A DNA stretch of 64,000 nt from assembly GCA_028819575.1 (NCBI GenBank), contig JAPPLB010000051.1, positions 10,978-74,977 of the forward strand, read 5' to 3'. The notes beneath the pieces are model-generated. The model was not told the origin of the DNA, did no database searches, and was given only the letters and a program-made list of their open reading frames with translations. Position 1 is the stretch's first letter; each line of letters begins with the position of its first letter. The position numbers were made by a program, and so were the translations under genes. Of the stretch, positions 1-64,000 are shown piece by piece. This DNA comes from Bryobacterales bacterium (lineage in GTDB: Bacteria > Acidobacteriota > Terriglobia > Bryobacterales > UBA6623).

Positions 1-571
1 TGTTGTCGCGCAAGTAGTCGAATCCAAACTCGTTGTTTGTGCCGTAGGTGATGTCTGCGCTGTAGCTCTTGCGCCGCTCCTGCTCAGTCAGATCATGGAC
101 GATCACGCCCACCTGCAAACCCAGGAAACCGTACAGCTTGCCCATCCACTCGGCGTCGCGCCGCGCCAGGTAGTCGTTCACGGTAACGACGTGCACGCCC
201 TTGCCTTCCAGCGCGTTCAGGTAGGCCGGTAATGTCGCGACAAGGGTCTTGCCTTCACCGGTTTTCATCTCGGCGATTTTGCCTTCGTGCAGGACGACTC
301 CGCCGATCAACTGAACGTCGAAGTGCCGCATCGCGAGCACGCGACGACCGACCTCGCGGCATACCGCGAACGCTTCGAACAGCAAGTCGTCGAGAGACTC
401 CCCGTTCGAGATTCTTTCCTTGAATTCAGTGGTTTTAGCTCGTAGCTGGTCGTCGCTGAGGTTTTTTACCTCTTGCTCGCGATCATTGATCGCAACGACT
501 ATCGGACGAAGCCGCTTGAGTTCGCGCTCGTGCTTGGTGCCGAAGACCTTGGCAAGCAAATTGTCGAGCAT
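1..571 (-). CDS. secA: Preprotein translocase ATPase SecA, N-terminal part (gene runs off the window start)
   Basis: Absent from the ORF track because it has no stop in the window. Reverse-strand translation from ATG 571..569 reads [25 protein letters not shown]...[64 protein letters not shown]...[17 protein letters not shown]. This is the canonical SecA N-terminal motor domain with its Walker A motif. Confidence 0.9.
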
Positions 572-784
572 GGTCTACAGAGAAAGGGCACTTGCCACGC
601 TTTCATTGTACCGTTCACCTTCGGGCTCTCAACCTGACAACACGCCTGCCGTCTTCGAGAGCGTCTCTGTAAAGAGCGATAGCGCCACTGTGTTATCCAT
701 GTACCGTCTACGATCACGAACGCGGTCACAGCCAACCGCATATAATCACGAAAAGACGTTCTCCGCTGCCCCCTCCACAAGCAG

Positions 785-1966
785 ATGAAGATCGATACGC
801 TAGCCGTGCATGCGGGCGACCGCAAGAAGCTCGGCAACTACGTCCCGTCCACGACACCCGTATACGGGACCTCCAGCTTCTTTTATGAGCGCACGGAAGA
901 CCTCGACCGGGTCTTCAATGAAGAGATTGAGGGCCACGGTTACAGCCGTTATGGCAACCCCACCACGGCCGCTCTCGAGGAACTGCTGGCCCGGCTCGAA
1001 GGCGGCGACTTGGCGGTCGCCACGACGTCGGGCATGTCGGCCATTCACCTTGCTCTGATCTCCGCGATGACCGATCGTCGCCGGTCGGTGCTCTGCGCCA
1101 AGGTCATGTACGGCCAGAGCATTACTCTGCTGACGAACATACTCGGGCCGACTGGTGTTGACATCAGCTTCGCCGAACCTTGCGATCTCGACGAATTCGA
1201 GCAAGTGCTTGCAAAAGAGAAGCCGTCCTGTGTGCTACTTGAGCCGGTCTCGAATCCTCTGCTGCGCGTTGCGCCGATCGACAGAATCACAACTCTCGCT
1301 CACGAGCACGGGGCGTCGGTCATCGTTGACAACACCTTCGCAACGCCGGTGTTGCTCCGTCCCCTGGAACTCGGCGTCGACTTGGTTGTGCACAGCATGA
1401 CGAAGTATCTGGCGGGCCACGGCGACCTCATGGGCGGCGCTCTCGTCGCATGCGAAGAGTGGCGTCAGCTCATCACCGTCTTGACGCGCACGCTCGGACC
1501 GAACATCGGCCCCTTCGAAGCCTATCTTGCCATGCGCGGCATCAAGACGCTTCCGTTGCGCATCGAGCGCCAATGTCAAAACGCTTGCCACATCGCTGCT
1601 TGGCTCAAAGCACACCCTCGCGTGAAGAGAGTCTACTTCCCCGGCGATCCGGAACACCCTGACATCGAGACGTCCCGGCGTCTTTTTCGGCGGGATCTCT
1701 TCGGCGGGATGGTCAGTTTCGAGATCAAAGACGCTGGACGGCAGGAGGTATTCGCTTTCATGGATGCCCTGCGGATGATCGTTCCCGCCACGACGCTCGG
1801 CGATGTCCATTCGCTCATGCTTTATCCGGCGATCAGCTCACATCGCGATCTCGCGCCGAAGCATCGTGAGCGCCTTGGCATACGCGACAATCTGGTTCGT
1901 CTCTCCGCTGGCATCGAAGCCGTAGAAGATATTGAAGCCGACCTCGATCAGGCGCTCAAACGATAG
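785..1966 (+). CDS. PLP-dependent Cys/Met-metabolism (trans-sulfuration) enzyme, cystathionine gamma-synthase/gamma-lyase/methionine gamma-lyase family
   Basis: 393-aa ORF. It has the N-terminal DTLAVHAG motif and the PLP-lysine motif SMTKYLAGHGD. Substrate specificity cannot be assigned by eye. Confidence 0.85.
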   Translation: MKIDTLAVHAGDRKKLGNYVPSTTPVYGTSSFFYERTEDLDRVFNEEIEGHGYSRYGNPTTAALEELLARLEGGDLAVATTSGMSAIHLALISAMTDRRRSVLCAKVMYGQSITLLTNILGPTGVDISFAEPCDLDEFEQVLAKEKPSCVLLEPVSNPLLRVAPIDRITTLAHEHGASVIVDNTFATPVLLRPLELGVDLVVHSMTKYLAGHGDLMGGALVACEEWRQLITVLTRTLGPNIGPFEAYLAMRGIKTLPLRIERQCQNACHIAAWLKAHPRVKRVYFPGDPEHPDIETSRRLFRRDLFGGMVSFEIKDAGRQEVFAFMDALRMIVPATTLGDVHSLMLYPAISSHRDLAPKHRERLGIRDNLVRLSAGIEAVEDIEADLDQALKR

Positions 1967-1987
1967 AACTCCAGACAGAAGGACTCC

Positions 1988-3646
1988 ATGCCTGCCGGAT
2001 GCGATGCTGAAAGAGTGCCCGAGAACGGTGCCGCACCCGTTGTGGCAAGCCGGACCACTCTCGCTCAGGTCGACGAAACCGCCTGCTCGCAACCGGGCCT
2101 TTCGCGCCGCCAGCTTCTCCGTGCCACCGCCGGATCGGCCGCGATGCTCCTTCCCACTCGCGGTCTTGCAAAAAAAAAGTCCCCCAAACCGGAGCTCAAT
2201 GTTCTCTTCATCGCCGTCGACGACCTGCGCCCTTCTCTGGGCTGCTACGGGGACCCCGACATCCGCACTCCAAACATCGACGCCCTAGCAGCCAACGGTC
2301 TCACGTTCACGAGCGCCTACTGCCAACAGGCCGTTTGCAGCCCTTCGCGAACCTCGTTGCTCACCGGACTCCGACCCGACACAACCCGTGTCCACGACCT
2401 TCAAACCCATTTCCGCCGATTTATCCGGGACACCGTGACCATCCCCGAGCATTTCAAAGATCACGGCTATGTCACAGCGGGCTTCAGCAAGATTTTTCAC
2501 AAGCCGGAACTTGACGACTTGCAATCCTGGAGCGTCCCCTCCTGGATTCCCGACCACCACGGATGGAATACGGGGGAAAGCCGCCGCTTCGTGCAAGCCA
2601 AGTGGGATGGCCTTCGCTCGAACAACTGGATTTCCAACGAGCGTTTCTATTACGAACCCTCGAAACGCAAGCCCGCCGTTGAAGGACAACGCGGCTGGGG
2701 AATGCGTAGCTGGGAAAGCCGCCGCGTGGCCGACAACCAACTTGCCGACGGTATGACCGCTGATGCGGTCGTCCACGCACTCGGCGAGTTGCGCCGCAAG
2801 CGGTTTTTCCTTGCAGCGGGTTTCTTGAAGCCTCACCTGCCGTTCGTCGCTCCCGAGAAGTACTTCGACCTCTATCCGAAGTCGCAGATCGACCTCGCTG
2901 CTTTCCGCGAACCTCCAGCCGGGGCTCCGCCGTACGCGCTTCACAACTCGAACGAGCTCCGCGGCTACATCAATATCCCTCAGGACGGACCGATCCCCGC
3001 CGATCAAGCCCGCGACCTGATCCGCGCTTACCGCGCTTCGGTCAGTTACGTGGATGCCCAGATCGGCCGGCTTCTGAAGGCCCTGGAAGACCTCCGCCTG
3101 CGAGACAACACGGTGGTCGTTCTATGGGGAGACCACGGTTATCACCTCGGCGACCACGGCATCTGGAACAAGCATACGAACCTGGAAGCCGCCACCCGTG
3201 CCCCGTTGATCGTCAGTGCACCGGGCCGGCTCGGGAAAAACAGGAAGACCTCGGGGCTTACCGAGCTGGTCGACATCTTTCCTGCACTCTGCGAACTCTG
3301 TGGTCTCGACAGGCCCGAAGCACTTGAGGGTTCGAGCTTCGTCCCGTTATTCGACGACCCGGACCGCCTTTGGAAACGTGCGGTCTTCAGCCAGTACCCA
3401 CGTGAAATCCCCGGCGTCGGCGCAGGAATGGGTTATTCGATCCGCACCCGCCGCTATCGCTACACCGAGTGGCGTGCCCAGGACTTTCCCTACACCTCGG
3501 CCGAACTCTACGACTACGAAGCCGACCCCCTCGAAACCCGAAACATCGCCAACCGACCCGAGAATATCAGCCTCGTCAACGGTCTCCAAGGAATGCTCCG
3601 CGAAGGCTGGCGCTCTTCTCTTCCTCCTACGGAAGGCCCTGTCTGA
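1988..3646 (+). CDS. Formylglycine-type sulfatase (iduronate-2-sulfatase-like), exported
   Basis: Sulfatase signature QQAVCSPSRTSLLTGLRPD (C-x-P-x-R) and LWGDHGYHLGDHG. A twin-arginine-like leader SRRQLLRATAGSAAMLL is present. The start codon is uncertain. Confidence 0.85.
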   Translation: MPAGCDAERVPENGAAPVVASRTTLAQVDETACSQPGLSRRQLLRATAGSAAMLLPTRGLAKKKSPKPELNVLFIAVDDLRPSLGCYGDPDIRTPNIDALAANGLTFTSAYCQQAVCSPSRTSLLTGLRPDTTRVHDLQTHFRRFIRDTVTIPEHFKDHGYVTAGFSKIFHKPELDDLQSWSVPSWIPDHHGWNTGESRRFVQAKWDGLRSNNWISNERFYYEPSKRKPAVEGQRGWGMRSWESRRVADNQLADGMTADAVVHALGELRRKRFFLAAGFLKPHLPFVAPEKYFDLYPKSQIDLAAFREPPAGAPPYALHNSNELRGYINIPQDGPIPADQARDLIRAYRASVSYVDAQIGRLLKALEDLRLRDNTVVVLWGDHGYHLGDHGIWNKHTNLEAATRAPLIVSAPGRLGKNRKTSGLTELVDIFPALCELCGLDRPEALEGSSFVPLFDDPDRLWKRAVFSQYPREIPGVGAGMGYSIRTRRYRYTEWRAQDFPYTSAELYDYEADPLETRNIANRPENISLVNGLQGMLREGWRSSLPPTEGPV

Positions 3647-3719
3647 CGAGACGATAGGCGCGTGCACGCTACGTACGCATAAGGCGGCTCGGTATCGACG
3701 AGACCCGGGCCAGCTGCGT

Positions 3720-3910
3720 AACCTGCTTTTATCACCACGCGGCGGGGTGAAGTGCGTGAGAGGGCCGTCAGGACGAGGCGCGAGCCGGGCGGAGGAAAAA
3801 GGCGCGCGCAGGCGTACGTGACCGTACATCGAGCACGGCAAGCAAGCGCAACGAAGTCATGGCGGTCGTGTCGCGTGTTTCTACCTTCGGGTGGTGAGGA
3901 ATGCAGGTTA
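3720..3910 (+). mobile_element. Family-1 MITE-like palindromic element, copy 1
   Basis: Termini TA|ACCTGCTTTTATCACCAC ... GGTGGTGAGGAATGCAGGT|TA. The interior is homologous to the other copies (GGCGAAGTGCGTGAGAGGGCCGTCAGGACGAGGCGCGAGCC...GAGCACGGCAAGCAAGCGCAACGAAGTCATGGCGGTCG). It is intergenic between convergent genes. Confidence 0.85.
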
Positions 3911-4058
3911 GCCATCGCCAAAGCTCTTGCGGCCCTCTCTACAAGTGCGAACCCACTTCCCATAGGAAGGACTCATCCGTCTGAGTGGCCGGACGAATTG
4001 TGCAGGTCGTTGGCAGTGTCACTGGCTGCCGATGGCATGTGCGTGAAGTGAGCCCCGG

Positions 4059-5195
4059 TTACGTGCCGAACAACCCCTTTAAGACACGTGCCGGCCAACT
4101 CAGCACATACCCCAGTCGAAACGTCGGGGAACGGAAGATCCGATATAGCGCGTCGGCATGTTTCCGCTTCAGATTCTCGATCTCCTCGTGCAGCTCGCGG
4201 TTGATTGTCACCAGCTTCCCGATCTCTTCGTGCTGCTCGCGATGGAGCGCCTGCAGCCTGTCGATCTCCTTTTCGTGCTCGCCGATACGCCAGTGGCAAC
4301 CTTCGATCACCAGCGAGAATTCCTTCTCCCTTTCGTAGAGAAACTTCATCTGCCGATCACGCCGCTGGACCGTTATCTTTAATTCGCCAGCATCCTCATT
4401 GCTCAACTTGTGTCCGGCGCGAAACTTGTCCGGCAGAGGTCGCGGCACATAGACCGTACTGTGGTCCGGCGCCGTCTGCTCTTTTGGACGTGATTTCGTA
4501 TAGAAATACACCGCGATCGAGCGGCGCGAGAGATCCTTCCTGTTCTCCGGCAAGTCGATCTTAGGGAACCCGTGCCAGGAGACCTCCGATGTCTCGAAGA
4601 GAACGCAATGATTCGCCAACGGCAAGTACGACTTCACGCGATCCGGCTTGTCGCGTTCCCACGGATCTGAGTGAACCTGCAACGAACCGCCCCATTCCGC
4701 CCTCCATGCCTCATTCAGAAAAAGAATGAGGTTCAGCCGCCGATGCCAACGATTCGTCGGGTGAAAGTTGAAGTCCACATGCGGATCGAGTTCCTGCCCG
4801 TGCCGATTATCGTGGGTCCCGCCACCCACGTATTCCGGGTCATAGAGCAGATTTGGAATGCCCGTGATCCTGCTGATCAGACCCAGCATATCCGGCGATG
4901 CGAAAAGTTCATCAAGCTGCCGGTATGCCTCGCCAAGTGGGGCAAGATTCTCATGAACAGCCTTGCTGCCTACTTCACCGTACTCGTTGAGCGCCTTGCC
5001 ATGGTCGAATGCCGGGAACTCGCGAATCAGCCGATCGAGGAAAGACGGTTCGACGAAGTTTTTGATAAGCACATGGGGAAACGGATCGGCCTTCCGAAAC
5101 TGCTCAGCGAGCAGAGGAACACGCTGCTGAAGATCGCGGGCAAGAATCGAAGTCATTCCGGCCTCATGGTTTCGTGCAGCAACGACCAATGTCAA
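4059..5195 (-). CDS. 2OG-Fe(II) oxygenase superfamily protein with a C-terminal coiled-coil extension
   Basis: N-terminus FPHVLIKNFVEPSFLDRLIREFP and His/Asp-rich core GGGTHDNRHGQELDPHVDFNFHP...WGGSLQVH are typical of prolyl-hydroxylase/Tpa1-like dioxygenases. The last ~90 aa are heptad-rich (EKEIDRLQALHREQHEEIGKLVTINRELHEEIENLKRK). The track start is TTG at 5195; ATG at 5156 is an alternative. Confidence 0.7.
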   Translation of the reverse strand: MTLVVAARNHEAGMTSILARDLQQRVPLLAEQFRKADPFPHVLIKNFVEPSFLDRLIREFPAFDHGKALNEYGEVGSKAVHENLAPLGEAYRQLDELFASPDMLGLISRITGIPNLLYDPEYVGGGTHDNRHGQELDPHVDFNFHPTNRWHRRLNLILFLNEAWRAEWGGSLQVHSDPWERDKPDRVKSYLPLANHCVLFETSEVSWHGFPKIDLPENRKDLSRRSIAVYFYTKSRPKEQTAPDHSTVYVPRPLPDKFRAGHKLSNEDAGELKITVQRRDRQMKFLYEREKEFSLVIEGCHWRIGEHEKEIDRLQALHREQHEEIGKLVTINRELHEEIENLKRKHADALYRIFRSPTFRLGYVLSWPARVLKGLFGT

Positions 5196-5210
5196 GAGGA
5201 CCGCGGTTCG

Positions 5211-5404
5211 CTAGCCTGCATTTCTCACCGCGCGGCGAGGCGAAGTGCGTGAGAGGGCCGCCAGGACTAGGCGTAAGCCGGGAGGAGGGAAAAGGCGCGC
5301 GCAGGCGTACTTGAAAAGTACGTTGAGCACGGCAAGCAAGCGCAACGAAGTCCTGGCTGTCGTATCGTGTGCTTCGACCGTCGGGTGGTGAGAAATGCAG
5401 GCTA
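5211..5404 (+). mobile_element. Family-1 MITE-like palindromic element, copy 2
   Basis: CTAGCCTGCATTTCTCACC...GGTGGTGAGAAATGCAGGCTAG. It has perfect termini and TA on both flanks, and lies in a divergent promoter region. Confidence 0.9.
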
Positions 5405-5639
5405 GACACGGCCCCGGTTCCTGGTCTCCTGCTTTCCGAGAGCAGCTTGGTCTCAACCGGTCTCCGACATCGGACTTTCGCGACGGATTCGCCCTCACGG
5501 AAGAGTTCCACTCGCCCGTCTTGGTCATACTACATATTGCAGTCCTTGCACGCTTTCTCGATCTGCTCCTGACCAGGAAGGAGCAAAAGGGAGCTCTGCA
5601 AAGCCCTATCACCCCAAACAGATGAACTGAGCATCCCCT

Positions 5640-6986
5640 TTGCCCGACACTCCCCATCCCTTCACGTTGAAGCCGCATCGGACGTTCGTCGGCCTCTCCG
5701 CGCCTCTCCTCGTTTCCCTCGTTGCCGAGCCCCTCACCGGTCTGGCAGACACCGCCTTTGTCGCCCGCCTGGACGCTGTCGCCTTGGCAGGACTCGGTGT
5801 AGGAGCAGCCCTGCTCTCGAGCATTTTCTGGATGTTCAACTTTCTGGGAATCGGAACCCAAACCGAAGTTGCCCGCAGCGAAGGTAGCGGGGATATCGAA
5901 CACGCCCGGGTTGCGAATGTCCAAGCGCTCGGTTTGAGCGTCCTCATGGGCGCCGGTATTGGCGGGCTTGTTTGGCTGGTGGTCGATCCACTCGTGCTGC
6001 TCATGGGGGCTGATGGAAAAATCGCGACGGAGGCTCGCGATTACATCACGGTCCGGCTTCTCGGCGCTCCGGCCATTCTGCTGACGGTCGCCTCCTTCGG
6101 CACCCTCCGTGGACTGCAAGACATGCGATCCCCGATGTGGATTGCTTCCGGCCTCAACGTATTGAACATCGCCCTCGACCCGATTTTCATCTTCGGCTGG
6201 GGGCCCGTTCCCGCGATGGGTGTTGCCGGCGCCGCAGCCGCCAGTGTCATCAGCCAGTGGCTCGGTGCGGCTGCCGCAGTCACGGTCGCTATCATTCGGA
6301 TCGGCATCCCGGCTCGCGCCCATCTCTCGCAACTCGGCAAGCTCTTGAAAATCGGCGAGGAGCTTTTTATCCGCACCGCGGCCCTAAACTTCTTCCTTTT
6401 GCTCACCACCCGAGCGGCAACCGAAATCGGCGCCGATGCCGGGTCCGCCCATCAAGCCATCCGTCAAGTGTGGGCCTTCACCGCATTGTTTCTGGATGCC
6501 TTTGCTATCGCGGGGCAGAGCTTGGTTGCGTATTTCCTCGGAGCCGATGAATTTCAACAGAGTCGCCGCGTAGCCACCGTCGTCTGCCAGTGGAGTCTCG
6601 GCTGTGGAGTGGTGCTGGCGATGGTCATGCTCGCCTCGACGGGCCCGGTTGCCCGAGCACTCATCCCGGCGAGTTCCTACGAAGTGTTTCTTGTTCCGTG
6701 GATCATCAGTGCGTTCTCGCAGCCTGTCAGTGCGCTCTCGTTCGGCACTGACGGTGTCCACTGGGGAACAGGCGACTTCCGCTATCTGAGAAACGCGGTT
6801 CTCGTCGCTACCCTAGTGGGCGTCATCGGGCTTCTCTGGATCGATGAGACTAACCGCGCGGCCCTGACGCACACCTGGATCGTCACGGCCGTTTGGAACT
6901 CCATCCGGGCCTCGTTTGGCATCATCCGGATTTGGCCGGGTGTTGGAGCAGCCCCGCTTGCTGCGCGATTAGGCTGCAAAAGGTGA
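5640..6986 (+). CDS. MATE family efflux transporter (DinF/NorM-like)
   Basis: 448-aa polytopic ORF with the MATE-like N-terminus LSAPLLVSLVAEPLTGLADTAFVARLD and roughly 12 hydrophobic segments. The start is TTG and uncertain. Confidence 0.8.
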   Translation: MPDTPHPFTLKPHRTFVGLSAPLLVSLVAEPLTGLADTAFVARLDAVALAGLGVGAALLSSIFWMFNFLGIGTQTEVARSEGSGDIEHARVANVQALGLSVLMGAGIGGLVWLVVDPLVLLMGADGKIATEARDYITVRLLGAPAILLTVASFGTLRGLQDMRSPMWIASGLNVLNIALDPIFIFGWGPVPAMGVAGAAAASVISQWLGAAAAVTVAIIRIGIPARAHLSQLGKLLKIGEELFIRTAALNFFLLLTTRAATEIGADAGSAHQAIRQVWAFTALFLDAFAIAGQSLVAYFLGADEFQQSRRVATVVCQWSLGCGVVLAMVMLASTGPVARALIPASSYEVFLVPWIISAFSQPVSALSFGTDGVHWGTGDFRYLRNAVLVATLVGVIGLLWIDETNRAALTHTWIVTAVWNSIRASFGIIRIWPGVGAAPLAARLGCKR

Positions 6987-7010
6987 CCTCACTCATCTTC
7001 CACGTCGAAA

Positions 7011-7760
7011 CTACCTCGCCTGAAAGGGATTGAAGTTCACGCCTTCGTCGAATACGTCGACGCCTTCCGCTCGTTTGAGCGTGTTCACTACGAGATACGT
7101 CAAGGGTGTCGCCGTCGCTTCATAGATGACCTTCGCGAAGTAGCCGGTGAAGATCAAATTGAGCATGGTTCCCAAGTCATACACTCCGACGAAGATCACG
7201 AAAATCACCACAATCGTATCCACGAACTGACCCACCACGGTTGACCCGATCGTCCGTGTCCATAGATGTTTGCCTTTCGTCAGGAGTTTCATCTTCGACA
7301 TCACGAAGGCATTGGCGAACTCGCCGCACCAATAGGCCACAAGGCTCGCGATCAGCACGCGCGGCACGAATCCGAACACCTTCTCGAACGCGTCCTGGTT
7401 CTTCCATTCAGGGGCCGCCGGCAAGCTGGTCGTGATCAGGGCCATCACGGCTAACAGCGCCGCCGAGAAGAACCCGATCCAGATCGCCCGCCGAGAAGCG
7501 CCATAGCCGTACACCTCGACAAAGATGTCGCCGAAGATGTAGGTGATGGGGAACAGAATCTGTGCGCCGCTCAAAAGAAATGGACCAAGTGTCACCCCGC
7601 CGATCGTAAACGGCCCGATCGCACAAATCTTCTGCGCCACAAGGTTTGACACCAGCAGCACGACCACGAAAGCGTGCACCGCCAGGTCGTAGTACCGGAA
7701 GTTATGGATTTTTTCGTCCGGACTGCCAGAACCGCCCGGTTGATGCATCTCTTGAGCCAT
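7011..7760 (-). CDS. yhhQ: Queuosine-precursor transporter, YhhQ/Vut_1 (DUF165) family
   Basis: 249-aa membrane protein with family motifs VSNLVAQK, FPITYIFGDIFVEVYGYGASRRAIW and GQFVDT. Confidence 0.75.
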   Translation of the reverse strand: MAQEMHQPGGSGSPDEKIHNFRYYDLAVHAFVVVLLVSNLVAQKICAIGPFTIGGVTLGPFLLSGAQILFPITYIFGDIFVEVYGYGASRRAIWIGFFSAALLAVMALITTSLPAAPEWKNQDAFEKVFGFVPRVLIASLVAYWCGEFANAFVMSKMKLLTKGKHLWTRTIGSTVVGQFVDTIVVIFVIFVGVYDLGTMLNLIFTGYFAKVIYEATATPLTYLVVNTLKRAEGVDVFDEGVNFNPFQAR

Positions 7761-7845
7761 AAGCTCTACAGTCTAACGGCACGAGGTTACATGACCCAGG
7801 GATAAGAAACCCTTGGCGCGGACTTCGAGTTGTAGGTCAACTGAT

Positions 7846-8808
7846 TTACTGGTCTTCCTTCCCATAGCGGTCCTGAAACTGATCCAATCGGTCGCGAGTC
7901 AGCTCGCCTCGATGCACAACCAATCGGTAGCGAAACTTCAACGACTCATCCGTGGGAATACGGGTTAAATGCCGTCCTGGATAAGCCGCGTTCTGCATGC
8001 TGCCGCTGGATCGCAGGATCCAGGACTGTGGAAAGCCGGGCGAGGAGGGGTGTGTCAGGACGGTGAGTCCACTGCCGGGTTTGGCGCCATAGGAGCCCGA
8101 GAAGTCCAGCCAGGGGCCGGCCCTGACGGATGTCACGCGTGGGGTGACGGGGCCGTTGTGTCCCAGGAAGCGAATGTCCTTCGGAAGGCGGATGCGTGTG
8201 GAGAATCCTCCATAACCTTTGACGTCCTCGGAGCCGCCGATGCGAACATCGTCTTCCAAAGCCGTCAGCTCGATCGTGAAGTCGATCTTGCGGATGTTGC
8301 CCTCTTGAGCGTGAGCACGGACTGTCGTGGTCTCCTCCACAAAGGGCTTCTGCTTACCTCTGTTGTCGAGCCAGCGGGGAGACTTCCAGTGCAGCTTGAC
8401 CCACACTGCGGCCGACTCCTTTTCGCGAGGAAGGATCTCACTGTCCTGAACTTCCCAGATCGAGTCCTCGTTGATCCACTGATCGCCCACTCGTTTGCCG
8501 TTTACGACGACCTGATGCCAGGCCCAGAAGATTCCTCGGTGGTGTCGATGGTCCTCGGGGAAATCTTCCGTCAGTACGTTGCCGTCGAGGTCATACAAGG
8601 GATGGATGTAGTTCGACCGCTTGTACTTCCCGTTAAGCGATTTTGCCGTTAGCTGATAGAAGAAAACCTTGTCCGGGCCTTCTCGAAAGAGATAGCCTTC
8701 GTCCTCCCTCACGATCGCCATGGACCCGGCCGTAACTGTGTCCGCGGCTGCGGAGACGGCCGGCAACAAGAAGAGGGTTAGCAAGACTGTGGCGTTGAAT
8801 CGTTGCAT
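7846..8808 (-). CDS. Secreted PmoA-like (DUF6807) family protein
   Basis: Only the C-terminal 320 aa of the 656-aa track ORF are plausible. The start is ATG 8808 (MQRFNATVLLTLFLLPAVSAAAD signal peptide). The family-like core is YIHPLYDLDGNVLTEDFPEDHRHHRGIFWAWHQV. The upstream part of the track ORF is antisense to the 8926..9669 gene. Confidence 0.7.
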   Translation of the reverse strand: MQRFNATVLLTLFLLPAVSAAADTVTAGSMAIVREDEGYLFREGPDKVFFYQLTAKSLNGKYKRSNYIHPLYDLDGNVLTEDFPEDHRHHRGIFWAWHQVVVNGKRVGDQWINEDSIWEVQDSEILPREKESAAVWVKLHWKSPRWLDNRGKQKPFVEETTTVRAHAQEGNIRKIDFTIELTALEDDVRIGGSEDVKGYGGFSTRIRLPKDIRFLGHNGPVTPRVTSVRAGPWLDFSGSYGAKPGSGLTVLTHPSSPGFPQSWILRSSGSMQNAAYPGRHLTRIPTDESLKFRYRLVVHRGELTRDRLDQFQDRYGKEDQ

Positions 8809-8925
8809 GGCAAAGGCTCCGTCTGCCGAGTATAACCCTGGGGGACGAGATGTGTTGGCGCATGCGACGTTGGCCTCCGTTGCAGAACGTGAGAGGATAG
8901 AGGCGATCTTCAAAGAATTCGAGAC

Positions 8926-9669
8926 ATGACCCCGCTGGCGCGTTACCGCTTGCCTCTCTTTCTGGCTGTCCCTTTGCTCTGTCTTGCCCAGGGGAAGCCG
9001 TCCTACGACATCTACCGAACAGCCGAGCCCATTATGATCGACGCCCGCCTCGATGAGGCAGCCTGGCAGGCGGCGGTCCCGGTGGGGGACTTCCACTTCA
9101 ACTGGTGGAGCGGGGGAGAGAAGGAGCAGACCGTAGCCAAGATCCTCTGGGACGACGTGAATCTCTACATCGGCTACTACTGCCGCGACAAGAACATCGC
9201 CGCCAATGTCACACGGCGGCACGGCCCCGTCTCTCTCGACGATTGTGTCGAGGCCTTCATCAGCCCGAACCCTGACAAGGTGCATAACTACTACGGCTTC
9301 GAGATGAATGTCATCGGTACGATGCTCAACTTCACGCGCACCGACTGGTGGCGGGGTGGGCGTCGCTCCGAGCCTGTCGGAGTGCGGCTGTGGACGTCGC
9401 ACTACGGCCAATCGCTCAAAGTCGACACCCCCGGCGAGGATCATTGGATTCTCGAAGTTGCGATTCCCTTCAGGAACTTCGAGAAAGACGCGGCGCACAC
9501 ACCGCCCCGCGGCGGCGATCGCTGGCGGCTCAATCTCAATCGTTCCGGCGGGACCACGAACCCGCAGTACAGCACCTGGTCGCCGGTGAACACGGAGCGG
9601 CCGAACTTTCACGTGCCCCAGGATTTCGGCTGGGTGCGATTTGTGGAGACTCTGGTGGAGAAGCGCTGA
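8926..9669 (+). CDS. Secreted carbohydrate-binding family 9-like (DOMON-like) protein
   Basis: Signal peptide LFLAVPLLCLAQG. The pattern IDARLDEAAWQAA...FHF...AKILWDDVNLYIGYYCRD...DCVEAFISP...YYGFEMN...W.LEVAIPF is typical of CBM9-like domains. Confidence 0.6.
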   Translation: MTPLARYRLPLFLAVPLLCLAQGKPSYDIYRTAEPIMIDARLDEAAWQAAVPVGDFHFNWWSGGEKEQTVAKILWDDVNLYIGYYCRDKNIAANVTRRHGPVSLDDCVEAFISPNPDKVHNYYGFEMNVIGTMLNFTRTDWWRGGRRSEPVGVRLWTSHYGQSLKVDTPGEDHWILEVAIPFRNFEKDAAHTPPRGGDRWRLNLNRSGGTTNPQYSTWSPVNTERPNFHVPQDFGWVRFVETLVEKR

Positions 9670-9711
9670 AAAGGGTTCGAAACCGTTCTCAAGCAAGGAG
9701 ATTCCCAAGCA

Positions 9712-10848
9712 ATGAAACACCCGATGATTACGACGATCTGTTTGCTGGCGGTGCTGTTTTCCGGATCGATCCTTACCGCCGAACCCAAACGCGACCACCG
9801 CTTGCACCAATACCACTTTGGAGACATCTCGATCCCTCCGGCGTCAGCCGACGAGCCGACTGCGGAACGTCTGTCTCTCGCGAAAGCGGGAGCCTATCTC
9901 GAAGACGGCGCGAAAGCCTGGGTGAACGATCGTGGCTGCGTTTCCTGCCACACAACAGGTTGGTACGGCATTCTCCGTCCGCAACTTTCCGGCTTGCTCG
10001 GCCCTCCTGGGCCGTCGTTTCGGTCTTTCCTCGAGCGCATCCTCCAGGAGACGCTTGCCGAGGAACGCAATAAGACAGAGCGAGGCACCGGCCCTGCGGA
10101 AGTCGTCTATTTGGCGGCGGCGCTGGCGGCATGGGATGCGCATATCGACAAGCAGCTTTCCTCCGAGACCGCCAAGGCGTTGGAACTGATGTTCAGCTTG
10201 CAGCGCGGCAACGGCGCCTGGTATTCCGTCGAGACCTGGCCTCCGTTCGAGTCTGATGCCTACCAGCTTGCGACGGTCGCCGCCATGGCGGTGGGGCTGG
10301 CGCCCAAGTGGTTGGACCAGCATCAAGCCGATGATCTCGGAGCGGGCTACCTTCGCTTGAAGCGTTACCTGAAATCCGTGGATCCACCACACGAATATGC
10401 GCGCGTTGCGCTGCTTTGGGCTTCTCGGCACCAGCCGGACCTTCTCGAAGCCGCCGGCAAGGAAGCCATCGTCAAGATGATCCTCGACCGCCAGCGGCCG
10501 GATGGCGGTTGGTCCATTCGTTCCTTCGCGGAGCCTGAGCAGTGGGGCGTCGGCAACCGCAGTGAGCGGCTGCGTGCGGAAGCGGACTTCGGCGAGCCCG
10601 CAAGCGATGGCCACCAGACCGGCCTCTCGATCATCGTGCTGTCTCAGGCCGGCCTTCCGTCATCGCACCCTGCCCTCAAACGCGGGATCTCTTGGCTGGA
10701 GCGGAATCAGAGGCAGTCCGGGCGTTGGTGGACGAAATCTCTCAATACCGACAAGTGGAGTTTTATCACCTACACCGGCACGCTCTACCCTGTGCTGGCG
10801 TTGACTCTGGTGGACTCGGCGCCGGGTGATTCTCCCGCTGCTCAATGA
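9712..10848 (+). CDS. Secreted protein with prenyltransferase/squalene-oxidase-type repeats and one CxxCH heme-c motif
   Basis: Good SD (AAGGAGA) and a signal peptide. CVSCHTTGWYG provides the CxxCH motif. Repeats QRGNGAWYS, DRQRPDGGWSIRSF and ERNQRQSGRWWT resemble terpenoid-cyclase-like alpha/alpha-toroid repeats. Confidence 0.55.
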   Translation: MKHPMITTICLLAVLFSGSILTAEPKRDHRLHQYHFGDISIPPASADEPTAERLSLAKAGAYLEDGAKAWVNDRGCVSCHTTGWYGILRPQLSGLLGPPGPSFRSFLERILQETLAEERNKTERGTGPAEVVYLAAALAAWDAHIDKQLSSETAKALELMFSLQRGNGAWYSVETWPPFESDAYQLATVAAMAVGLAPKWLDQHQADDLGAGYLRLKRYLKSVDPPHEYARVALLWASRHQPDLLEAAGKEAIVKMILDRQRPDGGWSIRSFAEPEQWGVGNRSERLRAEADFGEPASDGHQTGLSIIVLSQAGLPSSHPALKRGISWLERNQRQSGRWWTKSLNTDKWSFITYTGTLYPVLALTLVDSAPGDSPAAQ

Positions 10849-10850
10849 CC

Positions 10851-11034
10851 TGGCCTGCATGTCTCACCACGTGGCGAGGCGAAGTGCGTGAGAGGGCCGT
10901 CAAGACGAGGCGCGAGCCGCTTGGCGCGCGCAGGCGTACTTGAACAGTACATCGAGCACGGCAAGCAAGCGCAACGAAGTCATGGCGGTCATACCACGTG
11001 CTTCGGCCGTCGGGTGGTGAGAGATGCAGGCTAG
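10851..11034 (+). mobile_element. Family-1 MITE-like element, copy 3 (short-centre variant)
   Basis: TGGCCTGCATGTCTCACCACGTGG...GGTGGTGAGAGATGCAGGCTAG. It begins 2 nt after the stop of 9712..10848. Its right-end CTAG contains the stop codon of the minus-strand gene 11031..11990. Confidence 0.9.
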
Positions 11035-11990
11035 GAACTGAATCTATTCTCGAAATCGAGGAAGATCAGGAACTGGCTTGAGATGTCCGTCTCATGCTTC
11101 TTCAGTGAGGGCGAGTAGGTCTTGACGAGGATGCGGCGCTTCTCCGGTTCGAATCGAAACGTCCGCATCCAGCCTTCTCCGCCATTTTTGCGGAATTGGT
11201 AGTCGGCCAGGATCTCGAAGACGTCTCGAGAGGCGTTGTTGGTGGACACCTGAAACCACTCGCCGCCAAACTTGCCCCAGTGGCCGCACACCACCATGAA
11301 AATCTGCGGGTTTGGCTTGATCAGCTTTTGCCAGATCGCTTCTCCGGAATTGCCGATATCCTTGCGGTAGAAAGGCGCCCGGTCGCGCGAACGCGTCTGG
11401 TCGTGCAAGTAGATATGGGTGGAAACGATCGTTGGCACACCTTCGTGCTTCTCTAGCACTGACTTCGCCCATGCAATGGCGGGATCCGGCACGTCCGCCT
11501 CGAGGTGCATGATCAGGAACTCCCGGCCCCCGCCGTTGAAGACCTGGTAGGAATTGATACCGTTCTCCGATGCGCCCCGATACCACTCTTCGGTCCGGAA
11601 GCGCTGGGGGCCAAACCAGCGGCGGAAGGCCTTCGCCCGTCCCCGCGGATCGCCGCGGTCGTAGTCGTGGTTGCCGATGGCAACGCCCCAAGGCACAATG
11701 CCGTCCAGTCTCGACATGGCGCCATCGGCCACTCGCCACTCCCTCTCGACTTCGTCGCCGCTTTGAACGATGTCGCCGATGTGGGTCACGAAGGCGATGT
11801 TTTCCTTCTTCGCGTTGGCGGCGATCCACTTGGTTTGGTCGTCGAAAAACTTGGGAAACTTTTCACTGTAGAACTGGGTATCGGGCAGCATCACGAACGT
11901 GAATGCGCCCGGCTCGGTCTTGGCGACGGCTCCCCATACAAACAGGCCGCCGATCAGCGCCAAGACGACAAGCGGATCGACCTTACGCAT
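11031..11990 (-). CDS. Calcineurin-like metallophosphoesterase, exported
   Basis: Motifs FVMLPDTQFY, THIGDIVQSGD, GNHDYD and VCGHW, plus an N-terminal signal-anchor segment. Confidence 0.8.
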   Translation of the reverse strand: MRKVDPLVVLALIGGLFVWGAVAKTEPGAFTFVMLPDTQFYSEKFPKFFDDQTKWIAANAKKENIAFVTHIGDIVQSGDEVEREWRVADGAMSRLDGIVPWGVAIGNHDYDRGDPRGRAKAFRRWFGPQRFRTEEWYRGASENGINSYQVFNGGGREFLIMHLEADVPDPAIAWAKSVLEKHEGVPTIVSTHIYLHDQTRSRDRAPFYRKDIGNSGEAIWQKLIKPNPQIFMVVCGHWGKFGGEWFQVSTNNASRDVFEILADYQFRKNGGEGWMRTFRFEPEKRRILVKTYSPSLKKHETDISSQFLIFLDFENRFSS

Positions 11991-12062
11991 GCCCCCTCCT
12001 TATTCGACATCGCGGATGTCTTGAGCTACAAGCTTAACAATTCTCATTTATGTTTCGACCAT

Positions 12063-12275
12063 CCTGCATGTCTCGCCACGCGGCGTACTTGCTAAATCGC
12101 CTCCTTCACTCCTCGGGTCATGAATCACGGCCTTTCCGGCTCACCTACCGTAAGACATTTCTAGTGGAGCAAACCAGGCCGCCACCAATGGTTTTCACGA
12201 ATCACGAGACACGAGACACGAATCACGGCCTTTTACCGGTATTCGCCCGACTGTCGAGCCGGTGCAAGCAGCAAG
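12063..12275 (+). mobile_element. Family-1 element, degenerate mosaic variant (copy 4) with a heptamer tandem repeat
   Basis: The left terminus is CCTGCATGTCTCGCCACGCGGCGTACTTGC and the left arm is deleted. The interior is homologous to 55196-55345. Heptamers CACGAAT/CACGAGA/CACGAGA/CACGAAT/CACGGCC lie at 12196-12230. The right terminus is degenerate, so the end coordinate is approximate. Confidence 0.6.
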
Positions 12276-12403
12276 GATCGCCGAAAAGGCTACGAATAGC
12301 ACGGCCTCGTGTTTCGTTCCGTATGGGCTTGTTTTCACTTGGATTCGGGTGTCTGAAATCCTGAAAGGTTTTCGTCAGGCATGTGCTGTAATGACTTGTC
12401 AAC

Positions 12404-13822
12404 ATGGATGGTTTGAATGCTCAGCCGGCGTACAGGATCGCGGACCTGGTCCGAAAGCGGGAGGTGTCGCCGATCGAGGTCGTGGATGAGCACCTGGAGC
12501 GGATTGAGCAGGTCAATCCGCATCTGAATGCGTTTGTGGACCTCGATGCTGAACGGGTGCGGCGTGAGGCCCGGAAGGCTGAAGAGGCCTTGTCGCGGGA
12601 CGTTGCGGTAGGGCCGCTTCACGGCGTTCCCATGTCGATCAAGAGCTCGATCGACGTGCGTGGGCTGCGTTGTGAGTGCGGCACGCGGCTACGGGAGGGA
12701 CACATCGCGGAGAGTGACGCCGTGCTGGTCGAACGCCTGCGAGCGGCGGGAGCCCTCATCCTTGGGGTGACGAACGTCCCGGACTTGTTGGTCGCGTACG
12801 AGACGGACAACTTGCTCTATGGCCGCACGAACAGTCCCTGGAATCCGGACTACACGGCCGGAGGGTCGAGCGGAGGCGAGTCGGCGGCCGTGGCGTCGGG
12901 CTGCTCAGCGCTGGGGATCGGTTCCGACGGAGGCGGCTCGATTCGCGTGCCGGCGCATTTTTGTGGTCTCTACGGGTTCAAGCCGACGGCGGGGCTGATC
13001 CCCCGAACAGGCCATTGGCCGGATTGCATCGGTCCGTCCGCCCTGCTGGCTTCGGTGGGTCCTCTTGCTCGGAGTGCGTTTGATTTGGAGCTTGTTCTCG
13101 ACGCCGCGATGGGCGAGGATGCGTCGGATCCCTCGAGCGGCCCATTCGCGCTCGAAGGTGCAGGGACGGACTTGACACGCCGGGTCAAGATCGGCTTCTA
13201 CGAGGATGACGGAGTAACGCCCGTCACCAGCGAGACGAAACAAGCGGTGCGCGATGCCTGCAAGGTCTTCAAGGAGCAGGGGTTCAGCGTCGAACCGTTC
13301 CGCCCCGAGGGTCTGGAGTCGGCGCACGAGCTTTGGTGGATGCTTTTCAGTATCGCTGGCGCCGAACGGCTCCAGCCGCTCATCGAAGGGAAAGAAGATC
13401 AACTGCACGCTTTGGTTCAGGATCTGCTGGAGCCGCCGGAAGACTCTCGCAATGCTTCGCTGCGTGAATTTCTCCAGGTATGGGACACAAGGGACCGGAT
13501 GCGCGCGCAATTGCTTGCGCGCATGCAGGAGTACCGTGCGCTGATCTGTCCGGTGGCTTCGATTCCGGCGTTCCGTCACAGCGAACGGTCTTGGACAATC
13601 AGCGGACGAGAAGTCACCTATGCGAAAGCGTTTTCATACTGTCAAGTGTTCAATCTTCTCGGAAACCCGGCGGTCGTCGTCCCGGTGGGATATTCCAAGG
13701 AGGGCCTCCCGATCGGTGTGCAGATCGTGGGACGACCGTTTGAAGATCGCTTGATCCTCGCTCTGGCCGAACGGTTCGAGCAGGCGGCAGGCGCCTGGAA
13801 GCCGCCACCCGAACCTGCCTGA
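12404..13822 (+). CDS. Amidase (amidase-signature family, GatA-like)
   Basis: 472 aa with the signature GGSSGGESAAVASGCSALGIGSDGGGSIRVPA. Confidence 0.85.
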   Translation: MDGLNAQPAYRIADLVRKREVSPIEVVDEHLERIEQVNPHLNAFVDLDAERVRREARKAEEALSRDVAVGPLHGVPMSIKSSIDVRGLRCECGTRLREGHIAESDAVLVERLRAAGALILGVTNVPDLLVAYETDNLLYGRTNSPWNPDYTAGGSSGGESAAVASGCSALGIGSDGGGSIRVPAHFCGLYGFKPTAGLIPRTGHWPDCIGPSALLASVGPLARSAFDLELVLDAAMGEDASDPSSGPFALEGAGTDLTRRVKIGFYEDDGVTPVTSETKQAVRDACKVFKEQGFSVEPFRPEGLESAHELWWMLFSIAGAERLQPLIEGKEDQLHALVQDLLEPPEDSRNASLREFLQVWDTRDRMRAQLLARMQEYRALICPVASIPAFRHSERSWTISGREVTYAKAFSYCQVFNLLGNPAVVVPVGYSKEGLPIGVQIVGRPFEDRLILALAERFEQAAGAWKPPPEPA

Positions 13823-13884
13823 TGGGTCCGTGAATTACGTCAGACTGGCTTTCGATCAGCCCCGGTTCGTTCAGCGGCAAGCCG

Positions 13885-14088
13885 CTAGCCTGCATTTCTC
13901 ACCACGTGGCGAGGCGAAGTGGGTGAGAGGGCCGTCAGGACGAGGCGCGAGCCGGGCAGAGGAAAAAGGCGCGCGCAGGCGTGCTTGAACCGTGCGTTGA
14001 GCACGGCAAGCAAGCGTTGCGAAGGAAAAGCGAAGTCATGGCAGTCGTATCGTGTGCTTCGACCGTCGGGTGGTGAGAAATGCAGCGT
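13885..14088 (+). mobile_element. Family-1 MITE-like element, copy 5
   Basis: CTAGCCTGCATTTCTCACCACGTGG...GGGTGGTGAGAAATGCAGCG|TA. It carries a small internal insertion relative to the other copies. Confidence 0.85.
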
Positions 14089-14367
14089 ACGGGTAGTCTC
14101 GCCCGCGTTTGAGTGTACGACGCGAACATCTTCAGGCTGGATCCTTCGTCCCCGGACCCTGATCACCGGCCGGCGAAGTTTGCTCGGGTTCGCAGGGAGT
14201 TGATACAATTCCATTCTTGATGAGCCGAGCCTGAGGTTCTGTAGATCGGAACACACCGGTCAGGTTCGATCCTTCCACCGTTTCCTGGGCGCAACCCGAA
14301 ACAGAATTTGGGAAGACGCCGCTGTGTCTGGAAACGGAGGGGCCTCCAGCCACAAACGGGAGCGTGC

Positions 14368-15612
14368 ATGAGTTCATACAACGGGGTTGATGTACCGTCG
14401 AATGGAGATACCATTCAAGTTGAATCAGGGAAGTTCATCACCCCGGACAACCCGATTATCCCGTTCATCGAGGGTGACGGTACCGGCCGGGACATTTGGA
14501 AAGCGTCGCGTCGGGTTTTCGACGGTGCGGTCGAGGCGGCCTACGGTGGAACCCGGCAGGTCGCCTGGTTTGAGATCTTCGCCGGGCAGAAGGCCTTCGA
14601 TCACTTCAACTCGTGGCTGCCCGACGATTCCCTTGCCGCCATCCGGGAGTTCCATATCGCCATCAAGGGACCGCTCACCACGCCCGTCGGCGGTGGGATC
14701 CGCAGTCTCAACGTTGCGCTGCGCCAGTTGCTCGAACTGTATGTCTGCATGCGGCCGGTCCGTTATTTCCCCGGGGTGCCGTCGCCGGTGCGGAATCCCG
14801 AGAAGCTTGATGTCGTGATCTTCCGGGAAAACACCGAAGATGTCTATGCCGGGATCGAGTGGCAGCAGGGCAGCGCCGAGGTGGCTAAGGTGATCGGCTT
14901 CCTCAACGGCGAGATGGGCCGGAAGATCCGCCTGGATTCCGGCGTTGGAATCAAACCGATCAGCATCACCGGCTCGAAGCGCTTGGTGCGCCGCGCGATC
15001 CAGCACGCCATCGACAACAATCGCCGCAGCGTAACCATGGTGCACAAGGGGAATATTCAAAAATTTACCGAAGGCGCATTCAGGGATTGGGGATATGACC
15101 TGGTCAATGAAGAGTTCGCGGACCAGTGTGTGATCGAAGGTGAGTTCGCGGGCGATCCGCCGCCGGGAAAAATTGTCGTCAAGGACCGTATTGCGGACTC
15201 GATGCTCCAGCAAGTGCTGCTGCGTCCCGCCGAGTACGACGTGATAGCGACGACAAACCTGAACGGAGACTATCTGTCCGATGCGTGCGCGGCGCAGGTG
15301 GGCGGACTGGGCATGGCTCCCGGAGCCAACATCGGCGACGCGCACGGCGTCTTCGAGGCGACGCACGGCACGGCTCCGAAATACGCCGACAAGGACGTGA
15401 TTAATCCGTCGAGCGTGATTCTGTCCGGCGCGATGATGTTCCGCTCCATGGGCTGGACGGAAGCCGCGGACAGGATCGAATCCGGTATCACCGAAACCAT
15501 TCGCCAGAAGCGTGTCACTTACGATCTGCACCGCCTGATGGAAGGCGCCACGAAAGTGAAGACCAGTGAGTTTGCTTCGGCGATCATTGAGAACATGTCG
15601 CCTCAGGTCTAG
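14368..15612 (+). CDS. icd: NADP-dependent isocitrate dehydrogenase
   Basis: Start revised to ATG 14368 ([19 protein letters not shown]...[15 protein letters not shown]). The sequence has IDH-type motifs throughout ([27 protein letters not shown]). The TAG stop at 15610-15612 lies in the terminal CTAG of the next repeat. Confidence 0.9.
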
Positions 15613-15790
15613 CCTGCCTTTCTCACCACGCGGCGAGGCGAAGTGGGTGAGAGGGGCGTCAGGACGAGGCGCGAGCCGCTTGGCGCGCGCAGGCGTACTT
15701 GAACAGTACGTTGAGCACGGCAAGCAAGCGCAACGAAGTCATGGCGGTCATATCGCGTGCTTCGACCGTTGGGTGGTGAGAAATGCAGGC

Positions 15791-15793
<3 letters not shown>
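15609..15793 (+). mobile_element. Family-1 MITE-like element, copy 6 (short-centre variant)
   Basis: CTAGCCTGCCTTTCTCACCACGCGG...GGGTGGTGAGAAATGCAGGCTAG. The left CTAG supplies the icd stop codon. Confidence 0.9.
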
Positions 15794-16933
<1,140 letters not shown>

Positions 16934-17207
16934 CCGTCTCCACGGGCTGTCCAACAGGACCGCCGCTTCCGGCGCGCTTGGGAAGGGGCGCAGCGGCCTT
17001 CATGCGCGCCTGGAACAGTTGGTGCCGGCTAAGGGCGTTTACAGAGATTCGTAGGTCGCTTGTTCCCGACCCGCCCGGGCTCGTTTCAGGATCGACCTTA
17101 GAGAAAAAATTTCTTGGGGTGCCAAATCCGCGGGAATGGTGTATAGTATGGAAACGTTCTGAGGGAGAGAAGGTCTTTCTTCGGAACGAATAGGAGGATA
17201 TGGATCG

Positions 17208-17504
17208 ATGAAACGGATTCTGGCACTGATGGCCATCATGATGCTGGTCAGCAGTGTGTGCATGGCCGGCGAATACACTGGCTATCTCAGTGATAAAAAG
17301 TGCGCCAACGCCAAAGCTGCTCATGCCGGATGCGCCAAGAACTGCGTCAACGGAGGTCAACCGATCGTTCTCGTCGAAGAGGGCGAGGGCGGCAAGGTCT
17401 ATGACATCCACAACCAGGACGCGGTCAAGGACAAAGTCGGTGAGAAAGTGACGGTTACCGGCAAGCTTAGTGGCAGCAGCCTGCACGTTGACAGCGTGAA
17501 ATAG
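17208..17504 (+). CDS. Small secreted Cys-containing hypothetical protein
   Basis: 98 aa with SD AGGAGGA upstream and signal peptide MKRILALMAIMMLVSSVCMAG. It is followed by hairpin terminators. Confidence 0.55.
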   Translation: MKRILALMAIMMLVSSVCMAGEYTGYLSDKKCANAKAAHAGCAKNCVNGGQPIVLVEEGEGGKVYDIHNQDAVKDKVGEKVTVTGKLSGSSLHVDSVK

Positions 17505-17520
17505 CCGCAAGCGGCTCGAA

Positions 17521-17550
17521 GATATTCGCGCGGAGTCTCCGCGCGATATT
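17521..17550 (+). terminator. Hairpin terminator candidate downstream of 17208..17504
   Basis: GATATTCGCGCGGAG-TC-TCCGCGCGATATT (about 12-bp GC-rich stem with one bulge) followed by TCTC. A second hairpin ACACCTG-N15-CAGGTGT followed by TTTCTGCTTTCT lies about 50 nt downstream. Confidence 0.45.
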
Positions 17551-17860
17551 TCTCAACAGTTAGCGAGGACACCTGTGCCCCGACGGCGTGCAGGTGTTTT
17601 CTGCTTTCTGGGCCAAAACGAGCAGCAACCGCGGATTGCCCGGCAAAGCAGGATAATTTCACCGCTTCCGGCTTGCCGTTGATATCGAAGAGCCCCACGG
17701 CCCGAAGAAATAACGCTCTCTCAGCTTTACTTCCTCCTGTATCCAAAGAGCGCTACTGGCCTCAGTGGATATTCCCGCCTCGCTGATGTGAAACCCACCG
17801 GGTCAAGCGGTGTTGACACCGATCCGGGTGTTTCCCGCTTGTATGATCCGCCTCGGGCCG

Positions 17861-17977
17861 GCAAGCAAGCGCAACGAAGTCCTGGCGGTCGTATCGCGTG
17901 CCGACCGTCGGGTGGTGAGAAATGCAGGTCAGGCCCCGCCAATGGTTTTCACGAATCACGAGACACGAAACACGGCC
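17861..17977 (+). mobile_element. Family-1 right-half fragment (copy 7) fused to the heptamer-repeat module
   Basis: GCAAGCAAGCGCAACGAAGTCCTGGCGGTCGTATCGCGTGCCGACCGTCGGGTGGTGAGAAATGCAGGT is followed by AGGCCCCGCCAATGGTTTTCACGAATCACGAGACACGAAACACGGCC. No left arm is present. Confidence 0.7.
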
Positions 17978-18005
17978 TTTGACTTCTTGTAGGGATGTCC
18001 CGTCC

Positions 18006-19109
18006 CTATGAGATGGTCTGTCTCCGCCCGGTTTCCGCGGCGCGGTAGCTGGCGAAAACGGTCTTCAGCACGCGTAGGCTGTCATCGGAGCTGAGTGGCG
18101 CCCGATCGAGACCGGCGGACGCCCGCACGCATGCCTTCACGAAAGGCGTGTACCCGGAAGGTCCGTCGAAGCTTTCTACCCGCTGGACTTGGGGTTGTTC
18201 TTCGCCTTGGCTGTACCACTGAAGGGGCAGGCCGCCGTGCCTCTCGATCTGCAGCCAGCCTTCAGATCCCCAGATCTTGATGTGTGAGTGGTAACCCTTG
18301 TCCAGGTAGTAGCCCGAAGTGATCGTGCCGAAGACGCCGTTCTCGAACCGCAGGGCGACAGCGGCGGAATCCTCGACGTCGATCGGTTGTCCGCCGACGT
18401 TGCCCGCGAAGCCTGCCACATCGGTGATGCGCAAGCCGGTCAGGAACATTGCCAGATCCAGCCAGTGAATGCCGAGCCAGATGAGGTGGCCGCCGCCGGC
18501 CCGCGCCTTCTGGGCGTACCATCGTCCGTGGTATTCGGGACGGGTCAGCCGGGTCTGGTCGGCGATCAGGTGGAGCTCTACTCCGTAGATCTTGCCGATC
18601 TTGCCTTGTTGGATCAGCCGGCGGGCCTCGCGGACTTCCGGATTGAGTCGGTTCGCCAGCGCGAGCATCAGGTGCCGGCCGGCCCCGTTCGCCTTCTCGA
18701 CAAGTTTCTCGAAATCTTCTGCGCGGACGCACGAAGGCTTTTCGGCCATGACATGGCAACCGGCCTCCAGCGCGGCCTCGATGGCCGGCGGCGCAAGAAG
18801 CGCTTCCATGGAGACCAGAGCCATGACAGGTTTCTCGCGGGAGAACATTTCTTGCGGGGTCGAGTAGGTCGCCGCGAGTTTGGCTCCCAGGGCGCTGCGG
18901 GCGGCCGTAGCGTTTTCGCCGCCCTCATCGGAGAGCACGACGCGGTTCACTTCGGGAGTGTCGGCGAGTGCGCTGAAATAAGCGCCCAGGTGGGCGCCGC
19001 CGGCGTGGGTGATCAAGCCGACTTCGATCGGTTCGGACATGGCTTTCGATGGCTGCGCGGAAAGGGCGGCTCCCGCGCCCAGGATCTTTGTGAATGTTCG
19101 TCGTTGCAT
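18006..19109 (-). CDS. Gfo/Idh/MocA-family oxidoreductase with Tat signal
   Basis: MQRRTFTKILGAGAALSA twin-arginine leader and a Rossmann-type N-terminal domain. Confidence 0.8.
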   Translation of the reverse strand: MQRRTFTKILGAGAALSAQPSKAMSEPIEVGLITHAGGAHLGAYFSALADTPEVNRVVLSDEGGENATAARSALGAKLAATYSTPQEMFSREKPVMALVSMEALLAPPAIEAALEAGCHVMAEKPSCVRAEDFEKLVEKANGAGRHLMLALANRLNPEVREARRLIQQGKIGKIYGVELHLIADQTRLTRPEYHGRWYAQKARAGGGHLIWLGIHWLDLAMFLTGLRITDVAGFAGNVGGQPIDVEDSAAVALRFENGVFGTITSGYYLDKGYHSHIKIWGSEGWLQIERHGGLPLQWYSQGEEQPQVQRVESFDGPSGYTPFVKACVRASAGLDRAPLSSDDSLRVLKTVFASYRAAETGRRQTIS

Positions 19110-19139
19110 CCTCGGAACGTAGCTGCGGCGTAAGCCAGG

Positions 19140-20393
19140 CTATCCTTCGCTGATCTCTCCCGTGTCGGGATCGAAGCGCATGCGGCGGCCGCTCCATAGA
19201 GCGTCGGTCGACATGATGCAGGCGACCGAATGCCCGTATCCGGCTACGGGGGGAGCGTAGAGATCTTGTGGTGCCCGCCGCCGGATGCAGTCCAGCCAGT
19301 TCGCCATGTGGTGCTTCGTACCGGGCTTCTCGGGAATCTCCGTCGTCTCCTGCAGGGTATTCGGGTTCTTGCTCCCGTCCCCGGAGATTTTCCATTCGTC
19401 TTCAACCACCATCGTGCCCTTCGTGCCTTGCACGCGGGTCATGCGACCGGAGGCGTTGATCAGCGTTGTCGAATACGTCGCCAGAAATTCCTTGCCCGGC
19501 TGCCCGTATTTGAGGACGACCTGAATCGTATCGGGGTTCTCGCGGTAGTCATGCCACTTGAGGATCGCTCCCTCGGCGACAACCGTCACGGGATACGCTT
19601 CGCCCGTCAGCATATGAACGACGTCGATCCCGTGAGTCATCCACTGGTCGATGATGGCGCTGGAGAACTCGCGGAACAGCCGGAACGACCGATAGATCTT
19701 GGGATCGAAGGGACGGTACGGCTTGCCCATCAGGAAAGCGTTCCAATCCACGTCGCTTTCCTTGAGCGAGGCAAGCTCCTCGGATTTTTTGGCCCAGCGA
19801 AAAGGACTGTAGGCGTTCCAGACCACATCGACCTTGACGACATCGCCGATGCGTCCCTCCGAAACCCAATCCATGGCCGTGCGGTAGCGGGGATAGCTGC
19901 GGCGCTGCGTACCGTTCTGGACGATACGGCCCGTTCTCCGGACCGCTTCGTAGGCCGCATTCAATTCGCTGATGACGTTGCCCATCGGTTTCTCGCAGTA
20001 AACGTCCTTGCCGGCTTCGACGGCGGCCTTGAGCATCTTGGCGTGCTGGTGATCGGGGGTCGCGATGATGACGGCGTCGATGTCTTTGTCGGCCAGCAGG
20101 TCTTCGTGCTGCGGATACGTCTTTGCCTCTGTCCCGTAGGATTCACTCACGACCTTCGCCGCGGCGTCGAGGCGCTGCTTCCAGATATCGCAGACTGCGG
20201 TGACGCGGGCATTGAATTGGCTGCCGAACTCGATGCACTCCTTCATGACGCGGGTGCCTCGGCCGCCTGGGCCGATCACCCCGACGCGGAGGGTATCGTT
20301 GGCGCTTCGAGCAACGGGCGTGGATGAAGCAGCCGCCAGGGCGGCCGCCGAGCTGCTCAGGAATCTCCGTCGGTCAAGCATGTTGTTGGACAT
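19140..20393 (-). CDS. Gfo/Idh/MocA-family oxidoreductase with Tat signal (GH109-like architecture)
   Basis: Start revised to ATG 20393 (SD GAGGAG). The sequence has the MSNNMLDRRRFLSSSAAALAAA Tat leader and LRVGVIGPGGRG Rossmann motif. Confidence 0.8.
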   Translation of the reverse strand: MSNNMLDRRRFLSSSAAALAAASSTPVARSANDTLRVGVIGPGGRGTRVMKECIEFGSQFNARVTAVCDIWKQRLDAAAKVVSESYGTEAKTYPQHEDLLADKDIDAVIIATPDHQHAKMLKAAVEAGKDVYCEKPMGNVISELNAAYEAVRRTGRIVQNGTQRRSYPRYRTAMDWVSEGRIGDVVKVDVVWNAYSPFRWAKKSEELASLKESDVDWNAFLMGKPYRPFDPKIYRSFRLFREFSSAIIDQWMTHGIDVVHMLTGEAYPVTVVAEGAILKWHDYRENPDTIQVVLKYGQPGKEFLATYSTTLINASGRMTRVQGTKGTMVVEDEWKISGDGSKNPNTLQETTEIPEKPGTKHHMANWLDCIRRRAPQDLYAPPVAGYGHSVACIMSTDALWSGRRMRFDPDTGEISEG

Positions 20394-20500
20394 GATGGGG
20401 TTCTCCTCTGTGGGTTCTGGCTGTATGGTGGGCCAAACGCAGGAAATATGCAAGGCCCCCGGCGGAAATTGCAATCGTGTCGACCAGCAAGATGCTCCCC

Positions 20501-20684
20501 TGGCCTGCATTTCTCACCACGCGGCGAGATGAAGTGCGTGAGAGGGACGCCAGGACGAGGCGCGAGCCGCTTGGCGCGCGCAGGCGTACTTGAACAGTTC
20601 GTCGAGCACGGCAAGCAAGCGCAACGAAGTCCTGGCGGTCGTATCGCGTACTCCGGCCGACATGCGGTGAGAAATGCAGGCTAG
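20501..20684 (+). mobile_element. Family-1 MITE-like element, copy 8 (short-centre variant)
   Basis: TGGCCTGCATTTCTCACCACGCGG...GCGGTGAGAAATGCAGGCTAG. It lies in a divergent promoter region. Confidence 0.9.
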
Positions 20685-20732
20685 TCGCATCCACCCCTTC
20701 ATGCAAAGCCTTGACGTGGAAAAATACAAGGG

Positions 20733-23177
20733 ATGATTCGTTGGGCGGCAGTCTGTTTGTTGCTGGGGACGCCTCTGGCGGCGCAGGACATGGCGGCCGG
20801 CCTCGTCGGCGAATACCGCGACGATCAGCGGTCCGTCAATCTGGTGGTCGCTTCACCGAACTTTTATCTGCATCCCGGCGAATCGCTCCATCCGGCGTTG
20901 CGTCCTTCGTTCGAGGCCGAGTGGACCGGTTGGCTGTCCATTCTCAGGACCGGGACTTATTCTTTCCGCGGCGCGGAAATAGCCGTCAATGGACATGCGG
21001 TCAGCGCGGGCGGGATGCCGCTCGATCCGGGGCGGCATGAGATTCGTATCTCATACCGGCGTCAGGCTGGACCGGCTGCGCTGCAAATCATGTGGAAGGC
21101 GGAACACTTCGACTGGGAGCCAATCCCCACGGACCGCTTCTTTCACGACCCTCGGGAGGTGGACGAAGAACATCGATGGATCGAAAAGGGCCGCCGCCTC
21201 GCCGAAAAACTGGGCTGTGCGAACTGCCACGATGCGGCGTCTCCCTCCTTGCGGGCGCGTCCGGGTCCCAGCCTTCTTGGGATTGGCTCGCGGCGGAAGA
21301 GCCCGTGGCTCTATCACTGGCTGCGAGACCCTGCCGGATTCCGTTCCGACGCTCTGATGCCTGACAGCCTCGGGAGCGATCGGAAGTACCGCGACGTTGC
21401 TGCTTATCTGGCTGCTCAGGTTTCCGAAGAGCCGCTAAACGACATTGGAAGGATCGGGGGGCGTGATCGGGAAACGGGACGGTCTCTCTTGAATTCGCTG
21501 GGGTGCCGTGCCTGTCATCATCGAAACTCGCTGGACCTGGTCGGACTCGGATCGAAGATGGATGCTGCGGCACTCGCCGCATACCTCCAGGACCCGGCGC
21601 CGCACGATCGGAGCGGCGAGATGCCGTCGTTGAACCTGACTCCCCAGGAAGCAAAGCAATTGGCAGGCGCATTGGTCGATTCGAGGAATGAAACCTATGA
21701 GGTCGAGTTCACTGGCGGGAATGCGGATCGCGGCGAGAAGTTGATTCGCTCTGCCCGGTGTTCGGCCTGTCACGAGTTGGCCCCCGGCAATGACAAGGAA
21801 CCGCTGCACCGCTTGCCGGATATGAGCAGCCTGCGCTCCGGCCGAGGGTGTATGTCCCCTGAACCGGCCGGGTCCGTTCCCCGTTTTCGGTTTTCTGCTG
21901 AGGAACGCCGCGCTTTGACGGCATTCGTGAAGTGGTATCGCGCCGCTCCGGATATCAGCCCGGCCCCGGTCTACGATTTCTATCGGCGGCTCGCGCAACT
22001 GCGCTGCACGGCTTGTCATGCGTTGGACTCGAGCAAACCCTCACTGTCGATTCCCGAAACAGGGCCGCCCCTCACCGGCCTCGGTTGGCGGATGACGCTG
22101 ATGTGGCTGCGAGGCGTTCTCAAGGGAACGAATCGTACTCACGCCGAAATCGAGCTTCGCATGCCGCGGTACCAGGAGGCGCAGATGCTGCCGTTGGTGG
22201 ACGGCTTTGCGCGTTCGGCGGGACTGAATCCGGATACGCATGGGACGATCCCTGAAGAAATCTCGCCAATGAGCGCAGTCGGCGTGGACATGCTCGGCAC
22301 GAACACGGCGGCGGGTGGCCTGGGGTGTATCGGCTGTCATGGTTTCGGCGAACACGATGCTCTCGGTGAAGAAGGCCCGCCGCTCACGGAAGTCGCGCGG
22401 AGAGTCCGGAATGAGTGGTTCCGGCGTTGGATGCGGGACCCGGCGCGCATCCTGTCCGGCACCTCGATGCCCAACTATTTTGGTTTGCTCCCGGCCGATG
22501 TCGCGGGCGCCAGGATCGATGCGTTGTGGGCCGCGCTTTCCCTTGGGGAAAAGATGCCGCTGCCCGAAGGCTTCGAGCACGCCCGCGGCGAACAAGGCAG
22601 CGAAGCTCTTCCGGTGGCGATGGACAAGCCCATCGTCATTCGTTTCGATATGCCGGAAGCCACACCGGCCGCGATCGCGGTCGGATTGCCCGATGGCGTC
22701 TCTTTTTGCTTTGACGCCGGAGAATCGCGGCTGCGCTATGCCTGGCTCGGCGGCTTCGTCGATATGACCGGCACGCTTTACGAGAAACGCGATCGGGAAA
22801 CCAGGTTGACTCGCACGGCCGAGATCATCGGCGAGATTTTTTATCGCTCCGGCGGGTTCCCCCTCCGCGTCAACGACTTGCAGTATCTCCCGCAGCGGCG
22901 CTTCCGAGGATATCGGCTGGTCGACGGCCATCCGGAGTTCCATTACCAGGTTGAAGGACTGGATGTGTATGAGCGGATTACCGCAGACGAATCCGGCTCC
23001 GGCATCGTGCGGAATTTCCGGGTTTCGGAAGTGGATCGGCCGATGTGGTTGCTGGCGGCTCCGGGAGCCGGCTACTCGATTCAGTCCTCTCTGCCCGCGG
23101 CGGCGGACGGTCGATTCCGCATTCCGCCAGGTCGGGACGTTACGTTCACCATGACGATCAAGGCGGTTACCCATTGA
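20733..23177 (+). CDS. Large exported PA14-like / multi-CxxCH c-type cytochrome domain protein
   Basis: 814 aa. The N-terminus is GLVGEYRDDQRSVN...FYLHPGESL (PA14-like). Five CxxCH motifs are present (CANCH, CRACH, CSACH, CTACH, CIGCH). Confidence 0.7.
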   Translation: MIRWAAVCLLLGTPLAAQDMAAGLVGEYRDDQRSVNLVVASPNFYLHPGESLHPALRPSFEAEWTGWLSILRTGTYSFRGAEIAVNGHAVSAGGMPLDPGRHEIRISYRRQAGPAALQIMWKAEHFDWEPIPTDRFFHDPREVDEEHRWIEKGRRLAEKLGCANCHDAASPSLRARPGPSLLGIGSRRKSPWLYHWLRDPAGFRSDALMPDSLGSDRKYRDVAAYLAAQVSEEPLNDIGRIGGRDRETGRSLLNSLGCRACHHRNSLDLVGLGSKMDAAALAAYLQDPAPHDRSGEMPSLNLTPQEAKQLAGALVDSRNETYEVEFTGGNADRGEKLIRSARCSACHELAPGNDKEPLHRLPDMSSLRSGRGCMSPEPAGSVPRFRFSAEERRALTAFVKWYRAAPDISPAPVYDFYRRLAQLRCTACHALDSSKPSLSIPETGPPLTGLGWRMTLMWLRGVLKGTNRTHAEIELRMPRYQEAQMLPLVDGFARSAGLNPDTHGTIPEEISPMSAVGVDMLGTNTAAGGLGCIGCHGFGEHDALGEEGPPLTEVARRVRNEWFRRWMRDPARILSGTSMPNYFGLLPADVAGARIDALWAALSLGEKMPLPEGFEHARGEQGSEALPVAMDKPIVIRFDMPEATPAAIAVGLPDGVSFCFDAGESRLRYAWLGGFVDMTGTLYEKRDRETRLTRTAEIIGEIFYRSGGFPLRVNDLQYLPQRRFRGYRLVDGHPEFHYQVEGLDVYERITADESGSGIVRNFRVSEVDRPMWLLAAPGAGYSIQSSLPAAADGRFRIPPGRDVTFTMTIKAVTH

Positions 23178-24715
23178 TCGGTAAAACGGCAAGCAGCGCC
23201 GGGGTTCGGCGGCTGATAACAGTGATCCCGGTAGTCGTGATGTGCTTGTGCCTCACGTTCAGGCTCGTGGCGCAAGTCCCGTCGGACGCCTACCGGGTCG
23301 AATCCGTCCCGACGCCGAAGGGCATCGCCCCGGAAGTGAGTTCGATCTGCTTTGGACCCGACGGCCTCTTGTACGCCACATTCAGGCGCGGATACATTTA
23401 CTCGCTCGACACCGCGACCGGTCGCTGGCGGCGCTTCGCTGCGGGCCTGCACAACCCTCTCGGCATCCTGGCCGGCGGGCATGGCGAGTTCTTCGTCGCT
23501 CAGATCCCGGAGTTGACCCGAGTCGTCGACACCGACCGCGACGGCGAAGCCGACTTGTTTGAAACGCTGTCCGACGGTTGGGGGCTCTCCGGGAACTATC
23601 ACGAGTTCATCGCGGGACCCGTCCGCGACGCTGACGGCAATTTCTACGTGAGCCTCGGTCTCGCTTCCCGCGGGGCGGAACCACGGCCCCCGGTACGCGG
23701 CGAAATGACGGTTCGCGGGAGGCAGTCCGGGAATCCGGAAGAGGGCAAGGTCAATCGGGTCGGACACTACTCGCCGGTCCCGTACCGCGGTTGTGTGGTG
23801 AAGATCACTCCGGCGGGGAAACTCTCTCTGTTTGCCTGCGGCTTCCGGCAACCGAACGGATTGGGCATGAGTCCCCAAGGCGAGCTTTTTTCCGCGGATA
23901 ACCAGGGCGACTGGGTGGGAACGTCGCCGCTGCATCACGTCACCGAAAGGTCCTTTCACGGGCACCCGGCATCATTGAACTGGCATCCGGATTTCGTCGG
24001 TCGGGACCCGGTCGAGATCCCGATCGCGGAGCTGGACGGGAAGCGCAAGCGGCCGGCCATCCTGTTTCCTCAGAACGATATGGGCGGCTCGATCGCCCAC
24101 CCCGTGTTCGACGCGTCCGAGGGCGGGTTCGGTCCCTATGCGGGACAGCTCTTCGTTGCCGAATGGACCTATCCGCGAATCCACCGCGTCGATCTCGAAG
24201 TCGTTGGCGGCGAATACCAGGGAGCCGCCTTCCCGTTCGTCTATGAGAACGGCTTGCGCATGGCGAACAACCGTATGGCTTTCTCGACCGACGGAAAGAG
24301 CCTATACATTGCGCAGACTTCCCGCATCTGGGGTTCGATCGAGGGGCTGCAGAAAATTACCTGGACCGGCCGGGTTCCCATGGATATTCTGTCGATGAAG
24401 CTGACCCCGGGGGGTTTCGAGCTGACGTTCACGAAGCCGGTCGATCCGACAACGGCCGCACAGCCGTCAGCTTATTCGATGACCAGCTACTACTATCGAT
24501 ACCATGCAAACTATGGCTCTCCGAAAACCGATCTGGTCCCGGTGAAGGTCGAGAAAGTTGAACTCTCCGCTGATGGCTCCCGTGCAACCCTGACGCTGGA
24601 TCAGCTCGTCCCGGGCCGAGTCTACGACCTGCGGCCGTCCGGCATCAAGGCGGCCGACGGCGAGCCCCTGGCGGCAACGATCGCCGCCTACACGCTGAAT
24701 CGGCTCAAGGAATAG
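23174..24715 (+). CDS. Glucose/sorbosone-dehydrogenase-like beta-propeller protein, exported
   Basis: Motifs ICFGPDGLLYATFRRGYIYSLD, TDRDGEADLFETLSDGWG and DADGNFYVSLG. The proposed TTG start at 23174 overlaps the upstream TGA and gives a credible signal peptide (RRLITVIPVVVMCLCLTFRLVAQ). The start is uncertain; the track ORF begins at 23045 and ATG 23240 is another option. Confidence 0.65.
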   Translation: MIGKTASSAGVRRLITVIPVVVMCLCLTFRLVAQVPSDAYRVESVPTPKGIAPEVSSICFGPDGLLYATFRRGYIYSLDTATGRWRRFAAGLHNPLGILAGGHGEFFVAQIPELTRVVDTDRDGEADLFETLSDGWGLSGNYHEFIAGPVRDADGNFYVSLGLASRGAEPRPPVRGEMTVRGRQSGNPEEGKVNRVGHYSPVPYRGCVVKITPAGKLSLFACGFRQPNGLGMSPQGELFSADNQGDWVGTSPLHHVTERSFHGHPASLNWHPDFVGRDPVEIPIAELDGKRKRPAILFPQNDMGGSIAHPVFDASEGGFGPYAGQLFVAEWTYPRIHRVDLEVVGGEYQGAAFPFVYENGLRMANNRMAFSTDGKSLYIAQTSRIWGSIEGLQKITWTGRVPMDILSMKLTPGGFELTFTKPVDPTTAAQPSAYSMTSYYYRYHANYGSPKTDLVPVKVEKVELSADGSRATLTLDQLVPGRVYDLRPSGIKAADGEPLAATIAAYTLNRLKE

Positions 24716-24977
24716 CAGTCCGTGGTAAAAGTCCCGTGGGAGGCGCGGCGGGCTCCTGCGGTCGTTCGGCGCGGAGTGAAGAGGATGGCGATCCGGGTGA
24801 TCTCCTCCGACGAACGACAAAGCTGACGAGCGCAAATGTCCGTCGCCCGAAGGGTTACGCGCCACTTCCGTTCGGCTGTGCGCAGAGCGAGATGCCGCCT
24901 TCCTGAAGCGGCTAGACAGTACGCAATCGGTCCCGGGGCGCGTAACGCCACCTGCGTGACTTTTACCACGGGCTGCC
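24713..24977 (+). mobile_element. Family-2 TIR element, copy 2 (or a structured RNA)
   Basis: TA|GCAGTCCGTGGTAAAAGTC ... GACTTTTACCACGGGCTGC|CA. The closing helix matches at 17 of 18 positions (24716-24733 with 24958-24975). Nested internal helices include GTTACGCGCC/GGCGCGTAAC and GTCGTTCG/CGAACGAC. The TAG stop of 23174..24715 is the element's first 3 nt. Confidence 0.55.
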
Positions 24978-25065
24978 AAGCCCAATCGGCCGCCTTTGTC
25001 GCAAAACGGCGCATGCACTAAAATGAAATCTGCCCCTCGCGGGCAGTCTCACCTTTCCCTCAGAT

Positions 25066-25142
25066 CGGGGCGTGGCGCAGCCTGGTAGCGCGCCTGCTTC
25101 GGGAGCAGGAGGTCCGGAGTTCAAATCTCCGCGCCCCGACCA
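25066..25142 (+). tRNA. tRNA-Pro (anticodon CGG), CCA encoded
   Basis: The cloverleaf was folded by hand. Acceptor CGGGGCG/CGCCCCG, D arm GCGC-AGCCTGGTA-GCGC, anticodon arm CCTGC-TTCGGGA-GCAGG, T arm CCGGA-GTTCAAATC-TCCGC approx., 3' ACCA. Confidence 0.9.
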
Positions 25143-25325
25143 TCTGACTCGTCGTATTCTTGACGCGTTACGATCCCCTGCCGGAGCCGCAGTCGTTTGA
25201 GGCCCAGGTATATGAAATGCGCCGACGTGTGTGAGGGGAACAAGAAATAGGCAATCCGGTATTGGAGATAACGGAATGCATGAAGCCTGCGGTTCGATGC
25301 CGTATGCCTCATCCCGTCTTCGTGA

Positions 25326-26816
25326 TCAGGAACGGGGAGATTCTCGGATCATGCGATCCAGGATATTCTTCGTGATGCGCTGCTGCTTGGGGTTCACGCC
25401 AAACGTCCCTGCCCGTCCTGAAGTCCGGGCGGGTATGTGCCCCGGGGGCTGTGACAGTCCCTCCGGCCACCAGATAGTCCCTGCATTGAAGACCCAGTTG
25501 CCCTTCGAACAGGGGTAGACAATCGCCCGATGCTGGCGGATTTCGTTCTGTGAGCTTCGTTGTGGATAGATGGGGCCGGACGCCACCACCTGCAGACCTT
25601 CGATGTCCGCCAAGGGAGGGCCGTGATATTCCCAGCCAATGACGGCGCGAATCATGTCTCCGGCCTCCAGATTGGTGCCCTCGTAAATCCAGTGCTTGGG
25701 TTGGGTGACGATCCAGTCGCCGTAGCCCGAGCCGTACGACGTGGAACCCATCAACTTCTCTTCATCCGCAAACAATTCCTTTCGGGCGAAGGCGCGGCAG
25801 GAAGCGTTGGTTACGGAACTGTCATAGAAAATGATTTCATGATAGACGGAATTTCCTGAAAAGAAGGCAAAGCTGAGACCGTCGTCGCGAGCTTTCCGAG
25901 CGGCATCGAACATGTCGCGGGACCAATATTCGTCATGACCCACGGATAGAAAGACCTTGCTTGTATCCAAAATCCTGGAATCCAATTGCAAGTCCAGGTT
26001 TGAACAGTAGGTCACGTCGTAACCCTGCTGCTCGAGCCAGTAGACCATGGGGTGTTCCCAGAGCAGGAACTCTCCGGATCCCGCTGAGAGCGGTGCGTCC
26101 ACCACTTGGCAATACTTGGCGTAGGGCCGATCGAAGCTTACCCGTACGTTCGGCCCGGTATACCAGACGTTGGGTGTGCCGTCGTCGTAGATCGAGTCAT
26201 TGCCGGGCCACTTGTTGTAGGCCTGCCAGGTGAGATCGCTTACCTGACAGAGCACGTCGGACCGGCGATGTTCCTTGACGACGAAAATGAGATAGCTCTG
26301 GAAACCGGCCGGCTCGTCCCGCGTCAGTTTTGCCAGATACACTCCGCTCGGCCAGTCTTTCGGAATGGCTAGTTGTGTGCAGCGTTCCCAGCGGCATTCA
26401 CGCAGCCGCTCCGTGGTCATCAGGGGAACGGCCTGAGGTTCGCTCTTGAATGGCCCCAGCCGTGCCATGTGGCGCCCGCCGGCGCCCCCGTAATATCCCA
26501 TTCTGTAGATATCGATCAATACGCGTCCCGGCGGGTCGAGACTGACCATGAAGTCGATGGTCTCCCCCTTCAGGACACTGGTCTTCGAAGCGTAACCTTC
26601 GATCGCTGAAGAACGGAGACGCCGGTTGAGCGGGTACGAGGCCAACGTCCTGGGGTCATCGAATCGGTGATATTGGAGTTGCCACTCGACGGTGCCGGGT
26701 CTGCGGTTCTCCTGCACAACGGGATTATCTTTCCCCTGTGCCGGCATCGTTGATCTGGATATCAGCGGCGCCGACGCCAAGCCCGCCATTGACTTCAGTA
26801 GGATGCGGCGTTTCAT
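25326..26816 (-). CDS. N,N-dimethylformamidase beta-subunit-like (DUF6605) family protein, exported
   Basis: Start revised to ATG 26816 (MKRRILLKSMAGLASAPLI leader). Family-like motifs include VGHDEYWSRDMFDAARKARDDGLSFAFFSGNSVYH. Confidence 0.65.
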   Translation of the reverse strand: MKRRILLKSMAGLASAPLISRSTMPAQGKDNPVVQENRRPGTVEWQLQYHRFDDPRTLASYPLNRRLRSSAIEGYASKTSVLKGETIDFMVSLDPPGRVLIDIYRMGYYGGAGGRHMARLGPFKSEPQAVPLMTTERLRECRWERCTQLAIPKDWPSGVYLAKLTRDEPAGFQSYLIFVVKEHRRSDVLCQVSDLTWQAYNKWPGNDSIYDDGTPNVWYTGPNVRVSFDRPYAKYCQVVDAPLSAGSGEFLLWEHPMVYWLEQQGYDVTYCSNLDLQLDSRILDTSKVFLSVGHDEYWSRDMFDAARKARDDGLSFAFFSGNSVYHEIIFYDSSVTNASCRAFARKELFADEEKLMGSTSYGSGYGDWIVTQPKHWIYEGTNLEAGDMIRAVIGWEYHGPPLADIEGLQVVASGPIYPQRSSQNEIRQHRAIVYPCSKGNWVFNAGTIWWPEGLSQPPGHIPARTSGRAGTFGVNPKQQRITKNILDRMIRESPRS

Positions 26817-27286
26817 ATGCTTCTTCCTCTCGGGAGTTGGTAGCGAACCTCTTTGGGATTTGCCTTGGCGTGAATGTCTTTGAATAGCGAAGAGTCGAGG
26901 TGTGATCCCGACGGCCGGCTCTGGGAGCGTGCTCTGGCTGTGGAACCTCGACAGGTGGTTCCTCATCCGGCCGATTCGACGGATGGCGGCATGGTCTCGA
27001 GGCTGGCGAGCGTCTGCTGCCAATGGTAGCAATGGAGTCGGTCAGGGTGTGAAGACTTGGGACTGCTGGCTGAAGCCGTTGAAGCTGTGGACGCAGGTCC
27101 ACTCATGAAGCGCGGTCTTGGTGACTCGTTCGGCTTTGCCGTTGTCCGTGAGTACCTGAAGGACGTATGTCCGGACTCGGCCAAAGTCGTCGACCGCAGC
27201 GGGAGAAAGGCTGTGGTCTTCTTGCCGGGGAGCAATCTTCCCGGTAGTCCCCATTAGCCATGGGCTTGCGACGTATTGCGTGAGGT

Positions 27287-27363
27287 TGGTGGGCGGTCCG
27301 AGACTCGAACTCGGGACCTCCTGCTTGTAAGGCAGGCGCTCTAACCAACTGAGCTAACCGCCC
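27287..27363 (-). tRNA. tRNA-Val (anticodon UAC), CCA encoded
   Basis: The reverse complement GGGCGGTTAGCTCAGTTGGTTAGAGCGCCTGCCTTACAAGCAGGAGGTCCCGAGTTCGAGTCTCGGACCGCCCACCA folds into a complete cloverleaf. The anticodon loop is CTTACAA. Confidence 0.92.
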
Positions 27364-27365
27364 TG
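27325..27365. repeat. attL core: 41-bp direct repeat (tRNA-Val nt 1-39 plus 2 nt upstream)
   Basis: TTGTAAGGCAGGCGCTCTAACCAACTGAGCTAACCGCCCTG is identical to 37397-37437. The flanking bases differ on both sides. Confidence 0.9.
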
Positions 27366-27419
27366 CTCTTTCCTTTCAACAACTTACACCCTTGTCTCAT
27401 GGTTCTAAATCGTGCAATT

Positions 27420-27468
27420 GTCAAGAAACTGTCAAGAATTTGCTCTAACTGGCCAGAGCCGTCAAGAA
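27420..27468. promoter_or_regulatory. Candidate arm-type integrase-binding repeats (GTCAAGAA x3)
   Basis: GTCAAGAA occurs at 27420, 27431 and 27461, with 11-bp spacing for the first two. Related GTCAAAA/GTAAAGAA motifs lie at 37254, 37262 and 37273 next to attR. On the minus strand they read TTCTTGAC(A), so they could alternatively be -35-like boxes. Confidence 0.3.
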
Positions 27469-28596
27469 ATGCGTGTCGTGCTCACCGGCCTGCCGGTCCA
27501 GCTTCGCAAGGGCCTCACGCATCATCGACAGATTTGCTTGGCTGTACCGCTTGAAAACCGCAGCGTCGGACTGCCGGAGCATTTGTGTCACGAAACGATC
27601 CGCAACACCACCAGCGCTCAAACGCGTTGCAAAGGTGTGTCGAAGCTCGTACAACGCGAAGTGCGGCAAGCCCGCCTTCTGCAATGCGCGATCCCACATC
27701 TTGCGAACAGTCGTCAAGGGCCTGCCCGTAGACGTGTTCGGAAACAGGAATTCGGAATCGAGACTCGCCCTCATCTGCGAAACGAACGCTTCGCGGGCGC
27801 GATCCGTCATCGGCATATCCGCTACTCCGGCCACAGTCTTTGAATCTGGTATGTGTATCAGTCGGTTGGCCAGATCAACCTGAGTCTTCCTCATCGGTAT
27901 CAACTCGCGATAGGGACGGAGCCCCGTTTCGCACATGATCGTGATGATGTTGCGAAGGTGTACAGGTGCAGCAGCTTCCAGTCGTTCCTGTTCCGATGCT
28001 GTCAGGACGTGCGGTTTGCGAGTCGTGCCGGACAGCTTCACGGGAAACTCAGCCCCGTTGCACGGGTTCACAAGCAGCCGCCGTTTCTTAACCGCTTGAT
28101 TCAGGATGTGTCTGAGAACACGAAACTCCTGATTCACCGTTGACGGTTTCAGCCGACTGCCCAGTCTGATGCCGAGACTCGTATGAACGCGCTTCCGGGT
28201 GTTCAGGCGGGTCCTCAAGTACACTTCTACATCGTCGGTTGTTATGTCTTGTAGTCTCTGCATACCGAATCGCGGTCTGAGGAACTTTAGGGCGTTCTCG
28301 TTCGCAGCGTGTGTTTTCGGGCTGCATGACGGCGGTTTGGATCGGTTCGCAAGGAACCAGTCCGCCCACTGGTTGAACGTGAGCAAGCCGCTCTGCTCAA
28401 CACCCGGCAGCCGACCCTCATCACGGTCCACCAATCGCCGACGCAACACCTTCTGCGCTTCGGCCTTGTCTCTCTGACCTGTCGATTCCTGTCTGTACCT
28501 CCCTTCATCGTCCCAGTAGCCCATCTGCCAAACGCTTGAATCTTTGCGTAGGTACAGGCTCCCGTTGTCGTTACGTGGTCTTCCAACTCTACTCAT
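27445..28596 (-). CDS. int: Tyrosine recombinase / phage integrase
   Basis: C-terminal catalytic motifs: GLRPYRELIPMRKTQVDL (Arg), LYELRHTFATRLS (H-x-x-R) and FKRYSQ (Tyr region). The N-terminal SAM-like domain is present. The ATG at 28596 overlaps the TGA of the upstream excisionase ORF (ATGA). Confidence 0.9.
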   Translation of the reverse strand: MSRVGRPRNDNGSLYLRKDSSVWQMGYWDDEGRYRQESTGQRDKAEAQKVLRRRLVDRDEGRLPGVEQSGLLTFNQWADWFLANRSKPPSCSPKTHAANENALKFLRPRFGMQRLQDITTDDVEVYLRTRLNTRKRVHTSLGIRLGSRLKPSTVNQEFRVLRHILNQAVKKRRLLVNPCNGAEFPVKLSGTTRKPHVLTASEQERLEAAAPVHLRNIITIMCETGLRPYRELIPMRKTQVDLANRLIHIPDSKTVAGVADMPMTDRAREAFVSQMRASLDSEFLFPNTSTGRPLTTVRKMWDRALQKAGLPHFALYELRHTFATRLSAGGVADRFVTQMLRQSDAAVFKRYSQANLSMMREALAKLDRQAGEHDTHFLTALAS

Positions 28597-28799
28597 TGTC
28601 TGATTCCTCCATCGACATGAAACTGTTTCAGCCACTCGGCCAGTTCCGACTGGCGGAACCGGATCGCGCGGCCCATCATGCGGTAGTGAGGAATCTGCTT
28701 TCGCTCAACATGAGCATACACCAACGACGGGGAGACGCACAGGTACCGCGCAGCAGTCTTGACGTTGATGAAGGGTTCGGGTGATGCTGTTACTGGCAT
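28593..28799 (-). CDS. Excisionase-type helix-turn-helix DNA-binding protein (AlpA/Xis-like)
   Basis: 68 aa. INVKTAARYLCVSPSLVYAHVERKQIPHYRMMGRAIRFRQSELAEWL matches the HTH_17/excisionase pattern. It appears translationally coupled to int. Confidence 0.75.
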   Translation of the reverse strand: MPVTASPEPFINVKTAARYLCVSPSLVYAHVERKQIPHYRMMGRAIRFRQSELAEWLKQFHVDGGIRQ

Positions 28800-29017
28800 T
28801 TCGGTCTATATCTATTATTCCCACTCCGGCTGTTAAGCATTCTCTACAAGGCGTTTTAACGTGCTTAAGCGGCGTTTCTGGTGGTAAGGCCCTTTTCCGT
28901 GCCGTTCGCCGCTTACGCGCCAGCTACGGGCGAGGTTTTAACGCATTTCGGGCGCTGGAAACAGAAAAACGGCAAACCGGATGCCCGATCTACCGTCTTT
29001 CAAAAAGAAACAAGATA

Positions 29018-29212
29018 TTAAGGCGTCTTTTTGGCTCCAATGAAACGCGGCGCTTTTCCTTCTGGTCCTTGCAGTACAAGGGACAGAATTGAGTCCGCTT
29101 GATCGTGGATCGATGTAGCCTCAAAGTCCTGGTGCCTGTTGGCCCTTGAAGTTTCCCAAACGTGTTTCAGAACAGCCCTAAAGTCGCGTACCTGTGATTC
29201 TTCTGGAAACAT
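29018..29212 (-). CDS. Small island-borne hypothetical protein
   Basis: 64-aa ORF preceded by a strong SD (AAGGAGAT, 9 nt upstream of the ATG). No recognisable domain. Confidence 0.45.
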   Translation of the reverse strand: MFPEESQVRDFRAVLKHVWETSRANRHQDFEATSIHDQADSILSLVLQGPEGKAPRFIGAKKTP

Positions 29213-29353
29213 GATTACTCTATCTCCTTCATTGCTATTATACCGACTCCGGTTATACTCCGTCCCTGTTTTTTAACCAACAGGCAACCCCAAGGTGGTG
29301 GACATAAACACGGTATCTGTAATGGGTACCGGGTTTTTCTGTGGCACGGATTA

Positions 29354-29381
29354 TTGACAACTCTCGGATTCTGTAGATAAT
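29354..29381 (+). promoter_or_regulatory. Near-consensus sigma70-type promoter candidate inside the ORF-poor island region
   Basis: TTGACA (29354-29359), a 16-nt spacer, then GATAAT (29376-29381). It points rightward toward the terminator at 29863-29899. Confidence 0.4.
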
Positions 29382-29862
29382 GATAATAGTTATCGCCGGT
29401 TTTCTGGCATAAGTCTTGCGTTGAGGGACTGCGGATCAGGGCGTAAGGCAGGCTGTGATACATAGGTGTACGGCGTATGTATCGACTGATGGGTAGTAAA
29501 GGGGTGACACCCGTACACACTTGGATCGAACGGGAGAGAGTGGTCACGCGAAGGTCGGTAACGCGATATAGTAGTCCCGCCCAATGCTCCGAACCGGCAA
29601 CGGGGAATGATACTAAGACTCATTCTACGATCAACCCTGGCGCGCTACGGCGCTACAGGGGAAGTCGATCTTTGAATGATACCCTATAGAAAGGCGAAAA
29701 CCCTGTACTATTGTTATGTCCCAGCTAATTCTTTACAGCGTTGCACCTTGTCAAGGATAACATCAGCGGTGGCCTGTTATATACGCCAGTACCAGTACTC
29801 AGCGTTTACGCTTTTGGAGTACGGTATAATGGAAACATACCCCACTACCAAGCAGTCCCAAG

Positions 29863-29899
29863 CACCCCGGTAATTCGATCTACCGGGGTGTTTTACTTT
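29863..29899 (+). terminator. Rho-independent terminator
   Basis: CACCCCGGTA-ATTCGATC-TACCGGGGTG is a perfect 10-bp stem, followed by TTTTACTTT. Confidence 0.65.
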
Positions 29900-30108
29900 G
29901 CGTGCTACTACCCGTACCGGCGCTTATATACTCGCTACTAGCCTAACGGCGCACTAGGCGGTAGCCGATGCGCCTGTATCTGTGGTAATACAATGCCACC
30001 CTATGAGGTTATATGGCATAATTAGAGCACAAACATAATCTGAAGCCATGGCAAGCGCCCATATATCAACTCGATACGTGGGCGCTTGTCTATTTGAGGT
30101 GCCAAGTC

Positions 30109-30136
30109 TTGACATTTATTGATTATCGTTTACACT
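30109..30136 (+). promoter_or_regulatory. Candidate promoter upstream of the head/packaging operon
   Basis: TTGACA (30109-30114), a 16-nt spacer, then TACACT (30131-30136). It lies between hairpins at 30052-30088 and 30159-30197. Confidence 0.3.
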
Positions 30137-30369
30137 AAGAATATCAGGGAACATAACGCCGGGTAGTGGTCTATTAACTTCTTTCCCCACTACCCGGTAA
30201 CAAGTTTTGGGAATGTAGGTTAGGTCCGCTATACCACGTAATTAGTCTGCGGTCTGGTCCCCGACAGGCTTCCTTCTTCCCATAGAAACCGGCGTATTGT
30301 ACGGCACAATGCGCCGGTCTCGTAATATGGCACCAAGAGAAACAGAACAGCTCCTGGGGACCGATAGGG

Positions 30370-31800
30370 GTGGGTAAATCAACTACGATGCATTTGAAGC
30401 CGTTTCAAAACAGGTTCATCAAGTCCAGTCTGAGACCTGGAATAGATACGGTTGTCTGTTCTCTGCCGCGTGGAAACGGCAAGAGTTTCCTAGCAGCACT
30501 ACTCGCAAAGCGCTCTATTGATCCTTCAGACAGTCTGTTTAGACCCGGTACCGAGTCGCTGCTATTCGCAGCGTCTCTGAACCAAGCACGTAGAACTGTC
30601 TACGCACAGCTACTCAGCATGGTGGACCATTCCAAGTACCGGATAGCCAACAGCGCGAACCATTGCCACATACTGCACACAGACACCAATACCAAACTGT
30701 CCGTTCTACCTTGCAATGCGAAAACCGCTCAGGGTTTGGGAGTCAACAACCCGTGTGTATTCGTAGACGAGCCCGGAGCTATGGAGACGCTAGCGGGTGA
30801 AATGCTGAACGATGCACTGACCACAGCGCAAGGGAAGCCCGGAGCGGATATGCGGGTTTGGTACTTCGGAACGCTCGCACCCAATCCTAGCCAATGGTGG
30901 GTAGACCTGGCGCTAGGCGGTTCCGATCCGAGTACCTACTGTTACACCCTACAAGCGAACCCTAAGCGATGGTCAGACCTGAGAGAGATTCGGCGTGTAA
31001 ACCCGTTGATGTACGCGTTTCCTGAGTCCAGAAAGACTCTCAAGAGCGAGCTAGACAAGGCACTATCAGATAGCCGTCTAGCCGCACGTTTCAAGTCGTA
31101 CCGATTAAACCTACCGACTGCCGAAGAGTCCACAATGCTATTGCAGGTGGAAGACTGGCAGCGCGTCTGCCAGCGCCGTGTCCCGCCGCGTGAGTCGCAA
31201 CCTGTTGTTGGTCTCGATTGCGGACAGGGCCGCGCATGGAGCAGTGCTGTAGCGGTCTATCCCAACGGACGTACAGAGTGTAGAGCTATCGCCCCTGGCG
31301 TTCCTGACATAGCCGTACAGGAGCGGAGAGACCGCGTATCTAGTGGCACGTATCAACGCCTGATTGATGTAGGTGTATTGCGGATCGCACACGGTAGGCG
31401 CGTTCCTTTGGTCTCCGATCTGGTAGAGCTAGCGGCAGATTGGAATCCTGCCGCGTTCATTGCGGATCATTTCAGGCTAAACGAGGTACGAGACGCTGCA
31501 CCCAGTAAACCGATTATCACGCGTCGTACCTTGTGGAGCGAAGCGAGCGAAGATATACGCGGATGCAGGCGGCTATGTCTTGATGGAAATATCAGCGTCT
31601 CAGACGAATCAAAGGGGCTACTACAGCATAGTCTAAGCGTTGCAAAGGTAGAGAACGACGACGCGGGAAACAGTCGATTAGTGAAAAAGAAACGGGATAA
31701 CAGTACCCGTGATGATGTAGCTTGCGCCTTTGTATTGGCAGCAGGTGTCATGAGTAGAGCTAGGGGACCGAAGCCGTTACGTTATGCAGTCGCACGCTAA
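30370..31800 (+). CDS. Phage terminase large subunit
   Basis: LKPFQNRFIKSSL followed by Walker A LPRGNGKSFLAALLA. An acidic Walker B/coupling region VFVDEPGAM is present, and the C-terminal nuclease-like part contains DDVACAF. The start is non-ATG per the track. Confidence 0.85.
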   Translation: MGKSTTMHLKPFQNRFIKSSLRPGIDTVVCSLPRGNGKSFLAALLAKRSIDPSDSLFRPGTESLLFAASLNQARRTVYAQLLSMVDHSKYRIANSANHCHILHTDTNTKLSVLPCNAKTAQGLGVNNPCVFVDEPGAMETLAGEMLNDALTTAQGKPGADMRVWYFGTLAPNPSQWWVDLALGGSDPSTYCYTLQANPKRWSDLREIRRVNPLMYAFPESRKTLKSELDKALSDSRLAARFKSYRLNLPTAEESTMLLQVEDWQRVCQRRVPPRESQPVVGLDCGQGRAWSSAVAVYPNGRTECRAIAPGVPDIAVQERRDRVSSGTYQRLIDVGVLRIAHGRRVPLVSDLVELAADWNPAAFIADHFRLNEVRDAAPSKPIITRRTLWSEASEDIRGCRRLCLDGNISVSDESKGLLQHSLSVAKVENDDAGNSRLVKKKRDNSTRDDVACAFVLAAGVMSRARGPKPLRYAVAR

Positions 31801-32065
31801 ATTGAGTTCTAGACCGTGGGCAAGACTACGCCGAAGAGTATTACAGAAAGACGGGTATAGGTGTTCGGTTTGTGGTGGAGTTAGACAGCTAGAGGTACAT
31901 CATATAATCCCGCGCCATATTGCGCCGGATAAAAAGTATCAAATTGAAAACTTACAGGTAATTTGTAGGTCCGACCATGAAGACATGCACACCAAACAAA
32001 AGATCGCGCCGGACGCATACGCTTGGCGCTTATATATGAAAGATGGAGTGAAAACTAATGAGTAA
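31784..32065 (+). CDS. HNH endonuclease
   Basis: CSVCGGVRQLEVHHIIPRHI...NLQVICRSDHEDMH carries the HNH/zinc-finger motif. It overlaps the TerL 3' end by 17 nt. Confidence 0.8.
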   Translation: MQSHAKLSSRPWARLRRRVLQKDGYRCSVCGGVRQLEVHHIIPRHIAPDKKYQIENLQVICRSDHEDMHTKQKIAPDAYAWRLYMKDGVKTNE

Positions 32066-33308
32066 TAAAACTAAGCTGGAAGTCCGGCAGCGGGAAATTA
32101 GAGCCAAGTTAGCCGAACTAAGCAACATCGAAAGTCTAACAGACGAACAACGCACAGAAATGCAGACTCTAACAAAGGAGTCTATTGATAACGACGCAAA
32201 GCTAAATGCTCTTGCCGTCACCGAACAGGAACCACAGGAAACCACTACCGATGCTGAGTCTAACGAGATCAGGGAGCTACGAAAAAAGTCTAGAGTATCT
32301 AACTACGTCGTTGCCGCTAGCGAAATGCGGAGCGTTGACGGTGCGGAACGTGAGTTCAACGCGGCTCTAGGTCTTCAACCGGGAGCATTCCCTATGGAGT
32401 TGCTAGCACCGTCTGAAGACGAAATGCGAACGACTACCGATACGGATACCACGTCTAATCAGCGCCGCTGGATTGATCGTCTGTTTAGCGCGTCTATGGC
32501 GCGTCGTATGGGCGTTTCGTTCGAAAGCGTCCCTGTTGGTCAGGCCAGCTACCCAGTTACGACTGCGGGTGCTACAGGTGCGCAACGCGGGCGAGACGAA
32601 GCGGCTACCGCTGCGGCGTGGAGTGTTGGCGTTACGGAGCTAAAGCCTACCCGGAACACGGTACACCTATCATTCACTATCGAGGATGCTGCGCGTCTTC
32701 CTGGACTAGAGCAGTCACTTCAGCGCGATATGCGGTCCGCTCTAATGGACTCGATTGATACTTCGCTTTTCATTGGTGACAACGGCGCTAATGAGAATGG
32801 CGCGGATATCACAGGGTTTAAGACTGCAAGTATCACAGAGACCACTTTGACTCAAGCTAACAAAGTCAAGGCGGATAAGATCGTGGAAGCGTACGCGGCG
32901 TTCATTGATGGTAAACACTGCGAAGGGTTTAACGAAATGAACATCGTTGCTAGCGTGGGTTCGAACGCTCTATGGCTGTCTACGGTTCATAACAGCGCGG
33001 TTGATAACCAGACTATTGCTCAGTATATGCAAGCTAGCGGTATGTCCTGGATGACACGCGGCGGCATTGATAGTGCGACTGGAAATGGCAAATTCGGCGC
33101 TTATGTTGGTCTCGCTAGGGGAATACAAGGCGCTGCGGTTGCGGCGGTTTGGAGCAATGGTACTTTGATCCGCGACCCCTATACCGACGCTAACAAGGGC
33201 GCTGTTAAGGTTACACTAAACTATTTGTGGGACTTCGGCATTCCGCGTACTAGCAACTTTAAGCGTATTAAATACGTTAGCAAACCATGCCGGGAAACAA
33301 TCTATTAG
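32058..33308 (+). CDS. Phage major capsid protein, HK97-like with N-terminal coiled-coil (delta-like) region
   Basis: 416 aa. The N-terminus KTKLEVRQREIRAKLAELSNIESLTDEQRTEMQTLTKE is typical of HK97-family capsid proteins. A Gly/Ala-rich beta-rich body follows. Confidence 0.75.
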   Translation: MSNKTKLEVRQREIRAKLAELSNIESLTDEQRTEMQTLTKESIDNDAKLNALAVTEQEPQETTTDAESNEIRELRKKSRVSNYVVAASEMRSVDGAEREFNAALGLQPGAFPMELLAPSEDEMRTTTDTDTTSNQRRWIDRLFSASMARRMGVSFESVPVGQASYPVTTAGATGAQRGRDEAATAAAWSVGVTELKPTRNTVHLSFTIEDAARLPGLEQSLQRDMRSALMDSIDTSLFIGDNGANENGADITGFKTASITETTLTQANKVKADKIVEAYAAFIDGKHCEGFNEMNIVASVGSNALWLSTVHNSAVDNQTIAQYMQASGMSWMTRGGIDSATGNGKFGAYVGLARGIQGAAVAAVWSNGTLIRDPYTDANKGAVKVTLNYLWDFGIPRTSNFKRIKYVSKPCRETIY

Positions 33309-33754
33309 TTTCTGGACCCGCAGGCGGCGGCAAGTCGCAAGCTGTCCTGGAGCTATTAAACGAGTCCGACGAAGTAACAGCGGTGGCCGACTTCCAAAGT
33401 CTGTACGCCGCTGTTGCTCAGGTTTCACGCGATCCAGAAACCGGGAAGTACCCTCTGAGGGACGACCGGCTACTACCGCTAATCGAGTTTACCCGGCGCG
33501 GAATTATCCAATCGGCAAGACGGCGCGGCATTCGGGTAATTGCGACCAACTCTGATGGCAGCCCAGAACGGCGCGGCTACCTGTTGGAACTGTTAGGGCC
33601 GGACGCAGCAGAACGGATCGTTGATCCTGGTGAAGCGGTAGCAATCGCTCGCCTAGCGTCCGAAGACGGTACGTTAGAGCCTGCCTGTAGACAAGCACTC
33701 AACAGGTGGTACACGCGACATTACCGGGACAATCCACGGAGACCACGGAGATAG
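33287..33754 (+). CDS. Small P-loop NTPase embedded in the head module
   Basis: 155 aa with Walker A LLVSGPAGGGKSQAVLEL and a basic C-terminal tail (RHYRDNPRRPRR). It overlaps the capsid gene 3' end by 22 nt. Confidence 0.6.
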   Translation: MPGNNLLVSGPAGGGKSQAVLELLNESDEVTAVADFQSLYAAVAQVSRDPETGKYPLRDDRLLPLIEFTRRGIIQSARRRGIRVIATNSDGSPERRGYLLELLGPDAAERIVDPGEAVAIARLASEDGTLEPACRQALNRWYTRHYRDNPRRPRR

Positions 33755-33758
33755 AGCA

Positions 33759-34241
33759 ATGGACGAAATTAGATGTAGTGTGGACTTTCTCCCTGACGAA
33801 ACTCGACAAGGGCCGGGACGTATCGTCGGAACCATTCTCCGTTTCGGCGAACAGATCGTACACACCAAAGGACCGGAACAGTTCGAAGCGCGGTCTCTGG
33901 CGTTCTCTGATGATGGTGTTGTGCTGTACGACTCGCACGACGTAGAGCCGCGCAAACCCGTACATATCTTTACTCCGATACAAACTGATACCGAAGCACG
34001 GATAGATGCACTACTCCCTGATACCCCAGCGGGTAGGCGGCTAGCCGAACGCTTCAGGAACGGTATATACAAGGGTTTGAGTATCGAGTTTAGGGCCGTC
34101 TCCGAACGCTATGTAGACGGCGTTAGACGCGTCTCTAAGGCGTTTCTAGGCGGCGTTGCAGCGGTAGAGTCCCCTGCATACCAAACGCCAGTTGAAATAC
34201 GCTCTAAGCGCTCTAGCAGGGAGATTTACTCATGGCTGTAG
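33759..34241 (+). CDS. Prohead serine protease, HK97 (S78/U35) family
   Basis: The His region is YDSHDV and the Ser region is YKGLSIEFRA. The C-terminal pattern LGGVAAVESPAY is typical of the family. Confidence 0.7.
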   Translation: MDEIRCSVDFLPDETRQGPGRIVGTILRFGEQIVHTKGPEQFEARSLAFSDDGVVLYDSHDVEPRKPVHIFTPIQTDTEARIDALLPDTPAGRRLAERFRNGIYKGLSIEFRAVSERYVDGVRRVSKAFLGGVAAVESPAYQTPVEIRSKRSSREIYSWL

Positions 34242-34519
34242 ACCTGACTGCCGAACAACTCAGGTCCGCTTTAAGGCTAGGTGACAGTGCTACCGAAACC
34301 GCTGAAGCGGAACGGTTGTTAACTTATGCAAAGGCTGTGATCCCTGCACGCGCTCCGGGAGCTTCAACAGTTGTACATACTGAAGCAGCAATCCGACTGT
34401 GCGCCTACCTGTACGACAAACCCTTTGCCAGTCGTGGCACGAGCTACGCTAACGCGCTACGCAACTCGGGCGCTGGGGACATCCTGTTGCCGTGGTACGA
34501 ACCAAAGGTGTCTAAGTAA
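34232..34519 (+). CDS. gp6-like head-tail connector (adaptor) protein
   Basis: 95 aa. Assignment rests on position and on the TAEQLRSALRLGDSATETAEAERLLTYAKAVI pattern of Phage_connect_1-type proteins. Confidence 0.5.
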   Translation: MAVDLTAEQLRSALRLGDSATETAEAERLLTYAKAVIPARAPGASTVVHTEAAIRLCAYLYDKPFASRGTSYANALRNSGAGDILLPWYEPKVSK

Positions 34520-34848
34520 TGCCCAAAGACTCAATCGTATTAGACCGCAGGGTAACGCTTATTCAGCCTACCGTTAGTGAGGTTAGGGACTCCTTGAATA
34601 ATCCTAAACCTGCCGATCCTATAGAGCATGAAGTATGGGCGAACCGAGAAGACACAGGCGGCAAAGAAACCGTTACTACTCGGCTAATGGTCTCTCAAAC
34701 AAACACGGTTTTTACGATCCGATACAGACAGGATATTGATAATACATGGAGCATAGTGGACCGTGGCGTTACGTTCGGTATCGAGTTCATATTAGAGGTA
34801 GGGCGGCGTCTTTACTTGGAAATACATACGAAGTCAAACAAGAATTAA
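34519..34848 (+). CDS. Head-closure / head-tail joining protein
   Basis: 109 aa. The pattern RVTLIQP...VWANRED...FTIRYRQDI...TFGIEFILEVGRRLYLEI matches the Phage_H_T_join pattern. Confidence 0.6.
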   Translation: MPKDSIVLDRRVTLIQPTVSEVRDSLNNPKPADPIEHEVWANREDTGGKETVTTRLMVSQTNTVFTIRYRQDIDNTWSIVDRGVTFGIEFILEVGRRLYLEIHTKSNKN

Positions 34849-35880
34849 ATGGTAAAAGAAATACTATCCCGGTTTGGGTACGAACGACGCGATTATTCCG
34901 ACGCCATAACCGCAGCATTGATGGCGCAAGCTAGCGGTGTAAACGTCTCTAGTGCTGCTACAAGCGCTCTCGAATCTGCCGCAGGTATCGTTGGCAGGGC
35001 ATTTGCATCCGCGAAGGTAAACGGTAAGAGACAAAATATTTTAACCCCGTTTGTTTTAATGGGTATCGGCAGATCGTTAATCAAGCGTGGGGAGTCCCTG
35101 TATCTGATTGAACCCGCTAGAGACAGCATTCAGCTAATCCCTGTTGGTGCGTACAGCATTGTTTCAGGGACATACGATCCTGCTAGCTGGCAGTACGAAG
35201 TTACGCTAGACGGCCCTAGTAAATCAATCGTTCGTAAAGTCTCCGCTGATGATCTAATCCACATTCGAATCAATACAGACCCTTCTAAACCGTGGGCCGG
35301 ATGCTCACCGGCAGACAGCGCACACCTAGTAAGCGCACTCGCTGCTAACGTCTCTCAGGCTCTCACAGACGAAGCTAGCGGGCCGCGCGGATCGTTTGTG
35401 CCGCTCCCTGGTGGAGACACTAGCGGACTCGCTACGGAGGCCAAGAACGCGCGCGGCGGGATGCTGTTGGTAGAGACCACACAAGGCGGCTACCAGTCTG
35501 GTGCCGACATTCCCAAAAGCGACTACGAGCAGCGGCGCTTTGGTGCAAACCCGCCTGAGTCGTTGGTTCGGTTGCTAGAGACTTCGCACAACCTGATGTT
35601 GGGAGCAATCGGCATAAGCGGCGCGCTGTTCTCCGCGAAGGATGCAGCTAGCGCCGTCAGCGCGTACAGGATGTTTGCTCATGCAGTCATCGGGCCGTTG
35701 GGCCAGATCGCCCAAGCGGAGCTAGCGCACAAACTCGATGATCCAGACCTGTCCCTAGACTTCAGCGACCTTCGTGCGGCAGACGTGGCGCAAAGGGCCG
35801 CAGCGTTCAAACGGCTAGTGGAAGGTGGAACCGACACGGAGAAATCGCTAGCGCTTAGCGGACTGCTCGCCAGTGAGTAG
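34849..35880 (+). CDS. Portal protein (small HK97-family type)
   Basis: 343 aa. LESAAGIVGRAFASAKV, GESLYLIEP...LIPV, WQYEV and IHIR...PWAGCSP follow the Phage_portal pattern. It is shorter than typical portals. Confidence 0.6.
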   Translation: MVKEILSRFGYERRDYSDAITAALMAQASGVNVSSAATSALESAAGIVGRAFASAKVNGKRQNILTPFVLMGIGRSLIKRGESLYLIEPARDSIQLIPVGAYSIVSGTYDPASWQYEVTLDGPSKSIVRKVSADDLIHIRINTDPSKPWAGCSPADSAHLVSALAANVSQALTDEASGPRGSFVPLPGGDTSGLATEAKNARGGMLLVETTQGGYQSGADIPKSDYEQRRFGANPPESLVRLLETSHNLMLGAIGISGALFSAKDAASAVSAYRMFAHAVIGPLGQIAQAELAHKLDDPDLSLDFSDLRAADVAQRAAAFKRLVEGGTDTEKSLALSGLLASE

Positions 35881-35893
35881 CCGTCTGACTATT

Positions 35894-36079
35894 TTATTCA
35901 GCCGGTCGCCACTCCACGGTCCTCTTGGGCCGAAACTGCTTCTCCAGCATTACATCGGCTATCTCGTAGGCGAGCTTTGCGACTCTAACGGGGTTAACCC
36001 CATCAGGGTGTTCTACCTTCAAGTCCATTGCGCTTAGCGCCTGACCAGCAAACCAGTCTCGTACACTTATTTTGTCCAT
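35894..36079 (-). CDS. Small island cargo hypothetical protein
   Basis: 61 aa with ATG start and an upstream AGGGGA. The WFAGQAL motif is common in small phage proteins. Confidence 0.45.
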   Translation of the reverse strand: MDKISVRDWFAGQALSAMDLKVEHPDGVNPVRVAKLAYEIADVMLEKQFRPKRTVEWRPAE

Positions 36080-36176
36080 CAGTTTCCCCTATCTCACTCA
36101 TCCCAACAGGTCTTCTACGGCTCATTCTCCATCTTGAGCACCAACGAACCTTTGATGAGTTTCAGAATGTATTATT

Positions 36177-36563
36177 TTACGGTCCTGAGGTAGAGTCACC
36201 GCAATCTCGCATGGCTCGGCATATGTCGCGAAGGGATTCTTTCACCCAGAATCGTACCCAAGCTATCGTCTCGCCGTCTCGAATTGTTACCTGTCGTATT
36301 TCAGCAGCCACGCCTTTCTCGGGACCGCTGTGATGCTGAATACTGAAAACATCACCTTCACAGCGATCCACTAGCTCAAGTCTCTCATTATCAGAGTATT
36401 GTGGTTTATCGCCTTTCGAAATGTTTTTTATCCACATCGCGGATTGTACAACCGTCACTAGCAGCCATCGTGGTGAAGCATCGCAGGGCTTTTTCTGTTG
36501 TGCAATGGAGAACGTTGGGGCGAGTAGCGACAAGTAGAGGGTCAATATCATGAATGGTCGCAT
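36177..36563 (-). CDS. Secreted island cargo hypothetical protein
   Basis: 128 aa with a perfect SD GGAGGA and signal peptide MRPFMILTLYLSLLAPTFSIAQQ. Confidence 0.6.
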   Translation of the reverse strand: MRPFMILTLYLSLLAPTFSIAQQKKPCDASPRWLLVTVVQSAMWIKNISKGDKPQYSDNERLELVDRCEGDVFSIQHHSGPEKGVAAEIRQVTIRDGETIAWVRFWVKESLRDICRAMRDCGDSTSGP

Positions 36564-36771
36564 GGCATTCCTCCGGGATGCGACAGATTGGAGTTGGGCT
36601 GTTTCACCCTACCATAGGTGTCAGAGCGGCCTTGAACGAGCTCATAGTCGCAGGCGCGATAGCGGTACCGGGAACGGCGCAACGTGGAACGACGGCTGGC
36701 CGGATTCGGAGTCGCCGAAGCGGCGTAGATCAGTGCCCGGGAGGCAGTCTTTGAAAATTGAAAGTCGGGTG

Positions 36772-37233
36772 TTATTTCATTTCTCCGCGATGTTCGACCA
36801 AAAGTCGTGCTGCATTCGTTTGCATCCATTGATGCAGCAATTCACTGTTGTACTGACCCACACCTAGCTTTGCCCCGGTAGTCTTGTCGAAGCGACGTAT
36901 AAAATCATTCCGTATACTTATCCGCACATTAGCTTGCTTGTCATGAGTCGCAGGGTGGATGTAGCCCTCCACAATTGCGTTCGCTTTGACGAAATCAACC
37001 GCCACTGGAGGGGGTCGTCTCCGTCCAATCCACCCCTTCAGGTCCGGCCATATTGTAGTTACCAGTAGAAACGATCCAAGCAAAAAAAGTACTACGTGAA
37101 TCCAGAGCGGATATGATGTCACCGCCATCCACCGTTTCCAGGTTTCGAAATTCTCGAGAATCTGTGGCAAGCTGATGAGTTGCAGCAAAATAGATGTACA
37201 AATTGCGAAAACCCGTCTCATTGACTGCACCAT
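36772..37233 (-). CDS. Membrane-anchored island cargo hypothetical protein
   Basis: Two N-terminal TM segments (VFAICTSILLQLISL and LWIHVVLFLLGSFLLVTTIW) and a soluble C-terminal domain. ATG lies at 37233; the track lists GTG at 37236. Confidence 0.55.
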   Translation of the reverse strand: MVQSMRRVFAICTSILLQLISLPQILENFETWKRWMAVTSYPLWIHVVLFLLGSFLLVTTIWPDLKGWIGRRRPPPVAVDFVKANAIVEGYIHPATHDKQANVRISIRNDFIRRFDKTTGAKLGVGQYNSELLHQWMQTNAARLLVEHRGEMK

Positions 37234-37396
37234 CACATCATCGCAGGTAAAACGTCAAAACGTAAAGAAACCGTCAAAATACTGCCGATAAAGTAGGGCA
37301 ATAGGGAGAAATGCGAGCGAAAGCAGACGCCCTAAAACCGCGTTAGTTGTTGTAAAACAAGGGTTTGGGTGTGAAGCATGTAAAGACACTCGGTTT

Positions 37397-37437
37397 TTGT
37401 AAGGCAGGCGCTCTAACCAACTGAGCTAACCGCCCTG
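37397..37437. repeat. attR core: tRNA-Val 5'-half fragment (41-bp direct repeat)
   Basis: Identical to 27325-27365. Only the 5' 39 nt of the tRNA are present, so this is not a functional tRNA. Confidence 0.9.
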
Positions 37438-37731
37438 GGGAGTTACTCCATTGATTCTAAACCGCTTGCAGATTCTGTTTCTCTAGCGGACCGCCAGGAC
37501 CGGTTCCATGGGCGGCAAAACGGTGTATCAAGCCTCCCGTTGCGTTCGCCCGTATTGCATCGGAACCCTGCTCCTTGCTCGCCCGGCGATTGAGATATCG
37601 AGTTGCTGCCCGTTTCATCGCCGGATCTTCTGGCCGCATTGCTTTCCGGTGCCGCTTCCATGTGCACGCCGGCAGCGAAAGCGGATGCTCCAGGAACAAT
37701 GCTGCCTGACGCGAGCTGCGCCTCCCCAACC

Positions 37732-38391
37732 TCACCCCACGGCTACTTCCGCCAAAGTTTTCCTGTAGTCGGCGAGAAACTGCTCCAGGCCGATGTCGGT
37801 CAGCGGGTGCTTGAAGAGTTGGTGGAAGATCTTGGCGGGCATCGTCGCGATGTGGGACCCGGCCAGGGCGACGTCTTTGACGTGCATCGGTCCCCGAATC
37901 GACGCTGCCAGAACCTGCGTCGGGAAGTCGTAGTTCTCGTAGATCGTGACGATCTCGCGGATGAGTTCGGTGCCTTCCGACGCAATGTCGTCCAGGCGGC
38001 CCATGAACGGGCTGACGATATAGGCGCCGGCTTTTGCCGCCAGCAATGCCTGCGCCGCGCTGAAGCAAAGCGTCACGTTGACCCGGATCCCTTGCGACGA
38101 GAGCGCCTTGGTCGCTTTGATTCCCTCCGGGATCAGCGGGCATTTGACGACGACGTTGGGGTGGATCGCCGCCAGTTCGTGGCCCTCCCGAATCATCTCT
38201 TCCGCTTCGGTAGAGACCACCTCGGCGCTGATATCGCCGTCCACGATTTCGCAGATGGCGCGAATTTGCTCCACGTTCGAGCGGCCCTCTTTGGCGATCA
38301 GCGACGGGTTCGTCGTAACGCCGTCCACGATGCCGAGTGCGGCCGCAGCCCGCAGTTCATCGAGGTTGGCCGTATCCAGGAAAATTTTCAT
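37732..38391 (-). CDS. tal: Transaldolase, short (type 3B / fructose-6-phosphate aldolase-like) form
   Basis: [47 protein letters not shown] and [16 protein letters not shown] are collinear with Bacillus-type Tal. Confidence 0.9.
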
Positions 38392-38730
38392 GGGAGTTCT
38401 CTAACTGACGGCGCCGAAGCTCTGCCGCAAGCGTGATGACGGATGGCTGGGATTGCAGCCCCTCATCATACCAACCGGATTCCCGGGAGGATCTTGTCGG
38501 AGCAATGGGAGAAGTTCCCCTGCTGAGTCAACGAGAGCGTTTCCCTTCGGCAAAAGATGCTGAGCCTTCCGTCTTGTTTTTGCCGCCCCAGCCTGCCTGG
38601 AATGAGGACAGCGAGGATAACGATCGACTTGCGGTCGGTGGGCGGGATTCTTCACAATGCTAACGCGCCGCCGTGAACCAAGGCGGCAAGAGCAGCCCCG
38701 CAGAGTGCGGGCCTTCATCCAGGACCGCCC

Positions 38731-40356
38731 ATGACCACTTCATCCGACATGCGATCATCGCGCCGCCAATTCCTGGGAGGCGCCGCTACGGTAGCTGCGG
38801 CTGGACTGCTCACGCCCGCTTGGGGGCAGGGCCCCAGAAGACCGAACATTCTGTGGATCAGTTGCGAGGACATCAGTCCCGACTTGGGCTGCTACGGCGA
38901 CGCCTACGCCACGAGTCCCAGCATCGACAATTTGGCCGCCGAGGGCGCTCGCTATACGCGCTGCTTCTCGGTTTCGGGTGTCTGCGCGCCGAGCCGCTCG
39001 GCGATCATCACCGGCATGTACCCGACCACCATCGGTACCATGCACATGCGGTCTCGATCCGTACCGCCGCCGGAGGTCAAGTGCTTCCCGGAATATCTCC
39101 GTGCCGCCGGATACTACTGCACGAACAACTCGAAGACCGATTACCAGTTCGAGCCGCCGTTCACTGCATGGGACGAATCGAGCCGGCAAGCCCATTGGCG
39201 GAACCGCGCGCAAGATCAACCGTTCTTCGCCGTCTTCAACCTCACCGTTTCTCACGAAAGCTCGATCCGCATGCCCGCAAGACGTCGTGAACGCGGCGGC
39301 GATCGCGTCCCGCCCGGGATGCGCCACGATCCGGACACAGCCGAGCTACCGCCGTACTACCCTGACACGCCCGTTGTTCGCAAGGACTGGGCAACGTACC
39401 ACGACAACATCACCGCTATGGACATGCAGGTGGCCGGCATCCTCCGCCAGCTTGAAGAGGATGGCTTGGCGGACGACACGATCGTCTTCTTTTGGGGCGA
39501 TCATGGACGGGGATTGCCCCGCGCCAAACGCTGGATCTATGACTCGGGCATCCACGTGCCGCTGGTGATTCGATGGCCGGGCGTGCTCGAACCGGGGTCT
39601 ACGGTCGACGATCTCGTGAGCTTCATCGATTTCGGTCCGACGGTGCTGTCGCTGGCCGGAGTGGCTGTGCCTGCGCATATGCAGGGCCGGCCGTTTTTGG
39701 GCGGGCGGAAAGCTCCGGCGCGCGAGTACGTCTATGCCGCGCGCGATCGTATGGACGAGGCCTACGACCTGATCCGGGCCGTGCGCGACAAGCGCTACAA
39801 GTACCTCCGCAACTACATGCCCGAGGTCACCTACGCCCAGCACATCAATTACATGGACGAGATGCCGACCATGAAGGAGTGGCGGCGCTTGCACGCCGAA
39901 GGCAAGCTCGAGGGCCCAAGGAAGATATTCTTCAGCCGAACCAAGCCGGTCGAGGAGCTGTATGACACGGAGTCCGATCCCCACGAGGTGAACAACCTGG
40001 CCGGCTCGCCCGAGCACCAGGATGTGCTCTTGCGGCTTCGGGCCGAGCATGAGCGTTGGCGCAAGAGCACCAATGACCTCGGGTTGATCCCCGAACCCGA
40101 ATTGATGGAGCGGATGCGCCCCGGTGGCAAATACGAAACGACGGCCGCTCCCGAGATCACCCGGGCTGGCTCAACGGTCAGGATCCGTTGCGCCACCGAG
40201 GGCGCATCCATCGGCTACACCACCGAATCAGGCGATGACGCCCGCTGGATGCTCTACGGCAGCGAGCTGAAGCTCGAACGCGGAGCCGTTCTCAGGGCTA
40301 AAGCCATTCGCATCGGCTTCAACGAAAGCCCCGAGGCGAGGGTGGTAGTGCGTTAG
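38731..40356 (+). CDS. Formylglycine-type sulfatase with Tat signal
   Basis: SRRQFLGGAATVAAAGLL leader, CAPSRSAIITGMYP signature and FWGDHGRGLPRAKRW. Confidence 0.85.
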   Translation: MTTSSDMRSSRRQFLGGAATVAAAGLLTPAWGQGPRRPNILWISCEDISPDLGCYGDAYATSPSIDNLAAEGARYTRCFSVSGVCAPSRSAIITGMYPTTIGTMHMRSRSVPPPEVKCFPEYLRAAGYYCTNNSKTDYQFEPPFTAWDESSRQAHWRNRAQDQPFFAVFNLTVSHESSIRMPARRRERGGDRVPPGMRHDPDTAELPPYYPDTPVVRKDWATYHDNITAMDMQVAGILRQLEEDGLADDTIVFFWGDHGRGLPRAKRWIYDSGIHVPLVIRWPGVLEPGSTVDDLVSFIDFGPTVLSLAGVAVPAHMQGRPFLGGRKAPAREYVYAARDRMDEAYDLIRAVRDKRYKYLRNYMPEVTYAQHINYMDEMPTMKEWRRLHAEGKLEGPRKIFFSRTKPVEELYDTESDPHEVNNLAGSPEHQDVLLRLRAEHERWRKSTNDLGLIPEPELMERMRPGGKYETTAAPEITRAGSTVRIRCATEGASIGYTTESGDDARWMLYGSELKLERGAVLRAKAIRIGFNESPEARVVVR

Positions 40357-40467
40357 GAAATCCAGGAGTGGGAGATGGGATTCCGTCCGGACCGAAACGA
40401 CATTTTGAATCGATACGGCTGCTTGAGCAATGCCGCAATCAGGGTTGATCCTGCCGCCGATGTTAGA

Positions 40468-41403
40468 ATGGACTCGCTTATGATTCGCTTGTTGGCCCTT
40501 CTGGTCATGGCCGCGCTGGCTCCGCTCTCCGCCGCCGACTTGCCGGCCGGCGAAACGCCGCCGGGCAAGGTGGTTCTGGTCCCGCAGCCTCATCATGACG
40601 ACCATTCGACGGATTACGGCATGGCGGGGCTGATCGCGCGCCTGGTCGACGAAGGGTTTCGCGCAATCTACATTCGGGCCAGCAACGACGAAAAAGACGG
40701 CCGCCACGGCTACCCGCGCAATGACATGATCAACGAGCGGGAGACCGAAGAGGCGATCGCAGTCCTCGGCATGGAGAAGGTCATCAGCCTCAACTGGCGC
40801 AACAACTTCGAGTCGGGATATGCGCTCAACGACCTGCGCGAGCAGTTGATCTTTCTGATTCGCAAGTACAAGCCCGACGTGATCCTCGGCCACAACGGCT
40901 GGGAGCACTATCAAAAGAACGCCGGGCACCGCAACGTGGGTTGGATGCTGGAGGAGGCCATCTTGCTGGCGGGGCTGCGCAACGCGCATCCTGAGCATTT
41001 CGAGATGGGTGTCGAGCCCCACGCCGCATCTTACTTCTACGGCAAAGCGCGTCTGACCTGGGGGCTGGGCCATCGGCCGAATATCGTGATGGAGTTCAAC
41101 GCGGACCAGCAGAGGCGCAAGGAGACCGCGTTTCAGCTTCACCGCAACGTCCGCGCCCATCCGTCGGGAGCTCGGTCTGTGCGGAGGCAGCTTGCCCGGA
41201 TGAACTTGTACGTCCCGGAATTCGAGAATCTCGACGATCAGGAGATCGCTGTCCTTATGGCGAACTGGTCCATGGAGCACATTTCACGGCTTCACGGATC
41301 GCATGCCGGAGTCGAGTTCGGTGAGGAGTACTACTTCAAGGGCGAGTTCTATGATCTGCCGGGACTCCAAGGTTATTTTGAGGAAAACATGGAAACCCGG
41401 TAG
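40468..41403 (+). CDS. Secreted PIG-L/LmbE-like deacetylase, paralog 1
   Basis: Signal peptide MIRLLALLVMAALAPLSA. The motif is VPQPHHDDHSTDYG (PIG-L-like H-x-D-D zinc motif). Start is 40468 or 40480. Confidence 0.65.
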   Translation: MDSLMIRLLALLVMAALAPLSAADLPAGETPPGKVVLVPQPHHDDHSTDYGMAGLIARLVDEGFRAIYIRASNDEKDGRHGYPRNDMINERETEEAIAVLGMEKVISLNWRNNFESGYALNDLREQLIFLIRKYKPDVILGHNGWEHYQKNAGHRNVGWMLEEAILLAGLRNAHPEHFEMGVEPHAASYFYGKARLTWGLGHRPNIVMEFNADQQRRKETAFQLHRNVRAHPSGARSVRRQLARMNLYVPEFENLDDQEIAVLMANWSMEHISRLHGSHAGVEFGEEYYFKGEFYDLPGLQGYFEENMETR

Positions 41404-41455
41404 AGTTCCCAGGGCGTGTTACAATCGGCGTCCGAGATCGTTCCGGTTGACTCTC

Positions 41456-42388
41456 ATGAACCGTTTCACTCTTTCAATCGTTCTACTGGGCATATGCGGT
41501 GTCTTGTCAGCCGCGGACCTGCCGCTTGTTGATCCGCCTCCAGGCAAGGTCTTGCTGGTGGCGCAGCCTCATCACGACGATCACACCACGGACTACGGCC
41601 TTGCCGGTGTGATTCTGCGATTCATCGCCGACGGCTACAAGGCCTACTACGTGCGCGGGACCAACGACGAGAAAGACGGCCGCCTCGGCTTTCCGCGCAA
41701 CGACATGATGAACCTCAAGGAAACCTATGATGCCCTCCGCATCCTGGGAATGGAAGATCATGTCATCAACCTGAACTGGCGCAACAACTTCGAGACGTCG
41801 TATGCGCTCAACGATCAGCGTGAGCAGTTGATCTTCCTGGTTCGCAAGTACAAACCGGATGCGGTCGCGGGTCACAACGCCTGGGAGCATTACCAGAAAA
41901 ACCCGGGCCACCGCAACCTATCGTGGAATTACGAAGAGGCCTACTGGCTGGCGGGCTATCGCAACGTGCATCCCGAGCATTTCGAGATGGGCGTCGGGCC
42001 CCATGAAACGTATCACTACTTTGGCAAGGCCCGCCTCGACTGGGGGCGCGGCCACCGTCCGAACGTCATCCTCGAGATGACCGAGGAACAGGTCAAGGTC
42101 AAGGAAAAGGCCATCCATGCGCATCAGCACGTCTATGCGAACCCCGGCGGTGCGCGCTCGACGAGAACCCGTCTGGCTCTACAGGGGCTCTACTTGCCCG
42201 AGCTCGAGGACGTCGATGACGATACGACCGCCGGCAACATGATGATCGAATGGAACATGAACTGGATCTCGAGGCGCTGGGGCAAAGAGGCGAACGTCAA
42301 GTACGGCGAAGACTACTACTACATGGGCGAGTTCTATCACCTGCCGGGTCTGAAAGAGTTTCTCGACGAGAACGTGGAGGCCAAATGA
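41456..42388 (+). CDS. Secreted PIG-L/LmbE-like deacetylase, paralog 2
   Basis: Start revised to ATG 41456 (MNRFTLSIVLLGICGVLSA). It carries AQPHHDDHTTDYG and is collinear with paralog 1 along its whole length. Confidence 0.65.
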   Translation: MNRFTLSIVLLGICGVLSAADLPLVDPPPGKVLLVAQPHHDDHTTDYGLAGVILRFIADGYKAYYVRGTNDEKDGRLGFPRNDMMNLKETYDALRILGMEDHVINLNWRNNFETSYALNDQREQLIFLVRKYKPDAVAGHNAWEHYQKNPGHRNLSWNYEEAYWLAGYRNVHPEHFEMGVGPHETYHYFGKARLDWGRGHRPNVILEMTEEQVKVKEKAIHAHQHVYANPGGARSTRTRLALQGLYLPELEDVDDDTTAGNMMIEWNMNWISRRWGKEANVKYGEDYYYMGEFYHLPGLKEFLDENVEAK

Positions 42389-43290
42389 CCCGACGCATCC
42401 TGGCGTTTGTATCCCTCATATTCCTCGCCGCTGTGGCGCCGCTTGCGGCTCAGATCGGCGAGACGAACAATACGGTCGTCGTCATTACCTCCGACGCGAG
42501 CAACTACGTGCTGCACGCCGGCGGAACGGTGGCGAAGATGGTCGAGGACGGCATGGAGGGAATCCTGATCCGCATCGGGAACGATGAGAAAGACTCCTGG
42601 GACCTGTCTCCTGAGGAGACCGCGCTGCGGACGAAGCAGGAAAGCGAGGCGGCCGCGAAGATCCTGGGCATCAGCAAGGTCATTTCGCTCGGCTTCAGGT
42701 CATCGGACTTCCGCGACGTCCCGTTCACGACGATGCGCGATAGATTGGCCTATTACATCCGGGTCCACAAGCCGCGCGTGCTGTTCATCCCGAACCCGCA
42801 CACGCAGTACGACCGCAACCATGACCGCTACTACGGCGGACGCGCCGCGGAAGACGCCTGGCGTGCGGCGGCGTTCAAGAACTATCTCCCCGCCATGAAA
42901 GATGTCAACCTGGGAGCGCACGTGACTCCGGAGGTCTATTACTTCGCTCCGCTGGTGGACCCTGCTCGGCGTGAGCCCGAGTCCACGGGGACCTTTGTGC
43001 CGCAGCCGAAGATGACCGATATCTCCGGCACGCTCGAAAAGAAGATCAAAGCCGCCCAGGCGCTGAAGACCATCAATCACAGCCTCGCAATGAGGTTGAA
43101 ACAACGGCTCGATTCCACCGATCGGCGGTTGCCGCTGCTCGACAGTGTGGACGAGGCGTCGATCAACAAGCTGGTCGAGCAGCGGGTTCGCGGTTTGGCG
43201 CGGCTTTCCGCCGAAGGCACTGACTTTCAAGCGGCCGAAGAGTTTCGCTACGCAGGGGTCGAGTACCGGATTCCGGCGTCTTACAGATAG
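42385..43290 (+). CDS. Secreted PIG-L/LmbE-like deacetylase, divergent paralog 3
   Basis: Its ATG 42385 overlaps the upstream TGA (ATGA), and SD GTGGAGG lies upstream. Signal peptide MTRRILAFVSLIFLAAVAPLAAQ. It has the same fold-level pattern (NDEKDSW, RVHKPRVLFIPNPH) but a modified N-terminal metal motif. Confidence 0.55.
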   Translation: MTRRILAFVSLIFLAAVAPLAAQIGETNNTVVVITSDASNYVLHAGGTVAKMVEDGMEGILIRIGNDEKDSWDLSPEETALRTKQESEAAAKILGISKVISLGFRSSDFRDVPFTTMRDRLAYYIRVHKPRVLFIPNPHTQYDRNHDRYYGGRAAEDAWRAAAFKNYLPAMKDVNLGAHVTPEVYYFAPLVDPARREPESTGTFVPQPKMTDISGTLEKKIKAAQALKTINHSLAMRLKQRLDSTDRRLPLLDSVDEASINKLVEQRVRGLARLSAEGTDFQAAEEFRYAGVEYRIPASYR

Positions 43291-43452
43291 CTCCGGGGCC
43301 TTGCGCTTTTACAAAAACCGCCGCCTCCTGATGGCGGCTCTCGCCCCCGTTGTTGACTGCGAGTTGCTCCAACGGGGTTTGCCGTCCCCTGTTCGGTCTG
43401 AACAGTACGGAACTGCCGCGTCGCCGACCCTCTTGTTGGGTCTTTCGCTGAA

Positions 43453-45189
43453 CTACTGGACGGTGATCGCGTAAGGGGCGAGACGTAGAACACCGCCCTC
43501 GAGCAGGGATGGAGAGATCGCGAAGCGCTTCGGGTTCAAGTTCGAAGGCAGTCGGAGTGAACCCTTCCAGGCAAATCTGTCTACATCGAAAAGGGCCTCG
43601 ATGAGTTGCTGCGGACCAGGGTAGGGAACCAGACGGTACTCTCCGTCCTGCAGCTCGGCTGCTTGCTGCGCCAGCTCGATGGCCCGATCGAAACCGCCGA
43701 GTTCGTCGACCAGTCCCTTTTCGTATGCCTGATTGCCGAGCCAGACCCGCCCCTGCGCGACCTCCTCGATCTCCTCCCATGAGCGCTCCCGTGAGTCGGC
43801 CACTTTCTGCACGAAAGTCTTGTACACCGCCTGGATTTCGTGACGCAGCTTCGCTCGTTCTTCCCTGGTGAGTGGGCGGTAGTCGCTATCGATGGCGGCG
43901 AAACGGCCCCGCGTGAGAATCTCTTTCTTTACGCCGATCTTGTCATAAAGGCCTCGCAGGTTCATCTTGCCGTAGATGACGCCGATCGAGCCGGTGAACG
44001 TGCCGGGATAAGCCACCACCGGAGCTTGGGCCATCGAGATGTAATACCCCCCCGACGCCGCCACGTTCGACATCGATACCACCAGAGGCTTTTTCTCCCG
44101 CAGCAGATTCACTTCTCTCCACATGCGGTCCGAAGCGAAAGCGTCCCCGCCCGGAGAGTTCACCCGTAGGATGACCGCCTTGACGTCGTCCTTCTCCCGC
44201 ACCTCGCGCAGTGTTTTTGAGAAGCTCTCGTCGCCCAGGATCCGTGCGTCAAGGAAGGGGTCAACTTCACTGTTGCCCGACATGATGTCACCGACTGCGT
44301 AAACGACCGCGATCTGGTCGCCCCCTCCGAAACCGGTGGTGCTCTCCAAAGGCTTCCGGTAGGCCGAGAACGTGACTTCCCGCCACTCCTCTTGTTCCAG
44401 CTTTTCCTTGACGTAATCTCTGAACTGATCTTCGTACTTCAACCCGTCGATGAGTCCCGCCTCGACGGCGTCCGATGAAAGAAACGGCCCCTCGTCCAGC
44501 AAGGCGCGGAAGGCATCGTCCGGCATTTCCCGCGACTTCGCTACCGTTGCGATGAATCTCGTATACAGGTCGTCCAGCACGGAATTGACGACCTCGCGAT
44601 ACTCGTCCGACATCGACGAACGGGAGAACGGCTCCGCGGCGCTCTTGTACTTGCCGATGCGCTCCACCTCTGCTTCGATGCCCAGCTTATCGAGGGTGTC
44701 GGCGTAGAAGCTCACCTCGGCGCGCAGGCCCTTCATGTCGAGAATGGCTTCGGGGACCATGAATATTTCGTCGGCAGTGCTGGAGACGAAATAGTCGATC
44801 GTGCCGGCGTTGTTCAACAGGGCGATGACAGGCTTGCCCGACTTCTTGAAATTCTCGATGCCGTATCGGATTTCCTGAGCCTTCGCCCATCCCGTCCCGA
44901 GGCCACCGCTCTCCAGGACCAGAGCGGAGATGCGTTCGTCGTCTGCGGCTTCCTTGAGAGCGTTCCGGAGATCCAAGAGAGTCGGAGGAGGTCCGTGGCG
45001 AAGCCATTGAATGCTGAATTCGCTCGCAGCGTGTTCGGGGATGTCGCCTCGGAGGCGCATCGTGAGAATGGAGTCCTTCTGAATGGACGGCTGACCCGGG
45101 CTGAGCGAGGCGATCAGCGCCACCACGAAGACCGCCATGAAGAACGTGAGCAGAATGCCCGTAAGGATGCCGAGGAGAAACTTGGCCAT
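43453..45189 (-). CDS. sppA: Signal peptide peptidase SppA (67K type, tandem S49 domains)
   Basis: 578 aa with an N-terminal TM segment. It has duplicated ClpP/S49 modules (VLESGGLGTGWAKAQE and NSPGGDAFASD...SMSNVAASGGYYI). Confidence 0.85.
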   Translation of the reverse strand: MAKFLLGILTGILLTFFMAVFVVALIASLSPGQPSIQKDSILTMRLRGDIPEHAASEFSIQWLRHGPPPTLLDLRNALKEAADDERISALVLESGGLGTGWAKAQEIRYGIENFKKSGKPVIALLNNAGTIDYFVSSTADEIFMVPEAILDMKGLRAEVSFYADTLDKLGIEAEVERIGKYKSAAEPFSRSSMSDEYREVVNSVLDDLYTRFIATVAKSREMPDDAFRALLDEGPFLSSDAVEAGLIDGLKYEDQFRDYVKEKLEQEEWREVTFSAYRKPLESTTGFGGGDQIAVVYAVGDIMSGNSEVDPFLDARILGDESFSKTLREVREKDDVKAVILRVNSPGGDAFASDRMWREVNLLREKKPLVVSMSNVAASGGYYISMAQAPVVAYPGTFTGSIGVIYGKMNLRGLYDKIGVKKEILTRGRFAAIDSDYRPLTREERAKLRHEIQAVYKTFVQKVADSRERSWEEIEEVAQGRVWLGNQAYEKGLVDELGGFDRAIELAQQAAELQDGEYRLVPYPGPQQLIEALFDVDRFAWKGSLRLPSNLNPKRFAISPSLLEGGVLRLAPYAITVQ

Positions 45190-45339
45190 GGGAGGTCCGC
45201 CGATCGTCCTGCAAGAGCTCGTTGACGGATTACTGATGCGATCCGCAAGCTCTCAAGGAGGACTCATTATAAGTATTTGCCCGTCAGGGGCGGCAGACTG
45301 CTGGCGGGTTCTGCGGGAGCAGTCGCCTGCACCGCAGCT

Positions 45340-45834
45340 TTAGGATTCCGGTGGTTTCTTGATGATGCGGCCGAACTGGTTGCCTATGGTGTCTCCATGG
45401 CTCCAGGTGCCGGCGTATTGTCCGCGATAGAAGAGCACACGCGCTGAGAACGTGCCGAGTCCGGGGATTGCCGTGTCGGTGAGGCTCACCACCGGCGTGT
45501 CGCCGGCCCACTCGACAGTCACCGGTACCGGCACGGTCACATCGCGGCTGCCGTACTGAATACGGGTGTTGATGGTCCAGAGGCTGCCGGCAATTTTCGT
45601 GACGCTGTTGATCTCATAGCGTTCCGTCCGTAGCGCTTCGGACTCGCGTCCGTTGATGGTGAAGGAGCCTTCCAGAACAGCCCCGGTCAATGATTCTTCG
45701 AATTCCGATTCCAGCGCCTCCTGCGAGGGTGGCTGGCCCGCGCATCCGGACAACTGCAGAATCGCCAGAACGCTGGCGGCGAGACAACCTGCCGGTCGAA
45801 TCCCGGCCTTTCCGAAAACCATGGGAACCTCCAA
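45340..45834 (-). CDS. Lipoprotein, hypothetical
   Basis: Lipobox LQLSGC after a hydrophobic leader. No recognisable domain. Confidence 0.5.
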   Translation of the reverse strand: MEVPMVFGKAGIRPAGCLAASVLAILQLSGCAGQPPSQEALESEFEESLTGAVLEGSFTINGRESEALRTERYEINSVTKIAGSLWTINTRIQYGSRDVTVPVPVTVEWAGDTPVVSLTDTAIPGLGTFSARVLFYRGQYAGTWSHGDTIGNQFGRIIKKPPES

Positions 45835-45904
45835 CGCCGACGCACGCCGACGCCAAGAGCTGATTCTACCCGGTCTCTCTCACCGCGTGGGGAAGAGACG
45901 GATT

Positions 45905-46089
45905 GTCCTGCATATCCCACCATGTGGCGAGGCGAAGTGTGTGAGAGGGCGGTCAGTGCGAGGCGCGAGCCGGGCGGAGGAAAAAGGCGCGCACAGGCGT
46001 ACTTGCCGAATCGCCTCCTTCACCCCTCGAGTCACGAATCACGGCCTTTTCCCCGTGCTTCATCCGTCGGGTGGTGAGAAATGCAGGTC
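45905..46089 (+). mobile_element. Family-1 element, copy 9 (mosaic variant lacking the heptamer module)
   Basis: GTCCTGCATATCCCACCATGTGG... has a standard left arm. The sequence then runs ...GCGTACTTGCCGAATCGCCTCCTTCACCCCTCGAGTCACGAATCACGGCCTTTTCC...GGGTGGTGAGAAATGCAGGTCA. The terminal TCA is the TGA stop of rnd on the minus strand. Confidence 0.85.
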
Positions 46090-47305
46090 AGTGTCGCGAT
46101 AGCGTCTGGCGTGTGGTCTGTCCGGTGGAAACTTCGATGTACTGCACGCGGCCTTTCGTGAAAGTAAGTGCTTGACGGCCGTTCAGGACTTCCATCAGTG
46201 CTTCCCCAATCTCTCCGGAGACACCCGGTTTCAGCAAGCCTGAATCGGCAAGCTCGCCGGCGCTCTGGAAGCGGCCCCGCAGAAGCTTGACCACGTCATC
46301 CGGCTCGATCACGTAGCGGGCCGGTACTTTGTGCTCTCGCGCCAGCAGGTTCAGGAAACACTTCAGGACGGATACGGCGGGCGCCTCGTCCCCGTCTGGT
46401 TGCGTCTTGCGCGGCGGCGTCGGGCGGTTTTCCGGGGGCAGGTCTTTTCCGCGCTGGATCGCATTGAGAATCGCTGGGCCCTCTTTCTGAAGCAGTTTGG
46501 CTCCGAACCCTCGGAAATGCGACAAGTCTTCAAGGTTCGTCGGCCTCGCCTTGGCGAGACTGAGTAGAACGCTGTCTTCGGCGACCCAGCGGCGGGGGAT
46601 ATCAGACTTCCGTACCTTGTTTTCCCTCCAGCGGACGAGTTCGCGGAGCACGGCATACGTCACTGAGCCCGCACTGCGGCCCGATGCGATGCGAGACGCA
46701 ATCGCATCCGGGTCCGGCTCGTAGCGGCGAGGGTCGGCGAATGCGGCCGAGAGGGTCATGGCCCATTCTCGCCGTCCGGCCTTGTCGAGGTCGGCCAGAA
46801 GCAGGTCGGTGGCCCGCACCAGGTGCTTCACGTCTCCGACGGCATATTCCGCCATCGCAGGCGGCAGCGGACGCTTTGTCCAATTGGTCCGGGTGTGGCC
46901 CTTGGGCAATTGGATGTCCAGCAGCTTGCGCAGTAGCGGCCCCAGGCCGATTTGATCACCCGAACCCGTGAGCGCCGCCGCGATGGCCGTATCGAGCAGC
47001 GGCTCTGCCAGGATTCCGTAGGCGTGATGCAGGCATTCCTGATCTTGCTCGGCCGCGTGGGCGGCTTTGAGAATCTTCGGGTCGGTCAAGACGCCAAGCA
47101 GGGGTTCGAGATCTCCCGGCGAGAGCGCCAGTGGGTCGACGAGCCAGGCGTTCTGGCGGTCGGCGAATTGGAGCAGGCCCAACCGGGGATAGAAAGTTCT
47201 CTCTCGCAGAAACTCCGTGTCGAACGCGATGATCTTCTCTCGCGATAACGATTCCGCCACTGCCGAGACGGCGGCAGCGTCAGTGATCGGTACGGGCTTG
47301 CGCAT
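46088..47305 (-). CDS. rnd: Ribonuclease D (DEDDy 3'-5' exonuclease with HRDC domain)
   Basis: Motifs IAFDTEF (Exo I), HAAEQDQECL (Exo II) and EYAVGDVKHL (Exo III). The start is uncertain (ATG at 47305, 47341, 47380, or 47476 as in the track). Confidence 0.75.
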   Translation of the reverse strand: MRKPVPITDAAAVSAVAESLSREKIIAFDTEFLRERTFYPRLGLLQFADRQNAWLVDPLALSPGDLEPLLGVLTDPKILKAAHAAEQDQECLHHAYGILAEPLLDTAIAAALTGSGDQIGLGPLLRKLLDIQLPKGHTRTNWTKRPLPPAMAEYAVGDVKHLVRATDLLLADLDKAGRREWAMTLSAAFADPRRYEPDPDAIASRIASGRSAGSVTYAVLRELVRWRENKVRKSDIPRRWVAEDSVLLSLAKARPTNLEDLSHFRGFGAKLLQKEGPAILNAIQRGKDLPPENRPTPPRKTQPDGDEAPAVSVLKCFLNLLAREHKVPARYVIEPDDVVKLLRGRFQSAGELADSGLLKPGVSGEIGEALMEVLNGRQALTFTKGRVQYIEVSTGQTTRQTLSRH

Positions 47306-47581
47306 GCCGGACGCGCTATTCGTTTCGGCTGGTGGCGCCATGACGGAGAACGGCGCCGAGCCGCTTGTGTGCAAAGACATCCCTGTTGGGCTGACCTCTA
47401 CCGGGTCAGCGGAAACTATCGATCGTCGAAGGACAAGAAAACGGGTGGACAACCCCGGCGGGAATACTTCCATCATACGCTATTGCCCCCCCCCGCGGCG
47501 GGGAGGTTTCCGCTCCCACTGGCCTGCAAGCGCTTCTTTCCAAGTCTCGGCCAGCCCGCCCAATGCTAGAATTCGAACGCC

Positions 47582-48640
47582 ATGGATACGCACGAAGGTT
47601 TCTCCCTGACACGGCGAGGGTTTCTCTCCGCCTCGGCTGCCGGCGCCTTGCAGGCGGCCTCCGCAAAGAAGAAGATCCGCACGGCGGTCTACGGAATCGG
47701 CCATGCCCATGCACGGGGCAAGGTGCAGGCGGTCCGGGAAATGGAGCAGTTCGAGCTGGTCGGCATCTGCGAGCCGGATGAGCGCCAATCCCGTGACTAC
47801 GAGGTGTTTCACGGCGTTCGCTGGCTCTCGCGGGAAGAAGTCCTCCATGACGCGTCGATCGAGTTGGTTGTGGTCGAGTCGAGAGTGCAGGAAAACCTTG
47901 CTTACGCTTCATCCGCGGTCGACGCCGATAAGTGGGTCCATCTCGACAAGCCTCCGGGCGTTGATCTCGACGGACTGCGGAAACTGTTCTCCAACGCGGA
48001 GAGCCGAGGCAAGATCGTCCAGATGGGCTACCAGTGGCGCTACCACCCGGCGATGCAGGCGGCGATAGAGGCGTTTCGCGAGGGCTGGCTCGGTGACGTC
48101 TATATGGTGAGAGCTACGATCAACAAGCCGATCTCACGGGATACCCGGGAAGAACTCGCTGCCTTTCGCGGCGGCATGATGTTCGAGCTGGGTTGCCATA
48201 TGATCGACCGCATCGTCGACGTGCTCGGAAAGCCGAAAACGATCACAAGCTGGATGCGCCACGATGCGCCGATCAACGACGCGCTGGAAGACAACACCAT
48301 GGCGATCTTCGAATTCGAGCGCGCCATGGCCGAGGTGTACGTGGCCGCTCAGCAGCCCAACGGTGGAAACTATCGCACCTTTGAAATCCTCGGCACGAAC
48401 GGCACCGCAACGGTACGGCCGTTCTCGCCGTATCGTCTGATGGTTGATCTCGAGGTGCCCGCCGGCCCTTACAGAGCAGGTTTCCAGAAGATCGAGATGC
48501 CGCGTCCTCAAGGGCCTCCTTTCGTGGGAGACTTCGCCGAGTTGTCCCGGGTCATCCGCCAGGGAGACCGGCCCGCATACTCGGTGGAACACGATCTCAT
48601 CACCCACGAGGCGCTGCTCAAGGCCTGCAATGTGATCTGA
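47582..48640 (+). CDS. Gfo/Idh/MocA-family oxidoreductase with Tat signal
   Basis: LTRRGFLSASAAGALQAASA leader and the IRTAVYGIGHAHARGK Rossmann region. Confidence 0.8.
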   Translation: MDTHEGFSLTRRGFLSASAAGALQAASAKKKIRTAVYGIGHAHARGKVQAVREMEQFELVGICEPDERQSRDYEVFHGVRWLSREEVLHDASIELVVVESRVQENLAYASSAVDADKWVHLDKPPGVDLDGLRKLFSNAESRGKIVQMGYQWRYHPAMQAAIEAFREGWLGDVYMVRATINKPISRDTREELAAFRGGMMFELGCHMIDRIVDVLGKPKTITSWMRHDAPINDALEDNTMAIFEFERAMAEVYVAAQQPNGGNYRTFEILGTNGTATVRPFSPYRLMVDLEVPAGPYRAGFQKIEMPRPQGPPFVGDFAELSRVIRQGDRPAYSVEHDLITHEALLKACNVI

Positions 48641-48745
48641 TGGGAAGCCGGCCCGGCGCGTCGGCTTTTCTTGACAGTTTTGCCATCTCACCTTTAGCCT
48701 TGAGACAAGTCGGGCTACCTCGATCCCGAGCATAAATTTCTTTCC

Positions 48746-51109
48746 ATGTGGTGCAGGCTCCGCACCGTGCTTGCCGGCGCGCCGTGGTTGTTGGCTGCGT
48801 TCTTGGCTCTTGCCGCTTCAGCGGCCGTCACGGACAGTTCTTCAAAAGCCGATTTCAGTACGCACGTAAAGCCCTTCCTGCAAACTCATTGCGTGGCCTG
48901 CCACAATGCCGAGCTTCGCACCGGTGGCATTGACTTCGAGGGAGTTGACGACGCCGGGAACGCTCTGACCGGCAACCCTCTGATCTGGGATAAGGCGGCC
49001 GGCATGCTTCGCGCCGGCATGATGCCGCCCAAGGGCCGTCCCCGGCCCCCGCGCGCCGATATCGACAAGGTCATCCAGTGGTTTGCAAGGCGCCAGGAGA
49101 CCAGGACACACCGCGAAGATGACCCGGGCCGCGTCACCGCCCGCCGCCTGAACCGCGAGGAATACAACAATACGGTTCGTGACCTGCTGGGAATCGATTT
49201 CCGGCCTGCCGACGATTTTCCCGCTGATGATTCCGGCTACGGCTTCGACAATATCGGCGACGTCTTGTCGATCTCCCCGGTCTTGATGGAGAAATACATG
49301 TCCGCGGCCGAAGTCATTGCTGACAAGGCGATCGTCGCCGAGCGACTTATCGAGCCGTCGCTGGAGAAGTATCTGGCGCCGAGAATCGAGCATGACAAGG
49401 GATTGATCGAGTATTCGCAAGAGGGCGCGATGGAGGTCACTCATGACTTTCCTCGCGACGCCGACTACACCATCTGGGTTCGCGCCATCGACCGCCGCCA
49501 ACAGCCGATGCCCACCCCGGAGAACCCCGATCCGGCGCAGCCGGAACCATTGCCCTACGAGTTCACCATCGACGGCGAGCGCATCGAGGTCTTCAGTATT
49601 CAATCGCAGTACTACAACAAGGCGCCGACCGAGGTCACCGTCACGCTCCCTAGGGGGCCTCACAAGCTGGCGGCCCGCTTTCTGGTTGACGTCACTCGGA
49701 TCCCCGACCACGATGCCGAACGCTACAAGAAGCGCCGCCGCATGGCCTTCGGCGACTTCTTTGAGATTCGCGGCCCGTTCAACACCCGGCTGCCTCCGCT
49801 CACCGAAAGCCACAGGAAAGTCTTCATCTGCGGAGATCTCGATCTAGGACGCTATCCGCCGGGCTGCGTCGAAAGAATGGTCGAAAACCTCGCGCGGCGC
49901 GCCTATCGGCGTCCCGTCTCGCAAGAAGAGATCGACTCGCTGAAGCGATTGGTCGAGTTCGCCCAAACGAACGGTGACTCCATCGAGCAGGGCATGAAGG
50001 TTGTACTGCAGGCTGTCCTCGTCTCGCCGCACTTCCTGTTCCGGATCGAGCGTGACCCGGACCCCAATGACCCGGAAGCCGTTCACGCCGTGGACCCTTA
50101 CGAGTTGGCGTCACGCCTCTCGTATTTCCTCTGGAGCAGCATGCCGGACGAACGTCTGATCGAACGCGCGACGAATCTCGAACTGAGCGATCCGGGCATC
50201 CTCGAGGAAGAGGTCACGCGCATGCTGGCCGACTCCCGCTCGCAAGCGCTCATCGAAAACTTTGCCGGGCAATGGCTGGAACTGCGCAACATCAAGCTGG
50301 CCACTCCTGATCCCGACCTCTTCCCGCAGTTCGACGACGAGCTCGGCTCCGCGATGCGCACCGAGTCGGAGTTGTTCTTCGAGACCGTCCTTCGGGAAGA
50401 CCGGGGAATCGGCGACTTTCTCGATGGCCGGTTCACCTTCCTGAATGAGAAGCTGGCGAGTCATTATGGGATCTCCAGCGTCGAGGGTCCCCATTTCCGC
50501 AGAGTGGCTCTGAATGGGGATCAGCGGAGCGGCATCGTAACCCAAGCGAGCGTGCTGCTGCTGTCCTCCTATCCGACCCGCACCTCTCCCGTGTTGCGAG
50601 GCAAGTGGCTTCTGGACAACATTCTCGGCGCACCGCCCCCGCCCCCGCCCGACGACGTTCCGGAACTGGAAGAGACGGATGCGTTCAACGGAACGCTGCG
50701 CCAGCAGCTCGAACAGCACCGCGCGAATCCGGCTTGCGCGGTCTGTCACGAGAAGATGGACGCCCTCGGCTTCGGTATGGAGAACTACGACCCTGTCGGG
50801 CGCTGGCGCACGCACGAAGGTGATCGCCCACTGGATGTTTCCGGTGTGCTGCCGAGTGGAGACTCCTTCGCCGGACCAGCCCAGCTCAAGGAGATTCTCA
50901 AGAATCAGCTTGACGATTTTGCCCGCTGCCTGACGGAAAAAATGCTAACCTACGCCTTGGGACGTGGCCTGAAGAGTTACGATCGACCGGTGGTCGATGA
51001 GATCGTCAGGAATCTGGCCCGGGATGACTACCGTTTTTCGCGGTTGATCTACGAGATTGTCAACAGTAAGCCGTTCCGGATGCGGCGCGGAGAAGGAGGC
51101 ATGTCATGA
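48746..51109 (+). CDS. DUF1592/DUF1595/DUF1587/DUF1588/DUF1585-type protein with an N-terminal CxxCH cytochrome-like domain
   Basis: 787 aa with CVACHNAELRTGGIDF near the N-terminus and a second CAVCHEKMD near the C-terminus. This architecture is normally paired with a DUF1552 gene. Confidence 0.75.
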   Translation: MWCRLRTVLAGAPWLLAAFLALAASAAVTDSSSKADFSTHVKPFLQTHCVACHNAELRTGGIDFEGVDDAGNALTGNPLIWDKAAGMLRAGMMPPKGRPRPPRADIDKVIQWFARRQETRTHREDDPGRVTARRLNREEYNNTVRDLLGIDFRPADDFPADDSGYGFDNIGDVLSISPVLMEKYMSAAEVIADKAIVAERLIEPSLEKYLAPRIEHDKGLIEYSQEGAMEVTHDFPRDADYTIWVRAIDRRQQPMPTPENPDPAQPEPLPYEFTIDGERIEVFSIQSQYYNKAPTEVTVTLPRGPHKLAARFLVDVTRIPDHDAERYKKRRRMAFGDFFEIRGPFNTRLPPLTESHRKVFICGDLDLGRYPPGCVERMVENLARRAYRRPVSQEEIDSLKRLVEFAQTNGDSIEQGMKVVLQAVLVSPHFLFRIERDPDPNDPEAVHAVDPYELASRLSYFLWSSMPDERLIERATNLELSDPGILEEEVTRMLADSRSQALIENFAGQWLELRNIKLATPDPDLFPQFDDELGSAMRTESELFFETVLREDRGIGDFLDGRFTFLNEKLASHYGISSVEGPHFRRVALNGDQRSGIVTQASVLLLSSYPTRTSPVLRGKWLLDNILGAPPPPPPDDVPELEETDAFNGTLRQQLEQHRANPACAVCHEKMDALGFGMENYDPVGRWRTHEGDRPLDVSGVLPSGDSFAGPAQLKEILKNQLDDFARCLTEKMLTYALGRGLKSYDRPVVDEIVRNLARDDYRFSRLIYEIVNSKPFRMRRGEGGMS

Positions 51110-52461
51110 TTCGACGAGTGCAGCTTTCAAGGCGAACCCTGCTGCGAGGTATCGGGACCACCATTGCGCTTCCGTTTCTCGACGCGATGAATCCCGCCTT
51201 CTCGGCCACTCCAAGCCGGCTCGGCAATCAGATTCCTGTTCGTATGGCGTTCTCCTACGTTCCCAACGGCATCATCATGGAGGACTGGACGCCCGAGGCC
51301 GCAGGCGCTCTGAAGGTGTTGCCGAGCATCCTGGAGCCGATCTCCGAGTTCCGCAACGATGTGATGCTTCTCTCCGGCCTGACCCACAACAACGGACGGG
51401 CACTGGGTGATGGACCAGGCGATCACGCGCGAGCGGCCGCCTCCTTCTTGACAGGTGTTCATCCGAAGAAAACCGATGGCGCCGATATTCGCAACGGGAT
51501 CTCCGTAGATCAAGTTGCGGCTGACTTGGTCGGCGGTCGGACCCGTTTTGCCTCTATCGAACTCGGCGTCGAGCATGGCCGCTTGGCGGGCAACTGTGAC
51601 TCCGGTTATAGCTGCGCCTACAGCAACAGCATTTCGTGGAGAAGCGAAACCACGCCGATGCCGCCCGAGGTCAACCCGAGGCTTGTCTTCGAACGCCTAT
51701 TTGGACGACCGGGGGACAGCGACGATCCGGTCGCGCGTGCGAAACGCAAGCGCTACGAGAAGAGCATCCTGGATTTCGTACAACAGGACACACGCAAGCT
51801 GCAGTCGGAACTCGGCCCCACGGATAGACGTAAGCTTGACGAGTATCTGACGGGCGTCCGCGAGATCGAGAAGCGGATCGAAGCCGGCGAGGCTTCCGCG
51901 GCTCAGACAACGCCCTCGATGGATCGTCCGTCCGGGGTCCCCGTCGATTTCGCAGAGCACGCCAAGTTGATGTTCGACTTGCAAGTCGTCGCTTTCCAGA
52001 CGGATCAAACCCGCATCGCGACCTTCATGTTGGCCAGGGAAGGAAGCAATCGTACCTACCGTGAGATCGGCGTTCCGGGTGGACATCATGGTCTGACGCA
52101 TCACCGTAACGACGAAGAGAAGATTCGCAAGATCAGCAAGATCAACCGCTACCATATGGAGCTGTTCTCCTACTTCCTCAAGCGGCTCGACTCGATTCAA
52201 GAGGGCGACGGCACGTTGCTCGATCACTCGATGGTCCTCTACGGCAGCGGCTTGGCCGACGGCAACAAGCACACGCATCACGATCTGCCGGTCCTCGTCG
52301 CCGGCCGCGCTGCGGGAGGGCTCCACCCAGGCCGTCACCTGCGCTACGACACCGAGACGCCGATGGCGAACCTCTACCTCACCCTGCTCGACCGCATGGG
52401 CGTGCATCCCGAGACGATCGGCGACTCGACCGGCCGCCTCGAACACCTCACGGATATCTGA
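51106..52461 (+). CDS. DUF1552 family protein (Tat signal)
   Basis: SRRTLLRGIGTTIALPFLDAM leader. Its start overlaps the upstream stop (ATGA). Confidence 0.75.
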   Translation: MIRRVQLSRRTLLRGIGTTIALPFLDAMNPAFSATPSRLGNQIPVRMAFSYVPNGIIMEDWTPEAAGALKVLPSILEPISEFRNDVMLLSGLTHNNGRALGDGPGDHARAAASFLTGVHPKKTDGADIRNGISVDQVAADLVGGRTRFASIELGVEHGRLAGNCDSGYSCAYSNSISWRSETTPMPPEVNPRLVFERLFGRPGDSDDPVARAKRKRYEKSILDFVQQDTRKLQSELGPTDRRKLDEYLTGVREIEKRIEAGEASAAQTTPSMDRPSGVPVDFAEHAKLMFDLQVVAFQTDQTRIATFMLAREGSNRTYREIGVPGGHHGLTHHRNDEEKIRKISKINRYHMELFSYFLKRLDSIQEGDGTLLDHSMVLYGSGLADGNKHTHHDLPVLVAGRAAGGLHPGRHLRYDTETPMANLYLTLLDRMGVHPETIGDSTGRLEHLTDI

Positions 52462-52507
52462 TCGAAGCTCTCCCCCTATTGCTCTGGATGATTTCGGGGG
52501 AATGCGT

Positions 52508-52726
52508 CTAGCCTGTATTTCTCAGCACGTGGCGAGGCGAAGTGCGTGAGAGCGCCGTCAGGGCTAGGCGCAAGCCGGGCGGAGGAAAAAGGCGCGCGCC
52601 GCTTGGCGCGCGCAGGCGTACTTGAACAGTACGTCGAGCACGGCAAGCAAGCGCAACGAAGTCATGGCGGCCGTATGGCGTGCTTCGACCGTCGGGTGGT
52701 GAGAAATGCAGGCTAGGAGTACATCC
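52508..52726 (+). mobile_element. Family-1 MITE-like element, copy 10 (longest centre)
   Basis: CTAGCCTGTATTTCTCAGCACGTGG...GGGTGGTGAGAAATGCAGGCTAG. Its centre contains both alternative central segments (…GGAGGAAAAAGGCGCGCGCCGCTTGGCGCGCGCAGG…), which form a GC hairpin. Confidence 0.9.
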
Positions 52727-52800
52727 GGGTTTGCTGCAATCAGCAAGCACTGCCCGGCGTCAGCCGGAAGGACGAAGGGGCGTTTTCACACGCTCATGTT

Positions 52801-54189
52801 ATGGTCAACTCGATGAGCATGGACCGAGCCATCCCCTCCCGACGCAACTTTCTTCGCTCCACCGCCGCCGCCTCTGCCGGACTCGTCATGGGTTGCCGCC
52901 CATCCGGCGACGAAGGCGGCCGGCCCGCCACTGCGAAGCGTCCCAACATCGTCCTAATCATGGCGGACGACCTCGGCTACGAGTGCCTTGGCTGCTACGG
53001 CGGCGCATCCTACAAAACGCCGCGTCTTGACGCTCTCGCCGATGCCGGCATGCGCTTCAATCACGCCTATTCGCAGCCTCTCTGCACGCCGACACGCCTG
53101 CAGATCATGACCGGCGCGTACAACTTCCGAAATTGGCAGGCCTTCGGCATCATGCCGCCGGGCGAGACAACGTTCGGCCACATGATGGGCGCGGCGGGCT
53201 ACAGAACCTGCATCTCCGGGAAGTGGCAGCTTTACAGCTACAACCCGCCCGGCTTCGAGCCCGAATGGCGCGGCAAGGGCATGCATCCTGAGGATGCCGG
53301 CTTCGATGAGTACTTCCTGTGGCATTCCCTCCACACCGAAGACAAAGGCTCGCGCTACGCCAATCCCGTCGTCCTCGACAATGGCGAGTTGCGGACCTGT
53401 GACGGCAAATACGGTCCGGAAGTCTACACCGGCTACATCAATGACTTTATGGAGCGTCAGTCCGTTGCCGGCGAACCGTTCTTTGTCTATTACCCCATGG
53501 CCTTGCCGCACGGACCTTTCAATCCGACGCCGCACAGCAGTGTCTGGGCCGAGGGTGACCGTCTCGAGCGCGACAGGAAGTTTTACGCCGACATGGTCGA
53601 ATACATGGACTACACCATCGGCCGTATCATCGACAAGGTTGAGGAACTCGGCATCGCTGAGAACACCCTGATCCTCTACTATTCCGACAACGGCACGCCG
53701 CGCGAGATCGAGTCGCTTATGGGCGATAAGGTGATTCGAGGCGGGAAGGGAAACACCACCGATGCCGGCACCCGCGTGCCCTTGATCGCAAGTTGGAAGG
53801 GCGTGATTCCCGAGGGCCGCGTCAACGACGACTTGATCGACTCGACCGATTTCATCCCTACGATTCTCGAAGCCGCCGGCGCAGACGCTCTCCCAGGAAT
53901 GACCCTCGATGGCCGCAGCTTTCTACCGCAACTCAAGGGCGAATCCGGTGATCCGCGCGATTGGGTGATGTTTCACTACGATCCTCTTCCGGGACACGGC
54001 AAGGAGCGTTACAAGCTGGTCCGCTTTGCCCGCGACAAGCGATACAAACTCTATGAAGAAACAGAGCGTCTGTTCGATATCCCCAACGACGAACTCGAAG
54101 AGCGCCCCATCTTACCTGTAGACGACACTCCCGGCTCCGCCGCAGCACGCGAGAAACTCGGGTCAGTCCTCGAAGCGATGCGTGCTTAG
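52801..54189 (+). CDS. Formylglycine-type sulfatase (arylsulfatase A-like), Tat/lipoprotein leader
   Basis: SRRNFLRSTAAASAGLVMGC leader, CTPTRLQIMTG signature and YYSDNG. The TAG stop at 54187-54189 lies at the edge of the mini-hairpin. Confidence 0.85.
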   Translation: MVNSMSMDRAIPSRRNFLRSTAAASAGLVMGCRPSGDEGGRPATAKRPNIVLIMADDLGYECLGCYGGASYKTPRLDALADAGMRFNHAYSQPLCTPTRLQIMTGAYNFRNWQAFGIMPPGETTFGHMMGAAGYRTCISGKWQLYSYNPPGFEPEWRGKGMHPEDAGFDEYFLWHSLHTEDKGSRYANPVVLDNGELRTCDGKYGPEVYTGYINDFMERQSVAGEPFFVYYPMALPHGPFNPTPHSSVWAEGDRLERDRKFYADMVEYMDYTIGRIIDKVEELGIAENTLILYYSDNGTPREIESLMGDKVIRGGKGNTTDAGTRVPLIASWKGVIPEGRVNDDLIDSTDFIPTILEAAGADALPGMTLDGRSFLPQLKGESGDPRDWVMFHYDPLPGHGKERYKLVRFARDKRYKLYEETERLFDIPNDELEERPILPVDDTPGSAAAREKLGSVLEAMRA

Positions 54190-54224
54190 CCTGCATATCT
54201 CCCCAAGTAGGGAGAAATGCAGGC
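54187..54224. repeat. Family-1 mini-element (termini only) forming a hairpin; possible terminator
   Basis: TA|GCCTGCATATCTCCC-CAAGTA-GGGAGAAATGCAGGC. The 15-bp stem has one mismatch and consists of the family-1 termini with no interior. Confidence 0.75.
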
Positions 54225-54253
54225 AGGGGCAACCCGGCGCACCGGTTGTTAGC

Positions 54254-55060
54254 ATGAGCGGTTACCCTGACGGCCGGACACACCCCTCCATGGTCCCTCC
54301 AAGCCAACAGGCGCGGCTCCAGCACGAAGAGCGCATCCGCCGGCAATTCAACCATTGGTCGGCATCCGGTCAGATCGCCGAGATGGAGACATGGCACGCC
54401 CCTGTCACGAAAAAGTTGATCGACCGTATGGATCTGCAGTCCGACGACCGCATTCTCGAAATCGGCTGCGGTGAGGGTTGGGCGGCGCGCCTTCTTTCGG
54501 TTCGCGCGCCGGAGGGCGCCGTCGTCGGCATTGATCTTGCCGATGAGCTGATCGCCGCGGCGCGCGCCCGATCGATCGACTGCCACAACGTCCTCTTCGC
54601 TCCCGGCTCCGCCGAGGAGATCCCTTGGGCCGAGGACTACTTCACGCGCGTGCTCAGCGTTGAATCGGCCTGCTACTGGCATTCGCCCGAATCAGCCGTT
54701 CGAGAGATCTTTCGCGTCACAGCTTGGGGTGGACGGGTCTTCTTCCTGATGTGGTTCTATACAGAGAACCCCTACTCTCACCACTGGCAAGAGCACGCTC
54801 CGGCAGAGATTCATCTCCGCTCGGCGGCTGAATGGAAGGAACTGTTCGAATTGACGGGTTTCGAGAACGTCGAGGACGATCGTATTCCGGACGACACTCC
54901 GATCCCCACCGACTTCATGCCGGACGTTCACTGGCGCTCCCGCGAGGAGAAAGAGGCCTTCCAAAAAGAGGGCGCACTCCTGATCACCGGCCGCAAACCT
55001 GCAATGTCTGAGCCGGAACCTCCGTTGAGCATCCCGAATCCGCTCCGGATCATCAACTGA
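54254..55060 (+). CDS. Class I SAM-dependent methyltransferase
   Basis: Motif I is RILEIGCGEGWAA. Start revised to ATG 54254, because the track ORF start lies inside the repeat hairpin. Confidence 0.75.
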   Translation: MSGYPDGRTHPSMVPPSQQARLQHEERIRRQFNHWSASGQIAEMETWHAPVTKKLIDRMDLQSDDRILEIGCGEGWAARLLSVRAPEGAVVGIDLADELIAAARARSIDCHNVLFAPGSAEEIPWAEDYFTRVLSVESACYWHSPESAVREIFRVTAWGGRVFFLMWFYTENPYSHHWQEHAPAEIHLRSAAEWKELFELTGFENVEDDRIPDDTPIPTDFMPDVHWRSREEKEAFQKEGALLITGRKPAMSEPEPPLSIPNPLRIIN

Positions 55061-55099
55061 GATACCCTGCCGCCGGGGCCTGAGAAGCCGCCCTGTAGG

Positions 55100-55378
55100 T
55101 TAGCCTGCATTTCTCACCACGCGGCGAGGTGAAGTGCGTGAGAGGGCTGTCGGGACGAGGTGCAAGCCGGGCGGAGGTAAAAGGCGCGCGCAGGCGTACT
55201 TGCCCAATCGCCTTCTTCACCCCCCGGGTCATGCAACAGGGTTTCTCCGGTTCACCGGCCGTCAGGCATTTCTTCTGGAGCAAGCTAGGCCCCCGCCCAT
55301 GGTTTTCAAGAATCACGAGACACGAATCACGGCCTTTTTTGCGTGCTTCTGACATCGGATGGCGAGACATGCAGATTA
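55100..55378 (+). mobile_element. Family-1 element, copy 11 (long mosaic variant with heptamer module)
   Basis: TTAGCCTGCATTTCTCACCACGCGG... has a standard left arm. A ~150-bp replacement segment follows, homologous to 12085-12235 and including CAAGAAT/CACGAGA/CACGAAT/CACGGCC. The right end is ...GGATGGCGAGACATGCAGAT|TA. Confidence 0.85.
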
Positions 55379-55401
55379 AGGCTTGGTGGTAGGATTACTG
55401 A

Positions 55402-56622
55402 TTGATGAAAACGCTGAGCCGCAGAGCGTTTTTGTCCGCTGCAGCGCCGCTGTTGGCCTCTGCCCAACGCCAATCCTCAGGACGGGGAGCCCGCTTTGCC
55501 GGCCTGGCTTCGGTGTCGCCCGATCCCCTGACGGAGCGGCTCACGTACCGCCTTACACCTCCCGGCCATCTGCATCACCTGCCTCACTATCACCATCGAT
55601 TTCTGTCGCGGTCCAACTCATTCGCCTTGGTGGCGGGGGAGCGCACGGGTTTGCGGCAGATCTTCCGCTTGAATCTTCCGAAGGCGGACATGGTGCAACT
55701 CACAAGTGGGCCGGGTGTCCATCCTTATTCGCCGACGCTCGACCGTAGAGAAAAGAACTTCTACTTTCTTCAAGGGAACGAGTTGAAGCGAGCGTCCGCG
55801 AAGAGAGGCCGTGAGCGCAGGATTTATCAGACCGAGTCCGGCTGGCGAATGACCGGGCATCTGGCTGTATCTGATCAGAATCGATACGCCACCGTCGTCG
55901 AGATGCGTGAGGAGGATTGGGTGACGGGCTTCGAACAGCAGTTCTCCCAAAAGCCGCGCTGCCGGATTCAACTCGTGGACCTCCGTCTGGGGACGGCTCG
56001 CCTGTTGGTAGGGGTAAACACATGGATAGCCCATCCTCAGTTTCGCCCGAGGAGCAATGATGTTCTGTATTGCCACGAAGGCCCTTGGGACCAGGTGGAC
56101 GCGCGGTTGTGGCTGATGCGCCCGGGTTCGGATGGCCCGAGGAATCTGCGTCCCCGAAAAGCGGCAGAGCAGTTAGGGCATGAATACTGGTCCGGGTACG
56201 GTAGCGAGGTTTGCTATGTCTTCTATCCGGATGAGACCGGACGCAGGGCGACGGTGCGATGTATCGATGTCAACACGGGCAAGGAGCGGATCGTTTCTCG
56301 CTGCACGCGTTTCGGCTGGTTGAGCGCGAATCGCGACAACTCGGTCATCGTGGGGGCGAGCCGCAGCTTGGCGGGGCCTAATATTTACCTCCTGTTCAGC
56401 CGTCTGCAGCGCGAGATCACGGTATGTGAGCACGCCTCGACCGGCAAGGCCTACCCTCTGGCGGGAACGGATCGCGACGATCCGTGGGCGTCCGCCCCGG
56501 AACCCGTTTTTTCTCCGGACAGCCAGTTGATCTATTTCGTGAGTGATCGCGAAGGGCTGCCGGCGGTCTATCGCATCGGTGTTCCGGATCTGGTCGAAGA
56601 GACACGCCGCCTCGAGACATAG
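55402..56622 (+). CDS. Exported TolB-like beta-propeller protein (oligogalacturonate-lyase-like family)
   Basis: SRRAFLSAAAPLLASAQ leader and the WD40-like PD40 repeat signature FSPDSQLIYFVSDREGLPAVYRI. The TAG stop is the first 3 nt of the next mini-element. Confidence 0.55.
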   Translation: MMKTLSRRAFLSAAAPLLASAQRQSSGRGARFAGLASVSPDPLTERLTYRLTPPGHLHHLPHYHHRFLSRSNSFALVAGERTGLRQIFRLNLPKADMVQLTSGPGVHPYSPTLDRREKNFYFLQGNELKRASAKRGRERRIYQTESGWRMTGHLAVSDQNRYATVVEMREEDWVTGFEQQFSQKPRCRIQLVDLRLGTARLLVGVNTWIAHPQFRPRSNDVLYCHEGPWDQVDARLWLMRPGSDGPRNLRPRKAAEQLGHEYWSGYGSEVCYVFYPDETGRRATVRCIDVNTGKERIVSRCTRFGWLSANRDNSVIVGASRSLAGPNIYLLFSRLQREITVCEHASTGKAYPLAGTDRDDPWASAPEPVFSPDSQLIYFVSDREGLPAVYRIGVPDLVEETRRLET

Positions 56623-56663
56623 CCTGCATATCTCACCTCGACGCGTGGTGAGACATGCAGGCT
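56620..56663. repeat. Family-1 mini-element (termini only) hairpin between convergent genes
   Basis: TA|GCCTGCATATCTCACC-TCGACGCGT-GGTGAGACATGCAGGC. The 17-bp stem has one mismatch. Confidence 0.75.
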
Positions 56664-56691
56664 GGCAGCAGCGCCGTGCTTCGTCGGCGGT

Positions 56692-57474
56692 CTAACCGGG
56701 CAACCGTACGCTTGAGAAGGCTTCGAAAGAGTTCTGGAAGCCTTTGAGCAGGGTCATGTGGTCTCCGCCGGCGGTGATCATGCGGCCGCCGAGGTTGATG
56801 ATCCGCTGGGCGTGCTCGGGAGTGCCGGTGGGCGTGCCCCACCAGCGTCCCGTTTTACGGGCGGCCTCGGCGACGCGTTCGAGGGCCTCTTGCAGGATCG
56901 GGTTGCCGAAGTCGAATGGCACCCCGTAGCTGAGACTGAGATCGCCCATGCCGACGAAGAAAACGTCGAAGCCTTCGACGTCGGCGATCTCGTCGATGGC
57001 CTCGACAGCCTCCTTGTCCTCGATCTGGAATACGAGAAAGACTTCCTGCGCGACGTGCTCCAGGTATTCCCTGGGATTGGCGAGTGCGTAGTCGGCATCG
57101 GCGCCTGCGCCGTCCATGCCGCGCTTGCCGAGCGGCGGGAAACGCGACCATTCCACCCACTGCCGAGCTTCTTGCGCGCTGCGGATGTGAGGCACCATGA
57201 GTCCGTTCGCTCCGAACTCCAAGGCGCGCATGGGGTCGCCGTAGCCCGCTTTGTGAATCCGCGCCATCAGGTCGATACCCGTGGAGCGGCAGGCGAGCGA
57301 GATGGGGTCGATGGCGTCGTATCCCCAGGGACGGTGTTCCAGGTCGAGCCAGATGCAATCGTATCCAATGCGTCCGACGGTCTCGGCTAGCCAGGGATGC
57401 ATGACGCGGCTGATGCCGGCGACCTTGACGAAGTCACCACTACGGAGTTTGGCGAGAACACGGCTCTTGGTCAT
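56692..57474 (-). CDS. HpcH/HpaI-family 2-keto-3-deoxy-sugar-acid aldolase
   Basis: 260 aa. WLDLEH, the VPHIRSAQEARQWV region and QIEDKEAVEAIDEI are typical of HpcH/YfaU aldolases. Confidence 0.8.
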   Translation of the reverse strand: MTKSRVLAKLRSGDFVKVAGISRVMHPWLAETVGRIGYDCIWLDLEHRPWGYDAIDPISLACRSTGIDLMARIHKAGYGDPMRALEFGANGLMVPHIRSAQEARQWVEWSRFPPLGKRGMDGAGADADYALANPREYLEHVAQEVFLVFQIEDKEAVEAIDEIADVEGFDVFFVGMGDLSLSYGVPFDFGNPILQEALERVAEAARKTGRWWGTPTGTPEHAQRIINLGGRMITAGGDHMTLLKGFQNSFEAFSSVRLPG

Positions 57475-57530
57475 TCCCGCTATTATGCCGCATGGCCATC
57501 GCGCTGTCTTTTTTTGATGAACGGTTCATA

Positions 57531-58334
57531 ATGAGCTCCATGCAAACGCTCGTTGACGTGCATTGCCACCTCGGGCAGAGCGTTCGCGGCTCGATGAGCG
57601 CCGATGGCGAGCGGCTCTGCGCACTGTTACGGCAAGCGGGCGTGACACACGCGGTCGCCTTCTCGATCGAGGCCTGCTATGGCGGGATCGATATCGGGAA
57701 CGCCTACACACTCGGCGAGGTGGAGCGGCAAGAGATGTTGAGCGCGATGGTCGTTGCGCATCCGCACCATCGGGCATCATCGGAGCGTTGGGTCAACGCG
57801 GGTGTGGCGAACCCCGATGTCGTCGGCGTCAAACTGCACCCGGCGTTGGGGCAGTATGACGTGACATCTTCGGCGGTCATGCGTTTGATGGATGAAGTTG
57901 TCGCGCCGTCGGGGCTCTCGGTGTTGAGCCATGTCGGCAATGAGACGTCGCAAGTGCCGGTCGACAAGTACCTGGAGCTGGCGTCGCGGTTTCCGAGCGT
58001 GCGCTTCATTGCCGCTCACCTGGGAGTGGGCGTGCTGGGTATCCGGGAGCGCGCGATCGACGCCTGGGTCCAGAAGCCGCTCGAAAATGTCTGGTTTGAC
58101 ATGGGGACGTTGCGGGCGTTCACGACCGGAGCTGTGGAAGGACTTCTCGATGCCGTGGGTGAGGACAGAGTCTGTTTTGGAACCGATGCTCCGCTGTACG
58201 TGCCGGCCCCGTTTTCGAGACTGCTCGAAACGCTCGACATTACCGAGGAGGCGCGTAGAAAGATTGCCTGCCGGAATGCGTTGGCCGCTCTTCCTCGATT
58301 GGCCGGCAAAGCAGGCGCGGGCCCGCAAGGATGA
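57531..58334 (+). CDS. Amidohydrolase-2 family protein (lactonase/decarboxylase-like)
   Basis: VDVHCHLG metal-binding start motif and a later AAHLG. Start revised to ATG 57531. Confidence 0.7.
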   Translation: MSSMQTLVDVHCHLGQSVRGSMSADGERLCALLRQAGVTHAVAFSIEACYGGIDIGNAYTLGEVERQEMLSAMVVAHPHHRASSERWVNAGVANPDVVGVKLHPALGQYDVTSSAVMRLMDEVVAPSGLSVLSHVGNETSQVPVDKYLELASRFPSVRFIAAHLGVGVLGIRERAIDAWVQKPLENVWFDMGTLRAFTTGAVEGLLDAVGEDRVCFGTDAPLYVPAPFSRLLETLDITEEARRKIACRNALAALPRLAGKAGAGPQG

Positions 58335-59296
58335 TCTCGGGGGGCGTCCCGGTGCCCGGGTTGCGTAAGCGGCGGCTGGGTCGCACTCACCTGCGCATTT
58401 CGGAAATCTCGTTGGGCTGTGTGGAGATCGGGCTGGACTACGGCATCGCATCCGAGGGAAAACCTCGGCGGCCCTCGGAGGCCGAGGCCAAGCGAATCCT
58501 CCATACCGCTCTCGATCTCGGTGTGAATCATCTCGATACGGCCCGCGCCTACGGGGAGAGCGAAGCGATCATCGGTCGCGCTCTCAAAGGTCGGCGGGAC
58601 GAGTTTGTTCTCACCACCAAGATTCCGGTCCAGAAGCAAGCGCGGCTTTCGACCGCCGAGTTGAGGGAACACTGCCGTTTTTCGCTCGAAGCGAGCCTGG
58701 AGGCCCTGCGGACCGACCGGATCGATGTCTTGCTTCTGCATACGTCAGGCCCCGAGATTCTAAGGCGTTGCGACGTGCCGGAGATCCTGAGCGAGGAGTG
58801 CGGCAAGCATGTTCGTTTCTTCGGCGCCAGTGTCTATGGCGCCGAAAGCGCGCGGGTCGCGATCGATTCGGGGTGGTGCGACTGCGTGCAGATCGCTTAC
58901 AGTATGCTCGACCGTCGTCCTGAAGCGGATGTTCTCGCTCGGGCGCGGAAGAAGGATGTTGGTATTGTGGTGCGGTCGGTGTTATTGAAAGGCGCGTTGA
59001 CGCGGCGTTGTGAGAATCTTCCTGAAGGGCTGGAGGCTTTGCGTAAAGCGGTGAGTGAAGCCGCGAAGCTCTCGCCGGAGGGATTGGACGGCTTGCCCGA
59101 ATTGGCGTATCGCTATGTGCTGAGCGACGAGCGGGTTCACACAGCTCTCGTTGGGGCGTCTTGTGTCGAAGAAGTCGAGCAGGCAGTGCGGTTCGCCGTA
59201 GAGGGGCCGTTAGGGCGTCATCAGATCTACGGCATTCAAAAGCTGGAAATCAACGAGGAGAGAATACTGAACCCCGGGAACTGGCCAATGAGCTGA
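58331..59296 (+). CDS. Aldo/keto reductase
   Basis: LGCVEIG, HLDTARAYGESEAIIG and the VLLKGALT pattern. Its ATGA overlaps the upstream gene. Confidence 0.85.
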   Translation: MISGGVPVPGLRKRRLGRTHLRISEISLGCVEIGLDYGIASEGKPRRPSEAEAKRILHTALDLGVNHLDTARAYGESEAIIGRALKGRRDEFVLTTKIPVQKQARLSTAELREHCRFSLEASLEALRTDRIDVLLLHTSGPEILRRCDVPEILSEECGKHVRFFGASVYGAESARVAIDSGWCDCVQIAYSMLDRRPEADVLARARKKDVGIVVRSVLLKGALTRRCENLPEGLEALRKAVSEAAKLSPEGLDGLPELAYRYVLSDERVHTALVGASCVEEVEQAVRFAVEGPLGRHQIYGIQKLEINEERILNPGNWPMS

Positions 59297-59331
59297 TCGA
59301 GCTGCGATAAGGCTCCCAAGGAGAAAGTCCT

Positions 59332-60249
59332 ATGAGATACCACCAGGCTCTGCTCGTGAGTTGCGAGATTCCGTGGACGGAGCAAGAACAGTTCATGGAA
59401 GATCTCTTCCGTGAAGAGGTCCGCCGAACGCTCGGTGTTGGCTTCAACAACCTGTACGTCTTCGGAACCGCCGGCGAAGGTTATGCGGTCGATACTCCTC
59501 GGTTCCGCCGCATCGTGGACGTTTTTTTCGAGGAGACGGATAAAGACGGTGTCTTTCCGCAGGTAGGTATCATCGGGCTTTCTACCGCGAACATCCTCGA
59601 GCGGCTTTCTTACGCCTACGATGTCGGGTTCCGCACGTTTCAGATTTCGATGCCTTCCTGGGGCGCCTTGAATGATCACGAGGTGATGAAGTTCTTCACG
59701 GATGTCTGCGGTGCTTATCCGGATTGCCGGTTTTTGCACTACAACCTGCCGCGGACGAAGCGCTTGCTGACGGGTGACGATTACAGGAGGCTGGCCGACG
59801 CCGTGCCGAACCTGGCGGCAACGAAGAACACGGCGACCAACCATTACACGACGATCGACCTGATCGGGAAGTCGCCGGAGATCCAGCACTTCTTGGGAGA
59901 AGCGATGTTTCCCTTCGGCACGTTGTATGGGGAATGTTCTCTGCTCAGCTCATACGGTCCGGCGTTCCCGTCGAAGAGTAAGCAGTTGTTCGAGTATGCC
60001 GTATCGGGGCAAGTAGAGAAGCTTTTCCGTCTCCATACGGAATATCTTGCGGTGGTGAACGACGTCTCGGCGCCATTGAGAAAGTACGAGCGGATCGATG
60101 GGGCCTACGACAAGCTGTGGGTGCGGCTGGGAGGCTTGCCGATGCCGTTGCGGCTGCTGTCGCCTTACGAGTCGCTGCCGGAAAACACTTACGATGTATG
60201 CCGGAGAATTCTGGAAGAGAAATATCCCGATTGGCTCGAGGCGAGCTGA
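59332..60249 (+). CDS. Dihydrodipicolinate synthase/N-acetylneuraminate lyase (DapA-like) family protein
   Basis: The GTAGEGYAV motif (GTTGE-like) and TIM-barrel-length ORF support the call. SD AAGGAGAAAG lies upstream. Confidence 0.65.
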   Translation: MRYHQALLVSCEIPWTEQEQFMEDLFREEVRRTLGVGFNNLYVFGTAGEGYAVDTPRFRRIVDVFFEETDKDGVFPQVGIIGLSTANILERLSYAYDVGFRTFQISMPSWGALNDHEVMKFFTDVCGAYPDCRFLHYNLPRTKRLLTGDDYRRLADAVPNLAATKNTATNHYTTIDLIGKSPEIQHFLGEAMFPFGTLYGECSLLSSYGPAFPSKSKQLFEYAVSGQVEKLFRLHTEYLAVVNDVSAPLRKYERIDGAYDKLWVRLGGLPMPLRLLSPYESLPENTYDVCRRILEEKYPDWLEAS

Positions 60250-60272
60250 AAAGTTTGTAGGCGGAACCCTTC

Positions 60273-61571
60273 ATGGCAAGCCCCACACGGCTGGATTCCT
60301 ACGCGAGCCGGATCACCGAAGAGATGACCCGCCTCAACGGTGGGATTTTTCTGGGGAGCTACATTCTCATCTATTTTGCGGCGCCCGCCGTCTACATCGG
60401 GATTGTGCAGGCGGCGCTGATCGACCAGCTCGAGGCGAGCGCCACGCTGGCGAATCTGCCACTGGCGGTGTACAAGTTCGGTTCGTTCGCACCGCTGATC
60501 ATGTCGTGGCTGGCCCCGCACCGCTTGGAGAAGCAAGTCGTCGTTTGGGCCAACGTGATGACGACAATCGTGCTGACGTTGGTGTTCTTGACGCTGGTGC
60601 TGCCCGTTTCGACGTCGGTTCGTATCAGTGCCCTGATCTTGCAAGGCTTGTTTCAAGGACTGTCGGGCTCGACATCGATGATCTTTCAGTTGCAGTGCTT
60701 GACGCGCGGCACGACATCGGAGGGACGGATTCGAGTGCTGAAGCGGACCTTCACCCTGACACCGCTGGCCGCCGTGGTCGGGTCACTCTTCGCACAATGG
60801 GTTCTCGGCCCGCAGTTTACGTGGCTTGCGTTTCCCTATGACTTCGCGATGGTGTATTTAACGGCGATACCGTGTATCGCCGGTGTGGCGTTCATCAGCA
60901 CTCGCTACCACCTTGCGCCGCTGGCGGACGAGCCTCGAAAGCCCTTCTTCGGGCATCTCGTGCTTGCGGTGAAGGAGTTCGCGGCGTCCCCCTCGTTACG
61001 ATTGGCATGGTTGGGTTACTGGCTGTGGTATTTGACGCTGGCGATCATCCCGAACCTTTCGCTGTATTCGAAGGAGGCGATCGGCGTGGACCCGCAGGAC
61101 TACTCGGGTTTGATGATGGCGCTTCGGTTCGGGTGCAAGGCGATGGGCGGCTACCTGCTCGGCTGGATCGCCTTGCGCTACGGCTTGCGCACGAGCGCAT
61201 TCACGTCGGTGGCTCTGCTGGCGGTTGGCATCCTGTGGGGCTGGGGTGTCCCGGGATTTGCTTATTTGCTTGCATTCGGGTTCATCGGTGCCGGCGAACT
61301 GGGTGGGACGTATTTCCCGAATTTCGTCGCGGTCCTTTCTTCCCCCGAAGCCGGAACACGGAATCTGGCTCTGGTTCAGCTCGCTCCCCCTGTTTCAAGT
61401 TTTGCGCCGGCCGTGCATGGAGGGTTGGCGGACATCTGGGGCTTTCCTGCGAGCTTCATATTCGGGTTGGTGGCAGCCGCAGTTTCGATGGGACTGGTAT
61501 CCCGAATTCGAGAGCGTGGCGGAGGGGAAAAGCCGTCTTCCTCCTCCCCAGACGGCCGAAGCGAGCGGTAA
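60273..61571 (+). CDS. MFS-type transporter
   Basis: 432 aa with roughly 12 hydrophobic segments. Confidence 0.65.
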   Translation: MASPTRLDSYASRITEEMTRLNGGIFLGSYILIYFAAPAVYIGIVQAALIDQLEASATLANLPLAVYKFGSFAPLIMSWLAPHRLEKQVVVWANVMTTIVLTLVFLTLVLPVSTSVRISALILQGLFQGLSGSTSMIFQLQCLTRGTTSEGRIRVLKRTFTLTPLAAVVGSLFAQWVLGPQFTWLAFPYDFAMVYLTAIPCIAGVAFISTRYHLAPLADEPRKPFFGHLVLAVKEFAASPSLRLAWLGYWLWYLTLAIIPNLSLYSKEAIGVDPQDYSGLMMALRFGCKAMGGYLLGWIALRYGLRTSAFTSVALLAVGILWGWGVPGFAYLLAFGFIGAGELGGTYFPNFVAVLSSPEAGTRNLALVQLAPPVSSFAPAVHGGLADIWGFPASFIFGLVAAAVSMGLVSRIRERGGGEKPSSSSPDGRSER

Positions 61572-61714
61572 AAGCGCTGTGACTTGGTTGAGTTTGCCGG
61601 CTGTTCTTGATGGACGATCAAGTACAGTTCCGGACTCCGAGCGACTGAAGACTCGTCCTAACCGCCTTCTCTCGCATTTCGTCTCGCCGCGTGACACGAA
61701 AGGCAGGTCCGAAA

Positions 61715-62566
61715 ATGACCACCGAAGAATACATTCTTGATGATCGAGATTGGTCGAAGCTCGGTTTCGGCGAGCAACTGCGGCAACTCGAGCTGGAGGG
61801 ATATCTGGTGATTCCCGACTTGCTCTCTGCTGGGCAGCTAGCCCGCCTCAAGGCGGAAACGGCGCGGCTCGAAACCCGCGCGGTGGACTACTCGCCGCGC
61901 CAGAGAGGTTGTCCGGCTGTGCAGTTCTGCGGCGGTGCGATCACGGAGTTGATCGCGCATCCTCGTACGGCTGAGTTTCTCCGCAAGGTCTTCGGTGATG
62001 ATCTCGTGCTGATGAGCTACGACTATGCACGGTCCGAGCCGGGACACCCGGGGGTGAGCTTCCATACCGACGGGCAGCCTTATGGGTCCGCGATTTTCGG
62101 AGCGAAACATACCTGTCCGGTGATGATTCGGGTCCTCTACTACCTCGACGACCTTACGCCGGAAGTTTCGCCGTTTCGGGTGATCCCGCGTTCACACCTG
62201 TCATTGCATGCGGAGGGAAATCCCTATAACCGCTATGACAGACATCCTGAGCAGGTCATGGTGACAGCCAGGGCCGGCTCGGCCGTATTTCTCAACTACA
62301 AGGTTTTCCATGGCAATTTCCCGAATCGCGGCGACCGGGCGCGGGAGATGTTGGCTGCGGCCTTCCGCCCGGCGTGGGCGGGCCCGCTCGCAGAGGTGGA
62401 GGATTGGGATTGGGACGAAGTGGCGAAGCTTCCGCCGGCAGTGCGGGAACTGATGGGTGGTCGAAACCAGCGGCAGGTAGATATCGATGTCGGCAACAAG
62501 CCGGCCAACATGCGCCTCGAAGCCCCGGCGCTTAACCCAAGCCGTTGGGGAGAAATGCAGGATTAG
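61715..62566 (+). CDS. Phytanoyl-CoA dioxygenase (PhyH) family 2OG-Fe(II) oxygenase
   Basis: GYLVIPDLL, FHTDGQPY (H-x-D) and FHGNFPNRGDRAR. The start is taken as ATG 61715. The last five codons (GEMQD) are encoded by a solo family-1 terminus. Confidence 0.7.
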   Translation: MTTEEYILDDRDWSKLGFGEQLRQLELEGYLVIPDLLSAGQLARLKAETARLETRAVDYSPRQRGCPAVQFCGGAITELIAHPRTAEFLRKVFGDDLVLMSYDYARSEPGHPGVSFHTDGQPYGSAIFGAKHTCPVMIRVLYYLDDLTPEVSPFRVIPRSHLSLHAEGNPYNRYDRHPEQVMVTARAGSAVFLNYKVFHGNFPNRGDRAREMLAAAFRPAWAGPLAEVEDWDWDEVAKLPPAVRELMGGRNQRQVDIDVGNKPANMRLEAPALNPSRWGEMQD

Positions 62567-63561
62567 CTCAGTTCATACATCGAAGCGGCGTTGTTCCAGA
62601 AAACGTCTTCGATCTGCGAATCGCTGAGCCGCATGTTGCGGCAGGCCGTCTTCAGGACCCGCAGGGACTCCAAACCAACCAGCGTCGGCCGAAGGTCTGC
62701 GTAAGCGGTATCGAAATTGGTGTTGCTTTCCGACAGCCACAAGAACGAATCGCCGATGGCGACGCAGCGGCCCCGTTCATGCGTGACGGGGAAGTCCGCT
62801 CCGTAGAGCAGCCGGTCGTGTCCGAGCGTCTCGATGATTGCCTCGAACGCACCGCCGTCGGTTACGGCGCTCGTGTCACACCAGACGTTGCGAAGGCCCC
62901 GCAACGCGCCGATGCCCTCGATGGTGTGGTGCGGATTGAATCCGCGCGCTGCATGCGCCAGGATGAAACGCATGTTCGGATAGTGCTCGGCGAAAGCGCG
63001 GATCGTCTGCTGATTGAGCGGGTCGGCCATGGCGCGATTACGCACCATGTGGAGCGTGATCGAAAGCCCTTCCTCGTGGGCCACTCGCACATGCTCTTCA
63101 GGTAGAAAGCTTTCCACCTTGGCTTGAAAGGTTGGCCTTTCGGTAGCCCAAACGTGGTAGCACTTGAGGCCTGCGAACTGATCGCGCCGTACCGTTTCTC
63201 GTACGTATTCGGCGTCCATTTCGGGGCGAACGAGCATCTGCGCACGTGAGTGCGGGTCGGCCCGCACCTCGGCGGCAAGGAAGTTGTTCGCCGCCTCCAT
63301 ATCGAGCTTCGCGTGCGGAAACCCGAAAAAGAGGCCGGAATAGCGGCGTCCGGGAGTCAGTTCGTCCATTGCCTTGAGGTAGACATCGAGGCCGACGGAC
63401 TCGGGTCCTTCGCCGACGATGCCCGGCGCCCCGTTGCGGAAGTGTTCCTGGGCGTAAAGGTGCGCATGGGCATCGAAGATGCGCTCGGGCAGGAAGTCGT
63501 TCAACTCGCGGTCAAAGAGTTCACGATCGTGATCCTGAACGGCAAAGAAAGATGCGGTCAT
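62563..63561 (-). CDS. Amidohydrolase-2 family protein
   Basis: FDAHAHLY start motif, then LAHAARG and YGADFP. Its stop overlaps the stop of the convergent PhyH gene (TTAG). Confidence 0.75.
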   Translation of the reverse strand: MTASFFAVQDHDRELFDRELNDFLPERIFDAHAHLYAQEHFRNGAPGIVGEGPESVGLDVYLKAMDELTPGRRYSGLFFGFPHAKLDMEAANNFLAAEVRADPHSRAQMLVRPEMDAEYVRETVRRDQFAGLKCYHVWATERPTFQAKVESFLPEEHVRVAHEEGLSITLHMVRNRAMADPLNQQTIRAFAEHYPNMRFILAHAARGFNPHHTIEGIGALRGLRNVWCDTSAVTDGGAFEAIIETLGHDRLLYGADFPVTHERGRCVAIGDSFLWLSESNTNFDTAYADLRPTLVGLESLRVLKTACRNMRLSDSQIEDVFWNNAASMYELS

Positions 63562-63868
63562 GTTGCTCCGTTTTCCCGGGGGCCGGCGCTGTTGACATAC
63601 AGGAATGGGTTGTCACTCACGGTAGGTCCGCTTTCAATCAGGAACAGCCCCCGTAGACAGGGCCGGCTGCGCGGCTGAGATCGTCGAACCGAGCAAGATC
63701 GATAGCTGCCGGAGAAGTTGAGGGACTTGCCTTTGCAGGTTGCATTGCCGGTTGACTCACGTCAGTCTGCGAAGGTGGGAAGTGCGGGCTGCCGGGCCAC
63801 GGCACAACGCAGTATACAATGAGGTGCCTTATCGAGCAGTGGGGTGAACAAGCGAGGAACGGTGAGTG

Positions 63869-64000
63869 ATGATTGTCGATTGCCATAGCCATATTTGGGA
63901 GTGTCCCGGGCACGTGAGCGAGGGGTTTGTGGCGGAAGCCAATGCTCGCGCCAAGGGCAAGAAGATGGATCTGCACGTGCCGCCGGAACGGCACATGGCG
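63869..64000 (+). CDS. Amidohydrolase-family protein, N-terminal fragment (runs off the window end)
   Basis: GAGGAA SD followed by ATG; MIVDCHSHIWECPGH carries the typical metal-binding H-x-H start. Confidence 0.5.
   Translation, partial: MIVDCHSHIWECPGHVSEGFVAEANARAKGKKMDLHVPPERHMA

Follow-up and report, generated by a model that had tools for sequence, protein, structure and literature searches.

Genes 4059-5195(-) and 5640-6986(+, MatE) are divergent, and the spacer between them contains a palindromic element of 187 bp, referred to below as the named copy. It is one of 11 orientable copies in the window, i.e., the whole 64-kb stretch of DNA analyzed here. Repeat finding and alignment recovered all 11 copies listed in an earlier note on this DNA within a few bases of where that note had placed them (Table 1). 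The termini-only derivatives mentioned there were found as well, as two minis that are accompanied by a solo end. Allowing for up to three mismatches, the terminus TAGCCTGCATTTCTCACCAC matched 20 times in the window, while shuffled sequences gave an expectation of 0.00; altogether, the 64 kb hold 26 termini (4.1 per 10 kb). The inverted ends comprise about 17–20 bp (CCTGCATTTCTCACCAC), and the terminal inverted-repeat arms extend over 21–27 nt with 89–95 % complementarity. Members of the main size class measure 177 bp from the terminal CC to GG and 185 bp when the flanks are included. The family is a mosaic, with size classes of 177, about 187, 201 and 272–280 bp in addition to minis of 34–49 bp, and the 280-bp size class is also present in two of the loci compared (L030 and L007). 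With a size range of 34–280 bp, the element could not accommodate a transposase, and it contains no conserved ORF. As claimed previously, the window as a whole lacks a DDE transposase; its sole recombinase is a phage-type integrase that lies in a low-GC island.

Folding confirmed that the element is an imperfect palindrome from end to end with a central GCGTACTTGAACAGTACG hairpin (DNA fold, z = -7.4; RNA fold, z = -8.8); none of 200 shuffles was as stable. The reported intergenic siting was borne out too, the copies being located between long ORFs and several of them adjoining stop codons. In the window, the stop codon of an ORF with 300 or more codons directly adjoins 6 of the 26 termini.

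Table 1 Members of the element family in the window
Feature	Coordinates	Strand	Flanks (left / right)	Remarks
Copy	3718-3911	+	GTAA / TTAG	element 3722-3907
Named copy	5211-5405	+	CTAG / CTAG	element 5215-5401, 187 bp, CCTGCATTTCTCACC...GGTGAGAAATGCAGG
Canonical 177-bp copy	10850-11034	+	CTGG / CTAG	right-hand CTA is TAG stop of gene 11031-11990(-)
Degenerate long-variant copy	12059-12260 (end approximate)	+		left terminus 12063; right terminus not recognisable; interior 81 % match to 55193-55331
198-bp copy	13885-14090	+	CTAG / GTAC
Canonical 177-bp copy	15609-15793	+	CTAG / CTAG	reference for orientation; left TAG is stop of gene 14308-15612(+)
Right half only	17859-17932	+	 / TCAG	followed by second-repeat-family fragment 17934-17980
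Canonical 177-bp copy	20500-20684	+	CTGG / CTAG
Subfamily-2 copy, 181 bp	45903-46091	+		ends and left arm unchanged; right inner module different; right-flank TCA is TGA stop of gene 46088-47476(-)
201-bp size-class copy	52508-52716	+	CTAG / CTAG	extra GC-rich module
Termini-only mini, 34 bp	54186-54227	no strand		mini 54190-54223; left TAG is stop of gene 52801-54189(+)
Long variant, 272 bp	55100-55379	+	TTAG / TTAA	subfamily-2; extra ~90-bp module of second repeat
Termini-only mini, 39 bp	56619-56665	no strand		mini 56623-56661; left TAG is stop of gene 55402-56622(+)
Solo degenerate terminus	62547-62565	-		adjoins TAA stop of gene 62563-63561(-)

Target site and duplication

TA on both flanks of six copies had been taken as the sign of an IS630/Tc1-mariner mechanism with TA duplication. 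TA is indeed present, but it is an incomplete description of the flanks, where it forms the core of a CTAG/YTAR 4-mer. At CTAG sites, duplicated TA next to fixed ends and a duplicated CTAG look identical, and thus only copies at non-CTAG sites discriminate between the two. We analyzed the flanks of 158 independent copies, each with unique flanks. Identical flank pairs were CTAG/CTAG (49), TTAG/TTAG (7), CTAA/CTAA (7), TTAA/TTAA (5), ATAA/ATAA (1) and CTAC/CTAC (1), so that 21 independent direct-repeat pairs are of the non-CTAG type. Furthermore, left and right flanks of the 158 copies co-vary at position 1 (Fisher p = 4.6e-8) as well as at position 4 (p = 7.5e-7). The comparison of filled and empty sites proposed in the earlier note revealed one YTAR 4-mer in empty sites and two in filled ones. 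For instance, a copy with the arrangement CTAG-element-CTAG (L013_5556) corresponds to five paralogous empty sites, four with a single CTAG and one with CAAG. Another copy, L009_5571, is flanked by TTAG on both sides, while the empty site in two paralogues reads TTTG, indicating that the right-hand copy begins with the T of the target and not with the C of the element. An additional pair consists of a filled site in L049 (CCAG...CTAG) and an empty one in L076 (CTGG), and two independent nested insertions had the internal GGACTAGGCG within another copy as their target. The target is YTAR, mostly CTAG, and 4 bp of it are duplicated. It is this duplication that makes the element appear flanked by TA, and the TA-only IS630 model fails. 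Since CTAG has TAG on both strands, many copies are located exactly on the stop codon of a gene; the 4-bp duplication preserves this codon, the TAG of the duplicated CTAG being the stop.

Unequal flank pairs differed in the outer base in 17 copies (CTAG/CTAA, 10; TTAG/CTAG, 7) and in the inner base in one. One nested copy (L018_5140) reads CTAG...CTAA within a host CGAA/CTAA site, where CTAA/CTAA would be expected. At non-CTAG sites, roughly every second insertion keeps G/C beside the element, and the asymmetry there goes beyond what a plain 4-bp duplication explains. Carry-over of a flank base from the donor, or variable cleavage, could lie behind the retained G/C. At the named copy, relatives with 74–76 % identity in MatE keep the neighboring gene and lack the element; because the spacer has diverged (about 143 bp in the relatives vs. 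444 bp in the window), no base-level junction was obtained. The loci compared contained no orthologues of window segments of at least 350 bp.

Spread across genomes and a probable IS1380-family partner

The distribution of the family was assessed by exact matching of the 20-mer terminus on both strands of 596 Gb of DNA, with one genome per species. Among the matches listed, the terminus was present in more than 105 8-kb blocks, while about one would be expected by chance according to our estimate. Most of these matches belong to MAGs with the label Bryobacterales (Acidobacteriota), complete chromosomes of about 6 Mb among them, and at least eight Bryobacterales MAGs carry the element. The 8-kb blocks covered contain at least 205 termini in OZ242366.1 and at least 116 in OZ241991.1; if the density of the window held genome-wide, extrapolation would give copy numbers of the order of a thousand per genome. 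Aligned with copies from the Bryobacterales MAGs, those of the window showed a mean column identity of 95 %, which suggests that the organism of the window is a member of this lineage. The window forms part of contig JAPPIQ010000083.1 in the MAG GCA_028820545.1, and an ENA metagenome assembly contains this contig as well. The view of the element as a MITE, a TIR element that is non-autonomous and occurs at very high density, was thus upheld: it represents a genuine and very abundant MITE family whose mechanism the earlier note had misassigned.

The same note had called the family lineage-specific. About a quarter of the terminus loci are found in MAGs labelled as other phyla, and some of them are tiny contigs and may reflect binning errors, as exemplified by L005 with its Bryobacterales-type copy. 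Long contigs with elements of about 175–240 bp were detected in a Planctomycetota MAG (L052, L094, L098, L101) and in Singulisphaera (L061, L062), and shorter ones in Thermoanaerobaculia (L021) and Verrucomicrobiota (L095). These elements share the termini of about 20 bp and the CTAG flanks with the Bryobacterales copies, while their interiors are unrelated, which means that the interior is specific to the lineage, here to these Acidobacteria, but the ends and the target are not. Nearly all of the other-phylum elements tested form end-to-end hairpins (z -7 to -16); in L095 and in one Singulisphaera copy (L062) the hairpin is only partial. A viral vehicle for the spread across phyla was discounted, as only two IMG/VR contigs carry the terminus. 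The plasmids of PLSDB (72,556), which we assumed to include rhizobial megaplasmids, yielded no match to the element. Identity with the rhizobial RIME was rejected on the same grounds, given that the organism is an acidobacterial MAG and that the literature held nothing relevant.

A full-length IS with matching termini, which had been expected to be IS630-like, was indeed found, but it encodes a PF13701 (IS1380-family) transposase. The unit in L005 has 1726 bp (CTAG CCCGCATTTCTCACCAG...CTGGTGAGATATCCGGG CTAG) and contains a single ORF of 487 aa that corresponds to PF13701 (DDE_Tnp_1_4; E = 1.5e-119; 399.6 bits vs. a cut-off of 34.7). Homologues of this IS (88–94 % identical) occur in element-rich Bryobacterales: the chromosomes OZ241991.1 and OZ244625.1 carry them, as does a 5.63-Mb contig with three identical copies. 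These IS are 1722–1734 bp long and their transposases comprise 481–487 aa; on the Bryobacterales chromosomes the ends read CTAG CCCGGATCTCTCACCAG...CTGGTGAGAAATGCGGG CTAG, one copy being flanked by CTAG/CTAA. NCBI designates one homologue (P0008) as 'IS1380 family transposase [Bryobacterales bacterium]'; it was also assembled as a 1,731-bp contig from SRR10996926, of the sample series containing the genes of the window. More distant transposase relatives (67–73 % identity), found in a Binatia MAG and in an unrelated metagenome from JGI, are associated with the same ends and with CTAG/TTAG flanks, and hence IS of three divergent lineages use the CTAG target. The ends of the IS start with CCYGSAT... 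and the duplication is 4 bp; short inverted ends starting with CC, together with a direct repeat of 4–5 bp, are a hallmark of the IS1380 family.

Comparison of the IS with the terminus of the element showed agreement at 15/17 positions for the right end and at 13/17 for the left end, and both ends of the element resemble the right end of the IS. The Singulisphaera and Verrucomicrobiota elements, by comparison, mirror the difference between the left and right ends of the IS (CCCGGAT... vs. ...ATGCAGG). Beyond the terminal 17 bp or so, similarity drops to the random level. An origin as a deletion derivative of the IS was therefore rejected, and the element is regarded as a partner in its termini only. 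The IS is rare, with no copy in the 64-kb window and one in about 0.9 Mb of element-rich DNA examined. Two other groups of candidates for an autonomous parent were discarded: units of 1,620 bp turned out to be normal copies carrying an IS110-family insert (see below), and further long terminus pairs (L017, L030, L040, L050, L079, L108) were composites with other repeats or with ordinary genes. An AlphaFold model of the transposase (pLDDT 72, pTM 0.76) was used for a fold search, in which Tn5 transposase ranked best (E = 6e-6, TM ~0.44) and piggyBat was a weak second (E = 0.015, TM ~0.25). The PDB contained no relative of the transposase at the sequence level. A piggyBac-like enzyme is thus not supported by these searches.

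Matching ends, a matching target and co-occurrence link the element to this IS. On these sequence comparisons, we consider it likely, with a probability of roughly 80 %, that the MITE family, a palindrome of about 177 bp, is moved in trans by a resident IS1380-family transposase with duplication of a 4-bp YTAR. The DDE transposase encoded by the 1.72-kb IS (PF13701) would act in trans on the ends of the element; insertion takes place into palindromic YTAR, mostly CTAG, with 4 bp being duplicated, and the chemistry would presumably be cut-and-paste by a Tn5-like DDE enzyme. To our knowledge, the transposition chemistry of the IS1380 family is poorly known. IS1380-family transposases are reported to have a tendency to use surrogate ends and to mobilize neighboring DNA (PMC9330008), which renders a repeated birth of minis plausible.

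Mobilization by an IS630/Tc1-mariner transposase, with duplication of TA only and fixed ends G...C, would agree with the TA on both flanks of most copies, with the frequent xTAG/CTAy flank pairs (the 10 CTAG/CTAA and 7 TTAG/CTAG copies) and with the nested insertion that reads CTAG...CTAA; IS630 itself prefers CTAG. We nevertheless regard this mechanism as very unlikely in view of the co-variation at positions 1 and 4, the direct-repeat pairs at non-CTAG sites and the single YTAR of the empty sites, above all the TTTG that corresponds to a filled TTAG...TTAG. Moreover, the autonomous elements found with these ends all encode PF13701 transposases, and a partial check of about 1 Mb of element-rich DNA revealed no IS630-type element with such ends. 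A partner from the IS5 family is likewise very unlikely. The YTAR target and the 4-bp duplication are in agreement with the behavior of the IS5 group, but IS5-type elements with these termini at their ends did not turn up, and the termini match the IS1380-type IS, whose CTAG target recurs in the three divergent lineages. As for local segmental duplication instead of transposition, which the high local density of termini might suggest, its probability is close to nil: each of the 158 copies has flanks of its own and target duplications, and the copies extend along entire 6-Mb chromosomes and through several species, which already refutes this reading; moreover, neighboring copies are no more alike than distant ones. 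The family is thus genome-wide, as the earlier note had assumed.

Orientation, strand asymmetry and a possible host role

The 11 orientable copies in the window all point the same way. Multi-copy 8-kb blocks were similarly uniform in OZ241991.1 (13/14; permutation p = 2.5e-5) and in OZ242366.1 (17/17; p < 5e-6), which amounts to 30/31 for both together. Runs of the same orientation comprise up to 21 copies, with several switches within tens of kb. Locally uniform orientation of this kind is not expected of a double-strand cut-and-paste transposon. Three possible causes were rejected. The direction of the neighboring genes showed no association with orientation (27 vs. 18, p = 0.23), nor did the GC skew of the 8-kb blocks, a noisy measure (p = 0.15 and 0.38), and local duplication or hopping is at odds with the finding that copies from the same block are no closer to each other than distant copies (0.075 vs. 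0.060). Our leading idea is that insertion or loss has a polarity linked to replication, in which case the termini-only minis would be slippage products.

The hairpin itself is asymmetric with respect to the strands, because G.T wobble pairs contribute to it. One copy, for instance, folds with -58.2 kcal/mol on the + strand and -43.6 kcal/mol on the - strand, and the + strand was more stable in 85/85 copies, with a mean difference of 26 kcal/mol. The same one-strand bias is present in the Thermoanaerobaculia family and absent from the Planctomycetota families. A broader reading, which we put forward tentatively and consider rather unlikely, is that of a polar hairpin transposon, the structure of which matters on one DNA strand and whose insertion or survival is set by a directional chromosomal neighborhood. 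The likeliest directional property would be the passage of the replication fork, the hairpin then being situated on the template of the lagging strand. If true, this would give rise to domains of co-oriented copies and to termini-only deletion products, and asymmetric target duplications may follow as well. Single-strand transposons (IS200/IS605) are known to behave in this way; for an IS1380-related element of the DDE type it would be new, and a one-strand hairpin with co-orientation would, if replication-linked, be an unexpected property of a DDE transposon.

The strand asymmetry would also be in line with the assumption that the abundance of the family stems mainly from a role that the hairpin plays at the host level, either as RNA or as single-stranded DNA, in the manner of REP, ERIC and Correia, transposition only spreading the copies. 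A terminator, an mRNA-stabilizing repeat or another structured repeat come to mind as candidates for such a role. Column identity among copies from several species amounts to 95 %, as compared with 82–89 % for the flanking DNA; the copies are sited where genes end and at stop codons, and across the loci they separate convergent genes (31) more often than divergent ones (17); and independent families with unrelated interiors all form end-to-end hairpins. The independence of orientation from gene direction, however, argues against a role as sense RNA, and the one-strand bias is missing in the Planctomycetota families. Furthermore, compensatory changes are scarce. Covariation in the stem is weak: besides the flank positions, only the pair 86/102 was recurrent (8 copies), and the few other stem pairs changed on both sides did so in one or two copies each. 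The resemblance to Correia and ERIC noted earlier hence holds for the architecture, but it does not extend to an Rfam family: in the window, Rfam recognized only two tRNAs and gave no gathering-score match to the element, and the copy carrying the IS110 insert matched no family at E <= 1. On balance, we judge a host role as the main cause of abundance to be improbable.

Consequences and relation to known systems

Short-read Logan assemblies of the named-copy locus break inside the right terminus. The element thus disrupts short-read assemblies, and it may mislead the binning of uncultured genomes (by name, sponge- or coral-associated); a 2.3-kb contig with the element and its IS was placed in a 'Gammaproteobacteria' bin. 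Due to its position on stop codons, the element also affects gene calling.

The 1,620-bp terminus pairs mentioned above are ordinary copies that have received an IS110-family element of about 1,435 bp (PF01548 + PF02371). In six copies this insert occupies the same position in the central loop in the same orientation (GCGTACTT^...^TGAACAGTAC). The site in the central loop can be written as the junction of GCGTACTT and GAACAGTAC. REP/BIME elements are known as landing pads for IS110-family elements (IS621, ISPpu9/10), and the present case is similar in that an IS110-family element sits at a fixed site in a repeat. The host repeat differs, being a DDE-type MITE with target duplication and not a RAYT-associated REP. 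Studies of site-specific (bridge-RNA-type) recombinases would find a natural target in this IS110-type element, which homes to the central loop.

The element shares its small size, non-coding nature, TIRs, target-site duplication, high copy number, mostly intergenic location and whole-length hairpin with other bacterial MITEs, such as Correia of Neisseria and the IS630- and IS5-related families, and like them it has ends in common with a resident autonomous IS. It differs from them in its IS1380-family (PF13701) partner, in the duplication of 4-bp YTAR and not TA, in having only about 17 bp in common with the IS, in its one-stranded hairpin and in its local co-orientation. A limited literature search revealed neither a published description of this element nor a published MITE tied to the IS1380 family. 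The family would accordingly constitute a prolific MITE with a link to IS1380 elements, which are the prokaryotic relatives of piggyBac. Target choice and duplication can be read from hundreds of natural insertions, and from Acidobacteriota to Planctomycetota the IS clade retains its ends and a strict CTAG/YTAR target.

The partner conforms to the IS1380 family (IS1380, IS1247, ISEcp1, ISPme1) in its length of about 1.7 kb, its single PF13701/PF01609 transposase, its short inverted ends starting with CC and its short target duplication; IS1247 itself has 1672 bp and a 5-bp direct repeat (PMC3281130). Unlike other members, it strictly uses a palindromic target, CTAG/YTAR, of which 4 bp are duplicated, and it exhibits ends that are conserved across phyla and hundreds of accompanying hairpin minis. 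IS1380 transposases serve as an outgroup of piggyBac (PMC10813416), and in both systems a palindromic 4-bp xTAy target is duplicated (TTAA in piggyBac, YTAR here). The predicted fold of the transposase, in contrast, ranks Tn5 first, and piggyBac-like chemistry is unsupported by the data.

Flanks and orientation of the hairpin copies

Among 158 copies of the hairpin element (window and loci L005-L109 of other genomes), the flanking 4-mers were asymmetric: the left and right 4-mers differed at the outer base in 17 copies (CTAG/CTAA, TTAG/CTAG) and at the inner base in only 1. Flank variants in which TA was changed to CA or TG (CCAG, CTGG) were also frequent in this set. Orientation was uniform within 30 of the 31 multi-copy 8-kb blocks from all loci, and all window copies (11/11) pointed the same way, despite the fact that neighbouring copies are not closely related. 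Neither gene direction nor the GC skew of the block explained this co-orientation.

IS110-family insertions and further repeats

Six different hairpin copies carried an IS110-family element of ~1,435 bp in the central hairpin loop, at identical position and orientation (GCGTACTT^...^TGAACAGTAC); it encodes a 410-aa ORF with PF01548 and PF02371. A second IS110-type element (345 aa) was found inside another hairpin copy, at locus L053, and a third adjoins the IS1380-type IS, the presumed mobiliser of the hairpin element, at L110.

A separate repeat family of ~260 bp (window 24716-24975, ~90 bp upstream of the tRNA gene at 25066-25139) also occurs in L012, L107, L040, L026 and L009, with a between-genome identity of 85-89 %. 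In the L013 copy, a hairpin element is inserted at the single CTAG of this repeat. We also observed a second short repeat module (window 12082-12220, 17934-17980 and 55193-55331, as well as the L112/L113 flanks), which reads …GACATTTCTTCTGGAGCGAA CTAG GCCCCCGCCAATGGTTTTCACGAATCACGAGACACGAA… and is often either joined to the hairpin element or contained within it. Two full-length IS1380-type copies are inserted at the CTAG inside this module. Among the three tandem paralogous genes at window 40375-43290, neighbouring members are ~77 % identical over 300 nt.

Features of the window and of loci from other genomes
Feature	Position	Remark
Low-GC island	window 27290-37437	~52 % GC
tRNA gene bounding the island	27290-27363 (-)	
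Phage-type integrase in the island	27445-28635	
Terminase-like protein in the island	30370-31800	
Weak portal-like match in the island	34849-35880	under Pfam cut-off
Three tandem paralogous genes	window 40375-43290	repeat families D6 and D10
Hairpin copy with IS110-family insert	L024 6303-7922	Bryobacterales OZ242366.1
Same	L071 63-1682	same
Same	L079 4243-5862	same
Same	L085 2230-3839	same
Same, two copies	L096 2510-4129 and 4846-6465	same

Low-GC island and small contigs

The low-GC island resembles a small prophage or a satellite. Its far boundary is a perfect 41-bp repeat of the 3' part of the bounding tRNA gene (27325-27365 = 37397-37437), and it held neither a two-ended hairpin copy nor a terminus at ≤3 mismatches to the terminal 20-mer.

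Contig JAPOWV010000036.1 (L005; 2,335 bp) was binned as Gammaproteobacteria. Since it is made up of a Bryobacterales-type hairpin element and an IS1380-type IS, it is probably mis-binned, and several further tiny 'other-phylum' contigs bearing the terminus may be mis-binned too.

Follow-up and report, generated by a model that had tools for sequence, protein, structure and literature searches.

The segment at positions 27325-37437 of the window (the whole 64,000-nucleotide stretch of DNA analysed here) probably belongs, as an integrated and apparently intact copy, to a large family of ~10-kb head-only mobile elements and works like a capsid-forming phage satellite. The island encodes a complete head-and-packaging set comprising the large terminase (TerL), an HNH endonuclease, a capsid protein, an S78 protease, an adaptor (a probable assignment), a gp16-type stopper and a portal. 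The family is apparently undescribed so far and is best read, by analogy with cf-PICIs, as a new group of capsid-forming satellites that would borrow their tails, for which we infer dependence on a helper.

The island is a precise 10,072-bp insertion in the 5' half of a tRNA-Val gene of a sponge-associated Bryobacterales genome (Acidobacteriota); of the Acidobacteria/PVC-like host guessed in a preliminary description of this DNA, the Acidobacteria part was right. The intact tRNA-Val(TAC) (27287-27363, minus strand; ARAGORN; Rfam tRNA, 76.4 bits) is covered from position -2 to 39, its 5' half, by the left 41-bp att repeat (27325-27365), and the right copy of this perfect direct repeat (37397-37437), spaced 10,072 bp from the left one, repeats the 5' half of tRNA-Val at a displaced position, adjoining native upstream DNA. 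This differs from the usual tRNA att sites, in which the repeats cover the 3' end. GC content falls from 60-62% in the flanks to 49-56% within the island. The ~10.1-kb block first described as bounded by a perfect repeat and A+T-richer than its surroundings was confirmed in both respects, together with its tRNA. An empty tRNA-Val site, in which the left repeat joins straight to the sequence from 37438 onward, was found in a contig (L070) of an Aplysina aerophoba sponge metagenome with ~93% flank identity (accession given in PMC5649159). In a ~99%-identical host from another sample, these repeats enclose a different island of this kind, 9,668 bp long; in L098 this second island (L099) is flanked by the same repeat pair. 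The tRNA-Val insertion is thus polymorphic among near-identical hosts, which are empty or carry one or the other island, and the proposed use of the 41-bp repeat as an att site withstood the test that could have overturned it. In clusters of proteins at 90% identity, flank proteins had 48-63 members and island proteins 1-3. A 10,091-nt Logan contig considered as an excised circle was rejected, being attributable to an assembly-graph break at the repeat.

The variable presence of the island between near-identical hosts also argues against a domesticated cluster, similar to gene transfer agents (GTA), that packages random host DNA. This reading is very improbable: the cluster is head-only and phage-derived, and the structural matches of its capsid protein include the RcGTA capsid, but it comes with integrase, excisionase and att repeats, the GC content lies 8-10 points under that of the host, strains have exchanged the head module and tail genes are missing from the island, unlike RcGTA, which encodes its own tail.

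The tyrosine integrase (27445-28596, minus strand; 383 aa, starting with the ATG at 28596; Phage_integrase, E 1.2e-19; PHROG 1, E 3e-60) is 99% identical at the amino acid level in L099, with five of six substitutions at third codon positions. It is preceded by an excisionase or AlpA-like HTH protein (28593-28799, minus strand; HTH_17, E 8e-12; NCBIfam 'excise', 45.7 bits against a cut-off of 28.8) that matched the AlpA family at E 0.004 only. Both genes had been named beforehand and were confirmed, and the ATGA overlap joining them was read directly.

Between the divergent integrase-excisionase and head operons lies an ORF-poor, AT-rich control region (28800-30369) with promoter-like sites and strong hairpins, whose fold z-score reached -5.2 for 29385-30110 (20 shuffles only). 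Its ORFs had no Pfam match and include neither a replication nor a TerS gene, and those of 103 and 110 aa are frameshifted in L099. One further small gene in this region is real: o64 (29018-29212, minus strand; 64 aa), which is conserved, lies upstream of the excisionase and integrase, is absent from the preliminary description, gave no match in family searches and is a candidate regulator. It is intact and 98% identical at the amino acid level in L099, with two substitutions, both at third codon positions, and 15 and 27 in the flanking non-coding DNA. The region was without homology to any other fetched locus. A promoter-like site, TTGACA-16-TACACT (30109-30136, plus strand; 10/12 match in a consensus scan), precedes the head operon; such sites are no more numerous in the region than expected by chance. 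Next comes the leader of the TerL operon, conserved and structured (30159-30340, plus strand; hairpins at 30159-30197 and 30285-30321; fold z -3.0), which is 79% identical to that of L099 over 199 nt with long near-identical stretches, compared with only about 65% for the TerL coding sequence. The first hairpin stays paired despite a double change from T-A to C-G and two wobble changes, and the leader is a candidate cos or packaging-recognition element or regulatory RNA.

The head genes form a single plus-strand operon. TerL (30370-31800, alternative ATG at 30388; PHROG 9, E 2e-39; TerL_nuclease, E 4.6e-6) is about 25% identical to the TerL of HK97-like lambdoid phages and is adjoined by an HNH endonuclease (31784-32065; Pfam HNH, E 1.5e-9; PHROG 144, E 4e-19), a pairing kept across the family loci. 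The major capsid protein (MCP; 32058-33308) had no match in Pfam, PHROG or NCBIfam, and a few of its homologues carry PF05065. Its AlphaFold (AF2) model (pLDDT 69.6) gave 250 Foldseek matches in the PDB at E<=1e-3, all to HK97-fold capsids, encapsulins or GTA, and the modelled N-terminal region of ~105 aa is helical and delta-domain-like in appearance; by this model, the protein is an HK97-fold capsid protein. The P-loop NTPase of the preliminary description, p155 (33287-33754; Walker A motif GPAGxGKS), was confirmed and refined to a small kinase, encoded by an accessory gene of the head module, with a predicted polynucleotide-kinase-like fold (AF2 pLDDT 92.7) closest to the T4 Pnk kinase domain and Pnkp1. 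Weak matches to AAA_33 were obtained for 16 of 18 members of its family, and the protein has 234 homologues. Its gene occurs in about one third of the family loci, always between MCP and protease. The prohead serine protease (33759-34241; Peptidase_S78, 25.7 bits, cut-off 21; PHROG 80 and 2263) is followed by p95 (34232-34519), a probable head-tail adaptor judging from its position, its size and an N-terminal domain (A3) conserved across the family. The earlier designation 'gp6-like' is weakly supported, as only 2 of 18 family members matched Phage_connect_1 (E about 0.03), and p95 had no match among PDB sequences. Next come the head-closure protein, a stopper of the SPP1 gp16 type (34519-34848; Phage_HCP, E 7e-12; PHROG 25 'head closure Hc1'; NCBIfam gp16_SPP1, 27.7 bits, cut-off 20.6), and the portal (34849-35880), which is conserved in position across the family and matched Phage_portal at E 4.8e-7 with 29.7 bits, under the cut-off of 39.1. 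A portal orthologue scanned here, that of L062, exceeded this cut-off with 57.7 bits, and several others bear Phage_portal in precomputed annotations. Apart from the weak portal and adaptor matches, profiles and capsid model agree with the rightward head operon as initially described; its capsid-protease-portal order, then called non-canonical, is shared with proteobacterial cf-PICIs, for which the same order has been reported (10.1101/2022.09.08.507074). The head genes are unbroken, matching their orthologues in length and having no internal stops. Synonymous divergence from the orthologues was at or near saturation (pS 0.68-0.86), pN was 0.15-0.44 and dN/dS was low where computable, as expected under purifying selection.

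Searches with the capsid protein retrieved 1,164 homologues (word-indexed search), with 286 clusters at 50% identity and E<=1e-30, and the head module recurs with conserved order in about 60 fetched loci. The 54 genome loci come from five phyla (Pseudomonadota, Chloroflexota, Gemmatimonadota, Acidobacteriota and Binatia), many within Mb-scale chromosomes. At least 16 copies besides that of the window are bounded by tRNA- or tmRNA-derived repeats, spanning 9.3-11 kb when unbroken and 12-13.3 kb with extra inserted genes, and two family contigs assembled as circles of 9.2 and 10.1 kb, with VapE or Replicase/PriCT genes and no integrase. Among the accessory genes of the relatives are those for AlpA-like regulators, primase-helicases and neck proteins. 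When 141 accessory proteins were compared with PHROG, the matches included primases, HNH, excisionases, neck proteins and replication initiators, with no tail-tube, tape-measure, baseplate or lysis family among the 25 most frequent of the 107 PHROG families. No relative with head genes beside tail or lysis modules, the arrangement expected had the window copy been a deletion remnant, was found in the about 60 loci.

Phage-type genes next to a tRNA with no tail, lysis or replication genes are what a cleanly truncated, decaying prophage would leave. Such a remnant is nevertheless highly unlikely given the recurrence of the ~10-kb unit with both att sites across phyla, the 9-10-kb circles, the lack of a tail module in the fetched relatives, the intact genes with saturated synonymous change, the recent mobility evident from the empty site and second allele, and the lack of any match to the capsid and portal proteins in 50,697 GenBank phage genomes. 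No close head-closure or portal protein pointing to a helper was found in sequenced phages. A minimal virus-like element acting autonomously, or a transducing particle sufficient in itself, whose capsid would deliver DNA alone or through neck-attached fibres with no helper tail, is unlikely. It would fit the circular contigs with their own replication genes, and the fusion, in many relatives, of the p95 domain to extensions (~110 to 1,000 aa) that contain repeats and linkers of low complexity (L017, 1,113 aa; L063, 1,115 aa; L059, 764 aa). In these extensions, however, receptor-binding or tail domains could not be recognised, and the members examined yielded no lysis gene. In the window, p95 consists of the 95-aa domain without extension, and the gp16-type stopper that follows it is where a tail assembled separately usually docks. 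We know of no HK97-type virus so small and tail-less.

Downstream of the portal, three minus-strand genes form the cargo. The small gene c61 (35894-36079) and c128 (36177-36563) have orthologues in L065 with 58% and 67% amino acid identity, respectively, the former with no family match and the latter with none in Pfam or PADLOC. The N-terminus of c128 looks signal-peptide-like by eye, and its dN/dS of 0.42 with unsaturated pS (0.38) indicates that it was shared more recently than the head genes. The variable cargo gene c154 (36772-37236), supported as an ORF only, had neither a family match nor a homologue in the fetched loci; it may encode a membrane protein, judging by eye from two hydrophobic stretches. 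An overlapping 93-aa ORF (36548-36829) had no Pfam or PADLOC match and no homologue, and was never chosen by homology-based gene picking. None of the remaining island ORFs matched tail, lysis, replication or TerS families, in agreement with the preliminary description. HK97-type packaging normally requires TerS, and its absence counts against the satellite reading, as do the missing replication gene, the weak adaptor and portal matches and the lack, in sequenced phages, of a close protein pointing to a helper.

Most relatives carry an AAA_25 primase-helicase, VapE, Replicase/PriCT or an HTH_36 initiator between the AlpA-like gene and TerL. In the window this space measures 1.57 kb, is mostly non-coding and contains frameshifted ORFs. 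The window copy might therefore be a crippled or dependent derivative of a functional family, having lost its replication module and TerS, which could only persist integrated or be mobilised inefficiently. We regard this as possible though not likely, and compatible with the satellite reading. However, integrase, excisionase and o64 are intact, tblastx against every fetched locus revealed no trace of a decayed replication gene, and the same layout without a replication gene recurs, with intact head genes and saturated synonymous change, in the diverged relatives L065, L099 and L100, which argues for a stable sub-type over recent decay.

The cf-PICI-like interpretation of the preliminary description is thus supported, none of its refutation tests having refuted it, for an element known here from sequence alone. 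Upon induction, excisionase and integrase would release a 10-kb circle, and the head operon would be transcribed from the control region through the structured leader. Portal, capsid protein and protease would build a small procapsid, which TerL and HNH would fill with unit-length DNA, cutting it probably at a cos-like site within the leader, before adaptor and stopper close the head to yield a tail-less, DNA-filled capsid. Since the window copy, like its nearest relatives, has no primase/helicase or replication-initiator gene, its replication would have to be provided by the host or by a helper, unless the copy is a less autonomous variant. cf-PICIs likewise produce tail-less, DNA-filled capsids and take their tails from phages (10.1101/2022.09.08.507074; 10.1101/2025.02.11.637232); there tail borrowing was shown experimentally, whereas here it is deduced from gene content. 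As for cf-PICIs, release and infectivity would depend on a co-resident or co-occurring phage providing lysis and a compatible tail, and the island most likely spreads by borrowing the tails of other phages.

The island is bounded by a perfect 41-bp direct repeat (27325-27365 and 37397-37437; spacing 10,072 bp), as the preliminary description had claimed, and its GC content of 49-56%, against 60-62% in the flanks, bears out the A+T-rich block reported there. ARAGORN and Rfam placed a tRNA-Val(TAC) gene at 27287-27363 on the minus strand, and from this position the repeat was identified as tRNA positions 1-39 plus two upstream bases, taking in the 5' half of the gene with the anticodon rather than the 3' end as is usual. 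Inserted 5' of tRNA-Val, the island holds a duplicate of the gene's 5' half (27287-27445, 37397-37437); the functional gene reads in the same direction as xis-int, and the DNA upstream of it now belongs to the island. Elements that rebuild the 5' portion of a tRNA gene on integrating are rare. Two soil-metagenome loci (L071 and L076) have integrase homologues (about 35-58% amino acid identity over aligned segments) beside the same tRNA-Val, convergent on it and at the usual 3' side. The flank proteins fall in 90%-identity clusters with 48-63 members, shared with proteins of 'Bryobacterales bacterium' (Acidobacteriota), and the island proteins in clusters of 1-3. The window is matched by a MAG contig of GCA_028820545.1, from a metagenome sample set whose codes presumably refer to a coral-reef sponge study.

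Three states of this locus were found. A scan with the 41-mer recovered contig MKWU01003161.1 (L070) from a metagenome of the sponge Aplysina aerophoba (PMC5649159 gives the accession). This contig is about 93% identical to both window flanks, and its tRNA-Val joins directly to the sequence from window position 37438 onward; this junction is the empty attB. The third state, in another sample, is a 9,668-bp island (L098/L099) enclosed by the same two 41-bp repeats, with adjoining host flanks about 99% identical. Att repeats, an empty site in a relative and an alternative occupant, the marks of a site-specific integrative element, were all found, in agreement with the att function earlier ascribed to the repeat, and the island is a real, recently mobile insertion. 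A 10,091-nt Logan contig was considered as an excised circle and rejected: it corresponds to window 27336-37426 and ends 30 nt (k-1) into each repeat, and is therefore explained by an assembly-graph break. The att 41-mer was absent from IMG/VR.

Other repeats and insertions were noted in the window. An interspersed intergenic repeat family of about 190 nt has at least nine copies in the 64 kb, all direct (same-strand) matches and none inside the island (3716-3920, 5209-5414, 10850-11043, 13883-14099, 15609-15802, 17859-17941, 20500-20693, 45901-46100, 52506-52725 and 55098-55374), and L070, the contig with the empty site, has a copy inserted next to its tRNA-Val (11451-11645). Immediately upstream of tRNA-Pro, a 264-nt MITE-like insertion (24716-24979) has imperfect terminal inverted repeats of 42 nt (24715-24756 and 24935-24976); L098 and L070 lack it but are otherwise collinear. 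Downstream of a sulfatase gene, 40375-43290 contains three paralogous PIG-L (LmbE-like deacetylase) genes in tandem, with about 73-77% nucleotide identity between copies.

Profile searches confirmed most of the gene assignments in the preliminary description. On the minus strand, the tyrosine integrase (27445-28596; Phage_integrase, E 1.2e-19; PHROG 1, E 3e-60) and a 68-aa HTH_17 excisionase (28593-28799) are joined by an ATGA overlap that was read directly from the sequence. The match of the excisionase to Phage_AlpA (E 0.004) fell short of the cut-off, and L001 and similar relatives have a PF05930 AlpA gene at its position. The plus-strand operon opens with TerL (30370-31800; PHROG 9, E 2e-39) and the adjoining HNH endonuclease gene (31784-32065; Pfam HNH, E 1.5e-9), and further on encodes an S78 prohead protease (33759-34241; Peptidase_S78 above cut-off) and a gp16/SPP1-type head-closure protein (34519-34848; above the Pfam and NCBIfam gp16_SPP1 cut-offs). 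The 416-aa product of 32058-33308 (plus strand) was without a match among the Pfam, PHROG and NCBIfam models. With 33 homologues as input, AlphaFold gave a model (pLDDT 69.6) that Foldseek matched to 250 PDB entries at E<=1e-3, solely HK97-fold capsids, encapsulins and the RcGTA capsid, and this predicted HK97 fold identifies it as the island's own major capsid protein, as proposed earlier. The portal (34849-35880, plus strand) gave a weak match below cut-off in the window copy; the orthologue in L062 scores above it, and other relatives have the family in their precomputed annotations. The gp6-like adaptor of the preliminary description, the 95-aa p95 (34232-34519, plus strand), stays putative, with support only from its position and from weak Phage_connect_1 matches in 2 of 18 family members.

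The 'P-loop NTPase' of the preliminary description, p155 (33287-33754, plus strand; 155 aa), yielded a high-confidence model (pLDDT 92.7), with T4 polynucleotide kinase (kinase domain) and Pnkp1 as the most similar folds. The protein may act on DNA ends during packaging or entry. Profile searches of p155 and p95 against PDB sequences returned nothing useful, the PPR matches of p155 being repeat artefacts. Because one relative has a 315-aa 'protease', we considered whether p155 and the protease are one frameshift-split gene; this was rejected, as they are separate adjacent genes in about 17 loci. No family match to tail, lysis, replication, repressor or TerS genes was obtained for the other island ORFs, in line with the absences first described, nor any to defence genes, and no tail or holin/lysis genes were found among the island ORFs, nor is there room for them in 10 kb. 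The small genes upstream of TerL in relatives likewise lacked a TerS family match, and PADLOC detected no defence system among the cargo genes and p155.

The 1.57-kb interval between xis and TerL (28800-30369) is mostly non-coding and ORF-poor; in the near-identical copy of L099, frameshifts disrupt two of its ORFs. Only the 64-aa gene o64 (29018-29212, minus strand), whose changes relative to L099 fall solely at third positions, and the stretch 29425-29711 are well conserved there. Sigma-70-like promoter matches face the head operon, with a total in the region not above chance, and 29385-30110 folds more stably than shuffled controls (z -5.2, 20 shuffles). An Rfam scan of 25-40 kb returned tRNAs only, with no match in 28800-30369, and tblastx and blastn against all fetched loci found neither a decayed primase or replication gene nor any other homology in this interval, except to the near-identical L098/L099. 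The interval may serve as an origin, a regulatory RNA or a cos site. The TerL leader (30159-30340; fold z -3.0, 200 shuffles) is the best-conserved stretch between the diverged right halves of the two islands, being 79% identical overall to L099, with long near-identical runs, compared with about 65% for the TerL coding sequence. In one leader hairpin the stem stays paired despite a double change from T-A to C-G and two wobble changes. This conservation with maintained pairing, in the two sequences compared, is suggestive of a candidate regulatory RNA or cos/packaging-recognition site.

The two islands share one part and differ in another. Integrase, excisionase and o64 of L098/L099 are 97-99% identical at the protein level to those of the window, whereas TerL, portal and capsid are 57%, 58% and 30% identical, and the head modules overall are 30-62% identical. 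This comparison indicates that whole head modules have been swapped on a constant integration and control backbone. At the right end of the island, the segment holding the small minus-strand cargo genes c61 and c128 is much less diverged from its counterpart in L065 (pS 0.38) than are the adjacent head genes (pS about 0.84). Compared with their orthologues in L064, L065 and L099, the core genes are of equal length and have no internal stop, so that the decay by frameshift or nonsense mutation for which the head genes were to be inspected was not encountered. Synonymous differences (0.68-0.86) are at or near saturation, non-synonymous differences are 0.15-0.44 and dN/dS, where computable, is 0.06-0.24. 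The intact lengths and low dN/dS show that the core genes are maintained and are not relics.

A word-indexed search retrieved 1,164 capsid homologues, and an exhaustive search gave 286 capsid clusters at 50% identity at E<=1e-30 and 2,081 at E<=1e-3. A scan of GTDB representative genomes identified 54 loci, in Alpha- and Gammaproteobacteria, Dehalococcoidia, Gemmatimonadota/Longimicrobiales, Acidobacteriota and Binatia, with up to five family copies in some genomes; because many of the loci lie within Mb-scale chromosomes, the host assignment is not a binning artefact. The conserved module order is TerL-HNH-MCP-(p155)-protease-p95-(head closure)-portal, with a permuted form, MCP...portal-TerL-HNH, found mainly in Dehalococcoidia; where p155 is present, in about one member in three, it invariably lies between the capsid and protease genes. 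Upstream of the module there are typically an integrase and an AlpA-like gene, then a replication gene (AAA_25 primase-helicase, VapE, Replicase/PriCT or HTH_36 initiator), which is present in most relatives and missing from the window copy. The unit recurs with both att sites, as had been asked of it: at least 16 copies besides that of the window are bounded by tRNA- or tmRNA-derived direct repeats. Unbroken repeat-bounded copies measure 9.3-11 kb, those of 12-13.3 kb hold extra inserted genes that look like mobile elements, and two IMG/VR contigs assembled as circles of 9,236 and 10,095 bp. The possibility that the island is a deletion remnant, whose relatives would keep head genes contiguous with tail and lysis modules, is opposed by the lack of a tail module in any family locus mapped. 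When 141 accessory proteins were scanned against PHROG, the 25 most frequent of the 107 families matched included primases, replication initiators, HNH, excisionases, Neck1/tail-completion and head closure, and no tail-tube, tape-measure, baseplate, fibre or lysis family.

Recent cross-phylum transfer was considered and rejected as not demonstrable. In 31 of 42 cases a capsid and its nearest neighbour came from the same host class, and nearest neighbours from different phyla were at most 66% identical; cross-phylum spread is therefore old or rare. At the DNA level, nothing similar to the Enterobacteriaceae-labelled member L044 was found in 5,426 E. coli genomes. The literature searched contained no description of a head-only family in sponges or in these phyla.

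Several variations were observed among the relatives. In many, the p95 domain forms the N-terminus of a far larger protein of about 210-1,115 aa (e.g. L017 5653-8994, L063 4615-7962, L059 3484-5778, L044 5068-6954 and L030 12177-13346), with low-complexity linkers, internal repeats and no Pfam domain; these may be fibres attached to the neck or head. Five family copies, two of them as tandem modules (L011 845-13603), occur in one Alphaproteobacteria MAG, and TerL, portal or p155 is interrupted by IS-like or other mobile inserted genes in several copies (L021, L042, L048, L033/L034 and L039). A distant TerL-HNH-MCP-protease-portal module (L102; NZ_CP039965.1 387335-406573), with a capsid 24% identical, a tRNA-Cys about 3 kb downstream and a second match elsewhere in NZ_CP039965.1, was found in Pseudorhodobacter turbinis S12M18, a cultured marine member of the Rhodobacterales.

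Among known systems, HK97-like cos phages (HK97, HK544, mEpX2) share the HK97-fold capsid with an N-terminal helical region, the S78 protease and the HNH endonuclease gene adjoining the terminase gene, and the best TerL matches in GenBank phages are HK97-like lambdoid phages, at about 25% identity. The island differs from them in gene order, in having about a quarter of the genome size and in lacking TerS, tail, lysis and replication genes, and its capsid and portal had no tblastn match in 50,697 GenBank phage records. RcGTA-type gene transfer agents also have phage-derived HK97-fold head genes in a bacterial chromosome. Such agents occupy fixed loci passed on by vertical inheritance, have neither int nor att, encode tails and package random DNA. 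The island, in contrast, is an insertion with int, xis, att and strain-level presence or absence and has no tail genes, so that neither the fixed locus nor the tail genes of a gene transfer agent are found in it. Classical PICIs/SaPIs, P4, PICMIs and marine VEIMEs, the last being satellites abundant in uncultured marine bacteria (PMC9618062), are also small tRNA-integrated islands with int; they have an AlpA-type regulator, to which the island's excisionase is a weak match, and depend on a helper, as the island probably does, but use the helper's capsid proteins, whereas the island family brings its own capsid, portal and terminase.

The closest likeness is to capsid-forming PICIs (cf-PICIs, e.g. 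EcCIEDL933 and KpCIDSM30104). These are small integrative islands that have int and a regulator of the AlpA/excisionase type, encode an HK97-type capsid, prohead protease, portal, head-tail connectors, TerL and HNH of their own, and lack genes for tail and lysis. In proteobacterial cf-PICIs the capsid gene also precedes those of protease and portal (10.1101/2022.09.08.507074), and the permuted family variants (MCP...portal-TerL-HNH) are closer still in layout. Of SatelliteFinder's eleven cfPICI components (PMC10085698), seven were found in the island, TerS and primase were not, and regulator and adaptor gave weak matches only. In function, the island is probably a capsid-forming satellite. It differs from cf-PICIs in having neither TerS nor a primase/replication gene, in TerL preceding HNH, in connectors placed between protease and portal, in an extra polynucleotide-kinase-like gene and in its size of about 10 kb, against a cfPICI median of 14 kb and 15.4 kb for EcCIEDL933 (PMC10085698; 10.1101/2022.09.08.507074). 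Its capsid has no PHROG, Pfam or NCBIfam match, and capsid, portal and terminase sit below or outside standard profiles. The hosts also differ, being Acidobacteriota, Chloroflexota, Gemmatimonadota, Binatia and marine Alpha- and Gammaproteobacteria for the family, and Enterobacteria and Firmicutes for SatelliteFinder cfPICIs (PMC10085698). As cf-PICIs are reported to have several independent origins (10.1101/2022.09.08.507074), the family may be a further independent origin of capsid-forming satellites.

Site-specific insertion, a head and packaging gene set and a tight size limit across the family are what was observed. Experiments have shown that the capsids released by cf-PICIs are filled with DNA, lack tails and take up free tails of phages (10.1101/2022.09.08.507074; 10.1101/2025.02.11.637232). 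By analogy, the island would excise and assemble a small HK97-type procapsid with a delta-like N-terminal region matured by the protease, TerL/HNH would package unit-length DNA, adaptor and stopper would close the head, and another phage would supply lysis and the tail. We tentatively propose a fuller account, which as a whole we consider rather unlikely to hold: the island would be the first recognised member of a phylum-spanning lineage of capsid-forming satellites, separate from enterobacterial and Firmicute cf-PICIs, with a genome held to about 10 kb by its own small capsid, head modules swapped between co-resident strains, a hitherto unnoticed polynucleotide-kinase-like packaging accessory and, in some sub-lineages, adaptor-fibre fusions replacing the tail-docking neck, whose particles may therefore adsorb without a helper tail.

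Enterobacteria and Firmicutes are the groups in which capsid-forming satellites have been characterised to date. The island probably represents the same solution, its own head and motor with a borrowed tail, as part of a large family (286 capsid clusters at 50% identity) found in uncultured sponge-associated and other environmental bacteria of five phyla; its capsid, portal and terminase sit below or outside standard phage and NCBI annotation profile cut-offs. The three-state locus (empty, island A, island B) offers a concrete system for population studies, and the distant relative in cultured P. turbinis S12M18 an experimental entry point. The family is a possible route of horizontal transfer in dense symbiont communities and a natural experiment in capsid-imposed genome-size limits.

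Follow-up and report, generated by a model that had tools for sequence, protein, structure and literature searches.

A satellite-like island and its gene-free stretch

The window, that is the whole 64-kb stretch of DNA analyzed here, contains a 10,072-bp island that is integrated at tRNA-Val and has a perfect 41-nt repeat at its ends as att sites. Searches with Pfam and PHROGs assign island genes to int, an HTH_17/AlpA-like xis, TerL, HNH, a capsid-like protein, an S78-like protease, a head-completion protein and a portal, so the encoded structural genes are those of head proteins only, and all head genes are open in the ORF listing. Three further small ORFs lie at the right end of the island (36177-37236). 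The same two resources reveal no rep/primase or initiator gene among the island ORFs and no cI-like repressor in the island. TerS is likewise without a match in 15 island ORFs, and in this sense the sequence-only reading of the region, which had reported no small terminase gene, was right. The cf-PICI gene set is thus present except for rep and TerS, and judged by its genes the island appears to be cf-PICI-like and head-only. Its TerL is ~25% identical to HK97-like coliphage terminases, the nearest among deposited phages, and belongs to a family that occurs in MAGs from at least six phyla or classes. A search of the genome contigs with the single TerL protein gave no match, and neither did searches of IMG/VR with the integrase or with the P1 28-mer.

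Between a leftward orf64-xis-int unit and TerL lies a gap, whose features are listed in Table 1. The orphan ORF at its left border, orf64, has a codon score of +0.086 (log-likelihood trained on the island's genes), and compared with X4, a second variant of the island from another sponge-metagenome study, it shows 2 substitutions only, by our own count both at third codon positions. The homologue search with orf64 returned only itself, and its AlphaFold model has a pLDDT of 61. At the right border, the GTG at 30370 had earlier been taken as the TerL start; the ATG at 30388, aligned with the N-termini of 13 homologues, is more likely.

Table 1. Features of the gap and its borders (window positions; activities are predictions)
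Feature	Position	Strand	Description
orf64	29018..29212	-	orphan ORF of 64 aa; heads the leftward unit; left border
Spacer	29213..29353		fast-evolving; leftward promoter candidates, small hairpin 29311-29331
Leftward promoter-like sites	29377->29350 and 29410->29383	-	from promoter scan
P1	29354..29381	+	sigma-70-like TTGACA-16-GATAAT; 11/12 positions; back to back with leftward candidates
Leader	29382..29710	+	island's left arm; kept in variant; not unusually structured
Solo IS630-family end	29711..29776	+	66 bp; terminal inverted repeat and last ~20 transposase codons, antisense
T1	29860..29899	+	putative intrinsic terminator; 13-bp stem, one G-U pair, then TTTTACTTT
Element A	29948..29979		hairpin GGCGCA...TGCGCC; at least 80% identical in X4
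H2	30050..30098	+	terminator-like hairpin, then TCTATTTG
P2	30109..30136	+	sigma-70-like TTGACA-16-TACACT; 10/12 positions; 279 nt upstream of TerL ATG
H3	30159..30197	+	in P2 leader; 11 perfect pairs, -22.2 kcal/mol
X4-kept block	30227..30318		92 bp; longest kept in X4's diverged right arm; 15 differences, no gap
Weak hairpin	30244..30270		inside X4-kept block
H4 / element B	30288..30318		hairpin, -21.6 kcal/mol
Motif AATATGGCACCAAGA	30322..30336	+	contains Box 1 core ATGGCACC at 30327-30334
TGGGGACC and GGGGTGGGTAAATC	30354..30379	+	by eye, weak counterparts of family G-runs and Box 3 (..TTCTGTGTAAC)
TerL	30388..31800	+	PHROG 9, E 2e-39; right border

Coding status of the gap

The gap (29213-30387) is non-coding and holds neither a credible gene nor a recognizable dead gene. 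The ORFs of at least 60 aa between orf64 and TerL (110, 77, 70, 65 and 66 aa) all lie within 29215-29941 and overlap one another, and the longest ORF within 29942-30369 has 53 aa, which agrees with the earlier statements that no convincing ORF exists between 29212 and TerL and none of 60 aa or more in 29942-30369. With a codon log-likelihood score that was trained on the island's own genes, each gene being left out when scored, all nine gap ORFs are negative (-0.02 to -0.11), compared with +0.03 to +0.13 for nine of ten left-out island genes and -0.01 for xis. The 110-aa minus-strand frame is, in addition, broken by single-base indels in the X4 variant. An ankyrin-like nature of the 70-aa ORF was considered and dismissed, its two database matches being to many-repeat proteins with four stretches each, which points to repeat inflation; Pfam ankyrin models do not match it.

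Protein similarity across frames, as expected of a decayed primase, repressor or TerS, was not detected. A Pfam scan of 34 of the 39 stop-to-stop frames of at least 25 aa in the gap gave nothing below E 0.01, none of 20 proteins of relatives (five primase/helicases among them) matched the gap (best E 0.25), and tblastx against 12 related loci, the kind of check that the sequence-only reading had proposed for such remnants, found the TerL N-terminus as sole match. At the DNA level, the gap has a GC content of 0.465-0.50, slightly under that of the island genes, and is largely unique. It matches only itself in its own genome, gives a best E of 9.3 against the 12 related loci and has no match in 80 further loci or in deposited phages; across 61 relatives and 77 family genomes, counts that each include the window's own genome, only the IS piece and one 27-bp match (E 0.004) were found.

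Predicted promoters, terminators and hairpins

By pattern, P1 and P2 match the definition of sigma-70-like promoters (-35 and -10 hexamers near consensus, 16-18 nt apart) and T1 that of an intrinsic terminator (a stem-loop rich in G+C with a U-run right behind it on the transcribed strand), the activity of the promoters in an acidobacterium being a pattern-based prediction. The near-consensus promoter, the strong terminator ~480 nt downstream and the second TTGACA box at 30109 of the sequence-only reading are all there, the latter forming P2 together with TACACT. T1 was missing from the automated terminator scan and was recognized from its stem (29860-29893; 12 of 13 pairs, -22.5 kcal/mol, z -5.4) and its T-run, which is present on the + strand only. 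Over 28500-31000 we observe 7 promoter-like sites, compared with 2.5 +/- 1.7 in shuffles, and the interval 29860-30318 holds 4 of the 17 hairpins with at least 10 pairs in the whole window.

The four further hairpins that had been pointed out lie at the positions given earlier or within a few bases of them, with energies from -17.2 kcal/mol (element A, 29948-29974) to -28.3 kcal/mol (H2 stem-loop, 30050-30090; z -6.5). Elements A and B are alike in sequence (A aligns with 30282-30345), and H3 and H4 are without clear T-runs in the window. As a whole, 29900-30369 is strongly folded (z -5.37 for the + strand, -3.73 for the - strand); since both strands fold well, the folds do not tell DNA-level from RNA-level roles of this region. 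The leader downstream of P1, which the earlier reading had singled out for folding along with the rest of 29380-29900, is unremarkable (29388-29711, z -1.17).

In a scan of 26500-31500 with Rfam 15 (E up to 1), tRNA-Val alone is above its gathering threshold. No Rfam family reaches one third of its gathering score in the gap, where the best sub-threshold score is that of Spot 42 (22.6 versus 80 bits), driven by the terminator. Scanned in the same way, the gap of a paralogous island in the same genome returns only mir-181, below threshold (20 versus 45.5 bits). A search for RNA runs that contain the sequence listed none.

The paralogous island and other relatives

In relatives of the island coding density is high and a primase/helicase of 550-770 aa is encoded (VapE, D5_N or Prim-Pol helicases); in one of them (L037) its gene lies between alpA and TerL, the same slot as the gap. 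The paralogous island likewise has a gap of ~1.1 kb without a gene, and its layout is the same as that of the island in the window: a small leftward ORF, the gap, TTGACA, two hairpins with T-runs, a shared motif and TerL. Its promoter-like sequence, TTGACA-16-AATAGT, lies 189 nt upstream of its TerL. Beyond the shared motif, the two gaps have no sequence similarity, and k-mer sharing is not enriched. The paralogous gap also contains clear iterons, a ~20-nt unit that is present three to four times at 7830-7915 of the paralogous locus (L028) and is followed by palindromes, and element-specific iterons are found at -290 to -130 from TerL in 4 of 76 relatives.

A positioned box upstream of TerL

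The motif shared with the paralogous island (15 of 16 bases in common, at near-equal distance from TerL) contains Box 1, ATGGC[AT]CC, which 18 of 85 related loci, spread over several phyla, have at -86 to -60 relative to the start of TerL. Over the segment from -550 to +30 of these loci, 18 of the 19 occurrences fall within -86 to -60, compared with 3 occurrences of the reverse complement. The window leader is not matched, at E up to 10, by a profile built from the leaders of 39 relatives, so homology of the window leader rests on the positioned 8-nt box and a weak resemblance. RNAalifold on 41 TerL-leader sequences, which answers the earlier call for a covariation test for this TerL-proximal part, yields 0 consensus pairs, and the missing consensus structure favors a DNA site.

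Several other readings of the segment were discarded. The family as a whole is not marked by strong hairpins before TerL, since 60 of 76 loci have none (12 have one, 3 have two and 1 has three), nor by a hairpin directly before Box 1, which occurs in 5 of 68 loci versus 4 in a control segment. Box 1 as part of a small ORF (Met-Ala-Pro...) would give 5-25 codons in varying frames, and most loci are without the ATG. In IMG/VR the 15-nt motif has at least 120 matches, and 0 of the 80 loci examined encode the TerL family, indicating chance matches. PHROGs found no TerS in six small ORFs near TerL in relatives.

Box 1 lies just upstream of the terminase and its conservation follows the terminase family, as one would look for in a cos/pac site. 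It is most likely a DNA site that the element itself reads, be it through the terminase (cos/pac) or in the control of the late operon. The cos site suggested by the sequence-only reading is thereby partly borne out: conserved cis elements do occupy the TerL-proximal end and fit packaging, and alternatively they fit late control.

An IS630-family end at an apparent mosaic junction

The 66 bp from 29711 onward carry the marks of one end of an IS630-family element: 68 of 69 bases are identical to the G005 copy of an element that is multi-copy in same-genus genomes, the terminus, fixed by alignment of copies, abuts a TA at 29709-29710, and a full copy encodes DDE_3 and HTH domains. This genome's assembly holds no transposase, second end or full copy of the element. 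The search for the other end gave a score of 24, versus 21.1 +/- 2.7 in shuffles, and because that end is absent, the piece is a scar, neither an element nor a MITE; a MITE with arms at 29713-29733 and 30137-30157 (71% complementary) is ruled out on the same ground.

The comparison with X4, made against contigs of four runs, of which the one with the variant has 9,687 bp, places a sharp change at this scar. Up to 29711 the variants are ~98% identical, and beyond it identity is <80% except in element A and in the block 30227-30318, which stops just short of Box 1; in the ~7 kb of coding sequence to the right of this block, this level of identity is reached in just three stretches of 34-50 bp. 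Evidently, the IS scar marks a joint at which island variants recombined. Within the left arm, 29213-29353 differs from X4 by 11 substitutions and 3 single-base indels in 141 bp, and 29354-29711 by at most 10 substitutions and no indel (48 differences in the whole piece, 38 of them listed further left). The X4 gap is, by our own arithmetic, of nearly the same length (~1.08 kb).

A probable patchwork control region and its alternatives

We give slightly better than even chances to the reading that the gap would be a patchwork non-coding control region, composed of a divergent early promoter, an IS scar, terminators and a late promoter whose leader contains hairpins. Its left ~500 bp would travel with int-xis-orf64 and carry back-to-back early promoters, P1 rightward and the candidates leftward, together with the ~330-nt leader. 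An IS630-family element would once have inserted at the TA of 29709-29710, leaving 66 bp of one end behind, and this TA would be the junction between a left arm near-identical to X4 and a right arm of <80% identity. T1 and the terminator-like H2 would close off rightward transcription, and P2 would drive a ~245-nt leader with H3, H4 and one weaker hairpin before TerL. Because this leader is full of hairpins, the head/packaging operon is probably held silent and opened only upon induction, the silencing probably being due to termination/attenuation or to a protein bound to the related palindromes A and B. The last ~65 nt would present the short box, at a fixed distance from TerL, to the terminase or to late control, and the control region may thus include a TerL-proximal cis site, probably for packaging. 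The activities named here, that is transcription, termination, packaging and binders, we infer from sequence patterns.

It is also conceivable, at a clearly lower probability, that the gap is mostly decayed DNA, the residue of a primase-helicase/origin module after IS activity and deletion, which would persist only for want of selection against it. The densely coding relatives with a primase/helicase in this very slot in L037, the IS scar in mid-gap, the slightly lowered GC content and the uniqueness of the gap, which bar the IS piece was not found in 76 other family genomes, are all consistent with decay. However, no remnant of any relative's protein was found, the variant keeps a gap of similar length with two conserved blocks, the paralogous island also retains ~1.1 kb, promoter-like sites and hairpins are much denser than chance, and all head genes are open. 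Of the decayed replication/regulation module proposed earlier, the slot, which matches that of the relatives' primase/helicase, stands, and a recognizable dead gene does not. We consider it improbable that the gap serves as a replication origin for an initiator supplied in trans by the helper or another element, and we rate this below the noncoding-RNA reading that follows. PICI/SaPI origins sit just after the rep gene, and the iterons of the paralogous island at the equivalent position and of 4 of 76 relatives would suit an origin. Yet the window gap is without iterons (a short repeat in at least three copies, as a rule next to an A+T-rich stretch): its best direct repeats are two-copy and 10-17 nt long, and only three 7-mers recur four times, mostly in hairpin arms. 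Nor are DnaA-box (2 versus 1.6 in shuffles) or IHF-like sites (1 versus 1.0) enriched, and no initiator gene was found among the island ORFs.

That the gap encodes one or more functional noncoding RNAs, acting like P4 RNA immunity and replacing a protein repressor by pairing with the late leader, seems to us quite unlikely. Candidates would be a transcript of ~510 nt from P1 to T1, or one of ~60 nt that starts behind the TATAAT at 29825-29830 and likewise ends at T1. A near-consensus promoter with a correctly oriented terminator, in an island without a detected cI-like repressor, would suit such an RNA, and 29354-29711 is better preserved in the variant than the flanking spacers. Furthermore, CCCCACTACC at 29840-29849 is repeated as the 3' arm of H3, so that 29837-29849 is complementary to the H3 5' arm at 11 of 13 positions, and, by our own reading, one G-U pair in H4 and one in T1 turn into mismatches on the opposite strand. 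Against this, chance would give ~0.7 direct repeats of 10 nt in 1.2 kb (our own estimate), the Rfam scan of the gap is empty, the leader fold is ordinary, and the paralogous gap shows nothing comparable. The ~500-nt promoter-to-terminator unit of the sequence-only reading proved to be a chimera: it holds the IS scar, its 3' 190 nt including T1 are <80% identical in the variant, and it is not conserved there as a unit. Least probable of all is a joint reading in which a satellite without repressor or replication gene would use an RNA switch, and Box 1 would serve for packaging in a large, undescribed family of head-only elements of ~10 kb that extends over several phyla. The RNA of the switch, made constitutively and with its end at T1, would be either the P1 transcript or one of ~60 nt from near 29837; it would pair through AUACCCCACUACC with the H3 5' arm and decide whether transcription from P2 passes through H3-H4 into TerL, a scheme that we regard as a long shot.

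Comparison with known systems

The patchwork control region that we favor sits in an island that resembles the cf-PICIs, whose prototype is the 15.4-kb EcCIEDL933 (bioRxiv 10.1101/2022.09.08.507074). As far as the accessible part of that source goes, both are small integrated islands that carry int, an alpA-like gene and genes for capsid, protease, portal, head completion, HNH and TerL but none for a tail, and both have a non-coding stretch between the early genes and the packaging/head operon. Within the same limits, our island differs in being without a detected rep/primase or TerS, in its gene order (TerL-HNH-capsid...portal), in its size of 10 kb, in its host, an uncultured acidobacterium, and in a TerL that shares no more than ~25% identity with the closest terminases of deposited phages; the cf-PICI features described there do not include a gene-free stretch of ~1.2 kb.

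HK97-like terminases cut cos just upstream of the terminase genes, with an HNH protein. The island shares with such cos regions the TerL type, the HNH partner and a conserved site in non-coding DNA just ahead of the terminase gene, whereas it has no TerS gene between the site and TerL and its HNH gene follows TerL; we know of no cohesive ends for this TerL family. Immunity of satellite P4 is based on an RNA factor, the CI RNA, and the island is similar in being a satellite without a classical repressor, with a promoter-proximal leader and terminators, but different in that Rfam gives no match, conserved seqA/B/C-type repeats are absent and the leader is an IS-scarred chimera. In lambda late control, a constitutive promoter is followed by a terminator that is read through by Q. 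Both islands of this genome have a sigma-70-like promoter and hairpin terminator(s) ahead of the head/packaging genes, although neither an antiterminator gene nor a binding element was identified and H3/H4 differ from terminators in their T-runs. A recent parallel is antitermination in the Bartonella gene transfer agent (bioRxiv 10.1101/2024.11.20.624540). As for the scar, its terminal sequence abuts a TA and is identical to the ends of elements with DDE_3 transposases in same-genus genomes, as in the IS630 family, but 66 bp of one end alone survive.

Significance

To our knowledge, phage satellites are known almost only from Proteobacteria and Firmicutes. Here, a satellite-like island is found in an uncultured acidobacterium, with a TerL family that extends across at least six phyla or classes, and the analysis strikes a candidate "new large RNA" from the list while locating where such elements have their control signals and, probably, their packaging signals. 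In this genome, two islands have apparently lost the replication gene and kept ~1.1 kb of putative signals. Box 1 provides a position-fixed motif that may be used to find and orient such elements and to test packaging.

The stretch before TerL holds no recognizable gene

The island measures 10,072 bp, and a 41-nt piece of tRNA-Val is repeated without mismatch at its two borders (27325-27365 and 37397-37437). It carries genes for an integrase and an HTH_17/AlpA-like excisionase, an orphan 64-aa ORF (orf64), and genes for TerL, an HNH endonuclease, a capsid-like protein, an S78-like protease, a head-completion protein and a portal, with no tail genes. In line with the sequence-only reading, no small-terminase gene was recognized in the island annotation, nor was any repressor or replication protein. 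Apart from the missing rep and TerS, the annotation agrees with an island resembling capsid-forming phage-inducible ones (cf-PICI). The island paralogous to it in the same genome, L028 (TerL 49% identical), shares a post-capsid protein of 153 to 155 aa that belongs to no family; no other unknown in the head module is as well conserved (33287-33754 and L028 12048-12509; 66% identical). Four ORFs at the right end (36177-37236 on the minus strand and 36028-36333 on the plus strand) have neither a Pfam/PHROG match nor a counterpart in L028, which carries two zinc-ribbon/NinG-like ORFs instead.

The gene-free stretch from the leftward orf64 to TerL (the gap) is real, as that reading had described it, except that alignment with 13 homologues places the TerL start at ATG 30388 and not at GTG 30370. 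The only ORFs in 29215-29941 overlap one another (65 to 110 aa), and from 29942 to TerL the longest has 53 aa. Codon log-likelihoods were trained on ten island genes, each gene being scored with itself left out: all nine gap ORFs are negative (−0.02 to −0.11 per codon), and nine of the ten island genes score +0.03 to +0.13, with xis at −0.01. A 70-aa gap ORF gave two matches in an exhaustive phmmer search, an ankyrin-repeat and a DUF5649-repeat protein with four stretches each, which we attribute to inflation by repeats, given that the ORF is hit by none of the ankyrin models. A 110-aa minus-strand ORF was ruled out by indels at 29258, 29268 and 29287 in X4, a variant island from another DNA run. 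The gap sequence is unique within its own genome.

We consider it unlikely that the gap is mostly decayed DNA, since no protein remnant was found: tblastx against 12 related loci, a check proposed earlier for pseudogene remnants spanning the region, matched only the TerL N-terminus, 20 proteins of relatives, including five primase/helicases, gave no match (best E 0.25), and Pfam gave none below E 0.01 on 34 of the 39 stop-to-stop gap frames.

With respect to orf64, its codon score is gene-like (+0.086), its changes in X4 are confined to third positions, and it adjoins putative divergent promoters. A homologue search of 5.8 billion proteins returned none, and AlphaFold models it, at low confidence, as a helix-loop-helix; orf64 may be the island's small regulator.

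Features of the left arm and the gap, with differences between X4 and the window
Feature	Coordinates	Length (bp)	Substitutions	Indels	Remark
int		1,191	7	0	
xis		207	2	0	
Spacer xis-orf64	28800-29017	218	14	1	fastest-changing left-arm part; flanking genes about 1% or less
orf64	29018-29212	195	2	0	both at third codon positions
Spacer	29213-29353	141	11	3	
P1 and leader	29354-29711	358	at most 10	0	upper bound: 48 differences in the piece minus 38 listed to its left
P1	29354-29381				TTGACA-16-GATAAT, 11/12 positions
T1 terminator	29860-29899				13-bp stem, −22.5 kcal/mol, z −5.4, then TTTTACTTT
Hairpin element A	29948-29979				kept in X4
H2 hairpin	30050-30098				TCTATTTG tail
P2	30109-30136				TTGACA-16-TACACT, 10/12 positions
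H3 hairpin	30159-30197
Weak hairpin	30244-30270
H4 hairpin (element B)	30288-30318
Motif AATATGGCACCAAGA	30322-30336				then TerL

An insertion-sequence scar at the joint of a mosaic

The region is present in four DNA runs that come from two studies and bear the label sponge metagenome. In X1 the island is a single 10,091-bp contig (27336-37426) whose depth, 56, is like that of its flanks (60 and 56), and X4, from the other study, has a 9,687-bp contig with the same ends. Across the four runs, contigs break at both att repeats, and around the left one (27181-27561) the tRNA-Val piece has a summed depth about 10 to 140 times the island's, as expected for a tRNA common to many genomes. Over 27336-29711, X4 differs from the window by 48 substitutions and four indels of one base each. 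Past 29711 its identity drops below the 80% limit; the exceptions are element A, 30227-30318 (92 bp, 15 differences; the longest conserved right-arm piece apart from the att end), three coding pieces of 34 to 50 bp and the final 137 bp.

Only 29707-29775 of the gap has matches in other genomes, being 94 to 99% identical to copies in three same-genus genomes (four in G005, six in G004, one in G001), with more distant matches elsewhere. In those genomes the sequence is the end of an element encoding a 359-aa DDE_3 plus HTH transposase, and its terminus lies directly after TA in all four aligned genomes (in the window at 29711, after TA 29709-29710). Since the match ends at 29776, with no other end present and no full copy in the assembly, 29711-29776 is a solo scar left by one IS630-family element. 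Because the X4 similarity breaks at 29711, the joint between the near-identical left arm and the diverged right arm is the insertion site itself. The promoter-to-terminator unit of about 500 nt proposed from sequence straddles this joint, and so it is not an old, conserved unit.

From the P1 −35 box onward, fewer changes have accumulated than in the spacers, which fits a promoter and leader that are in use. The leader itself (29388-29711) is not notably structured (z −1.17).

Promoters, terminators and hairpins

The promoters, the terminator and the density of hairpins that had been noted from sequence are all borne out. P1 and P2 are good promoter patterns, and 28500-31000 contains seven promoter-like sites, versus 2.5 ± 1.7 in shuffles. 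T1, which an automated scan did not list, is by its pattern a clear terminator and H2 a probable one, and there are three more strong hairpins. The 64-kb window has 17 hairpins of 10 or more pairs, and four of them sit in 29860-30318. Folding gave z scores of −5.37 (plus strand) and −3.73 (minus strand) for 29900-30369, and of −2.25 and −3.50, respectively, for 29380-29905, so the excess structure is real, though not strand-specific. Elements A and B, alike in pairwise alignment and the two gap blocks kept in the right arm of X4, are related, conserved palindromic elements around P2.

Strong hairpins are not a trait of the TerL family: within 550 bp of TerL the window island has four, and among 76 further loci 60 have none, 12 have one, three have two and one has three.

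A functional discrete RNA in the gap is quite improbable, and a candidate large RNA is not supported, given the unit's position across the joint and the z score of the P1 leader. Rfam, suggested earlier as a check, matched only tRNA-Val under permissive filters, the best other hit being Spot 42 on T1 (22.6 bits versus a threshold of 80).

The paralogous island and other relatives

In L028, too, some 1.1 kb ahead of TerL is free of genes. The two gaps have no alignable sequence in common except AATATGGCTCCAAGA, which lies at nearly the same distance from the TerL start in both, and their layouts run parallel: in L028 a strong hairpin is followed by TTGACA-16-AATAGT, by a pair of hairpins that have T-runs (−7.6 and −33.4 kcal/mol), and by the shared motif and TerL.

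More than 1,900 TerL relatives were found at E below 1e-20, the closest 68% identical. The annotated ones are densely coding and carry a 550- to 770-aa VapE, D5_N/DUF5906 or Prim-Pol/AAA_25 protein; at one locus (L037) the primase/helicase-type gene lies exactly between alpA and TerL. Such a protein is absent from both the window island and L028. Four IMG/VR contigs of 8.4 to 10 kb (L085, L087, L090 and L091) carry TerL, capsid and portal, with a primase/helicase in the two annotated ones (L085 and L087); their terminal direct repeats, 99 or 55 nt long, suggest complete circular assemblies of head-only elements.

That the gap is a replication origin is very improbable: it contains no iterons, and matches to the standard DnaA-box and IHF consensus motifs show no excess. 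Element-specific iterons and palindromes occur at −290 to −130 in four relatives, as in L028, whose own gene-free stretch has, at L028 7830-7960 (contig C33), three to four copies of an iteron of about 20 nt, GGTTGAAACTGGTTGATGCA, followed by palindromes rich in GATC/ATCGAT.

A position-fixed box before TerL

A profile scan of species-representative genomes yielded 80 further TerL loci, 41 to 53% identical, with titles from Alpha- and Gammaproteobacteria, Dehalococcoidia and other Chloroflexota, Vicinamibacterales, Bryobacterales, Longimicrobiales, Gemmatimonadota, Opitutales and Tectimicrobiota, several genomes having more than one. Across the −550 to +30 segments of the 85 loci whose upstream sequence reaches 550 bp or more, ATGGC[AT]CC (Box 1) occurs 19 times, 18 of them at −86 to −60 from the TerL start (window −61, L028 −64), and its reverse complement three times. 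Most other loci have GGGGACCCCTGCC or TGGGACCCTGCC in its place, then G-runs and a ..TTCTGTGTAAC box (Box 3) 5 to 25 nt ahead of the start codon. When the patterns were loosened, a Box-1-like word turned up in 69 of 90 loci, a Box-3-like word in 49 and the two together in 43. Hairpins directly preceding Box 1 are no more frequent than hairpins in a control segment (5 versus 4 of 68).

In L284 to L363 the leader (ATGGCACC or GGGGACCCCTGCC, G-runs, ..TTCTGTGTAAC) lies at −90 to −5, with MAG titles from at least six phyla or classes; several genomes have two to five such loci, and two are adjacent in one alphaproteobacterial contig. At L085 the 3′ end of an HNH gene contains the box. A conserved ORF was rejected, as frames and lengths differ and most loci lack an ATG there. 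A profile of 39 relatives' leaders did not detect the window's own, which therefore shares only the box at the right place and weak counterparts at 30354-30379. At another locus (L029, 8361-8431) the profile matched some 500 nt ahead of TerL (E 3.5e-5), an unassigned ORF lying in between, so the leader may mark the start of the late operon and not TerL itself.

RNAalifold, used as the covariation check and run on 41 of the 43 two-box loci, predicted not a single pair. As the leader tracks the terminase family across phyla and has no consensus RNA fold, we read it as a putative DNA site for the element's own proteins. Packaging is our first guess, prompted by the HK97-like TerL with its HNH partner and by the position of cos in HK97-like phages, and late-operon control our second. 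No description of the box was met in literature searches directed at cf-PICIs and at satellite antitermination.

A possible control-and-packaging region

We lean modestly towards a composite control-and-packaging role for the gap. P1 and a leftward promoter would form an early control region, and T1 and H2 would insulate the late operon. Either transcripts from P2 would be stopped or slowed at H3-H4, or a protein bound to elements A and B would hold P2, until a helper or small proteins of the island itself step in; the last ~65 nt before TerL would carry the terminase site.

A non-coding control or packaging region in a satellite is of a known kind, and the insertion-sequence scar is ordinary. 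New are the group to which the host belongs, the fact that two islands of one genome have lost the replication gene yet retain about 1.1 kb of signals, and a position-fixed box before TerL across phyla.
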